Shown: positions 1-64,000 of the stretch, one piece after another | Layout of the letters: each line of letters starts with the position of its first letter | Position numbering within the stretch: position 1 is the first letter of the stretch | Source of the DNA: Macrostomum lignano | Taxonomy: Eukaryota | Direction of reading: 5' to 3' | Assembly: GCA_002269645.1 (NCBI GenBank) | Contig: NIVC01003103.1 | Location: forward strand, 1 to 64,000 | Length of the DNA: 64,000 nucleotides | The notes under the pieces: generated by a model | The model's input: the letters and a program-made list of their open reading frames with translations, nothing else | Databases searched by the model: none | What the model was told of the DNA's origin: nothing | Program-made: the position numbers and the translations under genes

Positions 1-818
1 GGAGTCAAGGCTCGTTTACTCATACGCCGCCATCAATGAGACCTATTTTAAGCGATCACATGGCTTGTACATGTACATACTTTTTCGTCACGGCTGGTTC
101 ACCATGTACACCATTGGTGTGATTTGCATTGATGGCCAACAATTGTTGGCGGTGTAAACAAGGCCGGCTATCATTCACGACTCTCAGTTCAGTCATGCTG
201 TACACTGCCTTCTCTAAGCTTTTCGGGGCTCAACTTCTTCATGGCAAAATGTGAAAGTGTCTCAACTTGCGTCGAATATTTCATTTGTGCGTACCTCGAA
301 CTTGACACTAAAGACACTGTTAAGCTGCGCCCCTCAAGCGTAAAGTTGACACAGCGCGCAGGCCACATGCACATGAAAGCTATTTTAGCTGCCATTGGAA
401 TATGTACAGTGCCGCCTGAATATTGAAATCATGCAGAGAAGATTATCCCTTTGCTCTAGCAAAAGTTTGGAACTTCTTTGGCTGAGACGAATTTTCTGCA
501 GTCTTCTTCAAGCATGACATCCTGACAGGAACTTAAAGTGCATTTGACGGCAACTTATGCATGCAGCTTGAAAATAAACAAGCTGCAAAATTTTAATTAG
601 CTTTTTAATGCGACTGACAAAGCCGCAGACTTAAGCCGCAATAAATATTATTGTAAAAAGACGAGCAAACACTGTAAGGAATGTATTTTGTGTGACAGAA
701 ATCTTAGACACAGTTTTACCAGTCATTTTCAGATGCCAAAAGAACCGTACTTTGGTGCAGCATATGCAAAGGCTGGAACTGTCCCACCCCAACTGAGATC
801 CGCAGTCCGAACCCCAGG

Positions 819-3005
819 TCAGAACAGGTAGCCAGCCTCTTCGGTTGCCATGGCACCCCGCAGCGTCTTCTCCCGCAGTTTGGTCTGCAGCAGGATGTGC
901 TGAAGGACCCCGGCCCGGATGTCCATCTCCTTGAGCTCGTTCTTCAACCGCTGCAGGGCCTTCTTGATTCGCATCAGCGGCGAGCCGTCCGTCATTGAGT
1001 TTCCGCGCTCCTCCATCTCGGATTTCACTCGCTCCAGCTCCTCGGAGATCTCCTGCAGCTGCCGGCCGCGGTCGTTGATGCCCCGGAGGCCTGCTTGTAG
1101 CGCTCGCGGGCCTCGGCCAGGCGGTCCTGCGCGGCCCGGAGCTCCCTTAGCGCGCCTTCCACCTGGCTGTTGAGATACTTCTCTCTGCTGCCCAGCTTCT
1201 CCAGACTGCGTCCGATGTCCTCCTCCATGCGCTTCAGCTGCTGCTGGACCTGGCATCGAGGAGTGAGCGTTGCGGATTCAGAGATGGGGGGTCACAGATG
1301 GGGGAGTCATAGATGGAGGAGTCAGCGGTTGAGAAGTCAGCGATTGAGGAGTCAGCGATTGGGGTGTCAGTGATGGGAGAGTCAGGGAGGTAGGCACGGA
1401 GGGCAGTGAAGGTCAAGGAGACCAAGAGCGCCAGTGAGTCAATGGAGTCAGATGTGGCCATGAAGATGACAAAACGACGCGGTGGAACAGAAGAACAGCA
1501 GAGGGGGAGAGCGGGGCGGAGGCAGACAGGCCACCAACCTGTCCATAGCAGTCTCCGATAGCCTTCTGATACTGGTGCATGGAGTCCAGGTGCACCCGCC
1601 AGTCCTTGCCCTCGGCGCGCAGAACAACTTTGAGCTGCGGCTGCACCCGCTCCACCTCCAGCATCCATTCGGTGGAGTCGGTGTTGGACTCCAGGATCAC
1701 CTCCGGCTTCAGCACGGCGTCGCCCTGGGAGCCTCCGGCGGCCGCGGACGCTGCGGCGGCCATCTTGGCCAGGCCGTCCACGTCCGGCACGTTGTCCTCA
1801 TCCTCGATGAAGTCGTCGTCGGAGAACTCGTCGGCCACGCCGCCCTGGTCGTCCAGAGTCTTCACCGCCGACTCCGACTCGTCCTCGATGACATCGACGT
1901 GGTCCTCGCCGGCGTCAGTCGGGTAGCGCGGCTTGTCGAACACGAACCGGCGCACCTGCGACAGGTGGGTGGGTGGGGTTGGAAACTCTGCAGCCGGATC
2001 TACCGACAGAAAGACTGAAAAGCTGTTAGGCATGAAATTTCTGAATGAAAGGAAGTTCCTTCTGTCTGAAGTTCGAAGCTTGGCTCAATGCTTCTAAGGT
2101 GTATAAATAAGCGATAGCTGCTGTTTTTCTCCGCACATAGTTTAGCTAGAGAGAGAATCGCTGGCTACCCTGCAGAATGTAACCTCGTTTTACATTTTTG
2201 TAAGTCAAGAAAATATTAAGTGTTATTAAAAATACTAATTGCAGGTTTGTAGGCCCCAGACGCAACGCCTTCGACGACACCGTCCCACAGCTAGCGAGCG
2301 GTGAGGCAATTCTGCCCATTGCTCAACTCCCTCATGGGTGTAAATCTTTTCGTGCACACAAGCCCCAAATTAATGCGACCGCGCACGAAACTAGGGGTCC
2401 CGGCGCCAGAATCAAACGCGTTGATTGTTATATCTGATAGATTTAGTTATCGATTTATTTCACGCTATAAAAGATCACGCTCACCTGAAGAGCCTCCTCT
2501 GAGAGCTTGAGCAGCACGTACACCACCTGCGGTCCCGAGCCGGACTTCAGCTTGCTCGGCGGAAAGTCGATGCTGTGCCCAAGACTGCGCACGGCGTCCA
2601 GAATGCCGCTGACGATGGCGTTGGGGTCGTCGTACTCCTGCGGCTCCTCCATGTCTTTGCCGCCCATCCGGACCAGCCAGGAGGCCAGGCAGCCGAAGGC
2701 GTGGAACTGCTCGCCCGAGTTGGTTGCCATGGCGAAGTAGTGCCGCGAGATGGGTTTGTGGTGCAGCTGCCTGTTTATAAAAATCAGGGGTGACTTGTAG
2801 TGAAATTGCTGCTAAATTCAATTGAAAAATGCTCATGGACTCAGATATGAACTGCAGTCTGGCTCCAATATGGCTGTTTTTTTGCTTACTTGCAATATTC
2901 CCTGTCATAGTCCAATAGCTTTAGGTTGTCAAGCACTGCTTCCATGTTGAGGAAGACCTGGTAGGCGGCTCCAGGCCCATCTTCAATCTCATCTTCTGTG
3001 GCCAT
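819..3005 (-). CDS. IFT57: Intraflagellar transport protein 57 (4 coding exons; 1-nt frameshift in the last exon as assembled)
   Basis: Exons 3005-2890, 2770-2485, 1955-1539 and 1249-819, all with GT-AG junctions. They give MATEDEIEDGPGAAYQVFLNME..., GEQFHAFGCLASWL...PQEYDDPNAIVSGIL...DFPPSKLKSG, EWMLEVERVQPQLKV...DWRVHL and MEERGNSMTDGSPL...EMDIRAGVLQH, all recognisable IFT57 motifs. The last exon is 431 nt, one base short of frame, at a G run near 1081-1084. Confidence 0.95.
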
Positions 3006-5091
3006 TGCATGCAGGTAAGTTAAGGCATCATAGTGCCATTAATTATACAGCCTTGAACATAAAACACAATTTGCAAAAATAAGCAATGCTGCACAATTAT
3101 TTTGTTAAAATATAGTGTGTAAATTAATAAAATTGATAGTTAATAAATTATTTATTAACACTTGATACAACAAAATTCAAATTAAAAAATACTAATACTT
3201 TTAAGGCCAATCTGCATCATGACTTAAGAATTAAACGAAAAATCAACATCATGGATGCTTTCAACTATCATTTATGGTTCTCACTGGCTACAATTTGAGC
3301 TGGTCATTATTAACACACTCATTCAGATATTATCAAAATGAAGCTCCACTTTATAAGCTTTTGATAAGAAATTTAATATAAATGCCTTCTTCACTTAGTA
3401 ACAGTTGTTTGGAGGTTGAAAACTTAAACAGGATAAATTAGGTTGAATTTTTGTGTTTTTAATATAATATTAACTGAATTGATTTTTGCATAAGACAAAT
3501 GTATAATTTCGATTTTTCTATACATTTTATACACTTCAGAAGGCTGGATATAGATTTACCTTGAATGTAAATATTATTGTGTGATAATGATTGACTTTTC
3601 AACACAATATAAACAGACACGTACAATTGTTTAAAAATATAACCGATATTAAATTAAATATAAATGTTATACACATAAATCTAAGATCCAATATCAAACG
3701 CATCTATAGTCCATTAACTTGATACCTTTCTGGATCAACTCAAGATCCTGAGCAATAATGATAAAATACTGTTATATGTAACTAAATAAAACATTGAATA
3801 GTGTTAGTCGATCCACTAATATATATAGCTCATATAATAATTGTCGTAAAAGCTTATTGTTTTATTTAACGAGGTTTCATAATAAAATTGACTTAAATAA
3901 TTGAGCAAAAATTTACATTTAAAACGGATAATAAACTACGGACTCAATTTGATCGTTAAAACAATTAATTACAGTATAGTATAGAGACTTCCAAAGTTCG
4001 TAAAAAGTTGTATTATAGATTACATTAAATTTATTATTTAAAAATTCTAGATATAGATATACAGTAGGTTTGACTTCAGAAAGTTTAGGATTAGTAAGAT
4101 TCGTCATCCCAATCTCGGATTCGCCAGTCCTCTCAATCGATGTTCCTCTTAAAAATCCATCCTATTTGCTTCTTTAAATATTAACATACATTAATAAAAG
4201 TGTACCCAAAGAAGCTTCAATACAATTCTGTTCAATTTGACTCCTAAACCTTAATCATCACACTGTTAATAATCACCACCATAACACCACCAGCTAGCTT
4301 ACCGCCGATATAATGCAGTTACATGACTATTCTCTAAATTGTATTTTGATCGTAAAACTCATTAGAATTGAGCACTGGATACAGATGTGCAGAGATAAAG
4401 CTAAAATTCACGTTATGAGAAGGAACCAAATAGAAAATCGAGTTGCATTATATTGACTAGACCTACACGTACATGAAAGTTTTGGGACGTACCCACATGT
4501 GTACTATTATATAAAGGATGTGAGGACGTACAGTATGTAGTGTCAGCATCTTGCGCAATTTGTTATCATTTGTTGCTATTTGTTATTTGATATTAGTTAT
4601 TGATATTTTGTTCTTTTTTTAAGGTCAGACTAAGAGCTTAAGACAAAGGGTACATGTCAGTGAATTGGTCAAAATGCGACTTCAGAAAACCGGCTTGGCC
4701 CAGCGAAGGGTCACGCGGTCTGCACCCCACTAAAGTTTACCCCGACTTTAAATCAGCCGACCAATCATGCAGAAGCCCTCGAGCACGTGGCACGGCTGAA
4801 GAGCGAAATCTAGCTTATAAGGGCTGAGAGCGTTGTGGGTCCAGTGCAATCGGAGTTACAGATCGGGCAAGGCCAGCCAACCCACCATGCAACGGGCTTG
4901 GAGGGGGTTTCTCCTCTTCCTCTCTCCTGTCTTCTTTTCAATCTCCCGTTTTTCAATCCACCTCATTAGGCGACGTTCCGCGCATTGAAAGCGCGTTGAC
5001 TCCGCCCCCGGAATGCCTGCGCTTACCCTGCCAGACCGCAGTAGTCTTGCCAGCGTAACGTTCTTCGGCGGTTTGTTTCGAGTATCGCTGC

Positions 5092-5260
5092 CTAGATCAC
5101 AGATACTAAATACACGCTGTACTCGTCGCTTGTAAATTTCCTTTTTTAAAGCTACTTTTAGTAGGCACGAAAGCGCAATGCTGAATTTAATGCTGAAATC
5201 CCTAATTTTTATCAGCAGCCAATCGCTACTAGATATCGGTATTTAGTATCTGTGGTCTAG
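5092..5260. mobile_element. Small MITE-like element with 22-bp terminal inverted repeats
   Basis: ctagatcacagatactaaatac (5092-5113) matches the reverse complement of 5239-5260 (ctagaccacagatactaaatac) with 1 mismatch. The termini are compatible with a TA or CTAG target duplication. Confidence 0.6.
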
Positions 5261-6000
5261 AAATAGAAGCTCAATCTCTGAAAGTTGGCACACGGTACTC
5301 GACCACGTCACCGAGGACCCCGGGCGGTGTTTCACTCGAAGGTGAAACCCATGTAGACTTGATAGGATTTGGTCGAGTCTTCACTGTCAATCAGTGAGCG
5401 TCCTCAGCTTCCGAGAGTAGGACTTGGGATGTAGGCCAGCCTCAGGGAAGACTTATCTTCGTCTCCCTCTGACTAACTCAATCATTCCTCAATGTATCAT
5501 CTTAATTATTCATTAAGATTTAACTGCTCGAGTTTATTCGCGTTAAACCAGTGCTAATTATTAATTCGAATCATTTCGAATTATTTCAGTTTAAATTTAA
5601 TCATTGAGCATTGGGAAAAGACGGAATCGCTCCTGCCTTTAAGTGGCGCTTGGACAATTTTTTATTGTCCTCTTTCGCCTCGGACTTGTGTCCAGCAAGC
5701 CTCTACAAAGTCTGTTGGGTCGAAATGCACGGAGCAGATTCTCGAATTCTTGGTTGATTCGAAATATTTCCTTGGATTTGCTTATTTTCACTTAGTAGCT
5801 CAGGGTCCAGCAGAAGATAGCCGTGACAGGTGAGTCCTGCTGTGCCGTCCGCTCGATTATGCAGTGTGCGTACGCATGGTATGATAGCCCAGTGGTACAC
5901 CCGGGCGGTCTGATTGGCTGCGGAGTGGGGTTGGATGCCGCCACCCCAATTCCGCCACCCCAATTCCGTCACCCCAATTCTATTGTAACTCCAAAATATA

Positions 6001-6650
6001 CTCAGCAACAGCTAACCCCCCCCCCAACTCACGCTGTCACACGGGCACAACAGTTAAGCAATGTCTTTAATTCTAGTCTCAGTATCGTGTGTAGGAACCA
6101 CGAGCATGCAAAAGTGCCGTGACTCGTCGTGGGCTCGTGGCATCCTGATCACCAGCCGGTTGATGAACTCTTGGGGCAGCTGCTGCCAGACATTCAGCAC
6201 CGCCAGTCGCAACTGTTCAGCATTCTGTGGGGCATCCTGCTGAACTCTTCGCTTTACAAAGTCCCAGACATGCTCGATGGGGTTCATGTCTGGAGACTTT
6301 GACGGCCAGTTCAATGTGCGAATGCCGAGCTGCTCCTTCAGCAGCTGCACGTGTGCTGCTCGATGTGGCGCAGCGTTGTCGTCTTGAAGAATGCAGTTCT
6401 GCGGGCCGCCAAAGGTTGTCGTAGCAAATGGCAGAAACTGCTGCTGTAGCTGTAGCTCTGATGGTTTACCATTGCGCAATGCAGCCACCAGTGGGTTGAG
6501 TTGCGCCACACCCTCCCCAAATCCCCCATGCCGCACTTTGCGCTCGCGTCTGGCGGCGGCAGCCTTCACACATTTCTGAGTCACCGATGGCATACAAAAC
6601 TTTTGGGCCGTGTGACAGCGTGAGTTTGGGGGGGTTTAGCTGTTGCTGAG
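6001..6650 (-). mobile_element. Internally deleted Tc1 (DD34E) DNA transposon
   Basis: About 45-bp TIRs (ctcagcaacagctaa-polyC-aactcacgctgtcacacgg) at 6001 and 6650, flanked by TA (5999-6000, 6651-6652). ORF 6593-6054 contains QDDNAAPH...WPSKSPDMNPIEHVW, with 34 residues between D and E. No HTH domain or first catalytic D. Confidence 0.9.
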
Positions 6651-8766
6651 TATATATAAAATGCGTGTCCAGCGATTGTAAGAGTTCGCCCCATGTTGTT
6701 ACAGAAATAAAATAATTATAGTTTCGTTTCCTGTCCCGTTGCTTAAATCAAAGTCGTCCATGGCGCATGGAACTGAAAGTTTATAAGGAACAATGTAGCA
6801 TCTGACTCACCGAGGATTACCGTCTGTTTAGTGTTGCTTTGTGGGCGGCTGTAGGCTATAGGCCGCGTGCAATGTGTGCTAGGGGTTGCGGCTGACTTCG
6901 GTGTGGGGCGGGGGGTTGGCGGTTAGCTTTAAAACCCTTGACTTATGCTCCGTCAGTGGTCGCTCCTCTGTTCGTTCTCAGCCGAGAGCAAAGCAAGAAA
7001 GACCCCCGTAAGAAGCGCTCGTAAGTGCTTCTCGCCATCTTGCTTTACTACATTACATTGGAGTCTCTGCTGTGTCAGCCCCTAAAGTAGACAAAAGGAA
7101 CCACGCGCCCCGCTCGCTGCAGCGTAGCTTTTTCATTTACCGTGGCTGCTGGTTTTGATGACATCTCGAGCCACCGGATCGTCTGAAACTTTTTAATACC
7201 AGACTGCCAACATCCACAAAGAAGGCGTAGGTGAGTGCATGCCAGGACACCACACCTATGCTGTATTTTTATATAGAGCTGACTTTCTAGGAGTCCTAAT
7301 CTTGCGCACCTGCAGAATTCCTGTCCGGTCGGCAGGATAGATGGAATATGTGGACAGCTTGAACCTTGAGGTGAGATTATAGAAAAAGCATTGATTCGAT
7401 GTTCCTCTGTTCATTTACCCAACGCATCAGTCTGCTTAGCAATGAGTCTTTCATAAGGTCTTTTGATCTCTACATCATCCTGAGTAGTATTGGTATATAT
7501 TGAAGCTGACCATAACACACTCTTGGGCAGCCCAAGGTGTGTGGCAGATGTGGCAGTGGCACTGGCAGTTTCCAAACTATTCTGATTTTGTAAATAGCCC
7601 TATTTTCTAGGTAGCGATCTCAGCTACCCTTGAAAACCTTAAATTCCAATCATTAATAAAAACCCAACTACTTTGACAAATGGTAGTGCCACTGCCACTG
7701 CCACCACTAAGAACCTTAAATTCCAATCATTAAATAAAGAGTTATTTTTTGATGTGTCGAACATTTTCAGGGTCAAAAATTTTCATAGGGACTTTGGTAA
7801 CGTCACCTGACTCCTGACGCAGACTCACTGAAAAATTCTGGAGAGTTTTTCTATAACCTTAACCCCCCCTCTTGAAGCATGTTAATGAGTATCGATTATT
7901 TGTAAAACTCATTTTCAACGTGTAAAACTTTTCCAGGATTTTGTAAAACTCATTATCAGTGTGTAAAAAATATCGAAATAATTTCATAAAAATGGCAAAA
8001 TTTTTTTTTTTTAAATAAAAAAATTCTAAATATTCAAAATGACCGACTCTCTTGATACTATTTCTAGAGAATTGCCATTTCAGATAAAACCGAAGTCAAG
8101 TTATCCCCCCCCCCCCCTAGAAATTGATGATATTTGTGAGCTAAAAGAAGAATATGGAGAAATCGTAGTATCCATCGCCGAATATTTAAATGATGAAGAT
8201 TGGGAAGAGAGGAGTGTAGATTCAGAGCAGAACAATAGTGATTTTGAGAGTACTGAAGAGAATTGAAGAGGAGGCTGACTAATTCAGAACTTTCATACCC
8301 TGATTGTTCAGGGTTCAGGGTTCAGGGTTCAGGGTTCAGGGAAAAACCCGCATACAGTCTCCATTGTTCTCAGAAAAAGGGAACTTCCGCACAGCCTCTC
8401 AAAAGGGGAACTCCCCTATGAGTCATCCTAAAAGCTGCCAAATCATCGTTGTAAATATCCCATTGGTTGGCGTATGCAATTTGACACGTCGACTATCAGC
8501 TTATACAAAAGAGCTAGAACTACAGAAAACAGACATTCAATCCGCAACACTGACATTGAACGAGCTAGATCTTGTCACATTATTCATGTATGGCCCCAAT
8601 GTACATTTGAAAGGCTCTCAACTTCAACTTTCTGCACACCATTCAAGGTAGAGAGCAATGTTGAGAATACCGAGAAGAAAGAAATCCATATCGACACGAA
8701 AAGCAAAGTTAGCATCAATGAGTTCAGCTGTAAGTTCTCAATTTTCTTTTTTATCCTGCTTTACTT

Positions 8767-9312
8767 CCATGCACAGCCAGCCCAATGCAGTCACTGATCC
8801 CACAGCCAGCCCCATGCAGTCAATGATCCCACAGCCAGCCCCATGCAGTCAATGATCCCACAGCCAGCCCCATGCAGTCACTGATCCCACAGCCAGCCCC
8901 ATGCAGTCAATGATCCCACAGCCAGCCCCATGCAGTCAATGATCCCACAGCCAGCCCCATGCAGTCAATGATCCCACAGCCAGCCCCATGCAGTCACTGA
9001 TCCCACAGCCGGCCCCATGCAGTCACTGATCCCACAGTCAGCCCCATGCAGTCACTGATCCCACAGCCAGCCCGATGCAGTCACTGATCCCACAGCCAGC
9101 CCCATGCAGTCACTGATCCCACAGCCAGCCCTATGTAGTCACTGATCCCACAGCCAGCCCTATGTAGTCACTGATCCCACAGCCAGCCCCATGCAGTCAC
9201 TGATCCCACAGCCAGCCCCATGCAGTCACTGATCCCACAGCCAGCCCCATGCAGTCACTGATCCCACAGCCAGCCCCATGCAGTCACTGATCCCACAGCC
9301 AGCCCTATGTAG
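8767..9312. repeat. 29-bp minisatellite (cagccagccccatgcagtcactgatccca), ~19 copies
   Basis: Period of 29 read directly. Lies just upstream of the acceptor at 9424. Confidence 0.95.
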
Positions 9313-9424
9313 GCACCGCCCCAAAAAATGGAGGCGGTAACCCTGTAATCCTGGTCATGCAAGCAAGCATTAAATCGCATTTACAAACTACAAACAATAA
9401 ACAAACAACATTTTCTGCTTCCAG

Positions 9425-12400
9425 ACGAATCGCTGCCAGAGCTTCAGTGCCAGTTTTTGTGGCTGAGCGAGGAATTTATCAGCCCGGAGAAGTGCGCAGG
9501 CTATATTGAAACTGCCGAGGAGAAAATCAAATCCGACCCGCTCAACAGATCAGCATATCACACCATCATCGCTTATTTATACACGCGGCCGACCTTTAAA
9601 GTCGATTACAAAAAAGCAGAAGAACATCTGAAACTTGCTGAACAAATTTGTTCCAGAAGTCAAGAGAGTCCTTCAGAAACAGCTGCGTCCGCAGAGGAAG
9701 ATCAGTACGAAGGCATGCAAATTGACTGCGGCAGCAGCAGCGGCAGTGACACCTCAGCTGAAGTGAATCAACCGGTTGACGAAATTCTCGATTGCAAATT
9801 TATCGTTGATGCTCTGCGACTGTGGATCCGCCGGCAGCGCGGCTGTCCGATGAGGGAGTTGAGTGAAGAGTGGTTCGCGCTTCATCACAAGTGGACCGAT
9901 GCTATGAGGAGGGCTAGTGAAAAGAAGCAAGAAAGCTCAAAAGGAGCTCAAAAGACAGCGACTGAGGATGCAGAGTCCGAGCGAATGTTGGTCCACAGCT
10001 GGATTGTGGAGGCGCTGTCCTACCGCCATTTCGGTCGCAAATTTCTCCAGAAGGCTGCTGCTGTATGTAGAAAAGCAAATAAACTCACCGGAAACAAGAA
10101 TCTCTCCGCTCTGTTCGGCGAAGCCAACGCAGTGGCGATAATCAGGCGAGACACTCGCTTTATTATGAAGCCAAACCAGTACGAGATCCGCTTGTGGGCG
10201 CTGGCTTATGGACTTCGACCAGCTGATCCAGTCACCAGGTGCCACTTTCTAGCCAGCTGTGCCTTCGCTCTCATCAATTTCACTGCAGAGGAAAGCAATG
10301 GGAAAGAGGCCGAAAAAATCTGGGCAGAAATTCGCCGCGACGGAAAGCAGAAAACAGAGGATTCTCACTCCGGAATGGAAGATGATGATGAAAGTGAGGC
10401 TGGAGAATTTCAGAATCCCAAAACTGCAGGTCGTCCGCATCTTAGCTACCGACTGGCTAAAGAAGCCTTTTCTATGAAAGGCGAAGTCGATATCGAATCT
10501 GTGAAAAAGGCATTCGATCTCTGTCAAAGAGTATTTCGTAATCTTGGATTGACTGACAATGCAGATGAAGTGAAGGAAGCTCTGAAAGACGCAAGCAAAA
10601 ATTATTACATGGAAGCGGATCAGCTATTTACTGAGGCAAAAGAATTGAAAGGGGAAAAACGTCATGATGAAGCAAAAGAGAAATTTGCAGCCGCCAAAAG
10701 CAAATTGAAGGAATTGCCCGACGGGCAGAGAAATTGGATGTCGGAGTTTCTATTGATTAAAATCATTAACTTGGAAAGCAAAATTGATGGCGATGATAAT
10801 GCTGATTTCATCGAGCGGTTGTACGATGAAAGCGCAACGAGATTTAGCCAAAAAATATCTGTTATGGCTGAAGTTCTTGTTCGGAAAGGCCACTATCAAA
10901 TTTGCTTCGCCAAAAAGCCACTGGAAGGATGGCGGACACTTTACAGAGCGGTGGAACTTCACCCAGACTGCACTCATAAGTTTTACCCAATGGAGATTAA
11001 CTATATTGAATCGAAGGTCGCAGCTGCAAAAGATGAAAAAAATCTGGACGAGCTTCAACTTGCTTGGTTCTGGCAGACTTTTAGCATCAAGACCGACGAG
11101 AGTCTCGCATTCTGGTTCCTACACCACTCACCAAGACCAAATGAACCTAAGAAGAGAGTTGAGACCCTTTTCTGGCGAATTGAAACACCGAATTACTTAA
11201 GAAATAAAATAAATGACCGCAGTGACGAATGGAAATACTTCAAATCTCAGTTGAAACCTAAAGCTTTGATGCGAATTCGACAAGAATTTGAGAATGTCTA
11301 CGAAAAAGCTCTTTTGAATCCAGATGCCACTGAGTTCAGCGCAGAACACGGGCGATTTGCCCGCTTCCATCTGTGCAGGTCGCTGCTTGACCGCAAGACT
11401 GAAGTCCCTCACGACTCGAAACGGTATTTTCTTGACCTCGTGAATGAAAACGCTTCGCTGCCAGAGAAGCGCGTGAAGGCTGAGTGGATACTAACGCAGA
11501 TTTTGGGTCAAGAAAATGAGTTGAACATTGAAAACTTGCAGGAGTTCGTGTCTCTCGGCTGCAAGGACATTTTCCTAAAAATTCTCGACTACCTGATAAA
11601 GGGTAAGCCGAAATACCCGACCACGGAGCGGTACGAGACAGACGATCCGGAGCAGCTGGACTTCCGAGTCCCTTTCAGCACAGCTGCTTATGAGTTGTGC
11701 GCAAAGATGTTGAACTGCGCTGATTCTGAAGACAGCGGGTTTTACCTGCAGTCACTGCCCCTTGCTGTGGGTGAGGGGGGCAAGCAGCGAATCAAGTCTG
11801 ATGCAAAATTTGCCAGTTACTTGAAAAAGCAAATCGAAGAGTTTTTGGGCATAGAGCAGTCCAAGAGATCAGTTGACCGCGGCGTCGTTATGCGAGAAAT
11901 GCGGCTGAAACTGTCACGGAGGGCCCTCACTGCTGCGAGCAAGTCAGCAGAGAGCAGCAGCCAAACCGCTCAGTTTGAAATCGACTTATTGAAGAGGGCA
12001 AAGGAGCACTTGGACGGATTGGTTGAACTGCTGCCAACGGTAGATGGTAAAGATGCGACAGCAAACTATTTTCACGCCAGCAGAAACGATGGATTGAAAT
12101 TGACAAATGAAAACTGGACGGTACTTCAGACACCCAGCAGGCTGGAACCCGTGGTGGAGTGGATAGGAAAAGAAAAGCCTCTTGAAAGAAAACCCGAGTT
12201 CAGCCAAGAAGCCCGCGAAATTTCTCATGAAGAGGCAACTCAGCTGGCCAAAACACTCTTCACAAAGGGAAAGTCCCTTCAACAGAAGGCCAACATAAAG
12301 CTTACTGACGACATTTTGAGTTTCCTTGCACAACGCGAGGCGTTTACATGGCGCAAGCAAGGAGCCTGGCTGTTCCTTTGGACGCATTACGGCAACATGG

Positions 12401-12570
12401 TGCACAGGCGCAATCAGATGAAGGCAAGTGATTACCAAGAAGAAATCAAAACCAAACTGAAAAATCACGGAGGTCCTGATTCTATGTACCAGATGGCACA
12501 GTTCGCACTGGAGTTTGCCGAGGAAACTCAGTGGATTTTCGAAGATTGGATCAAGAAAAATAAAAATTGA
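9425..12570 (+). CDS. IFIT-like tetratricopeptide-repeat protein, ~1050 aa, one large exon; start exon unresolved
   Basis: Open frame from the acceptor ttttctgcttccag|ACGAA (phase 1). LPELQCQFLW resembles the IFIT signature LxxLECHFTW. YHTIIAYL...KAEEHLKLAEQI resembles YNLLAYV...ALECLEQAEEII, and EALSYRHFGRKFLQKAAAVCRKA resembles EKGWALLKFGGKYYQKAKAAFEKA. AATAAA follows the stop near 12637. Alignments are by eye, from memory of IFIT sequences. Confidence 0.75.
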
Positions 12571-12670
12571 TCACTAACTTGACAATGCGTTTCACGACTG
12601 CAGTTCGGACTGATTCAAAAAAGACGGTTATTAATTCAATAAATAAAATATGAGTTCTATTTGGCAGATT

Positions 12671-14395
12671 GTACTCTCTGCTGTTTCCCAATGTTTATTC
12701 AATACTGTGTACTCTGCTGTTTCCCAATGTTTATTCAATACTGTGTACTCTCTGCTGTTTCCCAATGTTTATTCAATACTGTGTACTCTCTGCTGTTTCC
12801 CAATGTTTATTCAATACTGTGTACTCTCTGCTAATTCCCAATGTTTATTCAATACTGTGTACTCTCTGCTGTTTCCCAATGTTTATTCAATACTGTGTAC
12901 TCTCTGCTGTTTCCTAATGTTTATTCAATACTGTGTACTCTGCTGTTTCCCAATGTTTATTCAATACTGTGTACTCTCTGCTGTTTCCCAATGTTTATTC
13001 AATACTGTGTACTCTGCTGTTTCCCAATGTTTATTCAATACTGTGTACTCTCTGCTATTTCCCTATGTTTATTCAATACTGTGTTTGCTCTGCTGTTTCC
13101 CAATGTTTATTCAATACTGTGTACTCTGCTGTTTCCCAATGTTTATTCAATACTGTGTACTCTCTGCTGTTTCCCAATGTTTATTCAATACTGTGTACTC
13201 TGCTGTTTCCCAATGTTTATTCAATACTGTGTACTCTCTGCTATTTCCCTATGTTTATTCAATACTGTGTTTGCTCTGCTGTTTCCCAATGTTTATTCAA
13301 TACTGTGTACTCTCTGCTGTTTCCCAATGCTTATTCAATACTGTGTACTCTCTGCTGTTTCCCAATGCTTATTCAATACTGTGTACTCTCTGCTGTTTCC
13401 CAATGTTTATTCAATACTGTGTTTGCTCTGCTACTTCCCAATGTTTATTCAATACTGTGTACTCTCTGCTACTTCCCAATGTTTATTCAATACTGTGTTT
13501 GCTCTGCTACTTCCCAATGTTTATTCAATACTGTGTAGGCTCTGCTATTTCCCAATGTTTATTCAATACTGTGTTTGCTCTGCTGTTTCCTAATGTTTAT
13601 TCAATACTGTGTTTGCTCTGCTGTTTCCTAATGTTTATTCAATACTGTGTTTGCTCTGCTAATTCCCAATGTTTATTCAATACTGTGTTTGCTCTGCTGT
13701 TTCCTAATGTTTATTCAATACTGTGTTTGCTCTGCTAATTCCCAATGTTTATTCAATACTGTGTTTGCTCTGCTGTTTCCTAATGTTTATTCAATACTGT
13801 GTAGGCTCTGCTATTTCCTAATGTTTATTCAATACTGTGTACTCTCTGCTATTTCCCTATGTTTATTCAATACTGTGTACTCTCTGCTATTTCCCTATGT
13901 TTATTCAATACTGTGTTTGCTCTGCTGTTTCCCAATGTTTATTCAATACTGTGTAGGCTCTGCTAATTCCCAATGTTTATTCAATACTGTGTTTGCTCTG
14001 CTATTTCCTAATGTTTATTCAATACTGTGTTTGCTCTGCTAATTCCCAATGTTTATTCAATACTGTGTAGGCTCTGCTAATTCCCAATGTTTATTCAATA
14101 CTGTGTTTGCTCTGCTATTTCCTAATGTTTATTCAATACTGTGTACTCTCTGCTATTTCCCTATGTTTATTCAATACTGTGTTTGCTCTGCTATTTCCTA
14201 ATGTTTATTCAATACTGTGTACTCTCTGCTATTTCCCTATGTTTATTCAATACTGTGTTTGCTCTGCTATTTCCTAATGTTTATTCAATACTGTGTACTC
14301 TCTGCTATTTCCCTATGTTTATTCAATACTGTGTTTGCTCTGCTAATTCCCAATGTTTATTCAATACTGTGTAGGCTCTGCTAATTCCCAATGTT
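12671..14395. repeat. 36/38-bp minisatellite (ctctctgctgtttcccaatgtttattcaatactgtgta), ~46 copies
   Basis: Direct periodicity. Begins about 100 nt after the IFIT-like stop codon. Confidence 0.95.
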
Positions 14396-14803
14396 AAAGT
14401 AGAGTGTACGCTGTACTATTATGCTCACTCGCCGCTAATATTAACTTTATTATATATCAGTTTTTTTCTGGTATTCAAACAGGGTTTTTGAGCCAATAGG
14501 TTGAAATGAGTCCGAAATTCACAACTTTGAACTGGACTCTATTCATGACAATTACCTTACGGATGTTGAGTATAAAACACAGAGTATCGCATTTGAATTT
14601 CGTAGATCGATTGATATTGATATATTGATAAAACATTGAGCCAAAAACCCTGCTTTGAACATTTCCATCTCGCTAGTGTCAGCGTCCTGATGAACCGCAA
14701 CTTCTAGTGGCCATTGCCTGGATAAGTCTAAATAATAATTGCAACGAGAAAACGGAGCATATCTTTATTGTAATTCGTCCTATTTACACGTATGTTTTTT
14801 TGA

Positions 14804-16555
14804 GTGTGAGCCTAAAACTCAATAACAGCAGCCTGTGTCTGAGTGTGAGCCTACTCAATAACACCAGCCTGTGTCTGAGTGTGAGCCTACTCAATAACAC
14901 CAGCCTGTGTCTCTGAGTGTGAGCCTACTCAATAACACCAGCCTGTGTCTCTGAGTGTGAGCCTACTCAATAACAGCAGCCTGTGTCTGAGTGTGAGCCT
15001 ACTCAATAACAGCAGCCTGTGTCTCTGAGTGTGAGCCTACTCAATAACAGCAGCCTGTGTCTGAGTGTGAGCCTACTCAATAACAGCAGCCTGTGTCTCT
15101 GAGTGTGAGCCTACTCAATAACAGCAGCCTGTGTCTGAGTGTGAGCCTACTCAATAACACCAGCCTGTGTCTCTGAGTGTGAGCCTACTCAATAACACCA
15201 GCCTGTGTCTGAGTGTGAGCCTACTCAATAACAGCAGCCTGTGTCTGAGTGTGAGCCTACTCAATAACAGCAGCCTGTGTCTGAGTGTGAGCCTACTCAA
15301 TAACAGCAGCCTGTGTCTCTGAGTGTGAGCCTACTCAATAACAGCAGCCTGTGTCTGAGTGTGAGCCTACTCAATAACACCAGCCTGTGTCTCTGAGTGT
15401 GAGCCTACTCAATAACAGCAGCCTGTGTCTGAGTGTGAGCCTACTCAATAACACCAGCCTGTGTCTCTGAGTGTGAGCCTACTCAATAACAGCAGCCTGT
15501 GTCTCTGAGTGTGAGCCTACTCAATAACACCAGCCTGTGTCTCTGAGTGTGAGCCTACTCAATAACAGCAGCCTGTGTCTGAGTGTGAGCCTACTCAATA
15601 ACAGCAGCCTGTGTCTGAGTGTGAGCCTACTCAATAACACCAGCCTGTGTCTGAGTGTGAGCCTACTCAATAACAGCAGCCTGTGTCTGAGTGTGAGCCT
15701 ACTCAATAACAGCAGCCTGTGTCTCTGAGTGTGAGCCTACTCAATAACAGCAGCCTGTGTCTGAGTGTGAGCCTACTCAATAACACCAGCCTGTGTCTCT
15801 GAGTGTGAGCCTACTCAATAACAGCAGCCTGTGTCTCTGAGTGATCCTACTCAATAACAGCAGCCTGTGTCTCTGAGTGTGAGCCTACTCAATAACAGCA
15901 GCCTGTGTCTCTGAGTGTGAGCCTACTCAATAACACCAGCCTGTGTCTCTGAGTGTGAGCCTACTCAATAACAGCAGCCTGTGTCTGAGTGTGAGCCTAC
16001 TCAATAACAGCAGCCTGTGTCTGAGTGTGAGCCTACTCAATAACAGCAGCCTGTGTCTCTGAGTGTGAGCCTACTCAATAACAGCAGCCTGTGTCTCTGA
16101 GTGATCCTACTCAATAACACCAGCCTGTGTCTCTGAGTGTGAGCCTACTCAATAACAGCAGCCTGTGTCTGAGTGTGAGCCTACTCAATAACAGCAGCCT
16201 GTGTCTCTGAGTGTGAGCCTACTCAATAACAGCAGCCTGTGTCTGAGTGTGAGCCTACTCAATAACAGCAGCCTGTGTCTCTGAGTGTGAGCCTACTCAA
16301 TAACAGCAGCCTGTGTCTGAGTGTGAGCCTACTCAATAACACCAGCCTGTGTCTCTGAGTGTGAGCCTACTCAATAACACCAGCCTGTGTCTGAGTGTGA
16401 GCCTACTCAATAACAGCAGCCTGTGTCTGAGTGATCCTACTCAATAACAGCAGCCTGTCTCTGAGTGATCCTACTCAATAACACCAGCCTGTGTCTCTGA
16501 GTGATCCTACTCAATAACACCAGCCAGTGTCTGAGTGTGAGCCTACTCAATAGCA
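14804..16555. repeat. 36/38-bp minisatellite (gagtgtgagcctactcaataacagcagcctgtgtct[ct]), ~47 copies
   Basis: Direct periodicity with a CT-dinucleotide length polymorphism. Confidence 0.95.
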
Positions 16556-17004
16556 GCAAAATAATGATTAAAACGAGGACTCAAGGCTACAAGCAGCCTC
16601 CAATTCGAATAGATAAAATTGAAGCACAGGCGTCAGTTTCAAACCGGTTTCATAGAAAATATAAGGTTATTTATCGGGGCAGCGAATCATTTACCGATCA
16701 ATGCAGCTTGCACAGTCAGACAGTAAAAGTACATAAAATAGAAGTACAGATATACATAATATTGACAACAGTGCACCGAGTGCAGAGCAGCCAATGGAGA
16801 ACCGGATTTGAGCTGTGAAAGACCCGCAGAGAAAGGGTGAAGGGGGCGGTTCAAGAGGGCGTGAATGGCGGCCGAAGACAGATTGAGAAATGACAGCAGA
16901 GAGTACACCAGTACACAGGGATGCGGGATGACATTTTACAGAATGAGAGCCTCTTGATTCAGCGGGGGTTCATCGCAGACTTTCAGCAGAGCGAAGTCGG
17001 CTTG

Positions 17005-20000
17005 TCACGGCAGACTGGCCGAGTTGGCCGCGGCCTGGCGCTGCCTGCTCTCGGCCTCGGCCAGCACGTAGTTCAGGCAGGAAGCGGCCTCAGCGTCCAG
17101 CGCCGCCAGAGCGTCGGGCGGGCAGACGGCCGGAACGGTGCGCGATACGGCCAGGAATTCGTCCAGCCGGAGCGCGTCCGCGGCGTCCAGCGGCCGCTCA
17201 AGGCGGGTGCTGAACGGCGGCCGGACCAAATCGTCCAAATTGTCCAGACCGTTCGGGTCCGCCGAGTCCTGCCCGTCATCGACTTGGTCGCCGACGCCAT
17301 TGCCAATGGCGTCGCCGAGTCCCGCGTCAGTTTGGTCGGCCTCGGCCGCGGACTGGTCCTCGAAGGCCTCGTCCTCGTCGCTGTCCAACTCGCGCTGCGG
17401 AGCGGCCACCGCCGCCGCTGCCACCCTGCTGGAGTCGCCCGCCTCCTCGGATTCGCCCTCGCCGTCGCTGCTGTCGCCGTCGCTGCAGTCGCCGTCGGCC
17501 TCCAGCCGGGCCTTGAGCCGGTAGGAGGCGCGCAGGCCGGAGAACAGGCGCAGCAGGGCGGGCAGCAGCGGCTTGGCGAGGTCGGGCCGCAGGCTCAGCA
17601 AGGAGCAGAAGGCCAGCACGCACAGCCGCCTGTCGTGCAGGCAGACCAGCCGACGATGCAGCCGCTCGTAGCTGGCGACGAGCTGCTCGGCGGGCAGCAG
17701 GCTGAGCGCCAGTTCAGGCCAGTGCAGCAGGCCGGCCAGGCAGACACGCAGGCAGGCGAGAGCCACGTCCTCACTGGCGATGGAAGCGGCGGCCGACTGG
17801 GCTGAGGCCGATGCGGCCTGCAGCTCCATGCGCTTTGCGGCCGCGGTCAGGGCGCGCTGGACCTGTGGGGGGGGCGGTCTCAGTTGACACCAAGGATTCC
17901 CCAGCGGGACATCAATGATTCCCAGTAAACATCAAGGTTTCCCCCAAGGAACATCATAGATTCCCCAAGGGACAGAAAGCATTACCCAAAGGATATCAAG
18001 GATTCCCCAAGGAACACTAAGGATTCCCCACGGGGTGATTCCTTCATATCTTTAAGTTTTATACCTTTGACAGCACAGCACGTCTTTCATATCTCTGAAA
18101 TTTCATATCTCCGACAAGCACAATCCTAACGGAGATATGAAACCCTTCCGCACACGGTCTCACAAGACACCAAGAATTCCACACACGGTCTCACAAGACA
18201 CCAAGAATTCCACACACGGTCTCACAAGACACCAAGAATTCCACACACGGTCTCACAAGACCAAGAATTCCCCACACGGTCTCACTAGACACCAAGAAGA
18301 ATTCCCCACACATTGCTTACAAATCCCTGGTCCAGCCGTCCCGGGAACTGCAGCAGCGCGGTCTCCAGCAGCCGGGCCGCTCCCTCTTGGGCCTCCTCAC
18401 AGGAGGTGTCTTCGCCCAAGATGCGCTCGCAGATGGCCAGCAGCTGGGCCGGCCGGCTCGCCTCGGCCAGGAGGTCGCCGCCGCTGCCGTCAGAGCTGGC
18501 CGTCACCAAGCAGTGCAGGGTGGCCACGAATTCTACAAACGTGTCAACAAAGTCGCCGTCGCGAGCGATGTAGGCGCCAATGATGGACAGCAGCTGCCAG
18601 ACGGTCGGCGACAAGGTGCGCCTCCGCACCAGCCGATGCGCCAGCGCCGCCGCCTGCTCGTGGAACTCCGCCAGGTTGGCATCGAAGATGAACTTGACGA
18701 TGTTGATCAGCAGCGGCTCCAGCTGGGACAGCAGCCGAGCATCCGAGCGGCGCACAGCGTCGGTCACGTCGGCCAGGGTGTCCAGCAGCCCCATGGCCAG
18801 CAGCATCCGGTCCTCCTCGACGGCATCGTCCAGGCCGGCGGTGTCCGCGTCCTCGCCGTGCAGACGGGTGAAGGCGTCTCCCAGCTGCTGCACGATGCTG
18901 GTGGCCAGCGGGCCGATGTGCTTGGCGTGGCGCAGGAACACCTTGCACAGCACAGTGTTGAGCTCCTCGCTGACTGTCCGGCGCATGGCGTCCAGCAGTT
19001 GGCCGATGATCGGCGCCGCGTGCGGCTGCAGCACGGCGTCGGCGCCGGGCTGATGGTCGATCAGCGCCTCCAGTGCCAGGGCGGCTTCCATCTGGGGACA
19101 GCGGGGGTGTCGGGGCCTCGATAGACAGCCAGCAAAGGCCAAAGAAATGAAACACACCCGACCCGCTCCAGTTTGTTCGCAGGAGGGGTTTGTACTCTGC
19201 CGGAGAGCTCAGAGCTGCCAACCAATCACAGCAAGGTGAGCTGGAGCTCAGAGCTGCCAGCCAATCACAGCAGGGTAAGCTGGAGCTGCCAGCTAATCAC
19301 AGCAGGGTGAGCTGGAGCTGCCAGCCAATCACAGCAGGGTAAGCTGGAGCTGCCAGCCAATCACAGCAGGGTAAGCTGGAGCTGCCAGCTAATCACAGCA
19401 GGGTGAGCTAGGAGCTGCCAGCTAATCACAGCAGGTGAGCTGGAGCTGCCAGCCAATCACAGCAGGGTGATAAAAAGCTTTTCAGTCAGCCTATGACTAG
19501 GCTTGCCACAGAGCAATTAATAAAATCGCATCTCTCCTAGAATGATGCATCGAATGCCAAAATCTCGAGCTGGAAATTTCTCACCTTGACCGGCAGCTCG
19601 GGCTCGTCAAGCAGCCTCAGCCGAACAGCATCGGCCATGCCGGACAGCGTGGCCGGCTCGAATGCAGCGCCCCGGGCCTCGGCGAACTGTCGCAGCAGGC
19701 AGCAGGCGCGGGCGCGCAGGAACGGGCGCGGAGAGGCGGCCATGGGCAGCGCCAGGCTGGTCATGAAGCTCTCAACCCCGGCTGCGTAGGCCGGCCGGCT
19801 CACCAGCAGGTCCGCCAGGCTGCCGAGGATGCGCAGCGCTCCGTCCCGCTGCCTGGCCGCGGCATCGTTAGAGTCGGCCTCGGCCGACGTTGCGTTGACG
19901 GCGTCGGTGCAGAAGGCGACGCACCAGTCGAGGACGTGGCGCCGCTTGGCGCAGGCTTCGTGCAGCAGCTCCTCGGCGGCGAGGTCCGCCCCAGCCGGCA

Positions 20001-21860
20001 CGTCCTCCCAGTCGCCCTCATGCCGGCGGACGCGCAGGTATTCGACCGGATCGGCGTCCCACAGCTCGGCGTCGTCGTCCGTGAAGCAGAGCAGGGGGAA
20101 GCAGACGGCCGCCAGCAGCTGCCGCATGTGCGGCTTCAACAGGCGCCACAGGTGCGCGTAGGCCAGGCCGGCGCGCAGGTAGTTGAGCAGCTGGTGCAGC
20201 AGGCGCTGGGGCACGAACTCGCGCCTGGCGAAGCGGTCCAGCCACTCCAGTGCCAGCTGCAGCACCGGGCCGGCGGCTGTGCGAACGTACCTGCCGGCCA
20301 GGTGGAAATTGTGGCATGATCAGTGCTGCTTGACAAAGCAGATCAGTTCAACAAAACCCAAATGCAGAATCAGGACTGGGGATTTCCGAATTCAGATTCG
20401 GGACTAGGGATTTCCGAATTCAGATTCGGAGCTAGGGATTTCCGAATTCAGATTCGGAGCTAGGGATTTCCGAATTCAGATTCGGGACTGGGGATTCCGA
20501 GCACAGACGGCAGCTCACCAGTCGCCAAAGCTGGGGTCCCGCTTGCAAAGCGTGTCCCTGGAGCCGAACCGCTCCAGCCAGTTCAGCAGCGACCTGGCCG
20601 CCCACTTGCGCGCCCGCCACCACGGGTGATCGTCCGACTGCGGACAGTCGGGCGGCGGAGCGGCCCGCAGCAGGGAGCCCAGCGCCTCCGTCCACTGCAT
20701 GACGAGGCCGCGGTCGGCCTCCAGCGCCGGCGGCAGGGAGGTGCAGGTGTAGGCGTGAAAGGCCTTGGCCGCCAGGCACTGCTGCTGGGCCAGCGGGAAG
20801 CCCCCAGCGACGGCCAGCAGCAGGCGGCGGTGCAGCAGCGGCAGCAGGGTGGCCATCGCCGACTCAAGCGGAACCCGACGGTCGGGCTTGGCGTACTGGA
20901 ACACCTTCAGCAGAGCGTGCAGAGCGGACAAGGCGCCGGGTACCTGCGGCGAAAGCAATCAGATACTGTCATGGCCATCCTCCCTCGTGCAGATCCTGTT
21001 AGAAACTTTTCCACTAGTAGAATAGCTCTAAGGGCTAATACTCATAAAAAGCCCTGCACTACCGAGGGGCATTACTGCCCAAGGATATGTACAGGCACAC
21101 ACTCACACAGGAGTGTACAGCGGCCCTTTATTTATCGTAAGGCATGTACACTTCACTGTGCCTTGGGGGTTGGCCTTCAAGGGCGTTAATTGCACGAGCA
21201 GACCCGAATGTGACTTGCACTTGGAATTGAGTCTGGGCCGCTAGCACGTAAAAGCGCCGCGTTGACCACTAGACTATGGGTATTTTCCCTGAATTGAAGT
21301 CACGACAGCCGGATAGAGGCTTCTGGGGCTGGAGTTTCTATGTAGAGGTAACTTGTCCATACAGGCTACGCTACCTAAAGACCCACTGACACGGTGAAAA
21401 TGAATATTGAATCTACCTGGTCCTCAATGTCGGCGGACAGAGCCGCGGCAAGCTGCGCCGGCAGTTCCTCCGACCAGCGGCCGGGAAAGTCGCTCTGGGC
21501 GGCCACCGTGACGCAGACTTTGAGCTGCTGCCGCAGCGGCTCGGGCGCCAGCAGCATGGCCTGCACCAGGCTGGCCCGGATTCGAGCCTTGTCCTGCTCG
21601 TGCAGGCTGAACTGCAGCGGCTCGCCCGGCTCCTCGGGCTGGGCTCGCTCGCGCCAGAACCTGTTGATGGTGTTCTTCAGGTACACAGCGCCGGCCTGGC
21701 GCACTGGGATGTCCACCTCCGGCCACATGACAATGTCCAGCAGCGTCGGACAGAAGGCGATGATCTTCTTCATGCTGTCCAGGTAGACCTCGGCCTCGCG
21801 CTGCTGCTTTGGATTGAGCGTTGCCTTCAGTGCGAGAACTATCTTGGCTGGTTCCACCAT
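17005..21860 (-). CDS. IPO7: Importin-7/8 family karyopherin-beta (5 exons, ~1067 aa)
   Basis: Exons 21860-21417, 20943-20519, 20290-19585, 19091-18321 and 17862-17005 total 3204 nt, in frame. Motifs include PVRQAGAVYLKN (IBN_N), DDHPWWRARKWAARSL, ELWDADPVEYLR, RDGAL...SPRPFLRARAC, LPVKMEAALAL, LHDRRLCVLAFCSLL and an acidic C-terminal loop. IPO7 versus IPO8 cannot be distinguished. Confidence 0.92.
18150..18305. repeat. 31-bp tandem repeat (~5 copies) in importin intron 4
   Basis: The unit cacacggtctcacaagacaccaagaattcca is repeated. Confidence 0.85.
19225..19470. repeat. 32-bp tandem repeat (~8 copies) in importin intron 3
   Basis: The unit gagctgccagccaatcacagcagggt(a/g)agctg is repeated. 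Confidence 0.9.
20378..20500. repeat. 28-bp tandem repeat (~4 copies) in importin intron 2
   Basis: The unit gggatttccgaattcagattcgg(ga/ag)cta is repeated. Confidence 0.85.
21030..21280 (-). mobile_element. Probable tRNA-Glu-derived SINE in importin intron 1
   Basis: The minus strand begins CCCATAGTCTAGTGGTCAACGCGGCGCTTTTACGTGCTAGCGGCCCAGACTCAATTCC. This resembles tRNA-Glu (A box, GCGCT.T.AC loop, GCGGCCC, decayed B box) and is followed by a non-tRNA body. The 3' boundary is approximate. Confidence 0.5.
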
Positions 21861-24569
21861 GGCTGCAGCTGAAATCTGACAAGGTGCCACCTGTACTCTC
21901 AAATCAATGGTCACGCATCTTTAAACAAAATCCATGCTAGAGGTTGGTTTTTCCTAGATCGGGATTCCAAATTTTTCTGGGATCCTAGGATTTGTTTCAC
22001 ATGCAAAAAATGCTAGCATAATTACATGCCAAGAACATACATTCGCAACAGTCGGCCGATCCGGCCGACCGATTTGGTGGCTAACCAAGGTAAGTCGCAA
22101 AAATGCCCATCCGAATAAATACCAAAGTAGTACTAAGTAGATGACGAGGCATTTTGCCTTAATACTTGTAAGACAGTCATAGTTACTCCTGTCATTTACC
22201 CAAAGTTGCGTTAATTTTGCTTTTGGACTTCTTTTACATGTAAGTCACATTTTTGTTAAAAATAAGTTGCATGGCCAACAGAATTTTGGAGGTTGTGCAA
22301 GTATAGCCAAAAATCAAGAGCCCACAACATAAGAGGCACTTTAATGCATATGTAGTACACTTATGATTTGAGCCTAACATTTGGGATTTGAAATATTTCT
22401 CTAGTATACACCCTTGTCAAGTATACACCTTAGTATACTTGTCACCCTAGGCCTAGCCAAGTAGAATGCAGGAGATTGCATATGTATGCTGCCATTACAA
22501 CTTATCAAACTTACTTAGGTAATTGGTACAATGCTAAATTGCACTAGTCTTTGGTTGGTTTTTGGCTTTGTGTGATAGATATTTCTATAATGTCAACCTC
22601 CTAGCAAGGCAACTTTGTTGGCGATAAGGCAAAAATTAACATAGGATAAATATAGTCAATAACTAGATCACTAGAACAATAGGTTGAATAGGTTTTATTG
22701 GGATATAAAATGAGCAAGTCCAAATAGAACCTGTTATAAGCCATCAAATATTGGTCCAAAGCTAAAATTAAGATAAACTGTTTTTAATTATAACTTAGTA
22801 TTTAATCAAAGATTATAATAAACTATATTAGATCTATATAATCAATTTTTGGCATAATCCATAGCAGTCAACAACAGTCTATAGCAAGTAAATATGAGTA
22901 TGACACAATTGGGCAATGATGCAAATAACTTTGGCTAATTAGTTTTTATTGATATTAAACCAACATTAAAATTTACATAGTGATAATGGGGTTGCTAACC
23001 AAGGGGTGATGGGTTGGGTGAGTCATCATGCAGAATCATGCTATTTGATTAATTTGTTGTGTTACAAATTCAACCAATTTGTAACACATAACAAATATGT
23101 TAGATATTGGTTGAATATTAAACATATATATATTGATCAAACTGCTATGAACTAACTTGTTTTAACTTATTGAGTCAATTTTTTAACTCAAAATAATTTA
23201 ATGTAGGAAACTAGGATTATGCCCAATTTCATTGATACTACTTTAGTTTTTACTTTATTTTTCTATAATCAAAGAGTTTTTTCTAATGGGGTATATCTAG
23301 TCTAGGCCTATGACTATTTTTGCATTTCAATTTTCATAATTCAATCATTTGTGTTAAAATACTATTGTAAATATAAATATTTTATTAGGCTTCTACTAAT
23401 TATTTAAAAAAAGAAGAAGAATAATCAAGTTAATCAATACTAACAATTTGAATACTAATCATATATTATTGTCTTCTATTCTTCTTCTGAACAAGAATAA
23501 ATAATATTAAGCTATCTAAACAAAAAATATATTACTTTCAGATAGCAAGCTGCAACTATTATAATTTTATTTGAACTTCTATTTTGGAATCTCTATTAAT
23601 TAATGCTAAAATGCTACATCTTAATGTGACGAACGACTTCTCCTACAAAGTACAAACAGACTACAGAGCGTTAATAATCGCCTGCAGCTTGACTGACGTA
23701 CACGATTCGATACTACATTCATTTTTTTGTTATTTTTTTTAAAAAGTAAATATAAAAGAATTTATTTTTTATATATTTTTTTAAACATTTTTTGCGTATT
23801 TATCATACCTTTTAAGAAAATAAAGGGCATGAATTCTTTATAATTTGTTTAACTTTAAAAAATTGCTAATGTCAATAAGAGATTTTTGACATAATGTTTT
23901 CACGATTTAAGTCACTAGTAGAATTCCTGTGAAGTAAAAAGGCAAAATATAAATTCATTTACTATCACTTTTGTGTAAGTTCTTTTTTTGTTCGTAATTT
24001 TTTTATAAAATATAAACAGTTTTTAGTCGCTAAAATTAAAAAAACACGTTCAATTAGTGGTATACGCCTGCTACTTTAGCATGCTATAACCATATTCTTC
24101 ATTTCTTCTTCGGCCTACTATATGACCAACTAAGTCACAATAATCGGTTGATTAGCCTAATCAATAATGAATCCGACACTCGTGTACATTAAAAGCTTCG
24201 TGAAGAATTAACTATAGTAGACTTTTTAACTAGAATTAACTAGAGATCATAATTCCTTAATTTTATTCAGCCAACGCTTCTATTCAAATTACTCGTATTA
24301 CTTAACATTGCGACAGAGAAACTCCAAACAAATTTAGATGCTCCAGTAGACTTGTGAAATTTTCAGTTTTTAGATTGATGTCTCTTTAGATTAAATTGAT
24401 AAATAGACCGAAAGACAAGAGAAAGATTTAGTGAACAGAAAATCAATTCCATCGGTCAAATGACTTATTACGAGTAATTAAGTTATTACCAATTTTGACA
24501 TTTCTTCTTCAGAAGTGTGACCGGTAGCGATCTCAACTCAACCTGAGAAGCTTCAGTCAACCAGGAAGC

Positions 24570-24845
24570 ATGTCAGCAGGAAACAGAGCAGCTAAGCCCA
24601 GGCACGACCCGCCGCACTCGATGGAGCCCTATGACCTGGGTGGCGGAGATGACCTCGGCGCTCTTAGTGAAGATCAGCAGCGCCAGCTGAACGAAGTGAA
24701 AATAAAAAAACGCCTTGCCAACGAGGCTTACCTGCGAGCCCATCCGGAGATTGACTGCCTCATCTCCGGCTTTCTACAGTGAGAACGAAATAAAAATACT
24801 GATTTCTAACGAGAATTCGCACATTATTACAATTCGAATTTCTGC

Positions 24846-24884
<39 letters not shown>

Positions 24885-24885
24885 G

Positions 24886-24928
<43 letters not shown>

Positions 24929-24929
24929 G

Positions 24930-24964
<35 letters not shown>

Positions 24965-24989
24965 GTGTCTGTCTGTCTGTCTGTCTGTG

Positions 24990-25040
<51 letters not shown>

Positions 25041-25061
25041 GTGTCTGTCTGTCTGTCTGTG

Positions 25062-25120
<59 letters not shown>

Positions 25121-25129
25121 GTGTCTGAC

Positions 25130-25172
<43 letters not shown>

Positions 25173-25775
25173 ATGTATTTACTACTTCCGATTCGTTAAT
25201 TTGTTGCGGTTCTTGTACGCAACCACTGCTGAGATTCGAACACAGTGCCACACCAGATGAATCGCATTCATATTCTCCCTTTACTACTCACAAATCCACA
25301 GGGAGGCTTTCATTCGAAAACCAGCCAACGTTCGCGAGTTCGCCGCAGGTAAGATTCGGTACTTTGTAACTTCGAACGCCAGAAAACCAGCGCACTCGCA
25401 CCCAGTTATCCTCGCCCGCACTCAGAGTACTTCACTCGCACCCAGTTATCCCCGCCCGCACTCAGAGTACTTCACCCGCACCCAGTTATCCCCGCCCGCA
25501 CTCAGAGTACTTCACCCGCACCCAGTTATCCCCGCCCGCACTCAGAGTACTTCACCCGCACCCAGTTATCCCCGCCCGCACTCAGAGTACTTCACCCGCA
25601 CCCAGTTATCCCCGCCCGCACTCAGAGTACTTCACCCGCACCCAGTTATCCCTGCCCGCACTCAGAGTACTTCACGGACAGCGCCCTGCCGGACCGGGTG
25701 GAGGCGGCCCTCGACCAGCGCAGGAAGGAGATGGACATGAACAACGTGCTGCGGCAGGTGCACCGGCCGGAATGA
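24570..25775 (+). CDS. RIIAD1: RIIa domain-containing protein 1 (3 exons, 121 aa)
   Basis: Exons 24570-24778, 25302-25348 and 25666-25775 total 366 nt. They give [67 protein letters not shown], matching the RIIAD1 pattern (DPGALS...IANEKYLRTHKEV...FAADYFTD). Confidence 0.9.
24843..25170. repeat. (CTGT)n microsatellite in RIIAD1 intron 1
   Basis: Read directly. Confidence 0.98.
25396..25675. repeat. 40-bp tandem repeat (7 copies) containing the RIIAD1 exon-3 splice acceptor
   Basis: Unit cccagttatccccgcccgcactcag|agtacttcacccgca. The ctcag motif occurs at 25421, 25461, 25501, 25541, 25581, 25621 and 25661. Confidence 0.95.
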
Positions 25776-25982
25776 CTTCGAGCCCCGCTGTGCCCGATTG
25801 GCACCCTGCCAACTGAGATTTTTCATTGCGATGCTTACTAAAACTTCATATAAAATTGTATCATTTGAAAATTTACAAGTTAAATAAAACACTTATTCTG
25901 CGAACGTTTACCAAAATAAGACCTGACCCTCGAGTTCAGCTAAATTTGCATCAAATTATTTTGCAGTTTTGAAATTACTGGA

Positions 25983-26357
25983 GGTTGTAGCCAAGGGGTC
26001 AGTGCGTCGGGCTCACAACTGGAAGGTTGAGGGTTCGATACTCGGCCCACTCGGAACAAGTTGTGTCGTTGAGCAAGACACCTAATTGCTTCAGTTCACC
26101 CAGCTGGGGGTAATTGGTGGTGTGCGCCTCGCCCAATACAGTAAACACGCTGTACTCGTACGAGCTACTATGGGGATTGGCCCTTATGCACCAGAATCGC
26201 TCGACATGCCCCAGTCCATTAGTCGTGGCACCAGCCCCAAATTCATGAAGCACCTGCACCGGCTGCGGGCAGCATTGGGTCGCTGAGGTCTAATTGGACG
26301 GGTTGTGGCGATAAAGTGCCTTTTGCTGAAGTAGGATAATATTAATAGTAATAATAA
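25983..26357 (+). mobile_element. tRNA-derived SINE with CORE-like central domain (copy A)
   Basis: Head ggttgtagcc...gggttcga (A/B boxes), then tgtgtcgttgagcaagacac...cttcagttcacccagctg, ending in a taa-rich tail. The 3' end is approximate. Confidence 0.6.
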
Positions 26358-26637
26358 CTGATTACACCTGCCCCAATTGGGCCCGATGTGCAACCGACAG
26401 CTCAGCCGCAGCTATTGCGCGTCGCATCTGAAGGCTGTTCAGTCCAAGGACTGGGGAGTCGCCACACACCCTCAATTACCTCAGTTAATGCTGGCACCCA
26501 TTTTCCAGATGGGTGAACTGAAGCAATGCAGATTTATGTGTTTTGCTCAAGGACACAAATAGTTCCGAGTGGGATCGGGATTCGAACCCCCGACCTTCAA
26601 GCCGTGAGTCCGTCCCTCTATCCACTAGGCTACAACC
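26358..26637 (-). mobile_element. tRNA-derived SINE with CORE-like central domain (copy B)
   Basis: Minus strand GGTTGTAGCCTAGTGG (A box)...GGTTCGAATCCC (B box), then tgtccttgagcaaaacac...cttcagttcacccatctggaaaatggg, resembling the MIR CORE tgaccttgggcaagtcactt...tcatctgtaaaatggg. Confidence 0.7.
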
Positions 26638-26651
26638 AAATTTATAAGTTG

Positions 26652-28890
26652 GAGGAGCTGCGAAATACACGATGCCATCTCCATTCTTAATCGGAGCTGC
26701 GGAAACCACACGATGCCATCTCCCTTTTTAAATCGGAGCTGTGGAAACCACACGATGCCATCTCCCTTTTTAAATCAGAGCTGTGGAAACCAAAAGATGC
26801 CATCTCCCTTTTTAAATCAGAGCTGTGGAAACCACACGATGCCATCTCCCTTCTAAATCGGAGCTGCGGAAACCACACGATGCCATCTCCATTCTAATTC
26901 GAAGCTGCGGAAACCACACGATGCCATCTCCCTTTTTAAATCAGAGCTGTGGAAACCACACGATGCCATCTCCCTTTTTAAATCAGAGCTGTGGAAACCA
27001 AAAGATGCCATCTCCCTTCTAAATCGGAGCTGCGGAAACCACACGATGCCATCTCCATTCTAAATCGGAGCTGCGGAAACCACACGATGCCATCTCCCTT
27101 TTTAAATCAGAGCTGTGGAAACCACACGATGCCATCTCCCTTTTTAAATCAGAGCTGTGGAAACCACAAGATGCCATCTCCCTTTTTAAATCGGAGCTGT
27201 GGAAACCACACGATGCCATCTCCCTTCTAAATCGGAGCTGCGGAAACCACACGATGCCATCTCCATTCTAATTCGAAGCTGCGGAAACCACACGATGCCA
27301 TCTCCCTTTTTAAATCGGAGCTGTGGAAACCACACGATGCCATCTCCCTTTTTAAATCGGAGCTGTGGAAACCACACGATGCCATCTCCCTTTTTAAATC
27401 AGAGCTGTGGAAACCAAAAGATGCCATCTCCCTTCTAAATCGGAGCTGCGGAAACCACACGATGCCATCTCCATTCTAAATCGGAGCTGCGGAAACCACA
27501 CGATGCCATCTCCCTTTTTAAATCAGAGCTGTGGAAACCACACGATGCCATCTCCCTTTTTAAATCAGAGCTGTGGAAACCACAAGATGCCATCTCCCTT
27601 TTTAAATCGGAGCTGTGGAAACCACACGATGCCATCTCCCTTCTAAATCGGAGCTGCGGAAACCACACGATGCCATCTCCATTCTAATTCGAAGCTGCGG
27701 AAACCACACGATGCCATCTCCCTTTTTAAATCGGAGCTGTGGAAACCACACGATGCCATCTCCCTTTTTAAATCAGAGCTGTGGAAACCACACGATGCCA
27801 TCTCCCTTCTAAATCGGAGCTGCGGAAACCACACGATGCCATCTCCCTTTTTAAATCAGAGCTGTGGAAACCAAAAGATGCCATCTCCCTTTTTAAATCA
27901 GAGCTGTGGAAACCACACGATGCCATCTCCCTTTTTAAATCAGAGCTGTGGAAACCACACGATGCCATCTCCCTTTTTAAATCAGAGCTGTGGAAACCAC
28001 ACGATGCCATCTCCCTTTTTAAATCAGAGCTGTGGAAACCACACGATGCCATCTCCCTTTTTAAATCAGAGCTGTGGAAACCAAAAGATGCCATCTCCCT
28101 TCTAAATTGGAGCTGCGGAAACCACACGATGCCATCTCCATTCTAAATCGGAGCTGCGGAAACCACACGATGCCATCTCCCTTTTTAAATCAGAGCTGTG
28201 GAAACCACACGATGCCATCTCCCTTTTTAAATCAGAGCTGTGGAAACCACAAGATGCCATCTCCCTTTTTAAATCGGAGCTGTGGAAACCACACGATGCC
28301 ATCTCCCTTCTAAATCGGAGCTGCGGAAACCACACGATGCCATCTCCATTCTAATTCGAAGCTGCGGAAACCACACGATGCCATCTCCCTTTTTAAATCG
28401 GAGCTGTGGAAACCACACGATGCCATCTCCCTTTTTAAATCAGAGCTGTGGAAACCACACGATGCCATCTCCCTTCTAAATCGGAGCTGCGGAAACCACA
28501 CGATGCCATCTCCCTTTTTAAATCAGAGCTGTGGAAACCAAAAGATGCCATCTCCCTTTTTGAATCAGAGCTGTGGAAACCACACGATGCCATCTCCCTT
28601 TTAAATCAGAGCTGTGGAAACCAAAAGATGCCATCTCCCTTTTTAAATCAGAGCTGTGGAAACCAAAAGATGCCATCTCCCTTGTAAATCGGAGCTGCGG
28701 AAACCACACGATGCCATCTCCATTCTAAATCGGAGCTGCGGAAACCACACGATGCCATCTCCCTTTTTAAATCGGAGCTGTGGAAACCACACGATGCCAT
28801 CTCCCTTCTAAATCGGAGCTGCGGAAACCACACGATGCCATCTCCCTTCTAAATCGGAGCTGCGGAAACCACACGATGCCACCTCCCTTC
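26652..28890. repeat. 41/42-bp minisatellite (ggagctgtggaaaccacacgatgccatctccctttttaaatc), ~53 copies, with multi-unit duplications
   Basis: Direct periodicity. Rare variants recur at 416-nt and 667-nt spacing. Confidence 0.95.
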
Positions 28891-29460
28891 ACCAAATGAA
28901 TAGTTTTAACATGCCATACCCTGCTTGTCCATAGAGTTTCATTCAACACGTAACTCTTGCTCGACACGTTTCTTAAAACACGTGTCAAATCTGCCGAGAA
29001 AAGTTACTGACGAAACGGCTTGATTAAACAGCATCGAACCGTTTAAGACATGGCAGAGAGGCTTCCCATTCTGTTTGAAGCTCAGCTGTTCAGCTTTGGC
29101 TGCCCAGCTGGATCGCCCACTTCTCTGCCGCTGTGCTGCAGCAGCGCTCGCTCGCGAAGCCGCACAGAGTTAGTTTCCTTGCCGGAAAACAATAGAAACA
29201 GAAGAGACAGAGAGGCCACCCCCCGCTGAGAAACCCAGCAGCTACCGAAATCGCCTCGACCCCGAGAGACACGTATGAGTAATCGATCCGCTGAGCTGGA
29301 ACCAGCTCTCCGGCCACTGACACTCGGCCACGTCGGGTTCCCCAGCCACCCCTCGGAGCGAGGATTAAATACGGACTCCGCTACGGTCCGGCTCATCCTG
29401 CATCTCCACTCTGTGTTCAAACGCTACTTGGGGAAATTCCAGTGCGCAAAATCAACCAGG

Positions 29461-31779
29461 ATGTCCCGCAGTCTGCCGCTCCGCCTGCCAGTCCTGCTGG
29501 CCCTACTGCTCGCGCTGACCACCCTGGCCGCCGCGGCGGGCGAAGGCAGCGGCAACAGTGAAGGCCGCGACGGTCGGCGGCGCGACTCTCGCGTTCACGA
29601 CGCGCCGCCGTCGGACGCCGAGCACCACGACGATGACGATGATGGAGACGATGCCGAAGATGGCGAAGGCGATCGGGACGGAGGGCGACGGAAGCGGAGG
29701 CACGACGCGCGCTACGACCACGAGTCCTTCCTGGGTGAGTCCTCCTGATGTCACTGCTGAGTTCTTCCTGGGTGAGTCCTGTTGATGCCACTGCTGAGTC
29801 CTTCCTTGGTGAGTCCCGATACCCTCTACCGCGCTGAACAGAGTCCCTCTACTGACGAGTCCCTCTACTGACGAGTCCCTCAACTGACGAGTCCCCCTAC
29901 TGACGAGTCCCTCAACTGACGAGTCCCTCAACTGACGAGTCCCTCAACTGACGAGTCCCTCAACTGACGAGTCCCCCTACTGACGAGTCCCTCTACTGAC
30001 GATCCCCCTACTGACGAGTCCCCCTACTGTCTACTGACGAGTCCCTCCCTGCCCCTTCCAATACCCGAGCAGGCCGCGACGAGTCCCGCCGATTAGACGA
30101 GATGTCCCCAGAAGAGTCGCAGAAGAAGCTGGCCGAGCTGTTTGCCAAGGTGGACAAGAACAATGATACCAAGCTGTCACTGGACGAGATGGAGGCCTGG
30201 CTGGCCGAAATCGCTCACCAGGAGCGGGAGAAGCAGGCAGAGTCCCGCTTCCACAGCATCAAGGCCGCCATCTCGGCCAAGGATATGAACTCTTCGCTCA
30301 GCCTGTGAGTGCTCAGCCCTGACTGCTGAGATAACATTGAAGGCCCAATCTGATCGTTATTCTGTGATCTTTGCCCCCTTTCCACCCTTTGTCTACCCTC
30401 TCCTCACCCTCTCTACCCTCTCTACCCTCTCTACCCTCTCCTCACCCTCTCTACACTCTACCATCTCTACCCTCTATGTACCCGCATCGGCAGGGAGGAT
30501 TGGAAGAAGGCAATGCATCACGAGGTGATCGGCGACGAGCCGGCCGACAAAGAGACGGAGGCCACCTTCGCCCAGACGATGGCAAAGGATGCGGCGCGCT
30601 GGGTGAAGGCGGACGCCAACGCCGACAAGAAGCTGGACAAGGCGGAGTTCGCCGACTTCATGTTCGCCGAGCACTCGCCGCGGATGAAGGACGTGGTGGT
30701 GCAGGAGGCGCTGAACGCGTCCGACGTGAACCGGGACGGCCGGATCGACCTGGCCGAGTACATGCGCGAGCTCTTCCCCGACTACGAGAAGGAGAAGCGG
30801 GAAGGCAAGAAGCTGCCCAAGTGGGTGGTCAAGGAGGAGGAGTTCTTCAAGGTGAGAATCACTGCGCTCCAGCAACTGCTGCTCCGGGCTGCGGCGCCGC
30901 TTCCTCCTCTGCCACAGAAATCTATGACGCCTTCACACTCTTGCAGATGAACCTGGACCTCAACAAGGACGGCTCCCTGGACGCTGATGAGGTGTACAAG
31001 TGGATTGTGCCGGAAGACATCGACCACTCCAAGAGGGTGAGGGCAGCTGATCATGTTTCTCACCCTCTCTCCCGAGTCTCACCCTCTCTACCAAGTCTCA
31101 CCCCCTCTCCCGAGTCTCACTCTCTCTCCTGAGTCTCACTCTTTCCCGAGTCTCACCCTCTCTCCAGAGTCTCACCCTCTCTCCTCTCTACCGAGTCTCA
31201 CCCTCTCTACTGAGTCTCACCCTCTCTACCGAGTCTCACCTTCTCTACCGAGTCTCACTCTCTCTCCCGAGTCTCAACCTCTCTCCCGAGTCTCACCCTC
31301 TCTCCCGAGTCTCACCCTCTCTCCCGAGTCTCACCCTCTCTCCCGAGTCTCACCCTCTCTACCAAGTCTCAACCCCTCTCCCGAGTCTCACTCTCTCTCC
31401 TGAGTCTCACCCTCTTTCCCGAGTCTCACCCTCTCTCCAGAGTCTCACCCTCTCTCCTCTCTACCGAGTCTCACCCTCTCTACTGAGTCTCACCCTCTCT
31501 ACTGAGTCTCACCCTCTCTCCCGAGTCTCACTCCCTCTCTCCCGAGTCTCACCCTCTCTCATCTCATCTTCTTCATCGGATCTCATCTTCTCTATCGAAT
31601 CTCACTCTCTCAATTCAATTTGAAATTTCCAGGAATCCAAGCACCTGTTTGAAGCGGCCGACGAAGACAGGGACAAATTTCTGAGCAAGGACGAGGTGAT
31701 GAAGAACTGGGAGACTTTCGTCGGCCACCGGGCCACCCACTATGGCGAATTCGCACCCAGCAGCCACGACGAGCTGTGA
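29461..31779 (+). CDS. CREC-family ER EF-hand protein (calumenin/reticulocalbin), 5 exons, 366 aa
   Basis: Exons 29461-29734, 30073-30304, 30494-30851, 30947-31036 and 31633-31779 total 1101 nt. Signal peptide, YDHESFLG...MSPEESQKKL motif, several EF hands (DKNNDTKLSLDE, DANADKKLDKAE, DVNRDGRIDLAE, DLNKDGSLDADE) and a C-terminal HDEL. Paralog identity is not resolvable. Confidence 0.93.
29720..30050. repeat. Calumenin intron 1 repeats: 37-bp donor-containing triplet, then an ~18-bp ctgacgagtccct array
   Basis: GTGAGTCC donor motifs at 29735, 29772 and 29809. The ctactgacgagtccct array spans about 29840-30050. Confidence 0.85.
31045..31560. repeat. ~19-bp pyrimidine-rich minisatellite (gagtctcaccctctctccc) in calumenin intron 4
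   Basis: Read directly. Confidence 0.9.
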
Positions 31780-32663
31780 GCCGCCCGCGGGCCGCCGCTG
31801 CATTTCCTTGACTGCAATCTCGTATAGCCCAAATCCGATTGATTACTCTCTCTTTCTTGCGCCTCTCTTGGACTTGTTCTATCCGACTCTATCAATAAAA
31901 TATAATCAACTGCATATTCTGGTTGGACAAATTATTCAATAAATATTCAGAAATGCTGCCAGCCATGCGACAGAAAAAATCTGTGTTTTTTTCCAAAACT
32001 CTTCGTTTTATACTCGTAGCTGCTACTGACAGTAGAATTTCCGCGCATGTTTTTTTCTAAATAAAAATTCAACTGCGCAAATCAGATAGAAACGCTTGGC
32101 AACAATTTGCAATGCGCTGCATGACTTCGGGCCAAACCGGGCCCGCCCTCCGCCTCTCAAATCCCATCTGTCTTACTTTTATTTTCCCTTCAAGCATTCT
32201 GCAGCCTCCCCTACAGCGGATCTTCCCGAACAGCCACCGATGCCATTTAGCAATATCCCCCCTCAGATGCTCGCATCCGCCTCCCGCTCTCCTAGAAGCA
32301 GACACTCCGGCACTGCCAGGTATCCGAGCCGCCCCAACCCCGGCCAACGAATCCCACGGCTGTTCATCCAGCGAAGCCTCTTCGCCCATCATTGGCTGGG
32401 CCTCCCGCCCCGAAATCCGCGATCGATATTTGCGCATGGGGGCTGGAGGCAAAAGCGCAGGCTGAAAGCAACGAAAAACCCATTGTGGGGTGTCCGTGCA
32501 CACTGGAGGGAATGGGGGTTGCGGCCTCGGGGATGTTCAAGTCAAGGGCGGCATGTCGCTGCTGCTGCTGCAGCCTCCGCACTCGCCTGCCGGGCCTCAG
32601 CCACCTACTGCTGCAGGAATCGCACAAGGGACTCGCAAAGCAGCCGGAGAACACAGCAGCGCC

Positions 32664-32817
32664 ATGGACCCACAGGGCTACGTGGTCATCAACCTGAGGC
32701 GGCACTCCAGCGACAAGTCCTGGGGCTTCGCCGTCCAGGGTGGCTCCGACATGGGACTGCCGGTGTTTGTGCACAAGGTGGGTCTGTCTGTCTGTCAGTC
32801 TGTCTGTCAGTCTGTCA

Positions 32818-32903
<86 letters not shown>

Positions 32904-32904
32904 G

Positions 32905-32969
<65 letters not shown>

Positions 32970-32972
32970 GCC

Positions 32973-33057
<85 letters not shown>

Positions 33058-34445
33058 GTCTGTCTGTCTGTTTGGTCTGAAAAAGAACAGTTAATTATTT
33101 GTATAAAAGCTGTTTGATATATTTAGTTAGACTCTTACACACAAACCGCAGATCACTCGCAACGGCATCGCACACAAGTCGGGCCTGGAGCCGGGTGACG
33201 TCATCGTGAAGATCTGCCAGACCTGGTGCGCCGATTTCTCCCACGGCCAGGTGAAGGCGGAGATCCTGAGGGCTGGCAACGAGCTCGACTTTACCGTGAA
33301 AAAGTGCGCCTTTCAAATGACTCCGGGCTGGATTGGGTTTGATTAACAAAGGAAAGCCGATTAATTTGCCCATTAATTTGCCATCGGCGCCCCTTCGCAG
33401 GCGCGGCTTCAACGTGGCCGCCTACGCTGCCCAGACGGCGCCATCGGAGCAGCAGCAGCAGCGCCAGAGCGAGGTGTCCGAGGAGCACGTCTGGCGCCAC
33501 GGCGGCCCGACCTTCAAGAATGTGGTGCCCAAGACCTACCAGATTCTGGAGAGCCAGCTGCCGCAGTCTGAGGCTGGTGAGTGGCTGTGGGTGTCAGGCT
33601 ATGGATGTCAGGCTATGGGTGTCAGGCTATGGGTGTCAGGCTATGGGTGTCAGGCTATGGGTGTCAGGCTATGGATGTCAGGCTATGGATGTGAGGCTAT
33701 GGATGTCAGGCTATGGATGTGAGGCTATGGATGTCAGGCTATGGGTGTCAGGCTATGGATGTGAGGCTATGGATGTCAGGCTATGGATGTCAGGCTATGG
33801 ATGTCAGGCTATGGATGTGAGGCTATGGTTGTGAAGCTACGGATGTGAGGCTATGGGTGTCAGGCTGTGGGTGTCAGGCTGTGGGTGTCAGGCTATGGGT
33901 GTCAGGCTTTGGGTGTCAGGCTATGGGTGTCAGGCTATGGATGTCAGGCTATGGATGTCAGGCTATGGATGTCAGGCTATGGATGTCAGGCTATGTGTGT
34001 CAGGCTGTGGGGGTCAGGCTGTGGGTGTCAGGCTGTTATTGTCAGACTGTGGTTGTCCGGTTATGGGTGTCAGGCTATGGGTGTCAGGCTGTGTCTCATA
34101 CCCCATTGCTCGCATTTCATGTCTCACGTCTTTAATGTCACATATTCAATATTACACATTCATAACACACATCTCACATCTCAAATCTCACATCTCAATT
34201 CCACATCTCACATCTCAATCTCAATTTCACATTTCACTCACACATCTTGCATTTCAATCTCACATCTCAATTCCATGTCTCACATCTCAATCTCAATATC
34301 ACATCTCAATCTCACATCTCACATCTCCCCTCCCACCGCAGCCGGGCCGTCTCCCGCGTCCTACAAAGACCGCAGCATGGAGGAGCACTCGCCCTACCTG
34401 AAAGCGCAGGGCCCGACCATCCAACGCGCCTTCGGGGAGCAGTAA
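32664..34445 (+). CDS. Small PDZ-domain protein (PDLIM/Zasp-type PDZ, no LIM domain), 4 exons, 181 aa
   Basis: Exons 32664-32777, 33152-33303, 33401-33576 and 34342-34445 total 546 nt. [41 protein letters not shown]...[20 protein letters not shown] is a canonical PDZ. An alternative in-frame ATG lies at 32553. Confidence 0.85.
32783..33070. repeat. (CTGT)n microsatellite in PDZ gene intron 1
   Basis: Read directly. Confidence 0.98.
33585..34325. repeat. PDZ gene intron 3: 14-bp gtcaggctatgg(a/g)t array, then a ctcacatctcaat array
   Basis: The arrays span about 33585-34095 and 34160-34325. Confidence 0.9.
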
Positions 34446-35016
34446 AACGCACCGGCCTACTGATAGTAATAGAAACGACTGATAGAAGTTTTAGGCAACC
34501 GAAAAAAACCGACTTATTTAATTTTAAAACTGAAAAAATAGTGTGTTAAGGCAATTTTTACTCACTTAAGCGGTGAAATTCACACGGCCAACCCCACCAG
34601 CGGTTCCGCGTCTCAGCTACAGACTGCATCCGCTTCTGCTACTGATCTGTCTATCCAAACCTGTACATTCACACCCGCACGCACTACTCCCTGCTAGTAG
34701 ACACTGAGCACTTTTATTGCTCTATTAAAGAACAATTAACTAACTATTTAAAGTAAATCATCCGCCGATGTAATCCGTCACGTCCCGAATGCCCCAGACT
34801 TTTCTGCTTTTCTCTTTTTCATTTGTTATGCAGTTGGCTCTACTTGTAGTAGGATGAATCGCTGGCAAACAGACACACAGGGACTGAACTGAGCAAATAA
34901 ATACCAAAATAGGTTGGATTCGGTCAGCCAATTTGGTCATCTGCTTTTTGGGTTGAACTTTTGGCTAAGCAAAAACTGAAATACAGACACAGACTGGCAC
35001 AGACAAACAAACACTA

Positions 35017-35990
<974 letters not shown>

Positions 35991-36458
35991 CTTGTTGTAG
36001 GACTCCGGGGCCAACTCAGCTCAAGCGTGGCAACTCAATGAGGCACGGCAGAAACTGTTGGGAATTTCTTTAAATGGCGCGGGCTGCCAGCCGTGGGCGG
36101 AGCTCCAGGCAGCAGCTGTAGAGCGCAAGCGCAACCGGGAGAAGCTCAAGTTTAAAGGGGAAGTTTTTTCTTGCCCCAAAGAGTCAAGCCTGTGAAAATT
36201 GCTCAGAGGGCATCTGGGCCAAGGCAGGCAGAGTTCCGTGACAAGCGAGTCGCAAGAGATGGGGAGTCGAAAGCAGTAAAAAAGTTTTTCCCGATAATGT
36301 TGCTCTGTTGTCAAGGCAACCCCGAAGGCATTGTCTGCCGCCGACGCCCACGTGCGGCGCTGGCCTTAAGCCTCTGAATAAAACGGTGCGTCAGAATTCT
36401 TTAAGCTGCAATTGGCATTCTGGAAAAATCAGTCAGAATTCTTTAAGCCGATTGAGAA

Positions 36459-39400
36459 ATGATTGCACAGCTTCTGCTGCTCTCGCTGGCCGCCTGTGGC
36501 TCCGCGCAGCTCCACTTAGGCTCGTGTGAGTTCTCACCCCACCCCCATCTCATATGAGTTGTAATGGGCTGTCATTCCTGCCCACTGAGTCCTGCCCACT
36601 GATTCCTGCACACTGAGTCCTGCACACTGATTCCTGCACACTGATTCCTGCACACTGATTCCTGCACACTGATTCCTGCACACTGATTCCTGCACACTGA
36701 TTCCTGCACACTGATTCCTGCACACTGATTCCTGCACACTGATTCCTGCACACTGATTCCTGCACACTGATTCCTGCACACTGATTCCTGCACACTGATT
36801 CCTGCACACTGATTCCTGCACACTGATTCCTGCACACTGATTCCTGCACACTGATTCCTGCCCACTGAGTCCTGCCCACTGAGTCCTGCCCACTGAATCC
36901 TGAACACTGAATCCTGCACACTGAATCCTGCACACTGATTCCTGCACACTGATTCCTGCCCACTGATTCCTGCACACTGATTCCTGCCCACTGATTCCTG
37001 CACACTGATTCCTGCCCACTGATTCCTGCACACTGATTCCTGCCCACTGATTCCTGCACACTGATTCCTGCACACTGATTCCTGCCCACTGATTCCTGCA
37101 CACTGAGTCCTGCACACTGATTCCTGCACACTGAGTCCTGCACACTGATTCCTGCCCACTGATTCCTGCACACTGAGTCCTGCCCACTGAGTCCTGCACA
37201 CTGAGTCCTGCCCACTGAGTCCTGCCCACTGAATCCTGCACACTGAGTCCTGCACACTGAGTCCTGCACACTGATTCCTGCACACTGATTCCTGCCCACT
37301 GATTCCTGCACACTGATTCCTGCCCACTGATTCCTGCACACTGAGTCCTGCCCACTGATTCCTGCACACTGATTCCTGCCCACTGATTCCTGCACATTGA
37401 GTCCTGCCCACTAATTCCTGCACACTGATTCCTGCCCACTAATTCCTGCACACTGATTCCTGCCCACTGATTCCTGCACACTGATTCCTGCCCACTGATT
37501 CCTGCCCACTGATTCCTGCACACTGATTCCTGCCCACTGATTCCTGCACACTGATTCCTGCACACTGAGTCCTGCACACTGATTCCTGCACACTGAGTCC
37601 TGCACACTGATTCCTGCACACTGATTCCTGCACACTGAGTCCTGCACACTGATTCCTGCACATTGAGTCCTTCCCACTGATTCCTGCACACTGATTCCTG
37701 CCCACTGATTCCTGCACATTGAGTCCTGCCCACTGATTCCTGCACACTGATTCCTGCACAGTTTTAATTTCCGCATGTGTGTAGATCGTATCAAGGACGG
37801 CTGAAGTAATCTCTATTAAGTAGTCCTTGGCTCGTATACGGAGTGGGAATCGCTCATTCAGTCAGTGGGAATCGCTCATTCAGTCAGTGGGAATCGCTCA
37901 TTCAGTCAGTGGGAATCGCTTAAGCTGAAAACAGCCAGCAGTTCTGCTAAATGAAGTCTCGGGCGTGCGTGTGAGAGTTGGGAGCTGCACTGAAACCAGA
38001 CAGGTCTCTCGTGTTGCTGGGAAAGGAAAAGATTAGGTCCAAGCAGAATGCCAATGAAAAAGATGTTGCAGGGGTGCTGCTAATGAGCTTTGACTCCTCC
38101 TGGCACTCAAAAGAGTTTCAAGAGAATGGGAATTCAGTCTGCCAAGAGAGCCTGCGGTCACAGAACCGGTCATGCGGCTAGCAATGGAGGAGGCGGCTGG
38201 CTCGCCTTATTTTGCGGGTGAATCTTGGCTCCCGCTTGCCTCAGGCCTGTCTTGTGGAATTCTAAGAATTCAAAGTTCTTGAACTATGGAATTCTTGATT
38301 GCCTCATTTTTGGACCTTCACCGGAACCAGATGAGGCGTTCAGGACATTTTGTTTGCATCCCGGAACCGGATAAACCGGAACCGGATAAACCGGAACCGG
38401 ATAAACCGGAACCGGATAAACCGGAACCGGATAAACCGGAACCGGATAAACCGGAACCGGATAAACCGGAACCGGATAAACCGGAACCGGATAAACCGGA
38501 ACCGGATAAACCGGAACCGGATAAACCGGAACCGGATAAACCGGAACCGGATAAACCGGAACCGGATAAACCGGAACCGGATAAACCGGAACCGGATAAA
38601 CCGGAACCGGATAAACCGGAACCGGATAAACCGGAACCGGATAAACCGGAACCGGATAAACCGGAACCGGATAAACCGGAACCGGATAAACCGGAACCGG
38701 ATAAACCGGAACCGGATAAACCGGAACCGGATAAACCGGAACCGGATAAACCGGAACCGGATAAACCGGAACCGGATAAACCGGAACCGGATAAACCGGA
38801 ACCGGATAAACCGGAACCGGATAAACCGGAACCGGATAAACCGGAACCGGATAAACCGGAACCGGATAAACCGGAACCGGATAAACCGGAACCGGATAAA
38901 CCGGAACCGGATAAACCGGAACCGGATAAACCGGAACCGGATAAACCGGAACCGGATAAACCGGAACCGGATAAACCGGAACCGGATAAACCGGAAGGCC
39001 AAGAGTCGGCAGCAACCCCAATTTCCGTCCCGCAGCCACCGGGTTCAGCGTCGGTGAGCTGGAGGAATCCGCGGACGGTTCGAACTTCGCCAACCTGAGC
39101 CGCCTGCCGGCCCGCTCGGACATCGAGTGCGCCACACTGGCCGCCGCGACGCCCGCCGCCACCGCCATCCGCTACCTGCCTCAGGAGGGCGCCTGCCTGC
39201 TGCTGAAGACTGGCGGAAGCTCTGGAACGGAGCAGCAGCTGCCCGCCTCCGACCAGCCTGTGCTGCGGAAGGAGTGGAACATTCCAGGTGTGTATTTTTT
39301 ATCTTATCTGCCGATTTCCTTACGCTACGTATTGTTTTCATGAGTAGAGAGACAAGAGTTCAAAGACAAGGTCTACTACTGAAAGTATAAAGCGGTTTCC

Positions 39401-42400
39401 ATCTCTCTGCAAATCGGCTTCCATCTCTCTGAACAATCGGCTTCCATCTCTCTGCACAATCGGCTTCCATCTCTCTGCACAATCGGCTTCCATCTCTCTG
39501 CACAATCGGCTTCCATCTCTCTGCACAATCGGCTTCCATCTCTCTGCACAATCGGCTTCCATCTCTGCATAATCGGCTTCCATCTCTCTGCAAATCGGCT
39601 TCCATCTCTCTGCACAATCAGCTTCCATCTCTATGAACAATCGGCTTCCATCTCTCTGCAAATCGGCTTCCATCTCTCTGCACAATCGGCTTCCATCTCT
39701 CTGCACAATCGGCTTCCATCTCTCTGCAAATCGGCTTCCATCTCTCTGCAAATCGGCTTCCATCTCTCTGCACAATCGGCTTCCATCTCTCTGCAAATCG
39801 GCTTCCATCTCTCTGCAAATCGGCTTCCATCTCTCTGCAAATCGGCTTCCATCTCTCTGCACAATCGGCTTCCATCTCTCTGCACAATCGGCTTCCATCT
39901 CTCAGCACAATCGGCTTCCATCTCTCTGCACAATCGGCTTCCATCTCTGCACAATCGGCTTCCATCTCTCTGCACAATCGGCTTCCATCTCTCTGCAAAT
40001 CGGCTTCCATCTCTCTGAACAATCGGCTTCCATCTCTCTGCAAATCGGCTTCCATCTCTCTGCACAATCGGCTTCCATCTCTCTGCACAATCGGCTTCCA
40101 TCTCTCTGCACAATCGGCTTCCATCTCTCTGCACAATCGGCTTCCATCTCTCTGCACAATCGGCTTCCATCTCTCTGCAAATCGGCTTCCATCTCTCTGA
40201 ACAATCGGCTTCCATCTCTCTGCAAATCGGCTTCCATCTCTCTGCACAATCGGCTTCCATCTCTCTGCACAATCGGCTTCCATCTCTCTGCAAATCGGCT
40301 TCCATCTCTCTGAACAATCGGCTTCCATCTCTCTGCAAATCGGCTTCCATCTCTCTGCACAATCGGCTTCCATCTCTCTGCACAATCGGCTTCCATCTCT
40401 CTGCAAATCGGCTTCCATCTCTCTGCACAATCGGCTTCCATCTCTCTGCAAATCGGCTTCCATCTCTCTGCACAATCGGCTTCCATCTCTCTGCACAATC
40501 GGCTTCCATCTCTCTGCACAATCGGCTTCCATCTCTGCACAATCGGCTTCCATCTCTCTGCACAATCGGCTTCCATCTCTCTGCACAATCGGCTTCCATC
40601 TCTCTGCACAATCGGCTTCCATCTCTCTGCACAATCGGCTTCCATCTCTCTGCAAATCGGCTTCCATCTCTCTGCACAATCGGCTTCCATCTCTCTGCAA
40701 ATCGGCTTCCATCTCTCTGCACAATCGGCTTCCATCTCTCTGCACAATCGGCTTCCATCTCTCTGCAAATCGGCTTCCATCTCTCTGCAAATCGGCTTCC
40801 ATCTCTCTGCACAATCGGCTTCCATCTCTCTGCAAATCGGCTTCCATCTCTCTGCAAATCGGCTTCCATCTCTCTGCAAATCGGCTTCCATCTCTCTGCA
40901 CAATCGGCTTCCATCTCTCTGCACAATCGGCTTCCATCTCTCTGCAAATCGGCTTCCATCTCTCTGCACAATCGGCTTCCATCTCTGCACAATCGGCTTC
41001 CATCTCTCTGCACAATCGGCTTCCATCTCTCTGCAAATCGGCTTCCATCTCTCTGAACAATCGGCTTCCATCTCTCTGCAAATCGGCTTCCATCTCTCTG
41101 CACAATCGGCTTCCATCTCTCTGCACAATCGGCTTCCATCTCTCTGCACAATCGGCTTCCATCTCTCTGCACAATCGGCTTCCATCTCTCTGCAAATCGG
41201 CTTCCATCTCTCTGCAAATCGGCTTCCATCTCTCTGAACAATCGGCTTCCATCTCTCTGCAAATCGGCTTCCATCTCTCTGCACAATCGGCTTCCATCTC
41301 TCTGCACAATCGGCTTCCATCTCTCTGCAAATCGGCTTCCATCTCTCTGAACAATCGGCTTCCATCTCTCTGCAAATCGGCTTCCATCTCTCTGCACAAT
41401 CGGCTTCCATCTCTCTGCACAATCGGCTTCCATCTCTCTGCAAATCGGCTTCCATCTCTCTGCACAATCGGCTTCCATCTCTCTGCAAATCGGCTTCCAT
41501 CTCTCTGCACAATCGGCTTCCATCTCTCTGCACAATCGGCTTCCATCTCTCTGCAAATCGGCTTCCATCTCTCTGCACAATCGGCTTCCATCTCTCTGCA
41601 CAATCGGCTTCCATCTCTGCACAATCGGCTTCCATCTCTCTGCACAATCGGCTTCCATCTCTCTGCACAATCGGCTTCCATCTCTCTGCACAATCGGCTT
41701 CCATCTCTCTGCACAATCGGCTTCCATCTCTCTGCAAATCGGCTTCCATCTCTCTGCACAATCGGCTTCCATCTCTCTGCACAATCGGCTTCCATCTCTC
41801 TGCAAATCGGCTTCCATCTCTCTGCACAATCGGCTTCCATCTCTCTGCACAATCGGCTTCCATCTCTGCACAATCGGCTTCCATCTCTCTGCACAATCGG
41901 CTTCCATCTCTCTGCAAATCGGCTTCCATCTCTCTGCAAATCGGCTTCCATCTCTCTGCAAATCGGCTTCCATCTCTCTGCACAATCGGCTTCCATCTCT
42001 CTGCAAATCGGCTTCCATCTCTCTGCAAATCGGCTTCCATCTCTCTGCAAATCGGCTTCCATCTCTCTGCACAATCGGCTTCCATCTCTCTGCACAATCG
42101 GCTTCCATCTCTCTGCACAATCGGCTTCCATCTCTCTGCACAATCGGCTTCCATCTCTGCACAATCGGCTTCCATCTCTCAGCACAATCGGCTTCCATCT
42201 CTCTGCACAATCGGCTTCCATCTCTCTGCACAATCGGCTTCCATCTCTCTGCACAATCGGCTTCCATCTCTCTGCACAATCGGCTTCCATCTCTCTGCAA
42301 ATCGGCTTCCATCTCTCTGCACAATCGGCTTCCATCTCTCTGCACAATCGGCTTCCATCTCTGCATAATCGGCTTCCATCTCTCTGCAAATCGGCTTCCA

Positions 42401-43585
42401 TCTTTCTGCAAATCGGCTTCCATCTCTCTGCACAATCGGCTTCCATCTCTCTGCAAATCGGCTTCCATCTCTCTGCAAATCGGCTTCCATCTCTCTGCAA
42501 ATCGGCTTCCATCTCTCTGCACAATCGGCTTCCATCTCTCTGCACAATCGGCTTCCATCTCTCTGCAAATCGGCTTCCATCTCTCTGCACAATCGGCTTC
42601 CATCTCTGCACAATCGGCTTCCATCTCTCTGCACAATCGGCTTCCATCTCTCTGCAAATCGGCTTCCATCTCTCTGAACAATCGGCTTCCATCTCTCTGC
42701 AAATCGGCTTCCATCTCTCTGCACAATCGGCTTCCATCTCTCTGCACAATCGGCTTCCATCTCTCTGCACAATCGGCTTCCATCTCTCTGCACAATCGGC
42801 TTCCATCTCTCTGCACAATCGGCTTCCATCTCTGCATAATCGGCTTCCATCTCTCTGCACAATCGGCTTCCATCTCTCTGCACAATCGGCTTCCATCTCT
42901 CTGCACAATCGGCTTCCATCTCTCTGCACAATCGGCTTCCATCTCTCTGCATAATCGGCTTCCATCTCTCTGCATAATCGGCTTCCATCTCTCTGCAAAT
43001 CGGCTTCCATTTCTCTGCACAATCTCCGCAGAGCCGACGCCGGAGCCCGACAGCAGCGCGGGCTTCACGGTGATCCAGCAGAGGGGCCGCGGACTGGTGA
43101 ACTTCGCCCGCAGCTGGTCTGAGTACCAGACTGGCTTCGGCGACACCGAGGAGTTCTGGCTGGGTCTCGAGACCGTCCACAACCTGACGGCCGCCAAGCC
43201 TCGGCTGCTGCGGATCGAGATGAAGCTGGTCACCGGCAGTCTGTACCGCTTCGACTACAGCAACTTCACCGTGAGCTCGGCGGCCACCATGTACACCATG
43301 AACTACGGCGCGCTGGTGGCCGCCGTCCCCTCGAACGCCACGGCCGGGTCGCGCCTGGACATCTGCAAGGGGAAAATGTTCTCAACTGGCGACACGGACA
43401 ACATCGGCGGCCCGAAGTCGTGCTCCACTGCCGGCAGCAGCTCCGGCTGGTGGTTCGACGACGACTGCCTCTGCTGCAACCCCAACGGCGTCTTCAACTC
43501 CACCGGCTCCTCCGACAATGAAGTCCGCATGTTCTGGGATGGCCTGGGCAGTGGGATCGTGAGCAGCAGAATCATGATCCGCTAG
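36459..43585 (+). CDS. Secreted fibrinogen-related domain (FReD) protein with an N-terminal PAN/apple-like region, 3 exons, 290 aa
   Basis: Exon 36459-36525 encodes the signal peptide MIAQLLLLSLAACGSA. Exon 39036-39287 encodes ...ARSDIECATLAAAT...IRYLPQEGACLLL. Exon 43032-43585 encodes GFTVIQQRGRGLVNFARSWSEYQTGFGDTEEFWLGLETVHNLT...FSTGDTDN...GWWFDDDC...NPNG. The total is 873 nt and both introns are phase 1. The FReD call is firm; the PAN call and exon 1 are inferred. Confidence 0.85.
36575..37760. repeat. 14-bp minisatellite (ctgattcctgcaca), ~85 copies, FReD intron 1
   Basis: Read directly. Confidence 0.95.
37843..37922. repeat. 22-bp repeat (gtgggaatcgctcattcagtca), 3-4 copies
   Basis: Read directly. 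Confidence 0.85.
38361..38995. repeat. Perfect 15-bp array (ccggaaccggataaa) x42, FReD intron 1
   Basis: Read directly; no variant units seen. Confidence 0.98.
39395..43025. repeat. 21-23-bp minisatellite (aatcggcttccatctctctgcac), ~160 copies, filling FReD intron 2
   Basis: Read directly; the array abuts the acceptor at 43031. Confidence 0.98.
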
Positions 43586-43609
43586 CAGCGATTGTGGCGA
43601 GTTATTGGC

Positions 43610-45950
43610 TGTTTCAGGTGGTTCTTAGGGGTTTCAGGTGGTTCTTAGGGGTTTCAGGTGGTTCTTAGGGGTTTCAGATGGTTCTTAGGGGTTTCAGGTG
43701 GTTTTTAGGGGTTACAGGTGGTTCTTAGGGGTTTCAGGTGGTTCTTAGGGGTTTCAGGTGGTTCTTAGGGGTTTCAGGTGGTTCTTAGGGGTTTCAAGTA
43801 GTTCTTAGGGGTTTAAGGTGGTTTTTAGGGGTTACAGGTGGTTCTTAGGGGTTTCAGGTGGTTCTTAGGGGTTTCAGGTGGTTCTTAGGGGTTTCAGGTG
43901 GTTCTTAGGGGTTTCAGGTGGTTCTTAAGGGTTTCAGGTGGTTTTTAGGGGTTACATGTGGTTATTTGGGCTAACAGGTGGTTATTAGGGATTACAGGTG
44001 GTTATTAGGGGTTACATGTGGTTATTAGGGGTTACAGGTGGTTCTTAGGGGTTACAGGTGGTTATTAGGGGTTACAGGTGGTTATTTGGGGTTACAGGTG
44101 GTTATTAGGGGTTACAGGTGGTTATTAGGGGTTACAGGTGGTTCTTAGGGGTTTCAGGTGGTTCTTAGGGGTTTCAGGTGGTTCTTAGGGGTTTCAGATG
44201 GTTCTTAGGGGTTTCAGGTGGTTTTTAGGGGTTACAGGTGGTTCTTAGATGTTAATTAGATGTTACAGGTGGTTATTAGGGGTTACATGTGGTTATTAGG
44301 GGTTACAGGTGGTTCTTAGGGGTTACAGGTGGTTATTAGATGTTATAGGTGGTTATTAGATGTTACAGGTGGTTATTAGATATTACAGGTGGTTATTAGA
44401 TGTTACAGGTGGTTATTAGGTGTTACAGGTGGTTATTAGATGTTATAGGTGGTTATTAGATGTTACAGGTGGTTATTAGGTGTTATAGGTGGTTATTAGG
44501 GGTTTCAGGTGGTTTTTAGGGGTTACAGGTGGTTCTTAGGGGTTACAGGTGGTTATTAGGGGTTACAGGTGGTTATTTGGGGTTACAGGTGGTTATTAGG
44601 GGTTACAGGTGGTTATTAGGGGTTACAGGTAGTTCTTAGGGGTTTCAGGTGGTTCTTAGGGGTTTCAGGTGGTTCTTAGGGGTTTCAGATGGTTCTTAGG
44701 GGTTTCAGGTGGTTTTTAGGGGTTACAGGTGGTTCTTAGGGGTTTCAGGTGGTTCTTAGGGGTTTCAGGTGGTTCTTAGGGGTTTCAGGTGGTTCTTAGG
44801 GGTTTCAAGTAGTTCTTAGGGGTTTAAGGTGGTTATTTGGGCTAACAGGTGGTTATTAGGGATTACAGGTGGTTATTAGGGGTTTCAGGTGGTTCTTAGG
44901 GGTTTCAGGTGGTTCTTAGGGGTTTCAGATGGTTCTTAGGGGTTTCAGGTGGTTTTTAGGGGTTACAGGTGGTTCTTAGATGTTAATTAGATGTTACAGG
45001 TGGTTATTAGGGGTTACATGTGGTTATTAGGGGTTACAGGTGGTTCTTAGGGGTTACAGGTGGTTATTAGATATTACAGGTGGTTATTAGATGTTACAGG
45101 TGGTTATTAGATGTTATAGGTGGTTATTAGATGTTACAGGTGGTTATTAGATATTACAGGTGGTTATTAGATGTTACAGGTGGTTATTAGGTGTTACAGG
45201 TGGTTATTAGATGTTATAGGTGGTTATTAGATGTTACAGGTGGTTATTAGGTGTTATAGGTGGTTATTAGGTGTTACAGGTGGTTATTAGGTGTTATAGG
45301 TGGTTATTAGGTGTTACAGGTGGTTATTAGATACTATAGGTGGTTATTAGATGTTATAGATGGTTATTAGATGTTACAGGTGGTTATTAGGTGTTACAGG
45401 TGGTTATTAGATGTTACAGGTGGTTATTAGATGTTAATTAGATGTTACAGGTGGTTATTAGATGTTACAGGTGGTTATTAGATGCTACAGGTGGTTATTA
45501 GGTGTTACAGGTGGTTATTAGATGTTATAGGTGGTTATTAGATGTTACAGGTGGTTATTAGATATTACAGGTGGTTATTAGATGTTATAGGTGGTTATTA
45601 GATGTTACAGGTGGTTATTAGGTGTTACAGGTGGTTATTAGATGTTATAGGTGGTTATTAGGTGTTACAGGTGGTTATTAGATGTTACAGGTGGTTATTA
45701 GATACTATAGGTGGTTATTAGATGTTACAGGTGGTTATTAGGTGTTACAGGTGGTTATTAGGTGTTACAGGTGGTTATTAGATGTTACAGGTGGTTATTA
45801 GATGTTACAGGTGGTTATTAGGTGTTACAGGTGGTTATTAGATGTTATAGGTGGTTATTAGGTGTTACAGGTGGTTATTAGGTGTTACAGGTGGTTATTA
45901 GATGTTACAGGTGGTTATTAGATGCTATAGGTGGTTATTAGGTGTTATAG
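43610..45950. repeat. 20-bp minisatellite with two subtypes (caggtggttcttaggggttt / caggtggttattagatgtta)
   Basis: Read directly; the subtypes are arranged in blocks. Confidence 0.95.
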
Positions 45951-46105
45951 ATTGGCTCTTAGGGATGATAGGTTGTTCTTTGCGTTGGCGGGTGGTTCCT
46001 GGATGCTCGGAGTATTCTCAAAGGATATATGAGTGGTTCTTGGAGGGTTGCAGGGTTGGTCATTTTTGATGTTGAGCACATGTTGGTGACTGCTACATGC
46101 ATAGC

Positions 46106-46263
46106 AGGGTTGCAGAGTCGGTTCCATGGATGTCACGGGATGTCTCAGCTGTTAGGAAAGGGTTGCAGAGTCGGTTCCATGGATGTCACGGGATGTCTCA
46201 GCTGTTAGGAAAGGGTTGCAGAGTCGGTTCCATAGATGTCACAGGATGTCTCAGCTGTTTGGA
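46106..46263. repeat. 53-bp tandem triplication
   Basis: agggttgcagagtcggttccatggatgtcacgggatgtctcagctgttaggaa occurs three times. Confidence 0.9.
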
Positions 46264-47059
46264 AAATTTTTTTACAAAGAATTCAGAAATCTGAGGATGA
46301 GACTTTAACACTTAGATTTGCACTGGGACTGCTGTCAATTAGTTGGGGAGTTTGAAAAAATACCGCACGATTCCCTCTCGACACATGCGAGTTCCCGCTG
46401 CTTCTGAAACATTGAACTGTCCCTTTTTTCCTTCTACTGTCCTTATCTCATCCTTAATATTTAGCCAGCTTATCCCAGCCTAATGAATCATTTATTGATC
46501 AGTTTTTACCCAGAGGAAGAGTTTACACAAGGACCACTGTAGTAACAGGACGTAAAACTCAAAGATCATGTAATTTTTTGGAGGCCAATTTCCCGGACAA
46601 ATACACTGCGAAGATAGGAAAAGACTCATTTTCATCACCAAAAATCAGTGATTGCTTTTGATCTGGGGCAGTGAAGATTATCATTCCTTTAATTTTGAAT
46701 ACCCAGCAGGTTACTCTGATTGCATTTTATATGGTTATGAATACGACTGTGAGTCGTAAATACTCACAAGTGGCATTGGCAGAACTTTTTGTTTGATGAT
46801 TTCTTCTATCTCCGCAGTGAATTTTTTCCGGGAAATTGGCCTCCAAAATTACACGATATTTGAGTTTTACGTCCTGCTATACTTGGTCCTTGTGTGTACA
46901 TTTGCATGCCCGACGGTGGGACAGTCAGGGGGCCGCTCTCGCCCACCTCCACAAAGACTGACAAGCAGGTGCATGGCCTTGATATTTTAGCCGAAACAAA
47001 TGCGGGTCAAGTTGACACTCGAGATTGCATTGTGAGCCACATTAATTCTCTCAGTAGTC

Positions 47060-47640
47060 CACTGTCAATACTCAGTAGTCAATGCTGTCAATACTCAGTA
47101 GTCAATGCTGTCAATACTCAGTAGTCAATGCTGTCAATACTCAGTAGTCAATTCTGTCAATACTCAGTAGTCAATGCTGTCAATACTCAGTAGTCAATGC
47201 TGTCAATACTCAGTAGTCAATGCTGTCAATACTCAGTAGTCAATGCTGTCAATACTCAGTAGTCAATGCTGTCAATACTCAATAGTCAATGCTGTCAATA
47301 CTCAGCAGTCAATGCTGTCAATACTCAGCAGTCAATACTGTCAATACTCAGTAGTCAATACTGTCAATACTCAGCAGTCAATACTGTCAATACTCAGTAG
47401 TCAATACTGTCAATACTCAGCAGTCAATGCTGTCAATACTCAGCAGTCAATACTGTCAATACTCAGTAGTCAATACTGTCAATACTCAGCAGTCAATGCT
47501 GTCAATACTCAGCAGTCAATAATGTCAAAACTCAGTAGTCAATGCTGTCAATACTCAATAGTCAATGCTGTCAATACTCAGCAGTCAATGCTGTCAATAC
47601 TCAGCAGTCAATGCTGTCAATACTCAGAAGTCAATGCTGT
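47060..47640. repeat. 23-bp minisatellite (gtcaatactcagtagtcaatgct), ~25 copies
   Basis: Read directly. Confidence 0.95.
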
Positions 47641-48342
47641 CAACACTACTCGCAGCTATATTTTTAACTGTCAATATTTCATATTTACTTCATATTTATT
47701 AAGCTTTACAATCGCAAATACACAGTTTGCGTGTGCTCAGAGCTGGGCCGCCAAGCAACCACGAGCCAAAGGTGTGTTGATAGCCTCAGTTACCAGGGGC
47801 TGCGGGCGCAGCTTTCCCAATAGAAATGCGGCTTCTCTTTGCTCAAGCAGAAATCTGGCCAACAGGCAATAAAAAGCAGAGGGCGTGGGAAACAGCGCCG
47901 CCCACAGTAGAGAGAAGAAAGTCAAGACACAGAAAACTGCTTATTTCAGGCCAGACATGTTCCAGTTTTAAAAGTGCATTCAAACACGTTAGGCGCCAAG
48001 ACAACTTTATTTATTAACGAGTAGGCGATTTGCGAAGGCATTCTTCCAAGTGAAAATCGATAAACAGGATTAATGAATTCATGATAGCATCAAGGTTTAC
48101 CAATACCAGACAGACTCAGACCAGTCTGCAGAAAAATGAAATTGATAAAAGCGAGTAAAAAATTTGTCAGCACAGCTGCTTTCAAAAACGCCGCATTCTC
48201 AGGTAAACAGTAATAAATTTATAAACAGTAATTATTCGCTCAGGTGATCTCGGTGCAAAAACAGAACGCGGAAGTGGCTGCGTGAGATGGGCGCTGCAAA
48301 ATCAACAGCGACAGTTCTCGGCCCAACCAGGACCCGGCAGCC

Positions 48343-51197
48343 TCAGTAGTCAGGCAGGGGCGTCAGTAGCGTCTTCACCACCTGGCGGTAGTTCACAGAG
48401 CCCGACTGGGCCACCCCCGCCTCGCGGAGCAGGCCTTCGACTGCAGTGGCGGGAGGAGGCGGTGCTGGAACTGATGCTGGCTTGGAAATAGGGCGATTCT
48501 CCCACACCCTCCCTCATTAATCCCACACTGCACTCACACTGATCCCACACCCGCACTCACACTGATCCCACACTGCACTCACACTGATCCCACACCGCAC
48601 TCACACTGATCCCACACCGCACTCACACTGATCCCACACTCGCACTCACACTGATCCCACACTGCACTCACACTGATCCCACACCGCACTCACACTGATC
48701 CCACACCTGAACTCACACTGATCCCACACTGCACTCACACTGATCTCACACTGCACTCACACTGATCCCACACCTGCACTCACACTGATCCCACACCTGC
48801 ACTCACACTGATCCCACACCGCACTCACACTGATCCCACACCGCACTCACACTGATCCCACACCTGCACTCACACTTATCCCACACTGCACTCACACTGA
48901 TCCCACACCGCACTCACACTGATCCCACACCTGCACTCACACTGATCCCACACCTGCACTCACACTGATCCCACACCGCACTCACACTGATCCCACACCT
49001 GCACTCACACTGATCCCACACTGCACTCACACTGATCCCACACTGCACTCACACTGATCCCACACCTGAACTCACACTGATCCCACACCTGAACTCACAC
49101 TGATCCCACACTGCACTCACACTGATCCCACACTGCACTCACACTGATCCCACACTGCACTCACACTGATCCCACACTCGCACTCACACTGATCCCACAC
49201 TGCACTCACACTGATCCCACACCGCACTCACACTGATCCCACACCCGCACTCACACTTATCCCACACCTGCAATCACACTGATCCCACACCACACTCACA
49301 CTGATCCCACACCCGCACTCACACTGATCCCACACCTGCACTCACACTGATCCCACACCGCACTCACACTGATCCCACACCGCACTCACACTGATCCCAC
49401 ACCGCACTCACACTGATCCCACACTGCACTCACACTGATCCCACACCGCACTCACACTGATCCCACACCGCACTCACACTGATCCCACACCTGCACTCAC
49501 ACTGATCCCACACCGCACTCACACTGATCCCACACCGCACTCACACTGATCCCACACCGCACTCACACTGATCCCACACCCGCACTCACACTGATCCCAC
49601 ACCGCACTCACACTGATCCCACACCGCACTCACACTTATCCCACACCTGCAATCACACTGATCCCACACCGCACTCACACTGATCCCACACCGCACTCAC
49701 ACTGATCCCACACCGCACTCACACTGATCCCACACCGCACTCACACTGATCCCACACCCGCACTCACACTGATCCCACACCGCACTCACACTGATCCCAC
49801 ACCGCACTCACACTGATCCCACACCGCACTCACACTGATCCCACACCGCACTCACACTGATCCCACACCGCACTCACACTGATCCCACACCGCACTCACA
49901 CTGATCCCACACCTGAACTCACACTGATCCCACACCGCACTCACACTGATTCCACACCGCAATCACACTGATCCCACACCTGCAATCACACTGATCCCAC
50001 ACCGCACTCACACTGATCCCACACTGCACTCACACTGATCCCACACCTGCACTCACACTGATCCCACACCGCACTCACACTGATCCCACACCGCACTCAC
50101 ACTGATCCCACACTGCACTCACACTGATCCCACACCGCACTCACACTGATCCCACACCGCACTCACACTGATCCCACACCTGCACTCACACTGATCCCAC
50201 ACCGCACTCACACTGATCCCACACCGCACTCACACTGATCCCACACCGCACTCACACTGATCCCACACCGCACTCACACTGATCCCACACCGCACTCACA
50301 CTGATCCCACACCGCACTCACACTGATCCCACACCGCACTCACACTGATCCCACACCGCACTCACACTGATCCCACACCGCACTCACACTGATCCCACAC
50401 CGCACTCACACTGATCCCACACCCGCACTCACACTGATCCCACACCGCACTCACACTGATCCCACACCGCACTCACACTGATCCCACACCGCACTCACAC
50501 TGATCCCACACCGCACTCACACTGATCCCACACCGCACTCACACTGATCCCACACCTGAACTCACACTGATCCCACACCGCACTCACACTGATCCCACAC
50601 CGCACTCACACTGATCCCACACCTGAACTCACACTGATCCCACACCGCACTCACACTGATCCCACACCGCACTCACACTGATCCCACACCGCACTCACAC
50701 TGATCCCACACCGCACTCACACTGATCCCACACCGCACTCACACTCTCTGGCGCTGAGCCGCTCTCCCTGGTTGCAGAGGACGCGGCGCAGCTCGCTGAC
50801 GGGCACGGTGCCGCGGCCCTGGGGGTCGTACAGCTTCAGCGCCTCCATCATGTCCCGCTCGGCATTCTCGGCCCGCCGGTGCCGGTGGAGAATCTCCAGG
50901 AACTGGGGGAAGTCCAGCTCACCGGTGCTGGCCTTGCCCTCCGCCAGGTATTTCCTGGCCTCGTCTATGTGGGGCGCGAACCCCAGACTGCGCATGACCA
51001 GCAGCAGCTGCTCCGCCGTGCCCACCCGGCCCTGCTTGCAGTGCAGGTAGAAGCACTCGCGGTAGGCTGATGTGAAATTGAGGAAAAAAGATCTTGGTAT
51101 GTGATGGAAATTTAATTTTTCTTACTAGCATTAGCATACCAACATCTGACAAGCTTTTGCACTTACTGTCTAACTGGTCCTGTGTGAAGTGGCGCGC
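48343..51197 (-). CDS. CALML4: Calmodulin-like protein 4; initiator ATG not assigned
   Basis: Exons 51197-51167, 51066-50743 and 48440-48343 total 453 nt. They give (M)ARHFTQDQLDTYRECFYLHCKQGRVGTAEQLLLVMRSLGFAP...GELDFPQFLEILH...QGERLSAREFEGLLREAGVAQSGSVNYRQVVKTLLTPLPDY*. The N-terminus and the PxPDY end match the CALML4 subfamily. Confidence 0.88.
48520..50742. repeat. 22/23-bp minisatellite (cacactgatcccacaccgcact), ~100 copies, filling the last CALML4 intron
   Basis: Read directly. The sense-strand unit contains GTGAGT. Confidence 0.98.
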
Positions 51198-52126
51198 CTG
51201 AAGTCAAAAAAGAAAAAATGGTGGAGCGAATTAATATTGAGTTTTCTTTATTAAACTTCATCATTATATATTTTATTATCGTTTATCTGCACCATTAGAT
51301 AATTTATAGGTCAGACACATCTAAGAAAGATCTTTAATGAACATTTGGCGAAGAATAGAGATTATAATTTCAAGCTAAGAAATTTTCTATACATGTAAGA
51401 AGGATATGGATTTTTATAGAGCATACAAGTATAAAATTACAAAATGAAACTTTAATGCAGTATTTTTGCTACTAACTATCTATTCTTTTATGAAGATAAT
51501 TTTTATAAATTTATTGGGTGGCTTCACATTTTATGTACAAGTAATTATTAAGAAGGCTGTGGCTTCACAATTTTCTTTGCACATTTTTTATTTTGTCTAA
51601 AATAAGTTGACTTTTTTACGAGTAGCTTTGCAATTTCTTCCTTGCTGGATGCTAGATAAAGATTATAAACTCAGTTAATTAGATCATTTAACCTCATTCA
51701 TTCATAGACTTAATTTTTATAACAATTTTTGACAATAACTAAACTAACTTACGCTAACTTATGCCATGTTATAATTAGCTAGTTGTTTAAGCCTAATAAA
51801 GTTTGACTCTCAATAGAAAATAATAGCCTTAGATACCTAATTTTTTAATATATCTAAGTATTTTTTGTAATTAAAATATAAATAACAGTTAGGATTAGGA
51901 CATTGTAATAATCAAATTTTGTTATAAAAGAATTATTCATAAAAAACGAAATTGGAAAATATACATTTATTGATGAGACATTGAAGTTCTTCAAAACTTT
52001 AGGCACTAGGTCCCCCCCTAAGGCACTAAGACAGGAAAAAGAAAATTGTCGGAGTTATATTATAATAAAATATGATAACCAAAGTTAAACCAAAGTTAAA
52101 GAGCTGCAAAAATATGGTTGTACTAT

Positions 52127-52257
52127 ACAAATTTTTCATCTTTTTGTGCCTTTGATATTGTACAATATCTTATATATACTGTATATACAATACAATATAC
52201 AATGTACAAATTAGAATATACAATATCAAAGGCACATAAAAAAGATGAAAAATTTGT
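52127..52257. repeat. ~130-bp inverted repeat (MITE-like hairpin)
   Basis: acaaatttttcatcttttt(g)tgcctttgatattgta pairs with tacaatatcaaaggcacataaaaaagatgaaaaatttgt. Confidence 0.7.
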
Positions 52258-54956
52258 TGGATTTTTAATGTGCTTTAAAATGTACATAATTTATTAATTT
52301 GCATTATATATAAAAAATATGATTTTAAAAAGGCCTTAGGTTGTTCAGTTGTTTAAATTACAGATTTATTTGCAAATTCATAATACATGTATAAAAATCA
52401 AATATCAAAAGAAAGGGACAAAAAGTAATCCTGCGACTGTAGTTGTTTCTTTAGTTGTGTTTTTAGCTAGGCTAGAAACACTGACAAAGCTAAAAGTAAA
52501 ACTTGCGATTAAGCTTTGTAAGCCATCTGCAAATTTCGACAAAAGAGTTGAGGCTGTTGAGCGAACACAACTAACGAATCTGTGCCAAATTAGCACATAT
52601 TAGCACGATCAGGTACCAATACCAAAGTAATTATAAAAACGTTATTGTTTCAAGACAGAGACAGTTAAAAACAGAGACTGAATAACTGAAAAGTGATTCA
52701 ATACTTCATGGCTGGCCGCTGGGTTAAATGAATTTGTGTATAGGCCTAATTCATCAAATATGTTGGCATCACATTGAGAGGGTGCGGCTTAATTATTGAC
52801 CCTGACAATTTATTTTCTGCTTGCAATGCAAAAGTACATTTTTTGTTTACAGTTCAGTTTTATTTTTCTTTATTGCTGCGAACTAACTGTAATTTATGGT
52901 ATTTTTTGGTTGGCTAAATAATTTTGTTTAATGCGTCAACATTTTGCAACGCCGTCAAGTACTGAACATTGAGCCTTTAAGAGTGCCAATTGATTGAACC
53001 CCAAAAGTGCCTGCGTTTATGTTTAATTGTATTAGTGGAACCAATGACAACTTTATGTTCAATAGCTCTCATTGAAAACAAGTGACAGTTATTTTGGTGC
53101 CGCTATATGTTTCCAGGGTAGGTGTATTCTATAGAGAACGTTCTAGAAACTTCCCAATTGCACACCCCGAATGACCGAATCTATTAATGTAAATCGAAAC
53201 ACCCCTACTGTTCCATAACCACGAGTTTAAATTGCTACTGCACTGATAACTAATATACTACTACAACAATATACGCTCCTCCTCGTTGCCGAGCATTTGT
53301 CGTTTTGGTTATACCGATAAAGGTTCTGTTCGTTTATTTACCGAAAGATACAACAGTTATATATCTATAAACCTTTTTGCTAATACATTCACGTAAGTTT
53401 TATAGAAATGATGTGAACTGGCACTTGCTAATAATGTTCCGTCAGTATCTTCCTATTAAGTTTTTTAAATGCTTTTAACATTCTCAAATCATCATGCTAT
53501 TTGATTGGACTAGCCGTATTATTGTTCTTAACTTGTTTTACCATTTCTAAAAAGAGATGTGCAGACCTCAAGAGATGACAGTGACTTATTTGTAAATCAA
53601 TCGATAAAATACTTTGGGTGACGAATAATCCACCTTGAAAGTTACTTTTACCGTCTTTTATGAGAATTTAAAAAGTCGAAATGTTTTTATAAAAAAACTT
53701 GTTCCGTGTTGAATGTTAAGTTGTAGTAGCATCATGCTAACAATAAAAAGGTAATTATATATATATATATGCATAGCAATATACGTTCGTAATATATTTA
53801 TAGATAGTGTCACTGAACAGCTCAGCTAAAATTGTAGTTGCACAGTGGCGGTCAGAAGAGATCCTTATGAACAATGTAGCAGCAATAACAGAAATTGAAG
53901 CCAGCTTAAAACACTGCGAGACAAAACAGCAGAGCAGCGTGAGTGACAGCGGGGCGGTCAGCACGGGGTCACGCAGATTACAAAGGGTCCGTGCGAGCTG
54001 TATGTGGGACAAGTGAGGGCCTGAAGATCGGGAAGGACCCAAATGGCATGGAGAAGGAACATGATGATGCACTGGTAGCAAGCAAAGAGAAGCAGGGAAG
54101 CGAGAGACAAAACAAAAAGCAGAGAGTGAGAGGCAAACTGAACAGATAAAACAGACGCATCAGAGGGTCGCGAGGGCGGGCCTGTGAGCACAAGCAGCAG
54201 TTGAGACAGAGCAGATCTGAGGACTAACATGATTTGCTTAATCTCTATAATTAATTTATTATTTGTCGTTGCAGACCTAAAACAAAAAATCGCACACTAC
54301 CGATATATACTACCGTAACAGCGGTGGTAGTAGTGTAGTAAGTAAATAATCGCTACAATAGACATCCGAGTAGCAAATCATAACGCAGTAAATTAATAAT
54401 TGATCGAATAGCAGAATGACTGACTGAATGTCAAAATATATCGAATACCCGCAAGACAATACACATACTCGTACGATAAGAGTTGACAATTGGATTCCGC
54501 ATTCACAGATTCGGACTCGCTCCTCGAATCAATCAGACCGGCAGGCCATGCAAGCACAAAATTAACTTTGCATTGAGAATTACAAAATAAAAGACTTCCC
54601 GACCCTCCCTAGCTAAGCTGCGAAAAAGGCAGCCAAGTGAGGTTCGGTAAAGACAGATTCAGTGCAACACAAGCTAAATTTGGAGATTGCATGGGCTAAG
54701 GCTGTGGCATAGAGAGGCAGGGAGAAGTGCACACAGATGGCCAGTCATGGAAGAGAGGAGGCCGGGTGCACAAACTCGCTTGGCTGCTGAACAGCAAAAT
54801 TAATGCAAACAGTGGCTAAAATTTTAGGGGCCCGGAACTGCGGCGCCGCGCAGTGCGTTGAAGTACATTGGAACCCAGTGGGCGGGGCTGAGACAGGCAG
54901 GCTGGCGGGCCAGCGGACTAGACTAGCGCACTCGGGTCTGTCAATCGCCATCACCA

Positions 54957-57130
54957 TCAGACGAACACTTTAGCGAGGCCGTCGGCTCCGGCGCTGGCCA
55001 TGAAACTCTTGGACGGGTGCAGCGCCAGGGCGTGGATGGCCTCGTCAAATTTCTTTCTATGCGCGGTGATCTCCTGCATGCAGGTGCGGTCGTCCAGGCG
55101 CCACAGCCGGATGGAGCTGTCGTGGCTGCCGGACAGCATGTACAGGCCGTTGGTGTCGATGGCCAGGCTGGTGACGCTGTCCAGGTGGGCCACCATGCTG
55201 TGCGCCAGGCCGCCCGAGTTCATGTCGTAGAACCGGATCCGCCTGTCCTCGTGCGCCGCGATGCAGACGGCCTGGGCGGGGTGCGCGATGGCCGCGTTGG
55301 CCGGCCCGGCGCCGTCTTCGCTGAGCCGCGCGATCACCTGGCCGGTCTCGGCGTCCATCAGCAGGCACTGGCCGGACTGCAGCGACACGAGCAGCTTGCC
55401 GGGGTCGGCCGGCAGGAGGCCCAGGCTGGTCGGCGAGTGCGGCAGCTGGCGGCAGCTCAACAGGCGCTGCTCGGCCGGCTGGCTGGGCCGCCAGGCGCGA
55501 AGCGTCCGATCGGCGCCGATGGAGAACAGCGTGGTGGGGGCGCCGCTGGCCGGCCTGAGGACGGATTTGACAGTAATAGACAATAACTCAATATGCGACT
55601 CCCCATGAGCTCCTACAGCCACTGCATCGTACCCGAACCCTCCTTACCTGGAGGCGGCGAGGCCCCACACGGCGTCCTCGTGGCCGGTGAGCACGGGGCC
55701 AACCAGGCTGGCATCGAACGGGTCGTAGGGGTCCATGGACAGCGGCGGGAGGCCCCAGACTCTGACGGTGCCGTCCAGGCCGCCAGAGAACAGCAGCTGG
55801 TCGGCGATGCAGGCGCAGAGGACGGGGCCGGCGTGGCCGCGGAAGGTGTGAATGGGCTCCAGGTCCACCGACATGCCCTTCTTGGTGGGCTGCTCGCTGG
55901 GCGCCTTGCTGACATTCCACAGCTTCAGGGTGCAGTCCTCCGAGGCCGTCACCAGCGCCGGCTCGGTGGGATGGAAGAAGAGCGACCTCACCGAGTCGAA
56001 GTGCGACCGCAGGCTGAACTTGATCGCCCAGGTGCGGCGGCACTCGGCTGTCGTGCCGGCGTCGCTCTCGTTGGCCACGGTGATGTCCTGCAGGTCGCCC
56101 AGGTTGAGCCCCAGAGCCGAGCGGAAGCCCTCCTCCTCGGAGCCGCCGCCGGACCCCGCAGCGCCGCCACCGCCGCCAGACACGGCCAGGCGGATTTCGG
56201 GATCGTCAAGAGTGGGGTAGGGCCCTGTGGGCTCCGTCTCGGGCGGCGGTGAGCCCGCCCGGTCCGGCTCGTCCATGAAGCCGCCGGAGCCGCCGCCGCC
56301 GCTTGACCGTTTCGGAGCGCGGACCCGCTCTTTGCGGAAGTCGGCCATCTTGGAGAGGGTCTTCTCGTCCATGGCCCATTCGGACTGCTCCTGCTGGTTC
56401 ACCAGGAAGTCGAACTCGGCAATTACCTGGGGATTGAGAAAAATGCAGCGAACTTATTAATAGTAGGAATAGCAAGACCCAAGCCCACTTTTAAAATGAT
56501 CATCTCAGCAGCTCTGGTGATAATAGGTTGGTAGCCACACAGCAACGGCTTCATCACCTGTTCCTCCTCAGTGACGGTAGGTCCGCCTCCGCCGCTGCTC
56601 CCAGACTCCTCGTCGCTGCCTTCATCGTCGACATTGATTCCCATGCTACTCAGTTGCTCCTCGATGGTCCGCCGACCCTTGCCGCCGCCGCCGCTGTCTT
56701 TGACGTCCCCGGAGGCTGGGCCGGCCGGGTATGCGGCTGTGGAAGAGGCGGCAGCGGACGGGGAGCCAAGCAGCTGCTCAACTCGAGCCTGCTTGACATC
56801 CGTGATGACCTCATTGTAGCCCATCTCCTGCAGGTACTGCTTGATCACCTCCCGGCCATCCTTGCGCTTAGCCGGCTGCTGCTGCTGCAGCGCTTCGGTC
56901 AGCTCAGCAGCGGCCGGCTCGGAGACCGGCGCGCCCTCGTCCTCGGCGCCGAGGTCGGGCTTGGCAAGGTCGGCTGCGGTGAAGCCGGGCGGCTCCGTGC
57001 CGAACTTCAGCCGGTGGAATTTCGCCCGCTCCTGCTTCAACGCGAATTCCAGCATCTTGATGCGGCGCACCAGGTCGTGCTTCAGGTTCTCCTGGCCCTT
57101 GCGCTCGCCCTGGAGGAAGGCGATACGCGC
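54957..57130 (-). CDS. STRN3: Striatin-family WD40 protein (STRIPAK scaffold), 5'-partial
   Basis: Exons 57130-56558, 56426-55648 and 55554-54957 are in frame. They give ARIAFLQGERKGQENLKHDLVRRIKMLEFALKQERAK, IAEFDFL, TWAIKFSLRSHFDSVRSLFFHPTEPALVTASEDCTLKLWN and HSMVAHLDSVTSLAID...QEITAHRKKFDEAI...ASAGADGLAKVFV*. Exon 1 was not found up to 64000. The paralog symbol is approximate. Confidence 0.93.
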
Positions 57131-57871
57131 CTGGGGTGGGAAAATGCGGTTTTGTTAAGGCCTGCAGCTCCCGGAGTTGTCAAACAGCGCCATAGCTTGA
57201 GAGAATCGGCACTGGATGGCAAGGTTTGTAAACTATATCTTCGTGTTGGAAAAAATGCTGTACTACTCATTACTAGTTACCAAAAATGTAATTAGCGCTA
57301 CTTCTTATCAGTAACGATCATTCATTTTTTAAAATTCTCCCATTACTTCATTACCAAAATGCTACAAGATATTGAATAATACACGTATCAAGGTACAAAT
57401 AATAAATGCACTTATTAATGACATGCAACTAACAAAGGAATGAATAAATTTGTGGTGTATTTTTATTGTTGGTTAATGGCTGGTCAGAATGGCAAAAATC
57501 TTAGTGTATATATTAAAAAAATTATTTTGTATATTTAATTTGGAAGATTTTTTGTTTAAGGTCAGGAGGGTAAAAAAGTATTTCAATGTACTTAAACTTT
57601 GCTTAAATTTCACTTTTTTGAAAATTGAGTTTAAATTAACTTTAACAAACTAAAAAATATAGAATGAAAGGCTCCTATATGTAAAAAATGTAATCCCATA
57701 GTAACAGACTGAGCATAGTGCATCATATCAAGGGCAGTTGGCAAACAAATACATATGTAGCACAGTTGCCAAGTCAGGAAAATAATACTTTCCTTTAGGA
57801 AAAGAAACTTCAAAGCATATGAATTCATGACTTGGCTAATATTGCCAATCTAGTAAGCAATGTTTGGATAA

Positions 57872-58905
57872 CCCAGGTAAAATTGCCATGTCTCCTATAG
57901 TGACTAGACATGGTCCAGTAGATATCATTGGTGTATCATGTATGCAAATTCCATTGATGTCGCCATTGCCATCGGAGACATGTGGGGACATTAACCGAGA
58001 CATCATGCTATGTGGAAACATGGCGAGATATCAAGATGAGGCATAATGCAAGACATAAAGAGACATTACCCAAGAACTCATTTCAATGAGACATGGTGAG
58101 ACACTGTGCAAGACATCATTCATATCCACAAGACATGGCGAGACATGACCACATAAATGACAATTTTTCTAATTATACACTGCACTAAAATACAAAAATG
58201 TATACTATGACATACTGCACTTAAGGTACATATTGTAATTAATCCTATTCATGATACTTACATAAAGACCATAGAATGATATAGAATACCAAATAGAATG
58301 AAATCCTAACTTTCAGTCCATAGAAGGGGAGTCATGTACAGGGACAGTCTACTATTGGTCTGTACTCATATTTTTAGCCTTCCCTTACTGACATACTTGC
58401 AAACTTTAATAAATACCAGGAAATTCTTTAGAAAACTGTTTCTCTAAACTGTTATCTAAATATACTAAATCAGTATACTAAATATATACATTGAGACATA
58501 AGTTAGTAATTTGAGAGTCATGAGCTACAAGTGCACATTGTATAAAACCAATGGAACACATCTATTCAAACAATTTAAGCATAATTTCCTATCCCTTCTT
58601 GCTTTCTTAACCGGGCTGGGGATTGGATATGGCAGAGTTAAACAGGGTACAAAAGTGTCACCAAGTCATGTCCCAAGATGTCTTGGAAAAAATATGTCTC
58701 GGAGTGATGTCTTGGGATGTCTTGGAGTGATGTCTCAATGTCTTAGGGCCATGTCTCGAAAAAAAGATATCTCAGGCTAATGTCTTTAAAGAGACATCCT
58801 ATATGATGTCTCCCCAACAAGTCAATAGACATGTCAACATGTCAATTGATATCTTTAGGAGGGGGTGTTGCAATGTCCTTGGGACATCTTTAATTTTTAC
58901 TTGAT
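57872..58905. mobile_element. Degenerate non-autonomous DNA element with oppositely oriented subterminal GAGACA/TGTCTC repeats
   Basis: gagacat motifs cluster at 57990-58150 and atgtctc/atgtctt motifs at 58665-58880. The termini ca(g/a)gtaaaa..tt...atgtc.c are roughly inverted. Confidence 0.45.
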
Positions 58906-59537
58906 AAAAAAAGGAAATTAGAAATTTGTTTTCAAGACCTACTAGTAGATAATTATATAAAAATCATAGGTTACATATTTGAGTTGAAATAGTTCAACTT
59001 TGTATGAAACAATTACTTTACCAGAAATTAGTAAGGATAATTCTGCCAAGATTAACATACATAAAAGATTATGGTCCCTCTTTTGTATTTAAAATAATGT
59101 TGCTATATAACTAAACCAATTATAGCTAACTAATTAGAATTAATTAGACAAATATTTAAATCTCTATAAGACTATTTCAACTATCTGCAATCTATCCAGG
59201 TTTTTATTTATATTTTTATGTATATTACATATATTATGTATATTAGAACCAATAAAAGCTTTATCAATGCCGTATAGTTAGAAAAAAAGGCATATATGCC
59301 AGAAATTTCCTAGGTATAGTCTAGAAATTGGTATAAAAAAGTGATTTTTTTTGCTTTTGGTATACATGTTTAATATTTTGGTGATAACATATACAAAAAT
59401 TTAAAAAATATATAATAATAATAGTCATAATAGTTGCACTTGCATATTTAATTATAAAAATTGATAAATATTTAATATAAAACTGATTTCTATGTTTTTG
59501 AAATATAAAGCTTAAAAGTTTAATTAAAAATGCATAA

Positions 59538-60045
59538 GCCACACTCTGGATCATGTAGTATATGCCCAAAATATAGGCATGCATTGGCCTTGCATGCCAA
59601 AAATAGGTATGCACAGTTGGCATACATTACTCCTAAGAAACTAGTATGCATGCATACCTAGCATGCACTTCATAGAATCACATGGAAAAGTTATTGTGAA
59701 GTAGAAAAAAAAGCTGAAAAAAGGTTCATTTTTAGGCATAAATTTCAAGCTTTCTGGTTTTTTAAGCTTGTAATAAAGCATTTAAACAAAAAATTTACAT
59801 GTATCAATTTTTACTATAAATAATATCATTAAAAAAGCAGAAAAATTATCCAAATTATTTGCAAAAAGGGTTCATTATGCAATGTAAAAAAGGGTCATTT
59901 ATTGTCACAATATAAAAAAGGATCATTTATTGTTGCAACATTGGCATAGTTTTGAGAATGGGTATGCACTCAATATTTTTTGGCATGAATTTGTAATTAT
60001 TTGATTTTTGTTCAGGTGTACACCCATCATGATCTGGACTATGGT
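59538..60045. mobile_element. More diverged relative of the foldback element
   Basis: 59700-59970 aligns by eye to 60820-61060 (gttcatttt..gcataaatttcaag...agcttgtaata...ctataaataatat...ggtcat.tattgttgcaaca). It ends with ctggactatgg. Confidence 0.55.
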
Positions 60046-60577
60046 GCACAAGTTTAACTTTTTCATATTTTCTCCATTTGAGAAGCTATTTTAGCATGTT
60101 TGGACTATTAAAACAATAAAATTAACAACTTTGTTTTTTAGTACTTTTTCTGTCTCTTGCGTGGGGTAAAAAAGAAATGAAAGGCCTATGCCATGAGTTA
60201 AACTTGTATTTATACTAACATAGTGAACAGGTTAGCTGAAATATCTATGGTAAATTAATGGCTGGGATTGTCTATGGGGAAAAGCATGGTAGACAAAGGG
60301 AGTTGGCTAACTGAAAAGTACAAGGCTGAATTGCAAAACAAAAGTACAAATTTTTGAAGGATGGAAATTTAACATATGTTGTCTGACATGCCATTGATAC
60401 TTGTTGGGAGTCTATGGCCCAAAGGGATGAGTTGGTTAAAGGGGAAAGGGAAGTCTAAGCACTTAGACTTATGTTCTTGCTGGTGCTGCTAATTAATTCT
60501 TGCTAAGACTATTAACCAACCATTAAGTCTATCAACACTGCCAAGAGGCCGCCCTCAAATAGTTAGGAATCATTAAG

Positions 60578-61654
60578 CCATAGTCTGAAGAGGGGTGGTA
60601 TGCCGGATTAATCCGGCATATACTCATGACTTTTGGCATACACTTGGCATACAATTTTTTACTTTTTGAAATCTGGTGTACTTATCTAGCATATAAAAAT
60701 GCTTATTCAAAAAGTGGCATATATGTTCCTGCAGTTGTGGAATCAAATCAAATAGTCTAAGAAAATAGTGCGCATGCAGCTAATAGTATCACGCAAGAGT
60801 TTGTGAAAAGTACAAAAAACATAAAACAAGTTCATTTTTAAGCATAAATTTCAAGGCTTTGGGTTTTGAGAGCTTGTAATAGAAATTTAAACAAATCTTT
60901 GTGTGTATTAAGTTTCCCCTATAAATAATATTAGCAAAAAAGCAAAAGTATCAATTATATTATTAGCTCAAAAGGGTTACTTTACGCAATTTAAGAGAAT
61001 AATATACATTGTTGCAAAGGTCATGTATTGTTGCAACACTGGGGTAGATTTGAGAGTGGGCATACACCATAGTTTGGAATACCCTGAATGTATGCCAGAC
61101 TAAAATCTCTCACAATTTTTCGGTACAACAGTAAACATGCCTGCCCACCAGTAAGCATGCCCATTTTCAAATCTACGCCGGTATTGCGACAATAAATGAC
61201 CTTTTTTACATTGTAACAATGAATTATTTTGTTTTTAAATTGTGTAAAGTAACCCTTTTTAGCTAACAATTTGGTTAATACTTTTGCTTTTTTGTTGATA
61301 TTATTTATAGCAGAAACTTAATACACACAAAGATTTGTTTAAATTTTTTATTACAAGCTCTAAAAACCCGGAAAGCTTGAAATTGCTTAAAAATGAACTT
61401 GTTTTATGTTTTTTATTCACTTTTCACAAACTTTTCTGCATGATTCTATTAACTGCATGCACACTATTTTCTTAGACTTTTTGATTTAATTCCGCAACTA
61501 TGGGAACATGTACACCACTTTTTAAATATGCATTTTTATACACTAGATAGTATGCCAGATTTCAAAAAGTAAAAAATTGTACGCCAAGTGTATGCCAAAA
61601 GTTGTGAATATACGCTAGATTAATCCGGCGTACTACCCCTCTTCTGGACTATGG
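60578..61654. mobile_element. Foldback element, ~490-bp inverted arms with a ~90-bp spacer
   Basis: The left arm ccatagtctgaagaggggtggtatgccggattaat... (60578 to ~61065) aligns along its length to the reverse complement of ~61155-61654 (ccatagtccagaagaggggtagtacgccggattaat...). Confidence 0.85.
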
Positions 61655-62364
61655 AGCATACACTCAAACTTTGGCGTACACTGGCGTACCAAAAAAATTG
61701 AGAGAGATTTTAGGGACTTCTTCAAGTTTATGTTGATAAAATACTTCCGATTTTTCAATTTTTCTGAAACTTGTAGTGGAGACTTATGGGGCACCCAAAA
61801 TTACAAAAATGCAAAAAAAGTGTAGAAAGTTACCTATACGGTTAATGCAATGACGATTTACTTGATTCCCTATTCTCTTAATAAGGTTCGGTGAGAAAAA
61901 GTTTCTACAAATACATTTTTGAAAGTGTATCCACTTGACTTTTAATTTTATGGCACATGTGCTAGAACTTCATTAGGCCAATTAAAGATGAATATTAATA
62001 TCTACAAATTAATATGCAAATGTTTTTTATGTTTGCGGATTATAGTTTTTCAATTTAGTTATAATGCATAGACAGTGCCACGTCACTGTGTGCTTTTTTC
62101 AAAAAACTGCCACGTCACAACCCGCTCAATCTTTGCACTTGCACTTTCACTGCACCCAGCCAAAGCAACGTTCAAAATTCGCACTTGTATTTTGCACCTC
62201 AAAACCAACTACTATATAAGGCTAGATTACTAATTCTATTGTATTAAGGCAGTAACAACACTTAATTTTGGTAAGCAAATTCATTTAGATAAAGTTATGT
62301 TGATTCAAGTTTATGTTGATATAATTAAACAGAGATTCATTGTCAAATAAATTCCAACTTGTTT

Positions 62365-62684
62365 CAACCCCCCCCCCCCTATTAGAATTGGAATTTATCA
62401 GCACAATCTTGAATAGGTCTCTATGCCTCTATTCAAGTTTATGTTGATAAAATCAATCCCCATGAAGAATCTCCCCACCCTAAAACCCCCCATTCCCCAT
62501 GCCCTGGTGATTGGTTTTAAGCTACAACCCCCCCCCCCCTATTAGAATTGGAATTTATCAGCACAATCTTGAATAGGTCTCTATGCCTCTATTCAAGTTT
62601 ATGTTGATAAAATCAATCCCCATGAAGAATCTCCCCACCCTAAAACCCCCCATTCCCCATGCCCCGGTGGTTGGTTTTAAGCTA
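62365..62684. repeat. 160-bp direct tandem duplication
   Basis: caacc(c)n tattagaattgg...ggttttaagcta starts at 62365 and again at 62525. Confidence 0.9.
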
Positions 62685-64000
62685 CATATAATTGGGTTAA
62701 AGCTACCTAAAAATGAAGCTCAAATTTGAAATCAGCACCATCAAAAACCTTATAGAGACAAAATTATGATCCTATCCAAATTGAAACTATTTTATCAACA
62801 TAAACTTGAAGTTGAAGAAGTCCGATTTTAGTCCATTGTACATTCAGGGTGTTCCAAACTATGGTCATTAGGAATAGCTTAAGATAGAAAAAAGTACTTA
62901 AAAAACAAAGTTGTTAATTTTAATGTTTTAATAGCTCTGGTCTGGGGATATCTAAACATGCTAAAATCAGCTTTTCAAGTGGAGTAGATGCAAAAAACAT
63001 TGAAAAAATAGTTTGACAAAACAATTTGAAAAGAATGCCAAAATATTATATAAGTATAATTATTATTTTTAGTTTTTTATTTCACCTGATTGAAATTAAA
63101 TATCAAAATCACAACTCTTGTAGTAATACTTAAATCAACAATTTAGAGCTTTGCATAAGGTAATATATTTAGTATACACCAGTATATACCAAAAAATGGT
63201 CAGAGTGTTTTGAACTATGGTCTATGCCATAAATTTGGCATTTGGCATTTGCAATTTTGATGGCACAAAAGTGATTATTAATGACATGTCAATATTACTA
63301 GACCTCTTAAGTGATAAGTCATTTTGCATTGTTAATAATTTATATTATTTGACATTTATATTATAAGCCAGCCATTATTTGTCCAGTGACTAGACAAATA
63401 GCCTTTTTGCTATTTGTCTGTTTAAATTGATAACACAAAGTATCTTATTTGTTTTGTGATGAATATTCTAGATTTTTAAGACCTTTTCTCATATACTGAT
63501 TACACTCTACATGCACCTAGAGTGTAAGCAAAGCAGTGTATTCAATTTGGCAATTTGGTGTATAAGACACACACTAGTATAACAATATAATAATCAAGAT
63601 ATGAGTAAGAAGTCTTTGAAGTCTAGAATTATTTACCCTTGTGGTTTTTATGAACTATATATTTTAGCATTATCATTTTAACCAGACAAATAACAAAATG
63701 TCTATTTGTCTGGTAATAACCAGATGAATAGGAAAGCATGGTCAGGATCCAGTAACCGGACAAATAACCACATCACTATTCGTCTGGTCACCGGACAAAT
63801 AACAACTGCCATATTACAAATATGATATTGATAGATTAGATAAATTAAACTTTAAGACTAATGACACTTTTAGACTTAATTACTATACTTGTTTTAATGT
63901 AAAATGATTTTACTATTATTATGATCTGCACAGACATATAGCAAATTTATTAGAAAAGGTTAGTTAATGCATAATGATTAATGTCAATGTGTTGCTAGAC

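What the first reader, a model, noticed from the sequence alone, without database searches (positions are those of the whole stretch)
9425..12570. IFIT-like TPR protein about twice vertebrate length in an invertebrate
Four N-terminal blocks align by eye with vertebrate IFIT1/5, including the LxxLxCxFxW signature and FGxKxxQKAxA..xKA. As in vertebrate IFITs, the coding region sits in one big exon, unlike the intron-rich neighbours. IFITs are known as interferon-induced 5'-end RNA binders. If this is a flatworm, there is no interferon system and many mRNAs carry trimethyl-capped spliced leaders, so the ligand is an open question. About 550 extra C-terminal residues have no domain I recognise and could be an effector module.
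Basis: partly seen in the sequence, partly recalled or inferred. Interest (0 to 1): 0.7.

Follow-up and report, generated by a model that had tools for sequence, protein, structure and literature searches.

The report
Flatworm IFIT-like TPR gene, double length
This flatworm (Macrostomum lignano) gene encodes a 1085-residue helical protein whose front end is a distant but real relative of the vertebrate antiviral IFIT proteins, joined to a conserved tail domain of unknown fold; it matters because IFITs are described in the literature as an invention of jawed vertebrates.

Summary
Window 9425-12570 (+) is the large last exon of M. lignano gene Mlig010163g1 (PAA53315.1, 1085 aa). Two small 5' coding exons lie at 7341-7370 and 8648-8729.

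On its own, the window protein does not match IFITs significantly (BLASTP E 0.43; hhalign E 0.07; no Pfam TPR hit). It does belong to a Macrostomum multigene family of at least five loci. Several paralogs start with the exact IFIT signature L..LECHFTW. The family profile's best match in the PDB is IFIT5 (E 3.9e-7, residues 13-198). hhalign against IFIT1/2/5 gives 96% probability and E 1e-9, while reversed-sequence controls score E 0.08-0.27.

IFIT homology of the first 190 or so residues is therefore well supported. It weakens to E 5e-4 once the motif is removed and to generic TPR similarity beyond about residue 280.

The IFIT5 triphosphate-pocket residues are not conserved, so RNA 5'-end binding is unproven. 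A family-specific helical domain of about 360 aa (aa 678-1040) has no detectable relative; structure models were too poor to use.

Older paralogs show purifying selection. The window copy against its homeolog shows dN/dS 0.89.

Verdict: a new variant of a known kind, of moderate interest.

The parts
7341..7370 (+). Coding exon 1 (MEYVDSLNLE), followed by the donor GTGAGA
   Evidence: The spliced model translates exactly to P0005/PAA53315.1.
8648..8729 (+). Coding exon 2 (VESNVENTEKKEIHIDTKSKVSINEFS plus 1 nt), with acceptor caAG and donor GTAAGT. This N-terminal extension is absent from the paralogs.
   Evidence: Paralog N-termini are shown.
8772..9316 (.). 29-bp minisatellite (18.8 copies) that fills most of intron 2
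9425..12570 (+). Coding exon 3: 1047 codons plus the TGA stop (12568-12570). This is the feature the finding describes.
9430..9663 (+). IFIT-like subdomain I (exon aa 2-79), carrying the degenerate signature LPELQCQFLW at 9433-9462. It aligns to IFIT residues 12-85.
   Evidence: hhalign with the window protein as master: probability 92.7%, E 4.3e-7. BLASTP against paralog P0002: 40% identity, E 7e-11.
9664..9768 (+). Acidic, Ser-rich insertion (about aa 80-114), absent from the paralogs and from IFITs and predicted non-helical
   Evidence: Alignments; DSSP of the model
9769..10161 (+). Continuation of the IFIT-like region (about aa 115-245). It includes FGRKFLQKAAAVCRKA (10030-10077) and the conserved R240/D241, equivalent to IFIT5 R186/D188.
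   Evidence: The family profile aligns to IFIT5 13-198.
10162..11457 (+). Central all-helical, TPR-like region (about aa 246-677) with lineage-specific insertions. In the paralogs this region gives Pfam TPR hits and matches LapB and consensus TPR structures. It is only weakly collinear with IFIT residues 200-413.
   Evidence: There is no Pfam TPR hit in the window protein itself.
11458..12546 (+). Family-specific conserved C-terminal helical domain (aa 678-1040). Its motifs are GC[KR]D, YELCA, DRGxxMR, KE.LD, Y.HA, RE...W...W..N and AEFAEET. It has no detectable relative outside Macrostomum.
   Evidence: Invariant columns. Searches. AF2 pLDDT 44.8; Foldseek found nothing.
12638..12643 (+). AATAAA polyadenylation signal about 70 nt after the stop codon
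   Evidence: Read directly from the sequence
12670..14395 (.). 38-bp minisatellite (45.7 copies) just 3' of the gene. The long ORFs inside it are artefacts of the repeat.

Best explanation
The window holds M. lignano gene Mlig010163g1. It has three coding exons and encodes a 1085-aa all-helical cytoplasmic protein. This protein is the most divergent known member of a Macrostomum multigene family.

The family shares ancestry with vertebrate IFITs over the N-terminal subdomain (helix alpha1, the CHFTW loop, helix alpha2 and the first TPRs, roughly IFIT residues 11-190, possibly to about 280). It continues as a TPR-like solenoid stretched by insertions, and ends in a conserved helical domain of about 360 aa that is specific to the family.

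Shown: gene structure, family membership, IFIT-specific homology of the N-terminal part, TPR nature of the centre, long-term purifying selection in the family, and absence of known relatives for the C-terminal domain.

Inferred: the protein works as a TPR clamp or scaffold that holds a ligand (an RNA end or a protein) in its N-terminal half. The conserved C-terminal domain mediates assembly or a downstream effect. The IFIT1/5 triphosphate and cap-contact residues are replaced, so the ligand or the way it is bound probably differs from vertebrate IFITs. The clustered, fast-diverging, partly pseudogenised family fits a defence-type role, but that role is not shown.
For: Gene model: the spliced translation equals PAA53315.1.

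Family: the only relatives among 1.84 billion representative proteins are M. lignano proteins. Against P0002, BLASTP gives E 1e-16 for the C-terminal part and E 7e-11 for the N-terminal part. Further copies were found by tblastn, including three within 20 kb on one contig.

IFIT link:
- P0002, P0004 and the L003 copy begin with L..LECHFTW. The literature describes this pentapeptide as invariant in all IFITs (PMC11462223).
- P0002 against human IFIT5 by BLASTP: E 7e-7 over residues 7-188 and 13-188.
- The family profile's top PDB hit is IFIT5, at E 8.5e-5 and then E 3.9e-7 with more paralogs. The next-best hits are generic TPR proteins, in a different region.
- hhalign against IFIT1/2/5: probability 95.6-96.4%, E 1e-8 to 1e-9. 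Reversed controls score 20-24 (E 0.08-0.27). With the motif removed the result is still E 5e-4 and collinear.

TPR centre: Pfam TPR_2 at E 7e-10 in P0002, plus LapB and consensus TPR hits.

Constraint: between older paralogs pS is about 0.8 (saturated) against pN 0.26-0.36, and the C-terminal domain has omega 0.18-0.34.
Against: The window protein alone is not significantly IFIT-like, has no Pfam TPR hit, and carries CQFLW rather than CHFTW.

Similarity beyond IFIT residue 200 or so is near the null (E 0.017-0.03).

IFIT5 pocket residues E33, T37, Q41, K150, R253 and Q288 are not conserved.

Both AF2 models are unreliable (pLDDT 39 and 45) and Foldseek returned nothing, so neither the fold nor a pocket is confirmed.

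Against its 98%-identical homeolog the window copy shows dN/dS 0.89, and the exon is more diverged than the flanking DNA. This could mean relaxed constraint on this copy.

No ISRE or NF-kB motif lies upstream. No expression or binding data exist.
Confidence: 0.7

Rival explanations
1. It is a functional IFIT analogue. The TPR clamp binds the 5' ends of non-self RNA (triphosphate or unmethylated cap) and spares the worm's own mRNAs, for example those with trimethylguanosine-capped spliced leaders. The C-terminal domain acts as an effector, in an interferon-independent antiviral pathway.
For: Homology to the RNA-binding IFITs. R240 is conserved opposite IFIT5 R186. Paralog P0002 has a C-terminal RGG-type repeat tail, which is typical of RNA-binding proteins. 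The family is clustered, expanding and partly decaying, like immune gene families. The window copy evolves at or above the neutral rate.
Against: Six of the seven mapped triphosphate-pocket residues are replaced in all or most paralogs. No model exists in which to look for a basic channel. There are no ISRE-like promoter elements and no induction or binding data. IFIT2 and IFIT3 show that IFIT-fold proteins can work mainly through protein contacts or other RNA-binding modes (established knowledge, not tested here).
Confidence: 0.2
2. It is an ordinary TPR scaffold protein. The IFIT-like start is convergent or a chance resemblance and does not reflect common descent.
For: The window protein alone gives only non-significant matches. 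Generic TPR proteins also hit the family profile at E of about 1e-3 and a consensus TPR at E 2e-7. No intermediate sequences from other phyla were found.
Against: The match is to the non-TPR N-terminal part specific to IFITs, is collinear over about 180 residues, and ranks first in the whole PDB. Three paralogs have the exact CHFTW motif at the same distance from the N-terminus. Significance survives removal of the motif (E 5e-4), and reversed controls fail.
Confidence: 0.1
3. The window copy is a redundant homeolog that is losing function after the recent genome duplication of M. lignano. The family is real, but this copy is drifting.
For: dN/dS is 0.89 against the homeolog on NIVC01000735.1 (Sd 12, Nd 41). 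The exon is 1.56% diverged against about 0.8% for the flanking non-coding DNA. The motif is degenerate (CQFLW) and the protein has lost recognisable Pfam TPRs. A third copy (g2) is annotated as partial, with a frameshifted end.
Against: Both copies keep open frames of 1047-1050 codons. All three internal indels are in frame, and the only frame-shifting one changes the last residues. The invariant C-terminal motifs of the family are intact in the window protein. The counts are too small to tell 0.89 from either 0.5 or 1.3.
Confidence: 0.15

Closest known systems
Vertebrate IFIT proteins (IFIT1, IFIT2, IFIT3, IFIT5; PDB 3ZGQ/4HOQ, 5UDI, 4G1T)
   Same: The N-terminal signature L..L.C(H)F(T)W sits at the same distance from the start. 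Blocks collinear with IFIT follow: AY, FG.K..(QKA).A, N...G.A...R.D. Both are all-helical with a TPR continuation. The coding sequence lies almost wholly in one exon. The genes occur in small clusters with lineage-specific duplication and decay.
   Different: The flatworm protein is 1085 aa against about 480. It has large acidic insertions and an extra conserved C-terminal domain of about 360 aa. The triphosphate and cap-contact residues are not conserved. CHFTW is degenerate in the window copy. The window gene has two extra 5' mini-exons and a phase-1 intron three codons before the motif, instead of an exon 1 of ATG plus 2 nt. No ISRE was found, and the host is not known to have an interferon system (background knowledge, not tested here). 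Published surveys report IFITs only from jawed vertebrates (PMC3688568).
Generic TPR scaffolds (LapB, consensus TPR, OGT-type TPR arrays)
   Same: The central region of the family profile matches LapB and designed consensus TPR proteins at E 5e-4 to 1e-3. The paralogs pass Pfam TPR thresholds.
   Different: These matches cover only the central repeats. None covers the N-terminal 190 residues, where only IFITs match. The window protein itself passes no Pfam TPR model.
DUF1722 / YbgA (Pfam PF08349)
   Same: Paralog P0004 residues 649-734 score 29.2 bits (E 1.2e-6) against this model. The match centres on HAFGQFKKQL.
   Different: The match is not seen in the window protein or in P0002. A profile-profile comparison of the C-terminal domain with E. 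coli YbgA gives E 0.58. It is treated as a spurious local match.

Membership tests
IFIT | N-terminal alpha1-loop-alpha2 with the pentapeptide CHFTW, described as invariant in all IFITs (PMC11462223) | tested here: inconclusive
   The window protein has CQFLW, keeping 3 of 5 residues (C, F, W) along with the preceding L..L. Paralogs P0002, P0004 and the L003 copy have exact CHFTW, and a fourth has CHFLW. The feature is met by the family and degenerate in this member.
IFIT | Sequence or profile similarity to IFITs over subdomain I and the start of subdomain II that exceeds similarity to any other TPR family | tested here: met
   The family profile's top PDB hit is IFIT5 at E 3.9e-7 (residues 13-198); other TPR proteins score E 5e-4 or worse, in a different region. 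hhalign gives E 1e-9 and 96% probability, with reversed controls at E 0.08-0.27. The window protein alone gives E 0.07.
IFIT | Collinear similarity through subdomains II-III to the C-terminus (IFIT residues about 200-480) | tested here: inconclusive
   Secondary hhalign alignments are collinear but near the null (E 0.017-0.03). The four best BLASTP segments of the window protein against IFIT5 are collinear, but each has E of about 0.5.
IFIT | Conserved RNA 5'-end pocket residues (IFIT5 E33, T37, Q41, K150, Y250, R253, Q288; list recalled from the IFIT5 structure papers) | tested here: not met
   Mapping through the hhalign and family alignments, in the order P0002/P0004/window: E33 to S/N/K, T37 to V/V/Y, Q41 to K/T/T, K150 to C/C/H, R253 to K/S/gap, Q288 to Q/Q/L. 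Only R186 is conserved in all. The mapping beyond residue 200 or so is low-confidence.
IFIT | Protein of about 450-500 aa made only of TPR-like helices | tested here: not met
   The protein is 1085 aa, with insertions and an extra conserved C-terminal domain that shows no similarity to IFIT (hhalign score 17, E 0.25).
IFIT | Two-exon gene in which exon 1 carries ATG plus 2 nt and exon 2 carries the rest (PMC3688568) | tested here: not met
   The window gene has three coding exons. The last intron is phase 1 and lies three codons before the motif. Paralog P0004 has no intron in its coding sequence. The shared trait is only that nearly the whole coding sequence lies in one exon.
IFIT | Induction by interferon or virus through ISRE promoter elements | tested here: not met
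   No GAAANNGAAAS motif was found in the 800 bp upstream of five paralogs. Induction itself cannot be tested with these tools.
IFIT | Clamp-shaped TPR superhelix with a positively charged central channel | not testable with these tools
   The AF2 models have pLDDT 39.4 (full length, single sequence) and 44.8 (C-terminal 448 aa, 4 sequences). Foldseek found no hit at E of 1e-3 or better.
TPR repeat proteins (Pfam clan TPR) | At least one repeat passing a Pfam TPR model | tested here: inconclusive
   The window protein has no TPR hit even at E up to 10. Paralogs pass: P0002 hits TPR_2 at E 7e-10, and P0004 hits TPR_1 at E 1.4e-6.

The most novel reading that the evidence does not exclude
IFIT-type proteins predate both vertebrates and interferon. 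In this reading a bilaterian ancestor already had a CHFTW-type TPR clamp. Macrostomum kept it, expanded it, and fused it to a new effector or assembly domain, so that it serves as an interferon-independent sensor or restrictor of foreign RNA. One possibility is that it tells trimethylguanosine-capped, spliced-leader self mRNAs apart from viral or transposon RNAs.
Probability: 0.15. Interest if true: 0.85.

Novelty: new variant of a known kind. Interest (0 to 1): 0.55.

Why it matters
The published survey of IFIT evolution places the origin of the family in jawed vertebrates, together with interferon, and found no counterpart in lancelet, sea squirt, acorn worm or sea urchin (PMC3688568). A later paper states that the family has not been reported from lower animals (PMC11462223).

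A flatworm family with the exact CHFTW start and statistically supported homology over about 190 residues would push the origin of the IFIT fold back to early bilaterians, or else require a transfer event. It would also separate the fold from interferon control.

The fusion to a conserved, otherwise unknown 360-aa domain offers a way to learn what an IFIT-type clamp can be coupled to. M. lignano supports RNAi and transgenesis, so the question can be tested directly.

Tried and rejected
- Pfam scan of the window protein: nothing significant and no TPR.
- phmmer of the window protein against PDB sequences: only a chance FF-domain match.
- Exhaustive phmmer against 1.84 billion representative proteins: only M. 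lignano paralogs.
- Word-indexed search with a family alignment: returned only the protein itself, so that search was wasted.
- AF2, single sequence, full length: pLDDT 39. AF2 of the C-terminal 448 aa with a 4-sequence alignment: pLDDT 45. Foldseek of both against the PDB found no hit at E 1e-3 or better, and the listed hits are meaningless.
- DUF1722 lead for the C-terminal domain: rejected after a profile comparison with E. coli YbgA gave E 0.58.
- HEPN-like R-x4-6-H motif in the C-terminal domain: considered by eye and rejected, because there is no conserved Arg-His pair at that spacing (alignment).
- The UniProt name 'Suf domain-containing protein': not reproduced by Pfam.
- ISRE, NF-kB and STAT motifs and shared 8-mers upstream of five paralogs: nothing beyond chance.
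- Literature searches for IFIT in flatworms, molluscs or cnidarians, and for the locus tags: only IFITM or irrelevant hits.
- I recall that automated RefSeq annotation lists 'IFIT-like' proteins in some invertebrates.
Full report
**What is at the coordinates.** The frame starting at 9427 is open to the TGA at 12568-12570. It begins directly after a canonical acceptor (ttctgcttccag|AC) at 9424/9425. A near-identical database protein identified the organism as Macrostomum lignano.

Mapping that protein back onto the window located two small upstream coding exons. Reading their splice sites gave this model: exon 1 at 7341-7370, exon 2 at 8648-8729, exon 3 at 9425-12570. Its translation is identical to GenBank PAA53315.1 (BOX15_Mlig010163g1, 1085 aa).

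An AATAAA follows about 70 nt after the stop codon. A 29-bp minisatellite fills intron 2 and a 38-bp one starts 100 nt after the stop. So 1047 of 1085 codons are in one exon.

**Does the window protein itself look like an IFIT?** Not by the statistics.
- Pfam finds no TPR or any other significant domain.
- phmmer against all PDB sequences finds no IFIT.
- BLASTP against human IFIT5 gives a best E of 0.43.
- hhalign of the single sequence against an IFIT1/2/5 profile gives E 0.07. IFIT1 and IFIT2 were verified.

LPELQCQFLW lies opposite LLELECHFTW, and FGRKFLQKAAAVCRKA opposite FGGKYYQKAKAAFEKA. The four best BLASTP segments are collinear along IFIT5. That was a lead, not proof.

**The paralogs settle it.** An exhaustive phmmer search of 1.84 billion representative proteins found only three matching clusters: the window protein's own cluster and two others, both M. 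lignano. A further word-indexed search added P0004.
- P0002 (1062 aa) starts MSNLEKLEELECHFTW.
- P0004 (921 aa, intronless coding sequence) starts MVETLDQLECHFTW.

The window protein matches P0002 at both ends: N-terminal 80 residues at 40% identity, E 7e-11; C-terminal 410 residues at E 1e-16.

tblastn on the fetched contigs showed more copies. There is a second full-length copy and a truncated one within 20 kb of P0004. There is also a full-length copy, broken into three frames, at the locus of the fragment P0003. These start LPSLECHFLW and LDQLECHFTW.

CHFTW is described as invariant in all IFITs and lies in the loop between the two non-TPR N-terminal helices (PMC11462223).

**Statistics of the IFIT link.**
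- P0002 against IFIT5 by BLASTP: E 7e-7 over residues 7-188 and 13-188.
- A 4-sequence family profile searched against all PDB sequences put IFIT5 first at E 8.5e-5.
- An 8-row profile with the extra paralogs put IFIT5 first at E 3.9e-7 (profile 5-196 against IFIT5 13-198), with the IFIT1 N-terminal fragment at E 0.024. LapB and consensus TPR proteins matched a different, central region at E 5e-4 to 1e-3.
- hhalign against the IFIT1/2/5 alignment gave probability 95.6-96.4% and E 1e-8 to 1e-9 with P0002 as master. With the window protein as master it gave 92.7% and E 4.3e-7.

Controls:

| Comparison | Score | E |
|---|---|---|
| Native | 75.3 | 1.1e-8 |
| Reversed IFIT | 19.9 | 0.23 |
| Reversed family | 23.8 | 0.078 |
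| First ~25-30 residues (the motif) removed from both | 39.8 | 5e-4, still collinear |
| From residue ~90 on | 34.0 | 0.0026 |
| From residue ~200 on | 26.9 | 0.017 |
| C-terminal domain against IFIT | 17.1 | 0.25 |

Homology is therefore well supported for IFIT residues 11-190, plausible to about 280, and undecided beyond that.

**Architecture of the window protein** (numbering from the start of exon 3):
- aa 2-79: IFIT-like subdomain I.
- aa 80-114: acidic, Ser-rich insertion.
- aa 115-245: continuation of the IFIT-like region, with the FG.K block and R240/D241.
- aa 246-677: helical TPR-like region with further insertions. One of these carries a 12-aa length difference from the database copy P0001.
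- aa 678-1040: a domain conserved in all paralogs. Invariant motifs are GC[KR]D, YELCA, DRG..MR, Y.HA, RE...W...W..N and AEFAEET.

The last domain has no relative in Pfam, the PDB or the representative library. The extra length over IFITs comes from four sources: 38 N-terminal residues from the mini-exons, insertions, more repeats, and about 360 residues of new domain. It is not 550 residues of unknown tail.

**Function.** I mapped the IFIT5 residues that hold the 5' triphosphate and first nucleotides (list recalled from the IFIT5 structure papers) through the hhalign and family alignments. E33, T37, Q41, K150, R253 and Q288 are replaced in most or all flatworm proteins. R186 is kept in all of them. 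The structural signature residues (L16, C18, F20, W22, A58, Y59, F151, G152) are also kept. This argues for a shared fold but against the same ligand chemistry.

Neither AF2 model was usable and Foldseek gave nothing, so a basic channel could not be examined.

Indirect hints of an RNA or defence role are the RGG-type repeat tail of P0002 and the clustered, expanding and decaying family. No ISRE-like or NF-kB-like elements lie upstream.

**Selection.** Between older paralogs synonymous sites are saturated (pS about 0.8) while pN is 0.26-0.36. In the C-terminal domain omega is 0.18-0.34. The family is therefore under long-term purifying selection and is not junk.

The window copy and its homeolog on NIVC01000735.1 differ by 12 synonymous and 41 non-synonymous changes, giving dN/dS 0.89. 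By region this is 0.52 for the N-terminal part, 1.17 for the centre and 1.59 for the C-terminal domain, but the counts are small.

The exon is 1.56% diverged, against about 0.8% for 7 kb of flanking non-repeat DNA. Both copies keep the frame, and all three internal indels are in frame. This fits either relaxed constraint after the recent genome duplication or diversifying selection. The data cannot separate the two.

**Comparison with what is known.** The closest known family is IFIT. The protein fails several membership criteria: length and architecture, pocket residues, exon 1 structure, and ISRE. It passes the homology criterion for the N-terminal part. I therefore call it an IFIT-related family with a new architecture rather than an IFIT.

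The literature I could reach says that IFITs arose in jawed vertebrates (PMC3688568) and have not been reported from lower animals (PMC11462223). I found no paper on flatworm IFIT-like genes. I recall that automated RefSeq names of the 'IFIT-like' type exist for some invertebrates. I could not verify this here, and it tempers the novelty.

**Verdict.** This is a new variant of a known kind, and I score its interest at 0.55.

Noticed in passing
window 1-64000 (e.g. 39393-43024, 26654-28890, 48520-50745, 43611-45947, 14801-16558): About 21 kb (33%) of the window is minisatellite arrays with 14-42 bp units. The long ORFs inside them (12650-13738, 39631-43233, 36534-37745) are repeat artefacts and give spurious Pfam hits (BRCT_3, SPAM).
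   Followed up: partly
window 1413-2033 (-) and 6054-6593 (-): The upstream neighbours are an exon of an IFT57 (intraflagellar transport) gene (E 9e-24, covering only 125 of 360 profile positions, so the gene is split by introns) and a remnant of a DDE_3 transposase (E 3e-11).
   Followed up: no
L001 10001-13378 (P0002) and L002 10001-12766 (P0004): The paralogs carry different low-complexity C-terminal tails. P0002 has six GGSEHFRGRG (RGG-type) repeats and P0004 has GEATGVQA repeats. The window protein has no such tail.
   Followed up: no
L002 105-2728 (-), 10001-12766 (+), 18997-20029 (+), 16251-16997 (+): Three family copies lie within 20 kb on contig NIVC01000347.1: one intact, one split into two frames, one truncated and running into a simple repeat. 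A retroelement integrase gene lies between them. This looks like a birth-and-death gene cluster.
   Followed up: partly
L003 5918-8546 (+) versus L002 10001-12766: The copy at L003 is mosaic relative to P0004. Synonymous difference is 0.33 in the C-terminal half but 0.81 in the N-terminal part, which suggests recombination or gene conversion between paralogs. The L003 copy is broken into three reading frames, either as a pseudogene or through assembly indels.
   Followed up: partly
window 9425-12570 versus L005 5402-8549: The coding exon is more diverged from its homeolog (1.56%) than about 7 kb of flanking non-repeat DNA (about 0.8%). A one-base difference in the terminal A-run changes the last residues (KKNKN* against KKNKIDH*).
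   Followed up: yes
database names of P0001, P0004, P0008: Automatic names given to members or fragments of this family ('Suf domain-containing', 'DUF1722 domain-containing', 'BTB/POZ domain-containing') are inconsistent with each other. Pfam does not reproduce them for the window protein.
   Followed up: partly

What the first reader, a model, noticed from the sequence alone, without database searches (positions are those of the whole stretch)
60578..61654. Reciprocal CpG->TpG/CpA decay in a foldback element while genes remain CpG-rich
Aligning the two arms shows mismatches concentrated at inferred CpGs. Three reciprocal pairs fall within about 50 nt: ctggTGtac/ctggCAtac, tagCAtata/tagTGtata and gtggCAta/gtggTGta. 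One-sided cases include taTGcc/taCGcc, ggCAtac/ggCGtac, gtTGgg/gtCGgg-type, caCGc/caTGc and taCGc/taCAc. This is the signature of germline 5mC deamination. Exons in this window are dense in CpG, the reverse of the usual invertebrate pattern of gene-body methylation. It points to transposon- or repeat-targeted methylation, possibly hairpin-RNA guided, since the element probably lies in striatin intron 1 and would form ~0.5 kb of dsRNA.
Basis: partly seen in the sequence, partly recalled or inferred. Interest (0 to 1): 0.78.

Follow-up and report, generated by a model that had tools for sequence, protein, structure and literature searches.

The report
CpG decay in flatworm intronic hairpin repeat
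Two inverted 0.5-kb repeat copies in an intron of the flatworm Macrostomum lignano's striatin gene have lost most of their CpG sites in the way methylated DNA does, while nearby exons kept theirs; this is a familiar footprint, but in an animal whose methylation map has not been described.

Summary
The arms at 60578-61063 and 61157-61654 align over 481 columns with 57 mismatches. Twenty-one mismatch columns lie at inferred CpGs: 10 one-sided sites, 5 reciprocal TG/CA pairs and only 1 CpG kept in both arms. About 72% of CpGs decayed per arm, roughly 15 times the mean site rate.

Germline 5mC deamination is the best explanation. Other inverted repeats in the same window, 8-18% diverged, keep their CpGs (Fisher p=0.001). 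So the effect is local, not a universal mutation bias.

The exon contrast is real. Conserved-gene exons have CpG o/e 0.96 (0.99 at codon junctions). The striatin 5' intron has 0.28.

The element-specific and hairpin-RNA parts are not supported. Intron sequence flanking the arms is more depleted (0.13-0.29) than the arms (0.40 and 0.82). Another hairpin-forming repeat shows no decay. The depleted unit appears to be the whole repeat-rich intron.

The window comes from Macrostomum lignano. Reviews say it retains DNMT1 and DNMT3, has low 5mC, and has no described methylation pattern. Repeat methylation is already known in other invertebrates. This is a modest, testable lead from one locus.

The parts
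60578..61063 (+). Left arm of the inverted repeat (486 nt, GC 0.325, 5 CpG, CpG o/e 0.40)
   Evidence: It aligns to the reverse complement of the right arm at 88.1% identity.
61064..61156 (.). Spacer or loop (93 nt). Positions 61066-61107 are 86% identical to the reverse complement of 62824-62865, so the spacer is itself part of another repeat.
61157..61654 (-). Right arm (498 nt, GC 0.299, 9 CpG, CpG o/e 0.82). It keeps intact GGCGTAC motifs.
60599..60620 (.). Perfect 22-nt palindrome TATGCCGGATTAATCCGGCATA near the outer end of the left arm. Its partner in the right arm is 61611-61632, TACGCTAGATTAATCCGGCGTA. The inferred ancestor is TACGCCGGATTAATCCGGCGTA, with 4 CpGs.
   Evidence: plus a direct reading of the sequence.
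60615..60722 (+). Cluster of subterminal GGYRTAY motifs (ancestral GGCGTAC), mirrored on the minus strand at 61510-61596. Three of the five reciprocal TG/CA pairs (60677, 60690, 60718) fall in or beside this motif.
   Evidence: 26 of the 46 window matches lie in 59289-61689..
59661..59969 (+). Third, older partial copy of the family (72% identical to the left arm, 78% to the reverse complement of the right arm). The wider region 59280-60050 carries decayed GGCATAC-type motifs and has no CpG at all.
   Evidence: At two alignment sites the three copies read CG, TG and CA (A1 columns 33-34 and 233-234).
61655..61713 (+). Right flank with two intact GGCGTAC motifs. It also holds a 34-nt inverted repeat partner (61680-61713) of 61100-61132, so family sequence extends beyond the main arms.
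62778..62997 (-). Related short repeat that joins three segments without interruption: 60059-60155, 61066-61107 and 61714-61753. It resembles an empty-site or deletion version of the locus.
57147..64000 (-). Striatin 5' intron, running off the window end. It is AT-rich (GC 0.316) and CpG-depleted (o/e 0.28 for 57200-64000), and it contains all the repeat parts listed above.
54957..57146 (-). Striatin coding exons (coiled-coil to WD40 C-terminus), GC 0.664, CpG o/e 0.94.

Best explanation
The two arms are paralogous copies, in inverted orientation, of a roughly 0.49-kb non-coding repeat. They lie in a 5' intron of the striatin gene of the flatworm Macrostomum lignano.

Since they were duplicated, each arm has lost about 70% of its roughly 22 CpGs to TpG or CpA. 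Other sites changed by only about 4% per arm. The most likely cause is cytosine-5 methylation of this DNA in the germ line or stem-cell lineage, followed by spontaneous deamination of 5mC to T.

The methylated unit appears to be the whole repeat-rich, AT-rich intron rather than the hairpin. The GC-rich exons of striatin and of neighbouring housekeeping genes were not methylated over evolutionary time.

Shown here: the CpG-specific spectrum, its restriction to this locus, the depletion of the whole intron, and the sparing of exons. Inferred: that 5mC is the cause, and that DNMT1 and DNMT3 (retained in this species according to the literature) lay it down. Unknown: what directs methylation to this region.
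For: - Spectrum and statistics. Only 1 of 16 inferred CpG sites is intact in both arms. The maximum-likelihood decay per arm is 0.72 (95% CI 0.55-0.85), about 15 times the mean per-site rate.
- Three-way decay with the third copy, reading CG, TG and CA at the same site twice.
- Intact GGCGTAC motifs show the ancestral state of the sites that now read GGCATAC or GGTGTAC.
- Internal control: other inverted repeats in the window keep their CpGs (7 conserved, 3 one-sided, 0 reciprocal, against 1, 10 and 5 here). Fisher p=0.0013.
- Other AT-rich stretches, probably intergenic, have o/e 0.69-0.83, against 0.28 in this intron.
- Exon CpG o/e is 0.96, and 0.99 at the codon 3|1 junction, with GC3 at 0.846.
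- CpG-to-TpG or CpA variants are also the main polymorphism in several minisatellite arrays of the window.
- Organism: the 1037-aa ORF is 99% identical to a M. lignano protein.
- M. lignano retains DNMT1, DNMT3 and ALKB2 (PMC9246332). Low-level 5mC is reported for it (PMC11292947 and PMC10658182, both citing Wasik 2015).
Against: - No methylation data were examined, so the link to 5mC is indirect.
- This is one locus in one 64-kb window.
- No family copies from elsewhere in the genome could be obtained. Ancestral states therefore rest on arm-to-arm comparison, one decayed third copy and motif recurrence.
- Polarising changes with the third copy was unreliable.
- 'Methylated because it is repeat' and 'methylated because it is a transcribed intron' are confounded, because only one large intron is in the window.
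- Reported 5mC levels in this species are low.
- Strong GC-favouring forces in exons (GC3 0.85) could in principle mask some CpG loss.
Confidence: 0.75

Rival explanations
1. Hairpin-RNA or small-RNA guided methylation. On this view, transcription of the inverted repeat within the striatin pre-mRNA yields about 0.5 kb of dsRNA. Small RNAs made from it direct DNMTs specifically to the element.
For: The minus-strand transcript folds into a near-continuous stem of about 480 bp, at -613 kcal/mol. M. lignano has an active piRNA pathway (PMC4604429).
Against: Depletion is not confined to the arms: the flanking intron pieces are more depleted than the arms. Another hairpin-forming inverted repeat (25975-26645, z=-17) and a second one at 46.5 kb show no CpG decay. 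No RNA-directed DNA methylation from hairpins is known in invertebrate animals (own knowledge). The piRNA paper reports no link to methylation.
Confidence: 0.07
2. Gene-body (transcription-unit) methylation of intron DNA. On this view the intron is methylated because it lies inside an active gene, not because it is repetitive, and exons escape or are protected.
For: The whole 6.8-kb intron stretch is depleted (o/e 0.28). AT-rich stretches that are probably intergenic are not (0.69-0.83). Importin-7 introns are intermediate at 0.54. In cnidarians, transposons in long, active genes are preferentially methylated (PMC8857917).
Against: Canonical invertebrate gene-body methylation is enriched in exons (PMC7343188). 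Here the exons of the same gene have o/e 0.94, and 0.99 at codon junctions. The intron is packed with repeats, so the two readings cannot be separated in this window.
Confidence: 0.15
3. CpG hypermutability or AT-biased mutation pressure that does not depend on methylation. On this view, a general context effect or faster deamination in extruded single-stranded hairpin DNA produced the pattern.
For: The region is AT-rich (GC 0.32). Non-CpG C/T mismatches are also fairly common (CpA 0.20, CpT 0.18).
Against: A general bias would act everywhere. Other inverted repeats and AT-rich DNA in the same window keep their CpGs. Deamination of single-stranded DNA would hit C in every context, but CpG is 3 to 8 times more affected than the other contexts.
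Confidence: 0.03
4. A repeat-induced point mutation (RIP)-like process that detects the duplication and mutates both copies.
For: The two copies are duplicated and both carry many C-to-T changes. Ts:tv is 44:13.
Against: The organism is an animal, and RIP is known only in fungi (own knowledge). Intron sequence outside the arms, much of it with no other copy in the window, is at least as CpG-depleted. Away from CpGs, ts:tv is an ordinary 23:13. Other duplicated inverted repeats are unaffected.
Confidence: 0.01

Closest known systems
Transposon-targeted CpG methylation in invertebrates, and the CpG depletion it causes (cnidarians: Ying et al. 2022, PMC8857917; centipede, mealybug and others: Lewis et al. 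2020, PMC7343188)
   Same: Repeats, especially those inside long active genes, are methylated and lose CpG. Methylation of genes and of transposons can be uncoupled: gene methylation was lost in crustaceans while moderate transposon methylation is seen in the crustacean Parhyale hawaiensis (PMC7343188).
   Different: Here the evidence is only a sequence footprint. Depletion covers the whole intron rather than ending at element boundaries. The exons of housekeeping genes show no depletion at all. The host is a free-living flatworm, for which no methylation pattern had been published as of a 2022 review (PMC9246332).
Vertebrate-type CpG decay of interspersed repeats, such as Alu CpG sites mutating about 10 times faster (own knowledge)
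   Same: The rate excess is of the same order (about 15 times). The outcomes are the same TpG and CpA, including reciprocal TG/CA between paralogous copies.
   Different: The M. lignano window is a mosaic. Exons, several minisatellites and other inverted repeats keep CpG at about the expected frequency.
Foldback (FB-like) or long-TIR non-autonomous DNA transposons
   Same: Arms of about 0.49 kb in inverted orientation, a short spacer, a short motif (GGCGTAC) repeated in the outer part of each arm, no coding capacity, and at least one more degenerate copy nearby.
   Different: No target-site duplication was found at the outer ends. The spacer and flanks belong to another repeat that exists uninterrupted 1.7 kb away. 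The locus may therefore be two head-to-head insertions or a local inverted duplication rather than one mobile foldback element.
Plant-style hairpin or inverted-repeat RNA-directed DNA methylation
   Same: A long, near-perfect hairpin transcript is predicted.
   Different: Depletion is not limited to the part that would form dsRNA. No small-RNA data were examined. The pathway is not known in animals of this kind.

Membership tests
5mC-deamination (CpG decay) footprint | Transitions enriched at CpG relative to other C contexts | tested here: met
   C/T mismatch fraction: CpG 0.61, against CpA 0.20-0.32, CpT 0.18 and CpC 0.08. CG is retained in both arms at 1 of 12 sites, Fisher p=1e-4.
5mC-deamination (CpG decay) footprint | Excess of the products TpG and CpA, including reciprocal TG/CA between paralogues | tested here: met
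   Five TG/CA doubles against a simulated mean of 0.57, P=4e-4. The (TG+CA) o/e is 1.2-1.47 in the arms and the third copy.
5mC-deamination (CpG decay) footprint | The effect is absent from unmethylated DNA of the same genome (mosaic control) | tested here: met
   Other inverted repeats keep their CpGs (7 conserved, 3 one-sided, 0 reciprocal, against 1, 10 and 5), p=0.0013. Exon o/e is 0.96.
5mC-deamination (CpG decay) footprint | The organism has DNMT1 and DNMT3, and 5mC is present at the locus | not testable with these tools
   Literature only: DNMT1 and DNMT3 are retained and 5mC is low in M. lignano (PMC9246332, PMC11292947). No methylation reads were available here.
Foldback or long-TIR DNA transposon | Long terminal inverted repeats with internal sub-repeats | tested here: met
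   Arms of 486 and 498 nt at 88% identity. GGYRTAY motifs cluster in the outer arms.
Foldback or long-TIR DNA transposon | Target-site duplication flanking the element | tested here: not met
   The flanks are ...TCATTAAG|CCATAGT... and ...ACTATGG|AGCATACA..., with no direct repeat. A direct CCATAGT brackets only the left arm (60578-60584 and 61067-73), and the left flank does not match the related uninterrupted repeat.
Foldback or long-TIR DNA transposon | Multiple dispersed copies in the genome | tested here: inconclusive
   One extra degenerate copy lies 0.6 kb upstream. There are no copies elsewhere in the window. Two metagenome pattern scans were empty. The host genome was not available.
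Canonical invertebrate gene-body methylation | Exons of broadly expressed genes are methylated and so CpG-depleted | tested here: not met
   CpG o/e: importin-7 0.95, striatin 0.94, IFT57 0.90, and the codon 3|1 junction 0.99.
Small-RNA or hairpin-RNA directed DNA methylation | Methylation footprint confined to the region homologous to the dsRNA | tested here: not met
   Flanking intron pieces have o/e 0.13-0.29, against 0.40 and 0.82 in the arms.
Small-RNA or hairpin-RNA directed DNA methylation | Small RNAs derived from the hairpin | not testable with these tools
Repeat-induced point mutation (RIP) | Mutation restricted to duplicated DNA, in a fungal host with RID-type machinery | tested here: not met
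   The host is a flatworm. Sequence around the arms is equally depleted. Other duplicated repeats are unaffected.

The most novel reading that the evidence does not exclude
In Macrostomum lignano the retained DNMT1/DNMT3 system may methylate repeat-rich, AT-rich intronic and repeat DNA in the germ or stem-cell lineage while leaving the GC-rich exons of housekeeping genes unmethylated. That would invert the canonical exon-centred invertebrate mosaic. It would also be the first described methylation pattern for a free-living flatworm. A more speculative extension is that long intronic hairpins such as this one help to seed the methylated domain through small RNAs.
Probability: 0.35. Interest if true: 0.6.

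Novelty: new member of a known kind. Interest (0 to 1): 0.38.

Why it matters
Flatworms are usually treated as animals that lost DNA methylation: planarians and parasitic flatworms lack DNMT1 and DNMT3. [quoted passage not shown]

This locus gives a concrete prediction that can be checked directly. Methylation has acted for a long time on a repeat-rich intron and not on exons. If that held genome-wide, it would place M. lignano among the few animals with repeat-centred rather than exon-centred methylation. M. lignano is also a transgenic, RNAi-amenable model, so the link between DNMTs, the piRNA pathway and repeats could be tested in it.

As a single-locus sequence footprint of a well-known mutational process, it is not surprising in itself.

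Tried and rejected
- Family copies outside the window. Exact-pattern scans of the metagenome collection with a 28-mer conserved in both arms, and with the degenerate terminal motif, both found nothing. No eukaryotic genome collection was available, so a family-wide substitution spectrum could not be computed.
- Polarising arm differences with the third copy (59661-59969). Rejected as unreliable because that copy is itself fully CpG-decayed and AT-shifted. It gives a spurious excess of AT-to-GC changes. I used only the sites where the three copies show three different states.
- Identifying the organism from striatin. The best hits were only about 50% identical and spread across Bilateria, so they were uninformative. 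The lineage-specific 1037-aa ORF solved it.
- Rfam and tRNA scans of the window found nothing.
- Target-site duplication and single-element anatomy. No duplication was found at the outer ends. The relations among 60059-60155, 61066-61107, 61714-61753 and the uninterrupted 62778-62997 suggest nested insertions or an inverted duplication, but two copies cannot resolve the history.
- The primary M. lignano genome paper (Wasik 2015), which reportedly contains bisulfite data, is not held in the library. Its content is cited only through later papers.
- PacBio foldback assembly artefact. Rejected: the arms are 12% diverged with a biological, context-specific spectrum and an asymmetric 93-nt spacer.

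Full report
**1. What is there**

The left arm is 60578-61063, the right arm 61157-61654, and a 93-nt spacer separates them. A gapped alignment of the left arm with the reverse complement of the right arm gives 481 aligned columns, 57 mismatches (88.1% identity) and 22 gap columns. The transcript of the minus strand, which is the sense of the host gene, folds into a nearly continuous stem of about 480 bp at -613 kcal/mol.

**2. The substitution spectrum**

Of the 57 mismatches, 44 are transitions and 13 transversions. Twenty-one mismatch columns sit at inferred CpGs:
- six CG/TG sites, three CG/CA sites and one CG/TA site;
- five adjacent TG/CA doubles, at 60627, 60677, 60690, 60718 and 60730.

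Only one CpG is intact in both arms. I found two more.

Several tests show this is not chance:
- CG is retained in both arms at 1 of 12 sites where either arm has it. Every other dinucleotide is retained at 30-81% (Fisher p=1e-4; against GC alone, p=0.012).
- The fraction of C positions that differ by a C/T change is 0.61 before G. It is 0.32 before A (0.20 once the reciprocal pairs are removed), 0.18 before T and 0.08 before C.
- Random placement of the same 57 substitutions gives a mean of 0.57 TG/CA doubles, and five or more in 0.04% of trials.
- A simple model uses three classes: conserved, one-sided and reciprocal sites. Half of the double decays are invisible to it. It gives a per-arm decay probability of 0.72 (95% CI 0.55-0.85) and about 22 ancestral CpGs per arm.
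- The resulting CpG hazard is about 15 times the mean per-site substitution rate. Non-CpG divergence between the arms is K=0.085.

Two independent lines support the inferred ancestral CpGs. First, a third, older copy at 59661-59969 reads CA where the arms read CG and TG, and reads TG where they read CG and CA. Second, the affected sites often lie in a short motif that recurs in the outer arms and survives intact as GGCGTAC in the right arm and its flank. Elsewhere it reads GGCATAC or GGTGTAC. Twenty-six of the 46 window matches to GGYRTAY fall in 59289-61689. On the plus strand, TG and CA outcomes are about equal (11 against 8, counted), so there is no strand bias.

**3. Surroundings and organism**

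Pfam and homology searches identify these genes in the window:
- IFT57, importin-7 and striatin on the minus strand;
- an EF-hand (calumenin-like) gene and a fibrinogen-domain gene on the plus strand;
- a Tc1/mariner-like remnant.

The 1037-aa ORF at 9457-12570 is 99% identical over its full length to a Macrostomum lignano UniRef entry. The window therefore comes from this free-living flatworm.

The striatin exon that encodes ARIAFLQGERKGQENL... has its splice acceptor at about 57146/57147. No GC-rich coding exon lies between there and the window end. The repeat therefore sits in a 5' intron of at least 6.8 kb. Whether this is intron 1 cannot be decided.

**4. CpG content by compartment**

| Compartment | GC | CpG o/e |
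|---|---|---|
| Conserved-gene exons (7.8 kb) | 0.665 | 0.96 |
| Striatin 5' intron, 57200-64000 | 0.316 | 0.28 |
| Left arm | 0.325 | 0.40 |
| Right arm | 0.299 | 0.82 |
| Third-copy region, 59280-60050 | 0.271 | 0.00 |
| Intron pieces around the arms | 0.32-0.35 | 0.13, 0.19, 0.29 |
| Other AT-rich, probably intergenic stretches | 0.32-0.35 | 0.69-0.83 |
| Importin-7 introns | 0.518 | 0.54 |

Exon GC3 is 0.846. Position-specific CpG o/e in exons is 1.01 at codon positions 1-2, 0.76 at 2-3 and 0.99 at the 3|1 junction. Exons have therefore not lost CpG even where amino-acid constraint is weakest.

A rough mutation-fixation argument (my inference) bears on this. A GC-favouring bias strong enough to hold GC3 at 0.85 would still leave CpG at about half of expectation if it mutated 10-15 times faster. 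Exon methylation at the intron's level is therefore unlikely.

The depleted unit is thus the intron as a whole. The arms are less depleted than their surroundings, as expected for a younger duplication decaying inside an already methylated region.

**5. Internal controls**

The window has other inverted repeats:
- 25983-26107 with 26505-26637 is 18% diverged. It would also form a strong hairpin (-311 kcal/mol, z=-17).
- 46525-46617 with 46806-46895 is 8% diverged.

Together they show 7 CpGs conserved in both arms, 3 one-sided and no reciprocal pair. The foldback shows 1, 10 and 5 (Fisher p=0.0013). CpG hypermutability is therefore local, not a genome-wide context bias, and hairpin potential alone does not bring it about.

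In minisatellite arrays, transition variants at consensus CpGs (6.0%) outnumber those at other C/G positions (1.9%). They are the main variant in four arrays. Two other arrays keep every CpG. These counts are not independent events, but they fit a mosaic.

**6. Mechanism**

The best explanation is germline 5mC deamination in a historically methylated, repeat-rich intron domain (confidence about 0.75). The shown steps are the spectrum, its restriction to this locus, the regional extent and the sparing of exons. The inferred steps are that 5mC is the cause and that DNMT1 and DNMT3 lay it down.

[quoted passage not shown] Later papers cite Wasik 2015 for low-level 5mC (PMC11292947, PMC10658182). 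I could not read the primary paper.

Rivals:
- **Hairpin or small-RNA guidance.** Not supported by the extent of depletion or by the control hairpin, but not excluded. A piRNA pathway exists (PMC4604429).
- **Gene-body methylation of intron DNA.** Cannot be separated from repeat targeting with a single large intron. However, exon-enriched methylation, the canonical form (PMC7343188), is contradicted.
- **Methylation-independent bias and RIP-like processes.** Both are contradicted by the controls.

**7. What the element is**

It behaves like a foldback or long-TIR non-autonomous repeat: inverted arms of 0.49 kb, a recurring subterminal motif, no ORF, and one more degenerate copy nearby. Membership is uncertain for three reasons:
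- There is no target-site duplication at the outer ends.
- The spacer (61066-61107) and two flanks (60059-60155 and 61714-61753) are contiguous in a related repeat at 62778-62997.
- A separate 34-nt inverted repeat (61100-61132 with 61680-61713) brackets the right arm.

The locus may be two head-to-head insertions or a local inverted duplication. This does not affect the CpG analysis, which needs only two paralogous copies.

**8. Comparison with what is known, and verdict**

CpG decay of methylated repeats is textbook in vertebrates. Transposon-targeted methylation, including that of intragenic transposons, is documented in cnidarians (PMC8857917). It is also documented in several arthropods, with gene and transposon methylation gained and lost independently (PMC7343188).

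The finding is therefore a new instance of a known kind. Its value lies in the host: it predicts a repeat- or intron-centred, exon-sparing methylome in a model flatworm whose pattern is undescribed.

Interest is about 0.38.

Noticed in passing
window 8772-50745 (many loci): The window is packed with minisatellite arrays: at least 20 with periods of 4-42 nt and up to 3.6 kb long, for example 39393-43024, 26654-28890 and 48520-50745. Some lie inside the short introns of importin-7 (18146-18298, 19212-19470, 20361-20500). Many create long spurious ORFs.
   Followed up: partly
window 38361-38996: A 15-nt array (CCGGAACCGGATAAA, 42 copies) is 100% identical between units and keeps both CpGs in every unit (local CpG o/e 1.41). 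It is either very young or homogenised, or it lies in unmethylated DNA. This contrasts with arrays at 12670, 26667 and 48520, whose main variants are CpG changed to TpG or CpA.
   Followed up: partly
window 5996-6655: An internally deleted Tc1/mariner-like element of about 660 bp. Its terminal inverted repeats are about 49-60 nt (90-96% identical), and it carries a 179-aa ORF fragment that matches DDE_3 (PF13358). CpG o/e is about 0.75.
   Followed up: partly
window 25975-26645: An inverted repeat with arms of about 125 nt predicted to form a strong hairpin (z=-17). The arms contain tRNA-like box-B-type sequence (GGTTCGA.../...TCGAACC), which suggests a head-to-head pair of tRNA-derived SINEs. 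ARAGORN calls no tRNA there. Its CpGs are retained despite 18% arm divergence.
   Followed up: partly
window 9457-12570 (+): An uninterrupted 1037-aa ORF with no Pfam match. It is 99% identical to the M. lignano UniRef entry A0A1I8HQL3 ('Suf domain-containing protein') and had no other homologue at E<=1e-6 among 5.8 billion proteins. Its GC (0.47) is much lower than that of the neighbouring genes. It appears to be a lineage-restricted gene.
   Followed up: partly
window 60599-60620: The left-arm palindrome TATGCCGGATTAATCCGGCATA is perfect although both outer CpGs have decayed, one to TG and the mirror one to CA. The two changes are symmetric, so the palindrome is preserved. This could be chance (1 in 2), or conversion or selection on a binding site.
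   Followed up: no
window 60578-60584 and 61067-61073; 62858-62864: The left arm is bracketed by a direct CCATAGT. The related uninterrupted repeat at 62778-62997 has a single CCATAGT at the matching point. This looks like a 7-bp target-site duplication, but the left flank matches that repeat only in reverse orientation, so the insertion history is unresolved.
   Followed up: partly
window 54957-57146 and 17005-21914: Exons are extremely GC-rich (GC3 0.85), whereas large introns and intergenic DNA have about 30% GC. Adjacent striatin ORFs are separated by only about 20 nt, which suggests very short introns alongside the large 5' intron.
   Followed up: no
window 62365-62684: Two tandem 160-bp units differ at only two positions. 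One of these is CCTGG against CCCGG, a CpG/TpG difference.
   Followed up: yes
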